Below the pieces are notes generated by a model. That model did not search any database. It saw only the letters and a list, made by a program, of their open reading frames with translations, and had not been told where the DNA came from. This document shows, one piece after another, positions 1 through 33,474 of a DNA stretch of 33,474 nucleotides (positions are counted from its first letter, which is position 1; each line of letters starts with the position of its first letter). The DNA comes from Cladosporium halotolerans. Its lineage: Eukaryota. The DNA is taken from the NCBI RefSeq assembly GCF_011745625.1, contig NW_027191489.1, positions 186,001-219,474 on the forward strand, read 5' to 3'. Position numbers and translations under genes: made by a program.

Positions 1-953
1 GAGGGGGAGTTTTCCGGCGAATTATGTCAGGTTGGGGTGAGGTGTTGATAGGTAGGTGATTAGGGTCGAGGGGAGGGTGGGATATGTGCGAGGGAGAGTT
101 TGAGGTGGATGGAAGGGTTAGAAGATGAGGGGTGGTGGCAGGGCAGTGGGCATTTGTTGAGAATCAATGGATCGAGGCATGTATCAACGGTGGCGTTGAA
201 TGTGTTACCGCGGAATTGATTGACTCTCGTGGCGTCTTCCGATACTTTCTAATTTGGTGATTGTCGTGAAACTTGATGGCTGATCATCAGCCTGCCTGAC
301 CTCGACGGTTTTCAGCTAAGAATCCGAACGATGCTTAAGTGTAGAGGCTTGACGAAATATAGCTTTTAGAAGTATCTCCAATCATTATTACTTCCACGGC
401 GTTCCTCTGCGGTGCGCAATCGGTGGGTAGTTCGAGCCAAAGTCTTCCTTCCGGTACTCACATGCCCCACCAAAGCAGTCTGGCACTCGGTAGAACCGCC
501 ACGACCGCATCGTTTACCAAACCTGCATACAAACTGCTGCGAATGCCCAAAAGCAACCAATCAACAGCCCCCACACCCCAGCGGCCGCTAACGGCCGCCT
601 GCATTCATCATGCAAGTGTTCATCCAGATATGCCTGCGGGACTCCCGCCAGCCAGTCGCTGGCCGATCGCCTTCACTTGTCGAAGCGCCCGGGCCCTCCC
701 GCTGCAGCTCGTGTGCAGGTCGGCGCTTAGACGTCACACCAATCAACTTCGATATACACGCATATGCCCGTCTTCCTAGACGTGCTTGCCAGGCCGATGG
801 CTGCTTTCACTGGCTGGCTGGTTTGTAGAGGGGATGGCGCGACGAGTAGTACTTTACCACTGATGAGGTGGAGAGCGGTAGGTCTTCGTAGGTTTCTGTT
901 CCTTCTTCCAGGCTCTGTTCTGTAATGCGCATTCAGACCGGAGTCACAACACG

Positions 954-2543
954 ATGGCGAGAAGTACACGGATACAATTCAGCAACACGGCCCTGGTTCT
1001 ACTATCCCTCACCTCTCTCAGCACCGCAAGCCTCTGGACCGTCGACATCGACCTAGGCCCTGCGCCCCTCCCCGAAGATGGCCCTCCGTTCTCCGCGCAC
1101 GCCTCGCGCGACAAATCCCTCCTCCCCTTCCAAGTCGCCGGCATCGTAGGAAGCTACTTCGGGACCATCCTGATCCTCGGCGTCCTTCTCTTGACCGTAG
1201 GCCGCTCGCGCAGGAAACAGGCTCTGGACCGCGCGGCGGATACGAAGGGCACGGAGATGGTGAAGCCGATGAGCAGGGCGTTCGATCCCAGCCCCGTCAG
1301 TCCTGTGAGCAGTCGCAGCTGGTACTCGCCGCGGAAGCTGAAGCCGAAGAAGAGCTCGGCTAGCAGTATTCGCAGTGGCGGGTTGAGCAATCCCGTCTCG
1401 CCGGCGGGCGTGAGTGTTGTCAGCTTTGATGCTGCAGTAGTGGAGGCGGATAGGCTGAAGCGGCAGGAGGAGATGGAGCGCTTGTATGCGGCTGTCATGG
1501 CGCAGGACGATCGTAGGTCGCTTGCGAAGGCTGCTAGTCCGCTTCTTGGTGCGGCGGACACGCCTCCGCCTCCTGGGTCACCGCCGGAGTATTCCAGGAA
1601 GAAGCCGCCGCCGAGGTTGATCACGAACGCCCCCAATCTGAGGCATTTGCAGCCGGGCCAGGCGCAGTATCCGACAACTCCTAGCAGTCCGTCCACGCCC
1701 AAGTCGCCTATCCGCGCTATCTATCCTCCTGATGGCCCCATGCCGCCTATTCCCACAGGCCCGACAAGCCCTCTCCGCGCTGAGTATCCGTCCAGCAGCA
1801 TGGCCCCAGCATATCACCCGCATCACAACTACGCCTCCAACCACCGTGACCGCTCCGCCTCCGATAGCAGCCAACGCTCCTCTCGAAAATTCCGCAAATC
1901 TCTCAAGCACATCAAAATCAGCTCCCCCATAATCCCAACCTCAGACAACAGCGACGGCGCCCGCACACCCCTCTCGCCCCGCTTCTACGCCAACCCCGGC
2001 ATTCCCCCCGACCCTCCCACCACAGCCGGCACGACAGACAGTCAGACCTACCCGCCCACAACACCCGGAACCGCAACCTCCTGGCTTCCCGGCGACGAAC
2101 AACCCCCTACCTCTACCACCACCACCCCGGACCTCACCCGCGCCCGCGCCCCACCCCTCCCCAACCCCCAACGCCACCAACGGCCTTACCCACCTCTCCC
2201 CCTCCCGCCCTCCCCATCCTCAACCCGCAAACCCCCCACAACCACGTCTCCCATGACCGCGCCCCTCCCCTTCCGCTCGCACCACCCCGTCAGCACAAAA
2301 ACAACCCTCCTCGAAGCGCGCCCGCGCAACAAAGCCCCGCACTTCCTCGCGACGCCGCGTACGGGGCTCGCGACGCCGTACTCGCCGTACATGCCGTTCA
2401 CGCCGCTGACGCCCGTGACGCCGCGGCTGGCGAGCGCGGCGGAGAGGAGGCAGAGGGCGCGGGAGAAGAGGGCGCTGAGGGGCGCGGTGGTGGAGGAGGA
2501 GGCTGTTGTGGGGGAGGGGGAGATGTGGGGGGTTGGATATTGA
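954..2543 (+). CDS. Uncharacterised single-pass membrane protein with Pro/Ser/Thr-rich cytoplasmic tail (529 aa, single exon)
   Basis: Long ATG ORF; N-terminal hydrophobic signal-like segment (ALVLLSLTSLSTA), short ectodomain, TM segment (VAGIVGSYFGTILILGVLLLTVG) followed by basic RSRRK, then low-complexity tail with many SP/TP sites (TPYSPYMPFTPLTPVTPR). Confidence 0.85.
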   Translation: MARSTRIQFSNTALVLLSLTSLSTASLWTVDIDLGPAPLPEDGPPFSAHASRDKSLLPFQVAGIVGSYFGTILILGVLLLTVGRSRRKQALDRAADTKGTEMVKPMSRAFDPSPVSPVSSRSWYSPRKLKPKKSSASSIRSGGLSNPVSPAGVSVVSFDAAVVEADRLKRQEEMERLYAAVMAQDDRRSLAKAASPLLGAADTPPPPGSPPEYSRKKPPPRLITNAPNLRHLQPGQAQYPTTPSSPSTPKSPIRAIYPPDGPMPPIPTGPTSPLRAEYPSSSMAPAYHPHHNYASNHRDRSASDSSQRSSRKFRKSLKHIKISSPIIPTSDNSDGARTPLSPRFYANPGIPPDPPTTAGTTDSQTYPPTTPGTATSWLPGDEQPPTSTTTTPDLTRARAPPLPNPQRHQRPYPPLPLPPSPSSTRKPPTTTSPMTAPLPFRSHHPVSTKTTLLEARPRNKAPHFLATPRTGLATPYSPYMPFTPLTPVTPRLASAAERRQRAREKRALRGAVVEEEAVVGEGEMWGVGY

Positions 2544-3238
2544 TATATTTCATCGGGGGGTTTCGAGGGGTTTGGAAGTCATTGGGACTTATGATGTGGA
2601 GTGCATTATTTTAATGAGTGCTTAGGTGATGTTATTTACGGACCAACGATTGCAATGGGGCCTTAGGCGATGTTGCTTATGATGAATGTACACCCAGTTC
2701 AAGGATGAGCTATTCAGCTACATTAGTACAGTTATATTTAAAATTCGTGACGAGAACCCTGGATTCTCCTCGTTGCTGATATCATCAGCACCGTGCACGT
2801 TCATACGCTCGATATACAATGTCTTAATCAGACCAATTTATTGTTGCCTGAGGCTGCATTATCAATCGATCGGCTCACCAATTGCCCGAAAGCCGAACTT
2901 CTACATCACTTCGCGAAGACCCTTGATCGTGACGTAGCCAATCGTCACATCTCACCAGGGTGATGCATTCTTGAGTAGTAGAGTCTGGCTGCCACAGCAT
3001 CATGGATTGCGATGTTGTGATGGATACAGCAAGACCAACCCATACTTAACCGGCAGCAACATATCAACCCCGCCAACTCCGCTCCTTCTCACCTTTTTCC
3101 TTCCAAATGCGTCCCTTTGCACCCCAACTTGCACGCTTCACAAACAGAACCACCGCCTCCTCTCCCATAGCTCAAACAGCAGCTGGGTATTTTTCCTCCG
3201 GTTATCAAAGCTCTCCTTCTCCCCCACGGCAAAATAGA

Positions 3239-4052
3239 ATGGCCTCCACCGAGACTGGCGAGCTCAAGCTCGAGACCACCGACGTCAAGACCGCCCCTGG
3301 TGTTGACCTGAGCAGCGAGCAGAGAACCCTCGTGGCCTCTGTTCTGGACCTCTTTGCGGGCAGGCCGTCGCTCGCGAAGTTGCAGCTGTGGAAGGATGAT
3401 GGCGAGTTCAGCGACCCTATCACCATGGCCAAGGGCAGGAAGCAGTACGAGGCTCAATGGGTGAGTGCCTCCGGTGCCTCTGGAAGATCTACGCAAACAA
3501 GAGTGATGTTGACAAACGGCATACAGTACGGCCTGCAAACCGCCTTCTCCGAGATCGAGCGCAAATCGCACAACGTGACCTCCGCCGGCAACCCCATCTC
3601 AATGGACCTCACCACGCGCTACAAAGTCAAGGGCGTCGGCAAGGAGACGACGATCAACAGCAAGATCAACATCTTCACGGACGGCGGCAAGATCCAGCGC
3701 GTCGAGGACAAGTGGGACGGCAAGCTGCCGGACTCCAGCATCACCAATGTATGTAACCGATGGTTCAACGCTGTCAGCCCGTTCTTCTGGACGCACTACG
3801 CTTTCGGCTGGTTCTACTCGGCGATCGTGCTGCTGCACGAGACGCCATTGGCGAGGGTGAGAGGGTTGCATGGTTTTCTTGCCGAACTCCTCCTGCATGC
3901 TCTTATCTGCCAACAGTTTCTATCTTCTATGCATGTGGACACATGTACTGACCCATTGATCACAGGCCTTCCGCAGGCTCAACGCCGTCTCCGTCCCGAA
4001 AATGGTCGGCGTGCCCAACAACGCCGAAGAAGACGCCAAGCGCGGCAACTAG
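3239..4052 (+). CDS. Small SnoaL/NTF2-like fold protein; exons 3239-3460, 3527-3748, 3966-4052 (possible upstream start 3107)
   Basis: Introns 3461-3526 (GTGAGT..TTGAC..CAG) and 3749-3965 (GTATGT..CTGAC..CAG) give a continuous frame: VLDLFAGRPSLAKLQLWKDDGEFSDPITMAKGRKQYEAQW|YGL...RVEDKWDGKLPDSSITN|AFRRLNAVSVPKMVGVPNNAEEDAKRGN*. The FxDP and I..vED.WD pattern suggests an NTF2-like fold (inference). Confidence 0.8.
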
Positions 4053-4715
4053 CAGCTGCACAAGAACAATCTGGGACTCACGCTGGCGGAACTGGAACTC
4101 GTCAGACCCGGTCTCTTCCTTCCCGCTCTCGAGAAAGGCAAGCGCAAGGGCATCTTGAAGAACCGCCAGGAACCGCAAGCCGGATCGTCCCATCTTCGCG
4201 ACTCAGGAGCTGGGCTCAGCCGTCGTGGTTCTGAGGCGCTGAACAGCGTTGATATATCCCCTTTGACCTCGGTGGCCGGTCCTGAGGCGAATCCGCCTCC
4301 GAGTTGCAAAGCGCAATGACTCCCTGACGATGATGAATTTGTACGATACAGGAGGGAATTAGGCCCATAGCATGACGTATTATTCTTTTGGTCGTATATC
4401 GGTGCGCTGTCCATCATGGCTCTTTTCGTTACGTTGTTCAAGGAGGTGCTTCCAGTCTGTTTGGAGGTATGGGCATTTCTCCACGTTTGTTGTCGGGCCG
4501 TCGTGGTTGCAGTCATGGCCTTCTTCACTTGGCCACTGCGGATGTCACTGGCGTGGGCGAAGGGGTACCTTGGCCACACGTATTAGGACAGTCGTTTCAG
4601 ACTTCAATTCCACATTCGTTCCCAATCGTCCACCATGGCGTGCCAAAACCGAATCACGTAGTCCATTCCCATCCGCCAAAACCCGCCTCGCTTTCCCAGC
4701 TCTTCCCCTCAACTC

Positions 4716-5255
4716 TCAAGACTCCTTAACATGGCCCGCCGTCGCAACCTCCAAAATCTCCTCCTCCAAACCCCCAACATGCACGACCTCAATCCCCGCC
4801 TCCTCCAACCTCCTCCTACCCACATTCTCCCCAACAAACGTCTCCGGCTCCCGAACCCCACAAACAACCCTCCTAACCCTCGCCCTCCCATCCGCCCCCC
4901 TCAGCCTCAAAATCCTCTCCACGCACGTTAGATTCCCCGCCGAGCGCTTATTACACGGCTCCATCGTCGTGTACAGCACCACATCCTCCGGCAGATACGG
5001 GCCTAGAGCGTCCTCGACAGGCGAGGAAGTGATGCCGTGCGCGGAGGCGAGTTTGACGAAGCAGGTCTGCTCCGCGTGCGTGTTGCCGGGCGCTTCGAGC
5101 GTGTAGCCTGTGGCGAGGATTTGGGGCTCGGAGGAGGGCGAGAGGAGGAGGGCGCCGACGCGGAAGTTGGTGGGTTTGGGCGGCGAGAGGCGGGCGAGGG
5201 AGAGGGCGTGGCGGAGGTGGGTGAGGTGGTCTTCGTTTGAGGAGGGCGTGGCCAT
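4716..5255 (-). CDS. Zn-dependent cytidine-deaminase-family protein, RIB2-type DRAP (riboflavin pathway pyrimidine) deaminase, standalone (179 aa)
   Basis: Motifs FRVGALL, TGYTLEAPGNTHAEQ (HxE) and LYTTMEPCNKRSAGNLTC (PC..C), and GVREPETFV, match the deaminase domain of yeast Rib2. Confidence 0.85.
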   Translation of the reverse strand: MATPSSNEDHLTHLRHALSLARLSPPKPTNFRVGALLLSPSSEPQILATGYTLEAPGNTHAEQTCFVKLASAHGITSSPVEDALGPYLPEDVVLYTTMEPCNKRSAGNLTCVERILRLRGADGRARVRRVVCGVREPETFVGENVGRRRLEEAGIEVVHVGGLEEEILEVATAGHVKES

Positions 5256-5634
5256 TGTGGGATGTGGAGTGGTAGGGTTTCTTGTGAATTTGGCTTCTGA
5301 ATAATCCTTTTCTTTTTTTTTGGCTTTAGCTCGATTTCTTGTTTAGAGATCACAGATCAGTGAAGCTTTCTTCTCTTGAAGCGTAGAAGCCGGAAGTCGC
5401 ATGTGATAATGACGTACCCGGATTTAAGCGGCGATTGGAGAAAGTGAGCTGGAAACGCGCTTTCGCGCGCGTCGCGTCCTCCAAGGTGCCCAACTCTTGC
5501 GACTCTCAGTCTCCCACTTCACTTGATCCACTACAAAGTCCCGCCACTTCAACCGTCCCAAATCAAGCATCTTGATTCTCCCGAAACAACCAAAACCTCT
5601 CAACTCACTCGCCAAACCTCCCAAACCCTCAAGA
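5256..5634. promoter_or_regulatory. Probable bidirectional promoter between the deaminase and DnaJ genes
   Basis: 379-bp head-to-head gap with a poly-T tract near 5308-5321 and CGCG-rich core near 5455-5475. Confidence 0.5.
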
Positions 5635-6522
5635 ATGGAGGACCTTCTCAACTCCACCGAACCGCCCACCATCGACCCCTACGCCGTCCTCTCCGTCCCA
5701 CAAGACGCAACACCCGACCAAATCAAGACCGCCTACCGCAAAGCCGCTCTCAAACACCACCCCGACAAAGCAGCCGAAAGCGACAAAGCCACCGCGCACG
5801 CCAAATTCCAAGAAATCGCCTTCGCGCACGCGATCCTGAGCGACGAGAGGCGGCGGCGCCGCTACGACGTCACAGGCCGCACGGAAGAGAGCCTGGACGT
5901 GGACGGCGAAGATGGCGATTTCGACTGGATGAGCTACTACCGCGAGCAGTACCGCGACGTGATCACGACGGAGGCGATCGACAAATTCAGCGAAGGGTAC
6001 AAGGGGTCTGAGGAGGAGCGGCGGGACGTGCTGGACTGGTTTGAGCGTTGCGAGGGGGATATGCGGAAGCTGTATCAGAATGTGATGTTGTCTGATATGG
6101 CTGTGGATGAGGACAGGTTTAGGGAGATTATCGACGAGGCGCTTGAGAAGGAGGAGGTTGAGGCGTATAAGAAGTATACGAAGGAGAGCGAGGCGGCGCG
6201 GAAGAAGAGGGTGGATGCTGCGAAGAAGAAGCGCGACAAGGATGCGAGGGAGGCGGAGGCGCATGCAGAGGATCTAGGGATTGGGAAGGATTTGAAGAAA
6301 AAGGATAAGGGGAAGAAGGATGGGGGAATGGGCGATTTGGCAGCTCTCATTGGGCAGAGGCAGAAGGGGAGGGCAGAGGGGTTCTTGGCTGACTTGGAGG
6401 CGAAGTATGCGCCGAAAGGAAAGGCGAAGGCTGGAGCTAAGAGGACAACTGAGGAACCGCCTGAGGAAGCTTTTGCAAAGACCGAGGCTGGGAGGAAGAG
6501 CAAGCGGACGAAGAAGACTTGA
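5635..6522 (+). CDS. DnaJ-domain protein, DNAJC9-like (295 aa)
   Basis: First ATG at 5635; J domain DPYAVLSV..IKTAYRKAALKHHPDK..FQEIAFAHAILSDERRRRRYD; YKGSEEERRD middle block and C-terminal FLADLEAKY motif typical of the DNAJC9 family. Confidence 0.9.
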   Translation: MEDLLNSTEPPTIDPYAVLSVPQDATPDQIKTAYRKAALKHHPDKAAESDKATAHAKFQEIAFAHAILSDERRRRRYDVTGRTEESLDVDGEDGDFDWMSYYREQYRDVITTEAIDKFSEGYKGSEEERRDVLDWFERCEGDMRKLYQNVMLSDMAVDEDRFREIIDEALEKEEVEAYKKYTKESEAARKKRVDAAKKKRDKDAREAEAHAEDLGIGKDLKKKDKGKKDGGMGDLAALIGQRQKGRAEGFLADLEAKYAPKGKAKAGAKRTTEEPPEEAFAKTEAGRKSKRTKKT

Positions 6523-6799
6523 GTCTGATCCTTGATGGGAGGCCTATTGGGGTCTTTGTTTGCAATGCACCATTTGAAGTTTCTAGCGAGGCGTTTGGGG
6601 CAAGAAAGGAGTACGGCTGCGGTATACCAAGGACTGCAAACCCTCAGGCCGTGGATCATAGCAGGGCATGAACGTATGAAAATCATGAGCATACCATTAC
6701 TGGGTCTAGAAAATACGAAGACGATCAGCCTCTTCAAATTTAGATCTTGCGTTACTAGCTAATGCGTGCCGTCGAGTATGGCCTGCTGCAAGCCCTGTC

Positions 6800-7766
6800 T
6801 CATATGAAAGGAATCCCCGTTCTCGTCCGCTTCCTGTACGCCTCGTACTCACTCCCAAAGAATTGGACCAGCGAGCGCTCCTCACCTACGATTGTGTCAG
6901 TACCGTAGTAGTCCGTTTATGCAGGCGGTGAACTTACGCTGGATCCTATCGTGGAAAAACTTCCACAGCACAACAACGTAGGCGATCAAACAAAGCTTGT
7001 TGCCCACCAAAAGCTGCGTCCCGATGGCCCACCAGAAGAAGGCAAAGTACGAAGGGTGTCTGGAATAGGCGTACACGCCTCTTGTGACGAGCTCGTGGTC
7101 GACCTTCTTGACCATCTGAGGCGTGTGGTTGAAGTTGGTGCCCGCCGTCGCCATGGCTAGACTCCTCGTGGCTTGTCCGAAAATGATAAGGAAAAGGCCG
7201 ATCGAGATCGTGATAGTATTGCAGTACTTGGCTTGAAAGCGAGGAAAAGCAAAGGTCGAGACAACGATCTCGAGCATAGCGCATGTATGGGCGACATTAT
7301 ACGCGGTACCGTTGGTGAATAGGAGGAAGCTGCTCGCGCGGACAACAGGAACGTTGTAGGTGGCGGTCGTCCAGTATTCGAGAAAGTGGAACAGACTTAG
7401 ACTGGCGACGAATGCGAAGAGTCGCCAGATCGGATAATCAAAATATGCCGTTTGCGCCCCGAGGACCAAAGAAGTAGCGAGGGCGAAACCGAGCCAGAAG
7501 GATTGGGCGCCGATGCTGGAGAGAGAGCGTTTACCATCTGGGAGGAGGGTTGGATCGTATGGGAGCGGTTTGCTGGTGAATGGACTTTGAACATCTGCGT
7601 AGTCGTACTGGATTCTGTCCGGCGTCTCATCGGTATCCTCCTTGCTCGAGTCTTGCGTCGAGCGGCGGACGGTGTTGCTGTCTGAAGAAGGGGCGAGATG
7701 GCCGTTCGCCTGTTGACCTGAGCTTTGGCCTGAAGCAGCAGACGACGATGTAGAAGGCCGTGCCAT
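6800..7766 (-). CDS. STE14: Protein-S-isoprenylcysteine O-methyltransferase; exons 7766-6938 and 6885-6800 (304 aa)
   Basis: ICMT motifs FHFLEY, AGTNFNH, HELVTRGVYAYSRHPSYFAFFWW; 52-nt intron 6886-6937 (GTAAGT..CTGAC..TAG) restores the C-terminus RIQR|EERSLVQFFGSEYEAYRKRTRTGIPFI*. Confidence 0.93.
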
Positions 7767-8047
7767 GGTTCGTTCCGTCTAGTACTCTTTTGCCGAGTAG
7801 GTGTGTCACAACAGCACCATCACCACGCGTGGATGCTTTTCTGTGTTTATTCAGGCATGTGAAACGGCTCGAAACGCCGGATGCGGCTCCGCGGCCACAA
7901 TCCTAAGGCCAAACCTTATCGCCGAGCCGCGCCTTATCTCCAGCCCCACGTCACTTCTGCCTTCGCGACAATGAAGCTTCGACGAGTACACACACTCATA
8001 CCTTCGCCGAACACAGCATAGGCGCAGGTCGCCATCTGCGTCCGGAC
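7767..8047. promoter_or_regulatory. Probable bidirectional promoter between STE14 and the HPD-motif gene
   Basis: Only 281 bp between two divergent ATGs. Confidence 0.5.
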
Positions 8048-9190
8048 ATGCCTTCAATAGCAGAGAGTAAGCGACAAGTCTCTGAAGGCTTGTCGGCTGC
8101 CGGGACCGACCACGACGCCATCCTCGCAAGCCTGCAAGACGAGATCGACAAACACAACCGTGCAACGGACTCGAGCACGCGTTCGCACAGGCGATCGAAG
8201 CGCCGGCACGACAGCGACGAACGCGACACTGAACCAAATCATCGCCGCGAAAGACACCTGCGCTTCCGCTTCAAATCCGGCGTCGAAGAGCCCCGGCGCA
8301 AAAGGCGTTCCAAGCGCTCGTACTCTTCCAAACCAACACCCGACGATGAAGAGACTCAAACCGCGCACCCATTTCCTCGCGAGCCCGCCAACCCTGATGT
8401 ACCTGACCTCCCCTCAAACACCGCCGCCTTCCAGACCTCGCTCTTCGACGCCTTGGCTGACGATGAAGCCGCTGCCTACTGGGAATCAGTCTACTCGCAA
8501 CCGATCCACGTCTATTCCCGGCCAAAAGCAGAGACCGCCACAGGCAAGTTGGAGGAAATGGACGACGAGTCATATGCGGCCTACGTGCAGCGTAAGATGT
8601 GGGAGAAGCAGCACCCGGAAGTGATGGAGGAGCAGGAACAGGCGGCGCGCAAGCGGCGCGAAGAGGCGGAAGCAAAAGAAGCGCGGCGGGAGGCATTCAT
8701 ACGCGCACGGCAGAAGGAAGCGTGGGATCGCGCAAGTCGTGCCAAGGGTACTGGTCGGAAAGACGACCCGTACGAGTACACGTTCGATTTCCGCGACAGG
8801 GACACCGAGCGCAAGGAGAAGCCGGACAGGGATCTTTACGCTCGCGCCTGGGCTTCGTACCTTGCTGCGTGGGATACCCTCAAAGCTGCACTTATTGCGC
8901 CGCCTTCTCCCTCAGCGAAGCCGCCCAAGCCGCCTTCGAAGCGCATCCCCTGGCCTACATTGCAGAACCGCCCTGCTACCAGACCAAACATTGAGGAGTT
9001 CATGCGGCACATTCCCGGCGACGGCGCGGGGACGCTACAGGCGCTGAAATTGGAGCGTGTACGATGGCACCCAGACAAAGTACAGCAGCGCTTTGGGGGC
9101 GCGGTGGACGAGGGGACGATGAAGGTCGTCACTGGGGTGTTTCAAGTAGTGGACTCGCTGGTGGAAGAGGAAAGGAAGAAAGAGGCCTGA
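8048..9190 (+). CDS. Uncharacterised protein with basic N-terminus, coiled coil and C-terminal RWHPDK (J-like / NFKBIL1-like) module (380 aa)
   Basis: Single long ATG ORF with coding-like codon use; FQTSLFDALADDEAAAYWESVYSQPIH block, IPWP motif and LKLERVRWHPDKVQQRFG. Confidence 0.8.
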   Translation: MPSIAESKRQVSEGLSAAGTDHDAILASLQDEIDKHNRATDSSTRSHRRSKRRHDSDERDTEPNHRRERHLRFRFKSGVEEPRRKRRSKRSYSSKPTPDDEETQTAHPFPREPANPDVPDLPSNTAAFQTSLFDALADDEAAAYWESVYSQPIHVYSRPKAETATGKLEEMDDESYAAYVQRKMWEKQHPEVMEEQEQAARKRREEAEAKEARREAFIRARQKEAWDRASRAKGTGRKDDPYEYTFDFRDRDTERKEKPDRDLYARAWASYLAAWDTLKAALIAPPSPSAKPPKPPSKRIPWPTLQNRPATRPNIEEFMRHIPGDGAGTLQALKLERVRWHPDKVQQRFGGAVDEGTMKVVTGVFQVVDSLVEEERKKEA

Positions 9191-9350
9191 AAGCCTTGAA
9201 GCTTTGCCGTAGGAATCTAAGCTATATGCACTGTTAGTCTCACTTCCTGACCATTCCTCTGCTGCGAATGTGTCTACAGCGTCAATTCGTCAAATCGTAT
9301 ATGCAATCGACAGTCCACCACCGTCCCGACTTCATATCTTACAAACCCCC

Positions 9351-11543
9351 TCACTTAGCTGCCTCTGGCTCCGCTTCCTTTTTGACCACAGTCTCCCCTG
9401 CCGGCGCAAACCCCTCAGGCACACCCCTCGCCGGCCTACCCATCCTCAGACTAACCGCCGTCTGTGGGCCAACCCAAGCGCCCAGAAACCCACTCCAAGC
9501 GCTACCACCAGCCACCATACGCTGCACAATCTTGTACGTCTGCAAATCTGCGTACGGCAGCCCCGTTTTCGGATCAGTGTACTTGGCCGCCCAGCCGGTG
9601 ACAGCGCACTTGGGTTTCTGTGGCGGCTCCGGGAGGGCGTCGAGTTTGTTGCGCTTGAGAACGCGGGAGAGGTAGCGGCTTTCTTCGGGCGTGAAAGGCG
9701 GGTGAGAGTTGGGAATGAGGGTTTTGGAGAGTGGCGTCTCGTCCAGTGGGCCGAATTGTGAGCTAAGGAGGCTTTTGCGCGATTTGTTGGGTGGTTGAGG
9801 GTAAGTGAGAGAGGGGAAGGAGTCGAGGACGAGGAGGGTGCGTTGAGCTTGTTCGCGAAGGACTGGCGCAGGAGGCGGTGGTGGAGCCTGAGGCGTTGCG
9901 ACTGCAGCTGGCGGTTGTGGTGTGGCGGAAAAGGTCATGGTGCCTGGGAGGACGCCAGGCTGGGAGGGTTGCATTTGTGCATGTTGGGCCACGGTTGGCG
10001 TTGAAGGTCCGGAGGGCGTGGAGAGCTGCGAAGGCTGAATTGATGTGTTCTGATGGATGGAGGGCGCCCCTGCAAAGTCTTGCTGCGCCGGTGTTGCTAG
10101 AGATAAGCCTGATGCTTCGGTGTGAAAATTAGCAGCGTTGATCGCTGGAGCACTTGGTGTGTATGGAACTTGATCCGGTTCCGGCTTATCCTCAGCCTGA
10201 GCTGCGTATTCGTGAATTCCAGACAGCCAGGTATTGGAAGGCTCAACAGGCTCCTCCGCAGGCTTCTCCCCTGAAGGCTCGATAGGAAGCTCTTCTGGGT
10301 CGGCACTCTGATCAGCCGTCTCTGAAGGTTCTCCGAGTGTCGGTGCGTCTTCCATACGCTCATCCGCGGTACCAGGTCTTGATGATTCTCCGCCCCAATC
10401 AATGAGGTCCATAGCTGCCTTCTCGTTTTCCTTTTTCGCCGCTTCAGCTTGTTCAGCTTCTATTCGTGCAGCTTCAATGCGCTCGCTCTCCTTCCGCTCC
10501 TCTTCCAGCCTCTCTTCCTCTCGTCTTCTGGCCTCCTCGGCCTGTTTTCTCGCTTCTTCCCTGGCTTCCTCTTCTCTCTTCTCAGCCTCCTTTCGGGCCT
10601 CCTCCTCTTTCCTACGAGCCTCCTCCCTCGCCTCCTCTTCCCTTTTCTTCGCTTCAACCTCATACTCCTGCATTGTCTTTGACCCAAGCCTCTTAACCTT
10701 CAATTTGCCATCTTCAAAGACTCCACTTCCACTCCAGGTCCTCATAACCGGTCCCTCAATATCCCTCTTCCTCTTCGCCGCAAGCGCCTCCTCCCTTAAC
10801 CGAATCCTCTCCGCCTCCTCCCTCTCCGTCCTGCCCAGCTCTTTAGCCGTCTCCTTCTCAATCCGTTTACACTTCTCAAACCGCTGCTCTTGCGTCAGTG
10901 GCAGCCGATCCGTCATGCGCACCCTCTTCGCCGCATCCTTCATCAACTTCTTCTGCTTCTCACTCCTCTGCGCGCTCTCCTTCAAATTCGCATGGATAAC
11001 CTCGCGATTCTTCACCGCCAGCTCACGCCTACTCTGCCTCGTAGGTGCATCCACCCCCTCCGGCAACCAATTACTCCTCTCGCTCTTCTTCTTTTTCTTC
11101 CTCCTCTCCGCCTCCTCCGCATCGCCCTCCCCCTCCCCTTCCTCAACAACCCTCACCCTCTTCTTCGGCACCAGCCCGGGCACCCTCATGCGCGCATCCA
11201 TCGCCTTCCTTTGCTTTCGCCCCTCCGCGCGCTCCGCCCTCTTCAGCTCCTTCTCGCCCTCGTCCTCGTCGCCCTCCGCATTCGCAGCGTCCTCATCGCT
11301 CTCGTCGCTCTCCATAGCCGCGTCGTCATCTTCTCTGTCCGAAACAGCATAGTCCTCCGCATCCTCGGCCTCGTCCTCGGCGAGTAGCTCTTTCTGCAGT
11401 TCTTCGTCGTCGAGGTTCGCGCGCAGCGTCGCGTACAGGTTGCCGGCTGTGCGGCGCTTTGCGCGCGTGGCGACGAGGCCGGAGGTGGTGAGGTCGTCGG
11501 GATTATCATCTTCGGAGTCGGAGGTGTTGGAGGAGGAGGACAT
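9351..11543 (-). CDS. VPS72: YL1 nuclear protein / SWR1 complex subunit Vps72 (Swc2), about 730 aa
   Basis: N-terminal RAKRRTAGN motif followed by an acidic tract; C-terminal YL1_C-like KCAVTGWAAKYTDPKTGLPYADLQTYKIV. ATG at 11543 (MSSSSNTSD) preferred over the longer ORF start. Confidence 0.88.
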   Translation of the reverse strand: MSSSSNTSDSEDDNPDDLTTSGLVATRAKRRTAGNLYATLRANLDDEELQKELLAEDEAEDAEDYAVSDREDDDAAMESDESDEDAANAEGDEDEGEKELKRAERAEGRKQRKAMDARMRVPGLVPKKRVRVVEEGEGEGDAEEAERRKKKKKSERSNWLPEGVDAPTRQSRRELAVKNREVIHANLKESAQRSEKQKKLMKDAAKRVRMTDRLPLTQEQRFEKCKRIEKETAKELGRTEREEAERIRLREEALAAKRKRDIEGPVMRTWSGSGVFEDGKLKVKRLGSKTMQEYEVEAKKREEEAREEARRKEEEARKEAEKREEEAREEARKQAEEARRREEERLEEERKESERIEAARIEAEQAEAAKKENEKAAMDLIDWGGESSRPGTADERMEDAPTLGEPSETADQSADPEELPIEPSGEKPAEEPVEPSNTWLSGIHEYAAQAEDKPEPDQVPYTPSAPAINAANFHTEASGLSLATPAQQDFAGAPSIHQNTSIQPSQLSTPSGPSTPTVAQHAQMQPSQPGVLPGTMTFSATPQPPAAVATPQAPPPPPAPVLREQAQRTLLVLDSFPSLTYPQPPNKSRKSLLSSQFGPLDETPLSKTLIPNSHPPFTPEESRYLSRVLKRNKLDALPEPPQKPKCAVTGWAAKYTDPKTGLPYADLQTYKIVQRMVAGGSAWSGFLGAWVGPQTAVSLRMGRPARGVPEGFAPAGETVVKKEAEPEAAK

Positions 11544-11880
11544 TTTGGTGGTGGTGTGGGTGTGTAGTGGGATGAGGAGGGTGATGGGAACGCGGGTTTG
11601 GGAAAGTGAGGAAGTTCGCGAATCTGGGGTTCGGGGAAGGAGCGATCGGCATGTGACAGCGAGCGGCGATCGTAGGGCTGGTCGCTGAGCCGGGGATCTA
11701 CTCAACACTCCCTTACTGCATGGCATGGTTGAGACGTGAACAGTGAATCGAATCATCGTTGGACTTGAAAGTTTCTACCGTGCATTATTCGTGTGGGTGG
11801 CAACTATCTATTACACACTACATATGGTCTGTGGTCTGGTCCTTCCGTTCATCAGGGCCTCAAGATTGCGAGGCACGAGA

Positions 11881-13911
11881 TCATCGGACCTCGATCTTCG
11901 CGATCTCCCCTTTGGCGTTCTGCCACTCGTGCATGCTGCGTTTGCTCCACTCGAGATGAGCGCGGGCGAAGTTAAGCTATGTGCTAAGTCAGCAATATGT
12001 TCGAAAGGATAGCAATCCGGAGAAACCCCAGATGCATGGAAACAAACTTACCATGTAATTTGTCAAATCTTCCTCTTTCTCCCCCTGGAAGCGCCTAAGC
12101 TCCTCCATCACACCCGAGCTGGCATCCGTGACATCCTTTTTGCTGACCTCGAGGGCCTCCTCTAAATGGCTGAGACTCTCTTTCGTCTTACCAAGAGCAT
12201 CTCTTCTCGCACGCTCAGGGTCGGTATCCGTAACGCCCTGAATGGCGTGCGTAAGGCGACCGAAGAGCTTGTTTGCGACACCGCTGGTGGCGCGACGGTG
12301 CGAACCGTTGGTCGGAGGAGACGAGGGAGGCGAAGAAGGATATCCTGAGCCGGGCTCGCCCTGCTGAGCCGAGGGCACGCTGGAGCTGCGCGTGTTGGGA
12401 GGGAAGTCGGAATCGACGGAGTTATTGTCTTCTTCGCGAGGTTGTCTGCTGCGCTCGGAGTGGCTGGCGCTGCTTGCGCTGCGGCGGGGCGTGGAGTGCA
12501 TGCCGGAAGAGGACATGTACTGCTCTATGCGCTTCGCTTCGGCCTCGGAGCGTTCCAGCTGCTCGAGGGTCATGCGTTTCTTCTCCAGCTCGTCGCGAGT
12601 CATCTCCTCTTGAACACGCTTGAGGACACGAAATTTGAGTACGCTGCGCACGACGCTCGCGAACTGTGCGCTTTCGCGCATGGGCTCTGCGAAGCCGGCT
12701 GAGAGTGCTGAACCCATATCCCTCGAGGCGATGTAAGTGTAGTCGCAGGCTTGACCGGTCTTCTCAATCGCATGTGCTACACTTGCGCTCTGCTCACTAA
12801 GCGAGAAAGCGTTGTAGCGTGCACCAAGGTCCATCAAGTCATCGCCAAGGCTGTACAAGTGGCGCAAGATTCGCTGGTTTACCTTCTCCATCGAGCCCGT
12901 GAGAAGAGTCTCCAGCTCCTTGGTGTTGTTCTCAAAAGACGAGAAATAAGGGTCCATCTCATCTTCTTGGAGCTTCTGTTCTTTCGGAGGAAAGCGAGCA
13001 TATTGGATGTTCGGAGTACTGTGGGACGCAGCAGAGGGCAGCGTCGTTTGCGCCGGCGGAGAGACAGGCGTACCACTGGAACTGACAGAACCCGATCTCA
13101 GCTTCGCGCTCTGACTAGGCACAGGCAGCCACTGGTGGCCTTCAGTCGGGTTCGCCGGATCAAGAGGAGGCGCCTTCAGGTTGTTCTTCGGAATCGAGGC
13201 CACAGGGTGCGAGTGCAGGACCTCGCTCCAACTGGCATTCGGGTCCAGGAAGCGCCACCACACACCGTCCTCCCGCACATGCTTCATGCGCCTGCATCTG
13301 TTTAAGAACGTCGCAAGCATGCGCTGCCGCAACTCAATGATGCCCGCATCTTCCTTAGCCTTCGTGGGCTTTGCCGCGTAATCCGCAAACGAGTGCTTCT
13401 CGGGAATCGGCGGGATGATAAGGGTGGGATGCAGGGCGACCAAAGTCGCTCGCAGCGACGCGAACTCCGAGTATCGCCTCCTGACCTCCAGATCGCCCGT
13501 GCGGATCGTGTACGTTATGTAGTTCCCGCCGCCTTCGTGGTTCTTGCCGGCGTGCGTAATTTGGATGTCCAGCTCCGGGTGTTCCCACAGTATTTGTTGA
13601 ATGCGACTGTCGTAGCCGCCCTTGGGCGGATCGATCTTGGGACCTTGCGGGCGGTCGTCATCAAGCTCTTCGTCGCTTAGTTCTGCGCTGCGTGACATGA
13701 AGTGAGGGCGCTGGTCTGGTGACGAGGCCTCAGAAGGTGGGGTGGACGGGCGGTTGAAGGCTGGTTCGGTCAGCCATTGTGTTCCTAAGGGTACATGCGC
13801 GGCTGTGGCAGTATGCAAAAGCTTAGACTTACCAGGACTCTGGATATCGCTGCCCTCACTATCCCGGCGCTGGAATGAACCGTACGGATTGTTGTCTTCG
13901 TCGTCCCACAT
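11881..13911 (-). CDS. SNX41: PX-BAR sorting nexin (Snx41/Atg20 family); exons 13911-13833, 13760-12052, 11976-11881 (627 aa)
   Basis: PX domain YITYTIRTGDLEVRRRYSEFASLR..LHPTLIIPPIPEKH..RMLATFLNR; helical BAR region; introns 13761-13832 (GTAAGT..CTGAC..CAG) and 11977-12051 (GTAAGT..CTGAC..TAG); last exon LNFARAHLEWSKRSMHEWQNAKGEIAKIEVR*. An in-frame ATG also lies at 13932. Confidence 0.9.
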
Positions 13912-15035
13912 GGTTGCGAGGACCTGATGCACTGCCTGGACTCAAGGTATTTGCGTATTCCGACCTGCGCAAGAAAGGACTGTCGAGGCCGAGGCGACAA
14001 AGTAAGGGTCTGGTAGACTGTGTGATTTGCGGGAGATGCTTCGTTTAGCAGGCTGTTGAGCGATGCCTGCTGCGGTCGAGCTGGGGCGGCGGTTGGTTGC
14101 TGGCCTGGGCGTTGGAGCTGCTTGCCGACGCCGAACTGCGACTGGGGAGTGACGTAGCCTCGTGAGCGCCTTCTACACTAATGCGAGAGTTTGTGGCATG
14201 CTTCGTGTTCTCTATCTGCGAAAAGCATTCATGAGATGCCCTTATTGCTGATGCTTTTCGAAATAATCGTAACAATCAAGCCTTTGCGATGTTATGCGCT
14301 CCGAAATGAACGAGTTTATAGATACATATCCTCCGCTGAACTCTCTAAATTGCCTTTGCTCGATGCTCGTGGTGCCACTAACTTCCCTGCGATCACAACG
14401 TTGGCCCAGGGCCACTTCTTGTCATTGGAAAGTTTGGAGGCTTCGCGGGCTTCCTACTTGTGATTATGCTAGTGTGGTTACCATATCAGGCTATCGGAGC
14501 GAAAATCTGTTTTTAGCAGTCTAGAGAAAAGGGTAGCAGCGTACTGTTCATTTCCATTCAGAGAGCGCTGAGAAACTTGGGTGGACCACATAATGACAGA
14601 GCCCCCCGTTTTGCAGGGCCGTGGGAGTTCAGACTTCAATTCATTCAACGTATGCTGAACCTCGGCGTTTTAGATCTACATTCAGGGATCGTGAGTACTC
14701 GGTGAAGCCTTATCTCTGCTTGCCTATACAGCATACTTCATCATTTCCTCAGTCCTCACACTGATCACGTGAGCCCTCGCGAGCCGCGCCTGCGCGTGAA
14801 CAACCTTCAAGAGGCGTGTGCTTGACTTCTTTACATCACCACACCCATGCATCCACGACGAATCCCACTTCAAAACACAATCTCTTCTTCAAGCAAAATC
14901 GGTACTCGGACAAAAACGCCCTTCTATTCGCTACAATCCGGCCAACTTGCCGGACCACAGACAGCCTTAACCGGCACAGCTTTCCACTCTCGCACTCGAG
15001 CTTCATCACAACAAAGTGCGGTTCGCACAAATTTG

Positions 15036-15668
15036 ATGGTCCAGACGCGCAACATGCCAATCAATCGAGAACCTCTTCTGATTCGATTCTTCGATCCATC
15101 AATTGCCTCGCCAGACTCCAGAGGCCGCACCCTCGCCACCGTCCTGTCCTCGTCCGACAGGCAGCTCGAAGCCTCCCACGATTACATTCAAACCCTGTTC
15201 CCACTTCCAGAAGGCAGCATGTTCAACTCCGCACCTCTCATCACACCGGAGATCCGCGAAGCCTTCCTCTCACAGCCTCAGCTTCGCGCCAGTTTGCGCA
15301 ACGCTCTAGAACGCATGCTCGCATTCTACGGCCTGCAGCTCAATGAACGACAAGTACCCAATAGCTCATCTACCAAGGACGAAGTTACGCGCGGCCCGAA
15401 CTTCACATCGAACTCGAAGAACTGGGTGACTCGCTTCAACCACAACCACTTGCGTATTACGCGCATACTGCGCTCGCTGAGGGTTTTGGGCCTCACATCT
15501 GAAGCAGAGGCACTGCACGATTTCCTTGCCTCTGATGTGGATGTGACGAGGCTCGTATCAGAACGTAGCCAGATGTATTGGCGCAGAGCGACGCACAGGG
15601 AGCTGTATCTACCGTCTGACGAGGAAGACAGGAACGCCGAGGGGATCGCTTGGTTAAGGGGGAGCTGA
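15036..15668 (+). CDS. Opioid growth factor receptor conserved-region (OGFr_N) domain protein
   Basis: Motifs DSRGRTL, LEASHDYIQTLFPLPE, RMLAFYGL, NHNHLRITRILRSLRVLG. Start uncertain: in-frame ATGs at 14847, 15036 and 15054. Confidence 0.85.
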   Translation: MVQTRNMPINREPLLIRFFDPSIASPDSRGRTLATVLSSSDRQLEASHDYIQTLFPLPEGSMFNSAPLITPEIREAFLSQPQLRASLRNALERMLAFYGLQLNERQVPNSSSTKDEVTRGPNFTSNSKNWVTRFNHNHLRITRILRSLRVLGLTSEAEALHDFLASDVDVTRLVSERSQMYWRRATHRELYLPSDEEDRNAEGIAWLRGS

Positions 15669-16477
15669 GGCAACACCTACTCGAGCCAGTGCCTTAGGGA
15701 AGCACTGGAAACTAAGCTCAATGACCTTACAACTCTAGACAAGCCCACTCCCTGAGCCAGATTCAATGGCTGGTCATGGCGAGCGACGTGCGGAAACTAC
15801 TGGTGCCGGCACGTGACTTCGCCGCTTCCGAAAAACGAGCAGACATCTCGCATGCACGGGAGAACGAATCGGGCTTTCAATTTTCCATCGCTTGCGCTGC
15901 ATGCAGAGAAACAATGTAATCGAGGCAGTAGATCGTTTCCTCGAGATGCGAAAGAAGAAGGCATGGGCTTGTGGCAATATGGGAGCTGGGAGGGCCGGCT
16001 TCACAGATCAAGTTCATCGTGTGGCATTGCTGTACGAAAAATCTTCAAATAGCTATTTGAACGAAGAAATCAGGCAGAGCTCATCTATCCGCTCAACTAG
16101 TACGCAACGTCGAAACCAAGCAGTGCTCCATTCATATTGGCTAGGGCAGTGTGTGTGCTTATCAATACAAGTTACCAAGCACTGCGAGAGGGATGTCCCA
16201 TCGCGGAGCCTCTTCACACTATGCTGAGCAAGCGAACAGGGAATTCAGCATGGATCGATCGAACTGTCCAAGTCCACTTGCAGTCATTCATTAAAATTAC
16301 CCAACTACGCAATCACCAAAATGATTAAGTTAACTCAAAGGCAGCTCTCGTTTCACATCCAAGCCTAAGCCACCTCTCCTCCAGAGAATCATAAACCCTG
16401 AAAATCATTACCATCGGCCGTAATGATCAATTAATAGATAGAGAAATCACCCTTCCCTTTCTCTTCGTACGGGAAGA

Positions 16478-19400
16478 TCAAAAGAGACGCCTCCAGTGTC
16501 CTCCGCTTTTTCCAGCTGGCGCGGCCGCTTGGTCGCCGTAGTTCGAGCCCTTGTTGCCCCAGCTGCTCTGCGATGCATCGGCCGAAGCGGCGGCAACGGA
16601 AGCGTCGTCCGGAGCGTCGGCAACTGGAGCTGCGTCCAGTGGAGCAGCGTCTTCTGGACCCTTGGCCGGAGCGGCATCGATCGGAGCGACCTCGACCGGA
16701 GCATTGGATGGAGCAGCATCGACCGGAGCCTTGGCCGGGGCGGCGTCAACTGGATCTGCGTCGACTGGGGCAACATCAACTGGAGCAGCATCCGCTGAGG
16801 CCTTAGCCGGGGCAGCATCATTTAGAGCTGCATCCATCGGAGTATTGGTCGGAGCAGTTGCAGCCGGCATGCCGTAATCAGCAGGCTTGTTGTCCCAGCC
16901 TCCAGTCACACCGCTGTGCGGCTCGTATGCGCTCGGCTTGGCTCCGCCATCAGACCAAGAAGTGATCGTAATCGTGGCCGGAGCGGCACAGCTAGCCTCA
17001 GCCGTGTAGGTCATCTGGATTTCCTTGGTCTCGTAGCGAGTCTCGGTCTCGACCTTCGTCAGGACGCTGGCCCCGCCTTCTTTGGTGACAAAATGCGTAA
17101 CCGTAGGGCCCTCCTGGTCTTTTGTGACGGTAGAGCCTGGCAAGAACTTGGTTTCATACTCTGTGGTCGTTCTATCGCTGCCCGCTCCAGACATGAACTT
17201 GGTTTCGTAAAGCGTGGAGTACTGCGTGACGACAGAACCATCTGCTTGAGCCGTAACGGTTGAGCCTGGGAGGAATTTGGTCTCGTACTTTGTGAAGGTC
17301 TTGTCCTCGCCCGGGGCGGTGATCACGCTGGGCGAGCCGGACATAAACTTGGTCTGATATTCGGTAACTGTCCGCTCGCTGCCAGGGGATCCAGGGGTTG
17401 TAAAAATGCTAGTTAAAGTCGAGCCGGGCAGGAACTTGGTGACCGTGGAAGCAGGCGTGGCTGGCGCGACGAGATCCGAACATGTGGAAATAAGGATGGT
17501 TGAGATGCTGCTGATAAACTGGGTCTGGACGTCGCCCTCCTCGGTCGAGACCACGGTTTCGTAGAAAGTCCGGCCGGGCTGCATTGACACGATCGTGCTC
17601 GTGACGGGAGATTGGATTGTCTTGTAAATGAATTCAGTTGAGCCAGGAAGCGTCGAGATCTTCGTGACGGTGCTTGGGGCTTGGTACACAGTACTGATCT
17701 AGACTCAGGGTCAGTAAGATGTCAATAGAAGCTGCTGCATGCTATGGTCGTGTGAAGCAACAGAATATCACGTACTTCGGTGTGAACTGAGCTGATTGTC
17801 CGGACTTCTGTTCTCGTAATCGTCGAGGGCGCTTGCGTAATGAATTGGGTCTTGAGTAATCATTAGCTATTGTCTAGACTGAATGATAAGCGAGGAGCTC
17901 ATGCCTGGGTAATCGGCGACGCGATTGTGCGATATTCAGTCTTCAAGACCGTAGAGGGCGCCTGAGTAATGACTTGAGTCTGATAAATCGTGGATGGCGC
18001 TTTTGTGATCGTTGAGACCTTGGGAAAATGTTAGCGGTCATTTCAATGACGTTCAAGGCTTGTTGCAAGCGCTGACTTGGGTGAGCGGCGAAGTTATCGT
18101 ACGATATTCGGTCTTGAAAACCGTCGAGGGCGCCTGAGTGATCGTCTGGGTCTTGCATGTTGATCAGCTACCGCTCAAACTGAGCTCATAACAGCAAAAT
18201 GGTACCTGGGTGAGCGCCGAAGTTATCGTTTGCCGAATTGTGGACGTTGTTGTCGACGGCGCTTTCACGAGTGTCGTTGTCTTGAGCCAGAGTCAGCGAA
18301 GCGCCACTACTTTTGCCTCTCACTTTCAACGAAGGCGTGTTCAACTACTCACTTCCGTGACAACCGAATTGATCGTCCTATACTCAGTTTTTGTGGTCGT
18401 GGAAGGCGCTTGGAATGCGGTCTTGGTCTGGAAGTGGTCAGTCTGGCTTGGACACGCTCTAAAGATATCTTATGATTGCTGAATGCAGTGGCATGTGGGT
18501 AAAGCTAGCCAAAGGCAGAAATCTTGTACCTCAGTAAGCACGGAATTGATTGTCTGAGTAACAAATCGAGTTGCAGTTGACGGGGCAGCAAAAATTGTGC
18601 TAACTCGAGTGACTTGGGAGACGATAGTTGAAAAACTTGTCGATGTACGGGTCGCCCAGTGAGTAACGCAAGTTGTTGAAGTCTTAAAGATAGTAGATGG
18701 GGCCTACGGCTGGATTAGCAACAACAGCTGCCTTCTCGTGTTGCTCAAAGCGACGTACCTGGGTGTATATCGACACGGAAGTCACCGGCGTGGTTACAAA
18801 CGAAGTTGACACAGAAGTAGAAGCTGGAATTTGTTTTGTGATGAAGATAGTAGTCGGAATTCCAGTTTGGACTGTTGAAAAACTTGTCACAGTAGAGGCT
18901 TAACAAAGATCAGCGATGGTTCCGTGGTGGACGGTCTAATACAGCTCACCGGGTGCAAAGAAAGTTTCGTGAGACGTCAGCGTCGAAGGAGCAATTGTTC
19001 GCGTCAGAGTTGTTACGAAGTTTGAAATAATTGTGGTACTGCGGTACACTGTAGACGCAGGTGCTTTGAAAGTACTGACAAGAGTTTTCGTGCTAGCTGG
19101 CAAAGTCCGCACTTGCGTAGAAGTGTACGTACTGGGCGCCATTGTCCGTGTGAGCGTTGACGTGAACGGGATTGTAATTCGCTCCGTGTATGTCTGGACA
19201 TTGGCTAGATTCGTTTAGCAGGTGATTTTCAATCGGCCCCGCGATGGGTGGAAGCCATTTGTTGACTTACCTGGCTGGATCTCAGTCTGAATGACGGTCT
19301 TTGCTGGGAGTGTTGACCATGACGTGAGTGTCGTTCCTAGGATCAATGAGCGGCCGAACGGGAAAGGGAAATGACCATGTGAAATACCTGGCAAACGGGT

Positions 19401-20572
19401 CGTTTGGGTAAGATACTCGGTCTTTTGCTGAGTTGAGGTCTCGGTCACCGTTCTGCCTATTTGTGAGATCAAAAGTCAGCCCAAGAATCAGCCTGGGAGC
19501 TTATGGGTGGTTGCTTGTGCGGTAGCCCTGCATGCTGGTCGCTGTTTATTTTGTGACCCGGCTGCATAGTTGGGAGTTCGCTCCGAGCTAGTATCGAGCG
19601 GTTTGTTGAACTCTCTCAACGACGGCCCTGGATTCTCTTGTGCGAGCGCCCATGGTAGGAGCATCGAGGGGTAGGAGAACTCGTGATCCCCTGACGCGCT
19701 GAAAATTCTTACCTGGTGCAGTGTGGAAAATTGTGGACGTAAAGTCACGAGTCTCAGTCTCAGTAATATAGCAGGTGGATCCTAAGCCCAATTTAGCGTC
19801 TGCCTTGCATTAAACCAGAGCTGTTTCGTGAGGTCCTACCGGGCAATGTCAGCACAGAAGTCATGGTCGTGGTTTCATCGTTGAAACGCGTGGAGTACTC
19901 ATATTGTGTTGTGGTAATGAGCTCGGTCTCTTCGCGAGTAATCGTGTGATTGTAGCCCAGGCCTTGCTGCGTGATATAAATCGTCGTGGGCGCAGCCGGC
20001 TCTTTCACAGTCTCATAAGCTGTGATCACCGATGTATGAGCTGGTCCGGCAGCGGTTATAGTTGACCCTGGCAGGAACGAAGTATGATCTTTGCCAGAGA
20101 TGTACACTGTGGAAGCAGAGCCGTCAAGGGTTACCGTGGATGCTGGCAAAAACGAAGTATGATCTTTGCCAGACAAACATACGGTGGAAGCAGAGCCGCC
20201 AATGGTCAGGGTTGAGGCAGGAAGGAACGAAGTCTCGACAGAACCAGAAAGATAGACGGTAGAAGTAGATCCAGGCACAGTCGAAACTGAAGTCTGGTAG
20301 ATCGTGAGCGGCGAACAAGTGGCGCTAGCCTCCCACCCACTGTGATCCTCCGAAGTGTAGGCGTGAGGAGTCGTCGAAGTCATGGCATTATCCCAGGAGC
20401 TACCATAATCCGAAGGTTGGGCCCCAGAATCGGAGTTCTGACCCCAAGAACCATCGTTCGAATGGCCAGGCGACCCAAAGGAGCCTTCTTGACCTCGGGC
20501 GAAGAGGTTTCGCGGAGAAGCAAGGGCCTTTCCTGCGAACAGACCCAAGACAAACAATTGTGGAGCAGTCAT
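16478..20572 (-). CDS. Secreted Thr/Ser-rich tandem-repeat (mucin/adhesin-like) protein, 13 exons, 1046 aa
   Basis: Exons (minus): 20572-19840, 19781-19713, 19456-19388, 19336-19271, 19204-18950, 18898-18759, 18703-18530, 18427-18353, 18280-18206, 18151-18077, 18018-17905, 17850-17776, 17698-16478; total 3141 nt, one stop-free frame. Each intron has a donor, a branch-like motif and an AG. Signal-peptide-like start MTAPQLFVLGLFAGKALA. The ORF track shows this gene only as fragments. Confidence 0.82.
16608..16820 (-). repeat. Ala/Pro/Asp pentapeptide-like repeat (DAAPV / DAAPAKA) near the C-terminus of the Thr-rich protein
   Basis: Translation DAAPAKASADAAPVDVAPVDADPVDAAPAKAPVDAAPSNAPVEVAPIDAAPAKGPEDAAPLDAAPVADAP; degenerate ~15-nt DNA period. 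Confidence 0.85.
17776..18604 (-). repeat. Array of exon-encoded 25-aa repeats (consensus TxTxxQAPSTxxKTEYRTIxSxxT[QE]) separated by introns
   Basis: Exon translations: TKTAFQAPSTTTKTEYRTINSVVTE; TTTLVKAPSTTTSTIRQTITSALTQ; TQTITQAPSTVFKTEYRTITSPLTQ; (VSTITKAPSTIYQ)TQVITQAPSTVLKTEYRTIASPITQ; TQFITQAPSTITRTEVRTISSVHTE. Confidence 0.85.
20060..20285 (-). repeat. Three 75-nt (25-aa) tandem coding repeats in exon 1 of the Thr-rich protein
   Basis: AACGAAGT recurs at 20076, 20151 and 20226 (period 75); the first two share AACGAAGTATGATCTTTGCCAGA; peptide SGKDHTSFLPASTVTLDGSASTVYI-like. Confidence 0.9.
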
Positions 20573-22729
20573 GGCTCGATCGAAAACAATCAGAGATGGC
20601 AACGAGTGATGGCGCAGAGCCACGGTCGGTCTTGCGAGAAATGCCTTCTTGGGTGACGGAGCACAGGTACTCAAGAAATCACAAGAGGCGACGAAGTCCG
20701 ATCTATTTGTACATGACCTCCTGTTTGCTAAAGTAGGTACATCGTGCTGTATCCTGCTGATCGATTGGCTTGACGATGCATCCGCAGGACCAGAGATGCA
20801 ATTGGTGGTGGCTGCTGACCGCGATGCTCGCTTTTCGTGAGGTTGAGCTACTCCGCATCCATACACAATGCAGGCACGGTAGAGAAACAGTCAGAGGTAC
20901 AGGGAGCTCTCGTGCGGATTCATGGCCTGAGTGCAGGAACCTGTTGTACGAATACGGTAGCTCAAGCCGCGACGCGGTATTCGCGTCTTCGAGCTCCTCC
21001 CAGCCTGCATGGGCACAATCGGCAGTCTCCCGGTAGCTGGAGATTCATCGTGGTGGCGTCACAAGTTCCTGGTAGACTTCCTGCTTCATCAGACCCAGTC
21101 CGTTGTCCGAGCTTGTCTATTATCGTGATGCATGCAGCAAGAAGTAGACTTGCACGATGATCGACCGGCAGTCGAGGTGTTTCGTGATTGCGAATGTACC
21201 TGGGGCGATGAGAAGAGTAACAGCATATTGTGGTCTCTCAAGGACGTGTCGAATGGCTGTGAATCATGATGGTCATCAAGAGGACAAGCTAAACATCGTT
21301 CTTTTACATCCATTGCCATATTCCTCAGTTGACGCAGATCTTCCATTTTCAGCACACTGTACCTCAGGTGTAACGTTGCTTTACGCAACATGGCGATCGT
21401 GGAACCTTTTCCACATGCTTCAAGGTAACTGGGAATACGTTGAGCCGTTGTAGGCGGAGGTGGCTTGTATGCAAAGGTAAGTAGTAAGCCGGACATCTTC
21501 CGCTGGCGGTTCTTAGAATGGCAAGAATGCTGCAAACGATTAATGTACCGAGTACGTAAAACAAAAGCTCTGTGTAAGGAATTGCTCTGAGCGTTGATGC
21601 AGAAGAATGCCAACCCCGCAATGGACAAGTATGGTAAGTCATACAACAGCTGTGGAGTGCATGGTCATCACGTTGTGCTGTATTCAGCCATCCGGGTGCA
21701 CCGTTGCCGAATGTAATAACCACTACTGCGATGTGCAGACGCAGGAGCTAAAGCAGTTCTTTGCGCTGTTGCGAAGTGAGCATACATCAATGGCATGCAA
21801 TACATTGAAGTACCGCGTCATATCATTACGCAGTCAATCAAGATGCGCATGGGGAGACGCCACTCCATGTACCCTTTGCTCACTGCAGCGGTAGGTCGCA
21901 CATCGTGAGGCAGACATGTGACGGCAGGCTGCAGGTACGAGCCAAGCATGCTTGATGCACATGGACGGTCTCTCGAGAGGACCGAGCCGAATTTTAGCTT
22001 TGAAGTTGAGGATATGTGCGCCGGGGATCAGCTTTCTGCACAAGATTCCAGATATCCTAGCTTGCGCAGACAGGCTTCACCCCTGCCCGGAGAAGGTCAA
22101 AAGCCTTTTGAGTAGATGAAGTACTGTTTGCATGGCGAGTCCGAGAAATGCAGGACGCCTGGCTCACGCAGGCAGAACGTAATGACCTTACGGTCCATAT
22201 GCAAAAGTCCAAAAGGTGAGAGCGTCGGCTGAGATTTGGTAGCGACGAGACTAGGGGCCTATACGCGAAAGTAGGTCGCTTTGGTGGAACAGGGCAAGCC
22301 GATGTGAAGCTGATTTAAGGCCCCTTAGCCAGATGCCAAGCATTTCCCCAAAGCTACGGCGGCAAACGCGCCTGCTGATGTGCCCCACGAGCCGTGCGAT
22401 CAGCGAAGGCCACCTCGCCGTCGCGCAACCCCCCAACAACAGAAATCGACCACGCCAGATATCCCCCTAGCCTCACGCCATACCCGCAAGCAAGCTCCGT
22501 GCCATCCGGCTCTCATTCGCCATCTGCGCCATTTGCAGCGGATTCCGCGCTCGCGACGCCCGAAGACGCAGTTGCGCGGTGGCCTTTCTTTTCTTGGCTA
22601 GAGCCCAGGCTATCGTCCGCTTCTTGTAGCACGCTGCAGGCGCCTACGGGACGGGTGGAGAGCGCCTGTGCATTGATTGCTTGACAATCGGCTGCGGCTC
22701 TTAAGAGGAACACGGTTCCTGCCGACAAC

Positions 22730-23655
22730 ATGTCCATCAAGTGAGTTCCCGCCACCTCAACTAATGCACAACATCGCCGCCACCACGCCATGTCTATCCC
22801 GAAGTGTCGGCGCATCCGCTCACATATCACTAGCTGGGTCATGCTGTCGCCTGCGACCAGCCCACCTTTCACGCCTCTACCAAACGAACAGACTCTCTTC
22901 ACTTCGCCTCCCCGCATATCACTTTCTATCACGAACCCATCACATTACCCTGGAAAACAACAACAGCCTTTCTCGGCGTCAAGCAGCAGGTGCGAAATCC
23001 ATGTCTTGAAGTAGTACCAAGAGGTCACACTGCTGACGTCGGAATCAGTGGTCTTGTATATCTCACGAATCGACGAGTAATATACATCCCGGACAAGCCC
23101 ACGGAGAAGCTCCGAAGCTTTGCCGCACCTATATTGAACGTCCACGACTCTCATGTCACTGCGCCTTTCTTTGGACCCAACGTGTGGCAGGCGCTGCTGC
23201 AGCCTGTGAATGGCGGCGGCATCCCTACCCCTTCAGGTGGCGTCGTAGAGCTGAAACTCACATTCAAAGATGGCGGTGCCTTCGACTTTCACACCCAATT
23301 CGAGCGCGTGAAGGAGCGCTTGCAGCAAGCCGTAGAAGTGTCACGCATTGATGGTGATGGAGCCGGCGGCTCCGCAGGCGCGATGAGCGGTGTTGATGTG
23401 AGCAATATCAACTCGGAAGATCTACCTGTCTACCAGGAGCAGAGCGATGGCCCGCTTTTGCCTCCCATAGCTTCGGCCATGCCTCAACAGCCAGTCCAGC
23501 AGCCAGAAGACACCCCACCCGGAAGCCTCCCTCGGCCTCGACCCACAGATAATGCTCTCAGCCCCCCTGATGAGCCGCCACCGGGCTATGAAGAAGCGCA
23601 GATGGCAACACTGCACGATGAAGCGGCTTGGAGGGAGGAGGCGGAACGAAGATAG
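22730..23655 (+). CDS. WW-domain-binding protein 2 (WBP2)-like PH/GRAM-fold protein with PPxY motif; exons 22730-22740, 22834-22989, 23049-23655 (257 aa)
   Basis: 11-nt first exon plus introns 22741-22833 (GTGAGT..TAG) and 22990-23048 (GTGCGA..CTGAC..CAG) give MSINWVML..FTPLPNE..SGLVYLTNRRVIY..APFFGPNVW..LTFKDGGAFDF..PPPGYEEAQ. Confidence 0.88.
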
Positions 23656-24520
23656 TCTGAGCTTCTTTATGCTGTACGGTAACGAAGGCACGGGTCATGT
23701 TTGCAAGCGAGATACCACAATATCTAGACAACTATGCATTAGTCTGCACGTATGAACGTTTGGGTCATTCAAGTAGAGATAGATGCACAAAACCCACGTG
23801 GGTTTGACCCCTCCGCGCACGCGTTGTTCGTACGTGCATGCTTGTTTTCGAAGCAGAGCACCGACATGCCATGGCGGAACCCAACATGAGATCATGTTCG
23901 TACCTACATTGCGGCAGATAGATTGGCTCAAGTGCTCAAACCCTATAGGTAGGGCAGGATGCATGCGGAACGTCTCACGTGGCAGTGCCGGACCACTGCC
24001 ACCAGTCTGACGCTGAGTCTGAAAGGCATATGAGATGAGACGATAAGCTGGCATTTGGTGGCAATTCAAATCAAGAGCTTATCAGCATCTGTTTTGTCTG
24101 AGAAGACAAACTGTGTCCCTCAATTCGCGAGACATCGTCTCCCAAAATCCTCTTGCACCCTCGACCCGGCCGACCCTGGACCCTTGAGAGCGACATCGCC
24201 CGTGCAGAAGGAACACTTGACTTCTGCCCAAGGCTGCCCGTGACCGCCTATTTTTCCCGCAGTCCAACACATCGCCGAGCCACGTGAGAGCCTTCACGAG
24301 GCATCTGGCAAGCAATCACGCCTCGAGGCAAACGTTTGTGCGCTCCCGTCCCCGCGGTCACAGTCCACCGTCTGGACCACCGCCGCACGCGAGCAGCACT
24401 TGCGCACGGCCCTGCCCTTGACTTCGACACACCACAGCTGTGCCCATTGACCAAGCGGCGGCCTCCTCCCCCTCGCACCCCACCAACACCACCAAGGCGC
24501 AACTACACAGGGCGACGCGC

Positions 24521-24604
24521 ATGATATCAAAGGGCGATTTCCCTGCGCGCCGCCAACGCACCCCTACTCACCCCACACCCGCGGAGTCGCCGGGCATCAC
24601 GTAG
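24521..24604 (+). promoter_or_regulatory. Candidate uORF (27 codons) ending 6 nt before the SAPS start codon
   Basis: ATG 24521, TAG 24602-24604, same frame as main ATG 24611; peptide MISKGDFPARRQRTPTHPTPAESPGIT. Whether it is transcribed is unknown. Confidence 0.4.
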
Positions 24605-24610
24605 CCCACC

Positions 24611-27600
24611 ATGTTCTGGCGCTTTGGCGGCTACGCCAGCATCTCCACACTCGACACGATCCTCGACAAGCCAGACGTCACCGTCGAGGAGCTGCTGGAC
24701 GAGAGCGACCTGATTCAAGAGCTGAAGCAGCAGAACAGCAAGCTCGTTGAGTTTCTGCGGGACGAGCCGGTGCTGAAGAAACTCCTGGATTATGTGGTTG
24801 CTGAAGAGGAACCCGAGGTGCCCAAAGAGAAGGAAGGCGACGATGCATCCAAAACTGAAGAAGACGGAAGGACGGGCGGGATCCCGTTCTTCGGCAGAGG
24901 CAACGCGCGCTCCCGCTCGATATCGCTGAGCAAGAGGAGTCGGAGCGACGATGCCGAGACAGAGCACGAGAAGAAGGAGGCGCAGCGTAAGAAGTACGCC
25001 TACGTCGCGTGCGAAGTGCTGTCCTCGGAAGTCTGGTCGATCACTGAGGCGATTATGGAAAACCGCGAACACCTGCGCCAGTTCTGGCAGTATATTCACC
25101 GCGCCGCTCCTCTGGACCCCTTGCAGGCTGGATACTTCACAAAGGTCAACGAAGCATTGTTGGACAAGAAGACAGAAGAGATGCTGGATTTCTTCAAGTC
25201 TCTGGATGGAATCGTACCAGCTATCCTGCAGCATGTCGATTGCCCGATGGTCATGGATCTTTTGCTCAAGATCATCTCATTAGAGAAGCATGAGGGCGGC
25301 GAGGGTATCGTTGACTGGTTGCAGTCGCAAGACCTGATCCCTCTGTTGCTCGAATTTCTGTCACCAGAGCACAGCTCTGCGACTCAGACCTCGGCTGGCG
25401 ACTTCCTGAAGGCAATCATCACCATTTCTGCGAATGCGACTACACAGGACCAGTCCGTCATCGGGCCCAATGAGCTGACGAGACAACTGGTTTCGGACAA
25501 ATGCATCAAGACCCTGATTGATGACATGCTACGAGGAGGCAACCCGCTTACTGTCGGCGTCGGTATCATTATTGAAGTGATCCGTAAGAACAACTCAGAC
25601 TACGATCTCGACAATCAAGTCGGCCCTGAGCCGAAGACATCCGATCCTATTTACTTGGGCACACTGCTCCGTCAATTTGCGAACCACGTTCCGGACTTTA
25701 TGAAATTGATCCGCTCAAAAGATTCGAAGAAACCCGACCTCAAAGTTGCGTTTGGCGGCAAGGTCGAGCCTCTTGGCTTTGACCGTTTCAAGACGTGCGA
25801 GCTCATGGCCGAGCTGCTGCACTGCAGTAACATGGGCTTACTGAACGAGCGTGGCGCCGAGGAAGAAGTCCGCAAGCGCGACGCTGAGCGCGAACAGCTC
25901 AAGGCCGAGGGCAAGCTCATCACACCTAGAGCTCCGTCGAGCCCCACCAACGGCAACAGTCATGAAGAGTTTGGCAGCTCAGTGGACTCACACGGCTTCC
26001 ACCATGCCGAGAGGCCGGCGATGGACGAGCTCGACGAAGCGCCCGAGGAAATTAAGAAGCTCGAAGTGCAGAACGCGAGCGACGAGGATGGCTTTGAGAA
26101 GGTGGCTTCTCCTGACGATCTTCATGAAGATGTGCATTTTGACGACTTTAACGAACGCATTGCCGAGACCGGCCTGCCCGCTCTGGAGAAGGTTGATAAG
26201 AGGCAGCCCGAGGCGTCTCCTCCAGACGCTCAGGACCCCGACATCCCTAGACCTCTTTCGCCTTCAAAATCAAAGTCGCCGCCGAAGCCCCAGTTACATT
26301 TCGACCCGCCTCCCACGCAGGCAGCAGACTCGCCCACTACGGCGGGCGTCACAGAGCGGATTGGCGGACTTGAGATGGATGAGGATACCGTGATGACCGA
26401 GTTCGGTGAGGATACCGCCGACAACTTCGACGACGATGGCCCTTCTGAGCTCGAGAAGGAACTGGCTAAGGCGGAAAGGCCGGCGCCACTCTTCGCTCGC
26501 AAGGAGACTTCGGCAGCAGACGATGTTGACCCAGTTCATGGTGGCAAATCGCCTGTTGAAGCAGAGGACGTTGGACAGAGCGTCGCAACGCTGCAAGGTG
26601 ACAACTCGACTTTGTCTAACGGGGAGCGACCGCCATTCGACACAGAAGCGGATGGCAGCCCTGTGGTCGGCGATCTACTCAAGATTCAATTCGTTGAGCA
26701 CCACGTTGTGCCAACAATTCTAGTAAGCTTTTCACTTGCTAGCGATATGAAACCCCAGACTGAATACTTACAATCATTCGCAGGACTTTTTCTTCCGATT
26801 CTCATGGAACAACTTTTTGCATAACGTTGTCTACGATGTAGTCCAGCAAGTATTCAACGGCACTCTTGATCGGGGTTACAACAGGACCCTGGCCTTGGAT
26901 CTTTTCCGCCCTATCGAGCTCAAGGACGGCGAAAGCGCCGAGATTGCTGGATTCGCGTCCACCAAGGACATCACCGATCGCGTCCTCGATGGCCAGAAGG
27001 CGTCTGACGAATCTCAGCAGAAGCGCAACATGCGCCTTGGCTACATGGGTCACTTGACCCTGATCGCTGAGGAGGTTTGCAAATTTGGCAACCGCCTGCC
27101 CCCTGAGTCGTTGGACCCGATCGTCTTCGAGCGTGTCGGGAGAGAAGAGTGGACCCAATACGTGGAGGGTGTGCTGGCCGAGACGAGAGACAAGGACAAT
27201 GCTGTCCTCGGTGGCGTCAGACCTGAGAACGCCATGCAACGGCCGATGAGCATGGGCGGCCCAGGCGGAATGCAGAGCAGTTTCAGCACAAACACTGCAA
27301 ACACTCTTGCGAGTGCCGGTATTGGTTCTGGCGTCGCGCCCCAAGACAGCCTGGCCATGTCAGAGGGCACTGTCGGCCAATCCTTCGAGGTCAACTCGGG
27401 CACCATGCTTAGTGGCTTCGGCGACGGCGACGACGATGACGATGATGAGGATATGGAAGACCACGACGCGCGGGATCAGGAGCGCAGGGGTTCTGCGGGC
27501 TCTGCCTTCTCGGAAGACGAACAGGTCGGTGAACTCTCTTTTGATGATGTTGACATGGACTATCGATGAGCCGACATGACCCTACCCTGCATGCATGCAT

Positions 27601-28702
27601 ATACCTCTTTGTTGCGCCCTTCTTCATTTGTGTTTAGTGTTTTCTCTTTACCTTGGAGGGTTTTCCTTTTGTGTAAGGCATCGGCAGGAGGACGCTGGCA
27701 GCATCGGCGAAGAGCAAGGCGAGCGAAGGAGTGTGCGAGCTTATGCATGAGGAAAAGGAAGCCTGTAATACGGAACGCACACATCGACAAGAGCGAGGAA
27801 TGCTTTCATGAAAATTCTGCAATAGACGTATCGTGGGCAAAAGAGAACACGGCCGGGGAATGATCTTTTCTTTTCTTTGGCTCGATCTTCTGATTAACAC
27901 TTTCCCTTCTTTTTCCTATGTTCCACGGCTGCTGCCAGCGCACTGCGCGGTTCCCCCTTCCGCTTACGCTGCGAGGCGCCGCCAGAACGCCAGCGTGCGG
28001 TCAGCACCTTCTTCATCCTCCCGATCCTACGCCACCTCACGGTCATGTCGTTGCACACATCACTTTTGCACCGGAAACAAGCATCATTCTCGGGGACGGA
28101 AAGGGAAAGAAACTTAAATATAGAATCCTGGAAAGACATACTAACACCACCTCTCACAGGACCCCACCGACCCATCTTCAACCACCGACACACCCGACGC
28201 CTCTAACCCCGGCATCCCACCACCCCTCAACATCCCGCCCTCGCGCGCCCGCCGCCAGCTCGCCGTCCGCCTCGCGCAGCGCAAACAAGCCGCCGAAGCC
28301 GCGGAATCCACGGACCCGGACGCCGCAGACCTGTCCGCCGTCGAGACGGCGCAGAACCTGCCCGAGGAGCCGAGCGAGCTCGAATCGCTCGCGCCCGCCA
28401 GCGAGCACGAGCTGCGCGAAGCAGGCCTGCGAGTCGAGAGCGGCGTCGGGCGCTCCGGGGGGTTCTTTGGGAGCGACGACGACTCTTCGGATGAGGAGCT
28501 TGAGTTGGGCGGAGGGGTGGCGAGGGACGATCCGAGGTTTGCGCGCAGGCCGAGCACGACGGAGGCGAAGGAGAGGAGTCCGTTGGATGATGGGGATGAT
28601 GTTGAGGAGGAGGCGGGGTTGGCGGGGAAAGGCAGGGAGAGTAGCGGGAGTGATGAGGAGCAGTTGGTGGAGATCAAGCCGAGGCGGACGAGTGGGAGTT
28701 GA
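24611..28702 (+). CDS. SIT4 phosphatase-associated protein (SAPS family; Sap155/185/190, PP6 regulatory subunit); long form exons 24611-26722, 26784-27524, 28160-28702 (1131 aa); short form ends at 27569 (965 aa)
   Basis: MFWRFGGY start, LLDESDLIQELKQQNSKL, PLGFDRFKTCELMAELLHCSNM, FFRFSWNNFLHNVVYD, RLGYMGHLTLIAEEV are SAPS-family motifs; intron 26723-26783 (GTAAGC..CAG); second intron 27525-28159 (GTCGGT..ACTAAC..CAG) joins in phase 0. Confidence 0.9.
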
Positions 28703-28946
28703 GGTGGATGAGGAGGAGAGGGGCGGGACGCCTTGCATGTGCACATGTTGTGAATGGGCCTGACGCGATATGCATTGATATGAATAGGCATGTCGGCTGA
28801 AGGGTTCGTTAGCGGTGTTGATAGATCTTTTGCGTTATACCATGTGAAGTTTTGATGATGAGATGAGATGAGACTCGCAATCATTCGGACCGAGTGTCGT
28901 GCGTACTGTTAAATCGCTCGAGTTCAGGAAAGCTAACATTGCCAAC

Positions 28947-29993
28947 CTAACACGCCTCCACGGCCGTCGCACCAACCCTCTCCTCCAACACCGGCTCAGG
29001 CTCATCATCCTGATACTCGACCCAAGTGCCCATCTTCCTCCTGACATACTCGCCGTAGACAACCGCGTCATCGCCATCGACGCTCTTCACCACACAAGCC
29101 TCGCCAGGCTCGAAGAAGAACGGCACGCTGAAGCGGCCCATGCCCTCTCCGGCGTTGGCGCCACCGCTATTCGTGCGGACGCGGTGCTTAGTGGCGACGA
29201 ACTTGCCGCCGCTGACCTGCGCGAGCAAGTCGCCGATGTTGACAACGATGGAGCCCGGGACGTACGGGGCGGGGACCCAGTCGCCGGCGGAGTTGAGAAC
29301 CTCAAGGCCGCCCGTGGGATCCTGGTGCAAGAGGGTGAGAATGCCGGAGTCGGTGTGAGGGGTGCAGCAGAGCTTAGCATCTTGGTTCGAGGAGTCGCTT
29401 GCGGCGGATGGTTGCGGTGGGTAGTGGAGGAGGCGGAGGGTGGAGAGGGAGTCGGTAAGGTAGTGAGCGAAGTGGTCTGCTGGTTTGTTGAGCGACACGG
29501 CAAGCAGAGACAGCATTGTGGAGGAGAGGGATTGCAATTCGCTATAGAAGGTTTCAAGGCGCTCTCGGGTGGGCTGGAACGATGCAGCTGAAGGCCACAC
29601 GTTGGATTCGGCGAGATTGAACTTGCGTGGGCGGTTGGATGGGTGCTGTGGCAAAGGCGCTTTGGGTCCGACCTCGAGGCCTTCTTTGAGGTTGTCTTGT
29701 TGGCCGGGTTGCGTGGGGAAATAGCCGCGGTAGGTGTTCTTGTTCTGCTTGGAAAAGGTCTGTTTGGCCAATTCCATCTTCTCGGACTGAGGCAGGGAGA
29801 AGAATTCGGATGCTAAGCCGAATACATCCTCGTGAGAGAAGGACAGAGGCGGATTAATCAAGTACGCGAAGCCAGTGGTGGCAAACACATTGTACAGGTC
29901 CTTGCTGAGCTCCAGGAGGTCAGAAGGAGAAGGGGACTGTGCAGAAAGCACACCGAGGTCGATGATTGGGAGTGAAGAGAACGAGGTAGTCAT
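28947..29993 (-). CDS. 2-oxoglutarate/Fe(II)-dependent dioxygenase, IPNS/DIOX_N family (348 aa)
   Basis: LPIIDL..GFAYL N-terminal domain; LRLLHYPP, HTD (HxD), VNIGDLL, HRV and RFS (RxS) motifs. ATG at 29993. Substrate unknown. Confidence 0.93.
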   Translation of the reverse strand: MTTSFSSLPIIDLGVLSAQSPSPSDLLELSKDLYNVFATTGFAYLINPPLSFSHEDVFGLASEFFSLPQSEKMELAKQTFSKQNKNTYRGYFPTQPGQQDNLKEGLEVGPKAPLPQHPSNRPRKFNLAESNVWPSAASFQPTRERLETFYSELQSLSSTMLSLLAVSLNKPADHFAHYLTDSLSTLRLLHYPPQPSAASDSSNQDAKLCCTPHTDSGILTLLHQDPTGGLEVLNSAGDWVPAPYVPGSIVVNIGDLLAQVSGGKFVATKHRVRTNSGGANAGEGMGRFSVPFFFEPGEACVVKSVDGDDAVVYGEYVRRKMGTWVEYQDDEPEPVLEERVGATAVEAC

Positions 29994-31100
29994 GGTGACA
30001 AGCAATCGACGGGAAATTGAGTGAGGCCAGGAACTCGCTCAACAGAACAATGGAGAGGAAACACTCACACGGCGCAGAGGACCCTACTTAAACTGCTCCA
30101 TAATACTCATCTGGAGTCTTCCATCTTTCATCATCGAGGATGTGTTACGGCCGCCGGATTTGAGTCCTCGTTGCAGCCAAAGTCCATGTGCGACTCGTGG
30201 GTCACCGGCAGACGAGTAGCCAACAGGAGGGGACAAAAGACGTATGTGAGGTAATGCAGAGTGGAATGGACGGCATCCGCGTGGCTCCAGCGCGTGGCCG
30301 AGTGTATTTCCGGAAAGTGCTCGCGTGCTCACCTGCTGCTTCTGATGATTCGTTCCCTAACCCGGGCCGGACGAGGCTTGGCTGGCCGTAGGTGGGTCCG
30401 AAGCGAAAGTGCACGAGGGCTATACCGTTGCTAAACCAAACATTAATAAACCATAGCCGCGGCGTGGACACTTTTGCTGCACCTCAGTGGATAGGAAGAA
30501 GATTGCTCACCTGCTGTGTCGACCTTTTCAGCAGTCCCGAGCTCAGCAGTCGTCTTCCAGACCTCCCAGGTCACATCGAAACAGCTTGATGCCGTCAACC
30601 GCCGCGGCATTGTCCCGTGTAATGCGTCATCCTGGGCCGCGGCCGGTCATGCTTCGTGGCAAGCCGAGAAATACTGTATAGCGAAACGGGCGGACTCATT
30701 GAGGCTTCAGTAACACCAACTTCATCTCGTGACTTTGTCTTCACGCCCAGAGATGCGGTGATAGGCAGACAGCCGCAGCCAATGGTATGTTTGAGCATCA
30801 TCAGATGCCTTGTTTCATGCCTGAGGCGCAAGGGCTTGGCGTCGCTCAGCCACTCGTCGCCATTCCTTCGCGCATCCTACTGAGGCAGTGACGATGTTCA
30901 ATACGAGAGAGCACAAAAATATAAGGTAGGCACAGACTGCAGTATTGAGGTTTCTGCTTAAATCTTTCTACAAGCTCGGAGGAAACCTCCACGTTAGACC
31001 TTTGCAATTCTTCCAGTTGCTGCCCACGTCCCTTGTCACCTCCAACAGCTTGCTTCGTGACCAGCTCGGTGGTCCCAGCTCACGTTCTGGGTTCAGCACC

Positions 31101-32510
31101 ATGTCTGCCGGCTCGGTTTGGGGCAAAATTGTCCTAGACAATCCAGCAAAATACCATTGCGGTCCCAATGACCCGGTCACAGGCCACGTAGCACTGACAT
31201 ATCGACCTCGGGGATATCATCGCGACGTTGCCGACCTTCAGAGCTTGTTTGGACCTTTAATAATTTATGTCACATTCTACGGAAGAGCAAAGACGAAGAT
31301 CCACAAAAGCAATGGCAATACATCTTCGACATACCGCGGCAGAGCTCCGCTGTTTGAGCAGCGGATCAAGATTCACGAAGGACCATACTCATCCAAGCCT
31401 GGGGAATGCGTTGAATTCCCTTTCGCATTCAACTTCCCAGAAGCGACACAGCCCATGCCGAATCCAGGCGACTTTCGTCCAGATCGTCGATTCCACGAGG
31501 AGCACGGAGGCCCTCTACCGCCTACGTTTACCGGAGGTGGCATTGGCTTTACGAAGTCGACGAAGGCATTCGTCGAGTACCGTCTGACAGCCACTGCAAA
31601 TATGCCTGGCATTGACGTGGACATCCATGGGTTTGGTCGCGATGACCACAGCCCTGAGGTACTTTACGAGCAGCCACGTTTGCCACTATCACGACTCCAA
31701 TCTCCAGAAGCCCAGCAGTTCTGCAACTCCATCATATTGCAGAACGAAAATCTCCTTCCGGAGAGCGATCGTCCGACCGGTTTCCGCCAAAAGACCAAGT
31801 TTCTATTCTCATCGGAGCAGTACCCAACGTACGTCTTCGACATCATGGTGACCGCTCCCTCAGACATCTACATGGGGCAGCCGCTCACTTTTGAGCTTTC
31901 CGTGCACCCAAACTTCAACAGATGCAATGCACCGCTACCGCCGGAAATCCGGTTGCGGTGGCTGCGTGTCGAGCTGCGAGGAGAGACCGAGTTCCGCGCT
32001 GAGTACGGCTTACTTTCAGCACCCGAGAGCAGCACGACGGAACGCATCCCGCCGCTCGCCACTATGATATTAGACCCAGAGGTGCCGTTTTGCAAAGCCA
32101 ATGACCATACAAAAACTGTGCGCACGCGCGACACCGTCGTCAACATCGGCAGCTCGTTTACCACCTACAACATCAGCCGGCAATACACACTAAGGATCGA
32201 GTACTGCATATTTGCGGCCGGCAAGGAGAACCATTGCAAGAAGGTCTTACCAGTGAGGGTTCTCTCGCCGCTGGACGATGGCACTACGATGTTGAGAACG
32301 CAGCCTGGAGCGCCTGTGCCCCAGGTTGCTGAATCGTCTTCCTCAGCTGCTGCCAGAATGTCGCGCGAGTCTGAAAACGCCGCTGCGCCTCAAATAACTG
32401 CAGAGACTCTGCCGCATTACGAGCAACCACCGGGATACGACCAGGCTCTCGAGTCTCGGACTGAAAACGATCTACCGGTTGATAGCAAAGGTGGAAAAGG
32501 GAAGGCTTAG
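31101..32510 (+). CDS. Arrestin-like (alpha-arrestin N-domain) protein with PY motifs (469 aa)
   Basis: DPVTGHVAL, FYGRAKTKI..YRGRAPLF, EFPFAFNFP, LPPTF..AFVEYRL, SFTTYNISRQYTL; C-terminal LPHY and PPGY motifs. ATG at 31101 in CACCATG context. Confidence 0.8.
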   Translation: MSAGSVWGKIVLDNPAKYHCGPNDPVTGHVALTYRPRGYHRDVADLQSLFGPLIIYVTFYGRAKTKIHKSNGNTSSTYRGRAPLFEQRIKIHEGPYSSKPGECVEFPFAFNFPEATQPMPNPGDFRPDRRFHEEHGGPLPPTFTGGGIGFTKSTKAFVEYRLTATANMPGIDVDIHGFGRDDHSPEVLYEQPRLPLSRLQSPEAQQFCNSIILQNENLLPESDRPTGFRQKTKFLFSSEQYPTYVFDIMVTAPSDIYMGQPLTFELSVHPNFNRCNAPLPPEIRLRWLRVELRGETEFRAEYGLLSAPESSTTERIPPLATMILDPEVPFCKANDHTKTVRTRDTVVNIGSSFTTYNISRQYTLRIEYCIFAAGKENHCKKVLPVRVLSPLDDGTTMLRTQPGAPVPQVAESSSSAAARMSRESENAAAPQITAETLPHYEQPPGYDQALESRTENDLPVDSKGGKGKA

Positions 32511-32933
32511 TTGACTAGCGCAAGCTGAGTGGTCCGGAGCTGATGCCGGCAAGCTCGACGATATCCCATCTACGTTAGATATTTACCCTTTTAGCGTAGA
32601 TACCCAATCGCATAACGCCGACGTCTTTAAACTCTCTCATAGATTCACGAGCATATCCACATCTTTCGTCATCTCAGATCTGCCGCCAGGCCGTGCGTCA
32701 CGCCCGTACCTGACGATCGCAAAAGTCTAGCCGCGAGCGACGTCACCATCTGGTCGATGGTCGCGATTCGTCCTCAAATGTAAGAAACGTATCTGTTCAC
32801 AAACATCCTGCGCCAAACCATCCCCGTGAAATGTCAATGCCATTAGTTACATGACCACATGCTCTCCTCTAATCTTCGATTCATCCTAGAATCCTCACAT
32901 CCGACCAACGCCCGTCGCCTCCCCACCCCAACC

Positions 32934-33474
32934 ATGGCATCCCAAACCTCCTCAAGCCAGCAACAACCCCAGCAGCCCAAACAACAGCTCTGGTCCTCAA
33001 TCGCCCGCGACCCCTCCTACACCGGCGGCGCCCGCACCTTCGCAAGCACCCAGCCCACCCCCTCCTCCTCCCAACCCAACCACCCCCGCCGCGCCCGCAG
33101 CCCCTCCCACACCCCCAAAACCACGCACTCGCAGCCCGAGCCCGTCTACGTCCTCACGCTGCAAACGGACCCCGCGCACCACGCGCGCATGACCGCGCTG
33201 CGGGACAAATACTTCCCGCGGCACCTCAACCGCCTGCAAGCGCACCTGACGCTCTTCCACGCGCTGCCGGCGAGCAAACTCCCCACCGCCGTGGTGCCCG
33301 CGCTGCGGCGCGTGGCGGGCGGCACGGCGCCGTTCGACGTCCACGCGAGCGAGCCGTTCAGGCTGAAGAAGGGCGTTGCGGTGGGGGTGGCGGGGGCGCG
33401 GGGCGGGGAGAGAGCGAGGGAGGTGAGGGCCGCGTTGTTGGGGGCTTGGGAGGGGGAGGGGTGGTTGAGCGAGC
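32934..33474 (+). CDS. 2H phosphoesterase / 2'-5' RNA ligase superfamily protein, 3'-truncated by the window end
   Basis: Absent from the ORF track because no stop lies in the window. ACCATGG start at 32934; translation includes VYVLTLQTDPAHHARMTALRDKYFPRHLNRLQAHLTLFHALP with the first HxT motif (HLT). Confidence 0.8.
   Translation, partial: MASQTSSSQQQPQQPKQQLWSSIARDPSYTGGARTFASTQPTPSSSQPNHPRRARSPSHTPKTTHSQPEPVYVLTLQTDPAHHARMTALRDKYFPRHLNRLQAHLTLFHALPASKLPTAVVPALRRVAGGTAPFDVHASEPFRLKKGVAVGVAGARGGERAREVRAALLGAWEGEGWLSE

Follow-up and report, generated by a model that had tools for sequence, protein, structure and literature searches.

A fungal gene for a putatively secreted Ser/Thr-rich protein carries an array with one repeat per exon

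The analyzed stretch of DNA from Cladosporium halotolerans, 33,474 nt at its full length, is referred to here as the window. A gene on its minus strand, at 20572..16478, was rebuilt from the sequence, with 13 exons, 12 introns and a product of 1046 aa. The model was obtained by joining minus-strand open frames at GT/GC..AG boundaries, and the joined frame runs without an internal stop from an ATG at 20572 to a stop codon at 16478-16480 (minus strand). The genes beside it in the window consist of long frames without interruptions. The features of the gene are given below together with their basis; X21 is a run that contains spliced transcripts, and L004 and L008 are homologous loci from metagenome contigs.

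16478..20572, minus strand: whole coding region in 13 exons, for a putatively secreted Ser/Thr-rich repeat protein of 1046 aa (open frame, composition)
19840..20572, minus strand: exon 1, 733 nt, with a hydrophobic N-terminal signal-like segment (gene model)
20068-20233, minus strand: intron-less 25-aa repeats in exon 1, with a 75-nt period (repeat analysis)
18950..19781, minus strand: symmetric phase-1 exons 2-5 with their introns (gene model; exon lengths identical in L008 and L004)
19781-19713, minus strand: exon 2, 69 nt (gene model)
19456-19388, minus strand: exon 3, 69 nt (gene model)
19336-19271, minus strand: exon 4, 66 nt (gene model)
19204-18950, minus strand: exon 5, 255 nt (gene model; joint of intron 5 in X21)
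18759..18898, minus strand: exon 6, 140 nt, which moves the intron phase from 1 to 0 (140 nt also in L008 and L004)
18530..18703, minus strand: exon 7, 174 nt, which opens the phase-0 array and ends in a repeat of 25 aa (counterpart of 162 nt in L008 and L004)
18353..18427, minus strand: exon 8, 75 nt, one 25-aa repeat (HMM match of 56 bits)
18206..18280, minus strand: exon 9, 75 nt, one 25-aa repeat, which has diverged furthest (joint to exon 10 in X21)
18077..18151, minus strand: exon 10, 75 nt, one 25-aa repeat (X21 joints on both sides)
17905..18018, minus strand: exon 11, 114 nt, a 13-aa partial and one full repeat (X21 joints on both sides)
17851..17904, minus strand: intron 11, 54 nt, GC-AG (X21 joint 17850 to 17905, with plus-strand ends CT..GC)
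17776..17850, minus strand: exon 12, 75 nt, one 25-aa repeat (X21 joints on both sides)
16478..17698, minus strand: exon 13, 1221 nt including the stop codon, with repeats that lack introns, a C-terminal region that is conserved and contains Cys, and Trp-Arg-Arg as its terminal motif
about 16582-16860, minus strand: Ala/Pro-rich intron-less repeat in exon 13, with periods of 15 and 27 nt (repeat analysis)

Introns 1-5 are in phase 1 and introns 6-12 in phase 0. Their lengths are 51-102 nt, with the exception of intron 2 (256 nt), and a CTRAY-like branch motif was found near the 3ʹ end of 11 of the 12; the nearest match in intron 3 was CTCAT. Short introns with motifs of this kind point to a filamentous fungus as the origin. 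Of the 11 internal exons, ten have a length divisible by 3, exon 6 being the sole exception. Such a result would be expected by chance about once in 10,000 if the lengths were independent, which those of duplicated exons are not.

The core of the repeat is Gln/Lys-Ala-Pro-Ser-Thr, followed by a stretch similar to Thr-Glu-Tyr-Arg-Thr-Ile. Each of the four 75-nt exons encodes exactly one repeat of 25 aa, and further copies form the last 25 aa of exons 7 and 11. When the whole 33-kb window was searched with a profile of the repeat, no copies were found outside this gene. Each of exons 1-5 breaks off after one base of a Gly or Ala codon, with a Pro codon just before it, so that exons 2-4 (23, 23 and 22 aa) constitute a second series, in phase 1. 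These results reproduced exactly the exon lengths and phases given in a preliminary description of this DNA. Its statements that each 75-nt exon encodes one 25-aa repeat and that exons 2-5 (69, 69, 66 and 255 nt) are symmetric in phase 1 were likewise correct, the former for all four exons. The GC donor of intron 11 is a feature that was absent from that description.

Exact splice joints of five of the 12 introns were present in the contigs of X21: 17698/17776 (intron 12), 17850/17905 (intron 11), 18018/18077 (intron 10), 18151/18206 (intron 9) and 18898/18950 (intron 5). The joint of intron 10 was reported as 18015/18074 in the raw output, and the cut was moved by +3. The joint of intron 11 has GC..AG ends. 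The run provided nine contigs, three at 99% identity or above and six at 95-99%, with coverage gaps at 18246-18671 and 19240-19665; exons 7-9 lie outside the coverage, and seven of the 12 introns are without a spliced contig. The basis for introns 1, 4 and 6 is consensus signals and conservation only. One X21 contig, 19677-19840, was unspliced through intron 1 into intron 2, indicating either incomplete splicing or the presence of some DNA in the run.

Differences among strains gave further information on the junctions. Contigs of the runs X19 and X20 ran through introns, that is, they behaved as DNA. Nine indels were found among strains in four runs. The lengths of seven of them are not multiples of 3, and all seven (at 17744, 18291, 18466, 18469, 18931, 19381 and 19599) fell in predicted introns, namely introns 12, 8, 7, 7, 5, 3 and 2; of the 4251 nt compared, 954 are intronic. 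The two in-frame indels (27 nt and 15 nt) were both in exon 13. The X21 joints and the strain indels, together with the same exon plan in the relatives described below, upheld the gene model and the junctions that had been put forward from the sequence. We concluded that this is a real, expressed gene and that the model of 13 exons is correct.

Relatives were searched for with exon 13 among 1.8 billion representative proteins, which gave 26 matches at E ≤ 1e-3. Nine of the 26 were inspected as sequence; most of the others, judged by the span of the query, match only the Ala/Pro-rich tail (exon 13 residues about 270-390). Eight were accepted as true relatives (P0001, P0002, P0003, P0005, P0006, P0010, P0012 and P0025), all of them fragments or short forms. 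One match, P0023, was rejected as an unrelated long repeat protein. P0001, which is 96% identical, corresponds to the last exon with an internal Met taken as its start, indicating that the collection searched does not contain a full-length model. Searches limited to longer proteins, with exon 13 and exon 5 as queries, gave no matches. Public ORF collections miss this gene family almost entirely; the last exon alone is called, as an ORF of 368-403 aa. Exon 1 has counterparts in the N-terminus of P0025 (47% identity) and in exon 1 of L008 and L004 (50-52%).

An alignment of the conserved start of exon 13 was then used to retrieve loci from metagenome contigs. Nine homologous loci were obtained, 47-54% identical over 100 aa. 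All 21 full-length repeat matches in them have AG upstream and GT downstream; 17 of the 21 are distinct when L006, a near-duplicate of L005, and L003, which coincides with part of L004, are set aside. The whole gene is present in L008 and L004, where the frame is open throughout and encodes 839 and 877 aa, respectively. When their exons were searched for with the exon translations of the window, splice dinucleotides and phase as the only inputs, exons 1-7 measured 643, 69, 69, 66, 255, 140 and 162 nt in both loci, so that exons 2-6 are identical to those of the window in length and phase. The exons that follow exon 7 are:

L008: 54, 75, 75 and 108 nt
L009: 54, 75, 75, 75 and 108 nt
L004: 48, 75, 75, 75 and 108 nt
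Window: 75, 75, 75, 114 and 75 nt
L001, L002 and L005: 75, 75 and 75 nt, then one shorter exon, the start of which is not fixed

All of these exons, in the relatives and in the window, are multiples of 3, and all of the introns between them are in phase 0. The 108-nt exon of L004, L008 and L009 is the counterpart of exon 11, and the position of exon 12 has no counterpart in these three loci. None of four neighbor genes of the window was found in the nine loci by tblastn. For this reason we term the loci homologues that share the architecture, whether orthologues or paralogues. Lineages with a protein identity of only about 50% keep the layout of one repeat in one exon.

The predicted protein contains 20% Thr and 12% Ser (32% together), six Cys and one N-glycosylation sequon. 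Its N-terminus is hydrophobic, and its C-terminus is hydrophilic and basic, with the tail Trp-Arg-Arg-Leu-Phe; over its last 20 aa, the hydropathy averages -0.78. The motif Trp-(Arg/Lys)-Arg-x was found at or beside the C-terminal end in all full C-termini (window, P0001, P0002, P0003, P0012, P0025, L004 and L008). A hmmscan of exons 1, 5, 7 and 13 and the nine small exons against Pfam-A gave no family above the cut-off; the only weak matches, all below it, were to Extensin_1 (15.3 bits, with a cut-off of 105), DUF3060 and DDA1. In the ESM Atlas, the best score was 0.81, which is below the usable level, and the nearest clusters were from Ascomycota. AlphaFold models had a pLDDT of 28.9 for the N-terminal part of exon 13 (alignment of 7 rows) and 34.8 for exon 1 (alignment of 4 rows), and both were unusable. 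The product is probably a secreted, heavily O-glycosylated, extended protein of the cell surface or matrix without a GPI-type tail; this wall or matrix reading derives from composition only.

The array is made of tandemly duplicated symmetric exons, in which neighbors are homologous, lengths are multiples of 3 and a single phase is used, in the window as well as in the relatives. The number of 75-nt exons per array in the relatives is 2, 3 or 3+1. Information on how this number changes came from L008 and L009, which are 88% identical over the array, with 92.4% identity in exons (447/484) and 83.1% in introns (271/326). The sole large difference between them is a block of 136 nt in L009, which consists of one 75-nt exon and one 61-nt intron, and both ends of which lie inside homologous exon sequence. 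Copy number thus differs between these two loci by a whole unit of exon plus intron. The position of the breakpoints in homologous exons suggests that the block is the product of unequal crossing-over or slippage between adjacent units. Taken together with the varying counts of 75-nt exons in the relatives, it suggests that the length of the array changes by unequal recombination over evolutionary time.

Comparison of the units with one another pointed in the same direction. Repeat exons are 73-90% identical within the group of L004, L008 and L009 and 64-82% identical within the group of L001, L002 and L005, as against 48-66% between the groups or between either group and the window. Paralogous introns within a group are also alike, with 75% identity for repeats 1 and 2 of L004 and 74% for repeat 1 of L001 and repeat 2 of L002, compared with a shuffled baseline of 54 ± 5%. 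Since exons are more alike within groups than between them and introns within groups exceed the baseline, the units have been duplicated or homogenized, introns included, after the lineages split; either homogenization or independent expansions could account for the likeness. The units of the window are old, with exons 45-76% identical in DNA and introns that barely align with one another. Tandem Repeats Finder detected no array at the period of exon plus intron in 17699-18758, because the units are too diverged.

Among close strains, no change in the array was seen. A DNA contig of X10 spans all 4251 nt at a divergence of 3.5%, with 149 substitutions and a single gap of 1 nt, indicating the same exon count, and no exon-sized indel was present in the array in the contigs of X19 and X20. 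In-frame changes of length among strains were confined to the intron-less Ala/Pro repeat of exon 13, where 27 nt were missing at 16582, 15 nt were added at 16745, and 105 nt were replaced with 15 nt at 16754-16860. One joint in X20, which leaves out 193 nt at 16504-16698, falls within the repeats of the tail and is uninterpretable. The last exon measures 849 nt in L004 and 804 nt in L008, compared with 1221 nt in the window, and no long Ala/Pro repeat was seen in L004 and L008, the last 60 aa of which were inspected. The preliminary description had proposed that recombination might tune the length of the protein. This proposal holds over evolutionary time, as seen in the unit that separates L008 from L009 and in the arrays of 2, 3 and 3+1 exons, but it is unsupported among strains, the count in X10 being the same.

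From these results, we consider it likely that the gene encodes a secreted repeat protein whose array changes by units of exon plus intron and whose introns are spliced constitutively. In this explanation, unequal homologous recombination or replication slippage between neighboring units would have made the array and would still be changing it, with each event adding or removing one 75-nt exon together with one intron. Because exon and intron are gained or lost as a unit, the reading frame and every splice site would be left intact. The introns would be removed one by one and constitutively, by intron definition, and this would apply to the introns outside the five observed joints as well. They would be passengers of the duplicated unit, not a provision for exon skipping.

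The preliminary description had also suggested that the length of the protein might be tuned by splicing. According to this alternative, regulated skipping of the symmetric phase-0 (and phase-1) exons would give products with differing repeat numbers, and control could be exerted at intron 11 through its weak GC donor. Exons 7-12 can each be skipped in frame, and the architecture is kept across lineages only about 50% identical in protein, as would suit such a system. The GC donor that follows the 114-nt exon in the window occurs again after the 108-nt exon in L008 and L009, whereas the homologous donor is GT in L004, L001, L002 and L005, showing that the GC donor is not conserved. The transcripts did not indicate skipping: contigs of X21 joined exons 9-10-11-12-13 in order with none skipped, and no exon-skipping joint was present in the four runs, which consist of contigs and so drop rare isoforms. 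Intron lengths of 51-102 nt (one of 256 nt) are as expected for intron definition. In a study of 23 fungal species, intron retention accounted for 61% and skipped exons for 3% of alternative-splicing events, and its authors argued for intron-definition splicing (PMC3925392); the same view is expressed in general terms in the abstracts of PMC6142364 and PMC12861292. Splice-tunable length was thus left without support, exons 9-13 being joined unskipped in X21 contigs, in which rare isoforms are invisible, and we regard regulated skipping as unlikely. Unlikelier still is the idea that the intron-per-repeat layout was selected for regulated in-frame skipping that yields shorter and longer stalk isoforms, with the recurrent weak GC donor as the switch. 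If true, it would amount to cassette exons of the metazoan type in a fungus that splices by intron definition.

Another explanation is that each repeat acquired its intron separately and did not inherit it with the duplicated unit, either through insertion at a recurring proto-splice site or through intronization of alternate repeat copies. It would account for the same codon position of the intron in every repeat, for the introns of L001, L002 and L005, which at 73-75 nt are close to a repeat exon in length, and for the poor alignment of the array introns of the window with each other. However, no likeness between introns and exons was detected, the best z being 2.6 or less in 19 of 19 introns, compared with 11.6 and 12.5 for exon pairs within a lineage (L001 and L004) and 3.5 for an exon pair of the window. 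Introns unlike the repeat exons give no sign of repeat copies turned into introns. The likeness of paralogous introns within lineages (75% and 74%, with a baseline of 54 ± 5%) and the joint presence of exon and intron in the L008/L009 indel also speak against independent origins, as does the uncommon AAG 3ʹ end that four array introns of the window have in common. We therefore hold this explanation to be very improbable. The locus might also be taken for a pseudogene, or for frames that are open by chance, and not for a functional gene, since public protein collections contain only the last exon (the ORF of 368-403 aa) and no protein family matches. This is extremely improbable in view of the spliced transcripts in X21, the indels that respect the frame, the intact frames of 839 and 877 aa in relatives, and the excess of synonymous over non-synonymous changes (26 to 9) among the codons that differ between L008 and L009.

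The preferred reading, an array that changes by units of exon plus intron with constitutively spliced introns, can be compared with several known systems. The usual description of repeats in fungal surface proteins is of arrays that lack introns and vary through recombination, and fungal genes are intron-poor and seldom skip exons. In the yeast FLO and ALS adhesins, intragenic tandem repeats change in copy number by recombination. The gene described here is similar to them in encoding a putatively secreted Ser/Thr-rich protein with central repeats whose unit number changes by recombination, and in having, in addition, repeats without introns whose length differs in frame between strains. It differs in that an intron follows every unit of the array and in that the repeat exons are old and diverged (45-76% identical in the window). 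Unlike ALS proteins, it had no match to an ALS ligand-binding domain or tandem-repeat model in Pfam-A, and unlike flocculins, none to a PA14/flocculin N-domain or repeat. Unlike the GPI wall proteins of the ALS and FLO families, its C-terminus, judged by hydropathy, does not carry a hydrophobic GPI signal.

Some ascomycetes have introner-like elements, whose near-identical introns form families scattered over the genome at non-homologous sites. Many short introns within one fungal gene are common to these elements and to the present array, but here the introns are located at homologous positions of the units and, within the window, are not near-identical.

In the open-access literature searched, no fungal precedent for a layout of one repeat per exon was found. 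L008 and L009 provide a concrete fungal case of a change in intron number by tandem duplication or deletion of a unit. As intron-bearing and intron-less arrays are present in one gene, the gene is also a natural test bed for the influence of introns on array stability, expression and isoform output.

The closest likeness in layout is to animal matrix genes, in which one repeat is carried by each symmetric exon, for example in the 54-bp exons of collagen, and in which exons are tandemly duplicated. The present gene has in common with them one repeat per exon, one phase per array, and gain or loss of exon and intron as a unit. It differs from them in its fungal host and in its introns of 51-102 nt under intron definition, a setting in which exon skipping is rare (PMC3925392). 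A layout known from animal matrix genes is here present in a fungal gene.

The neighbours of the gene are ordinary housekeeping genes in long frames without interruption, and the gene with its 12 introns is therefore locally conspicuous by intron density. These neighbours and the features of the gene discussed here were located in the window as follows.

882-15668 and 22834-32510: neighbouring genes, namely YL1, PX-domain protein, SAPS, DnaJ, ICMT, OGFr_N-like and 2OG-Fe(II) oxygenase
20068-20233, reverse strand: intron-less tandem repeat inside exon 1
17851-17904, reverse strand: GC-donor intron after the 108/114-nt exon, identified from sequence; counterparts at 9948-10000 of L008 and 1393-1445 of L009
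16582-16860, reverse strand: Ala/Pro-rich tandem repeat of 15/27 nt in exon 13, at its C-terminal end
16481-16495, reverse strand: Trp-(Arg/Lys)-Arg-x motif; also at the C-termini of P0002, P0003, P0012, P0025, L004 and L008

Splicing of the GC-donor intron of the window was seen in sequencing run X21. At the intron after the 108/114-nt exon, the homologous metagenome loci L008 and L009 carry the same GC donor as the window, whereas the donor is GT in four others (L004, L001, L002 and L005). Thus, a rare donor type is recurrent at a single homologous site.

The tandem repeat inside exon 1 has a period of 75 nt (25 aa), which is the period of the exon cassettes, and is present in more copies in the window and in the homologous protein P0025 than in L008 and L004. 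P0025 is a protein of 402 aa from a source contig of 3337 nt. Its N-terminus is exon-1-like (47% identical, E 1e-58) and is joined directly to the C-terminal region, without the entire middle of the gene and the beginning of the last exon. Two possible origins of P0025 are a short paralogue that lacks introns and a transcript form. A single X21 contig (window 19677-19840) contained intron 1 and the beginning of intron 2, both unspliced, and stopped at the final base of exon 1; it could represent retained introns, pre-mRNA, or DNA within the run.

The multi-exon model appears to be absent from the public protein collections searched, where only the last exon (16478-17698, reverse strand) was present, as ORFs of 368-403 aa (P0001 and P0028). 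This exon is 849 nt in L004 and 804 nt in L008, compared with 1221 nt in the window. The Ala/Pro-rich repeat was not found in the C-terminal 60 aa of L004 or L008. Strains differed in frame in this repeat: 27 nt were omitted, 15 nt were added, or 105 nt were replaced by 15 nt.

The Trp-(Arg/Lys)-Arg-x motif was common to every homologue with a complete C-terminus. It stands at the extreme C-terminal end in the relatives but one residue short of the end in the window, and might act as a signal for processing or sorting.
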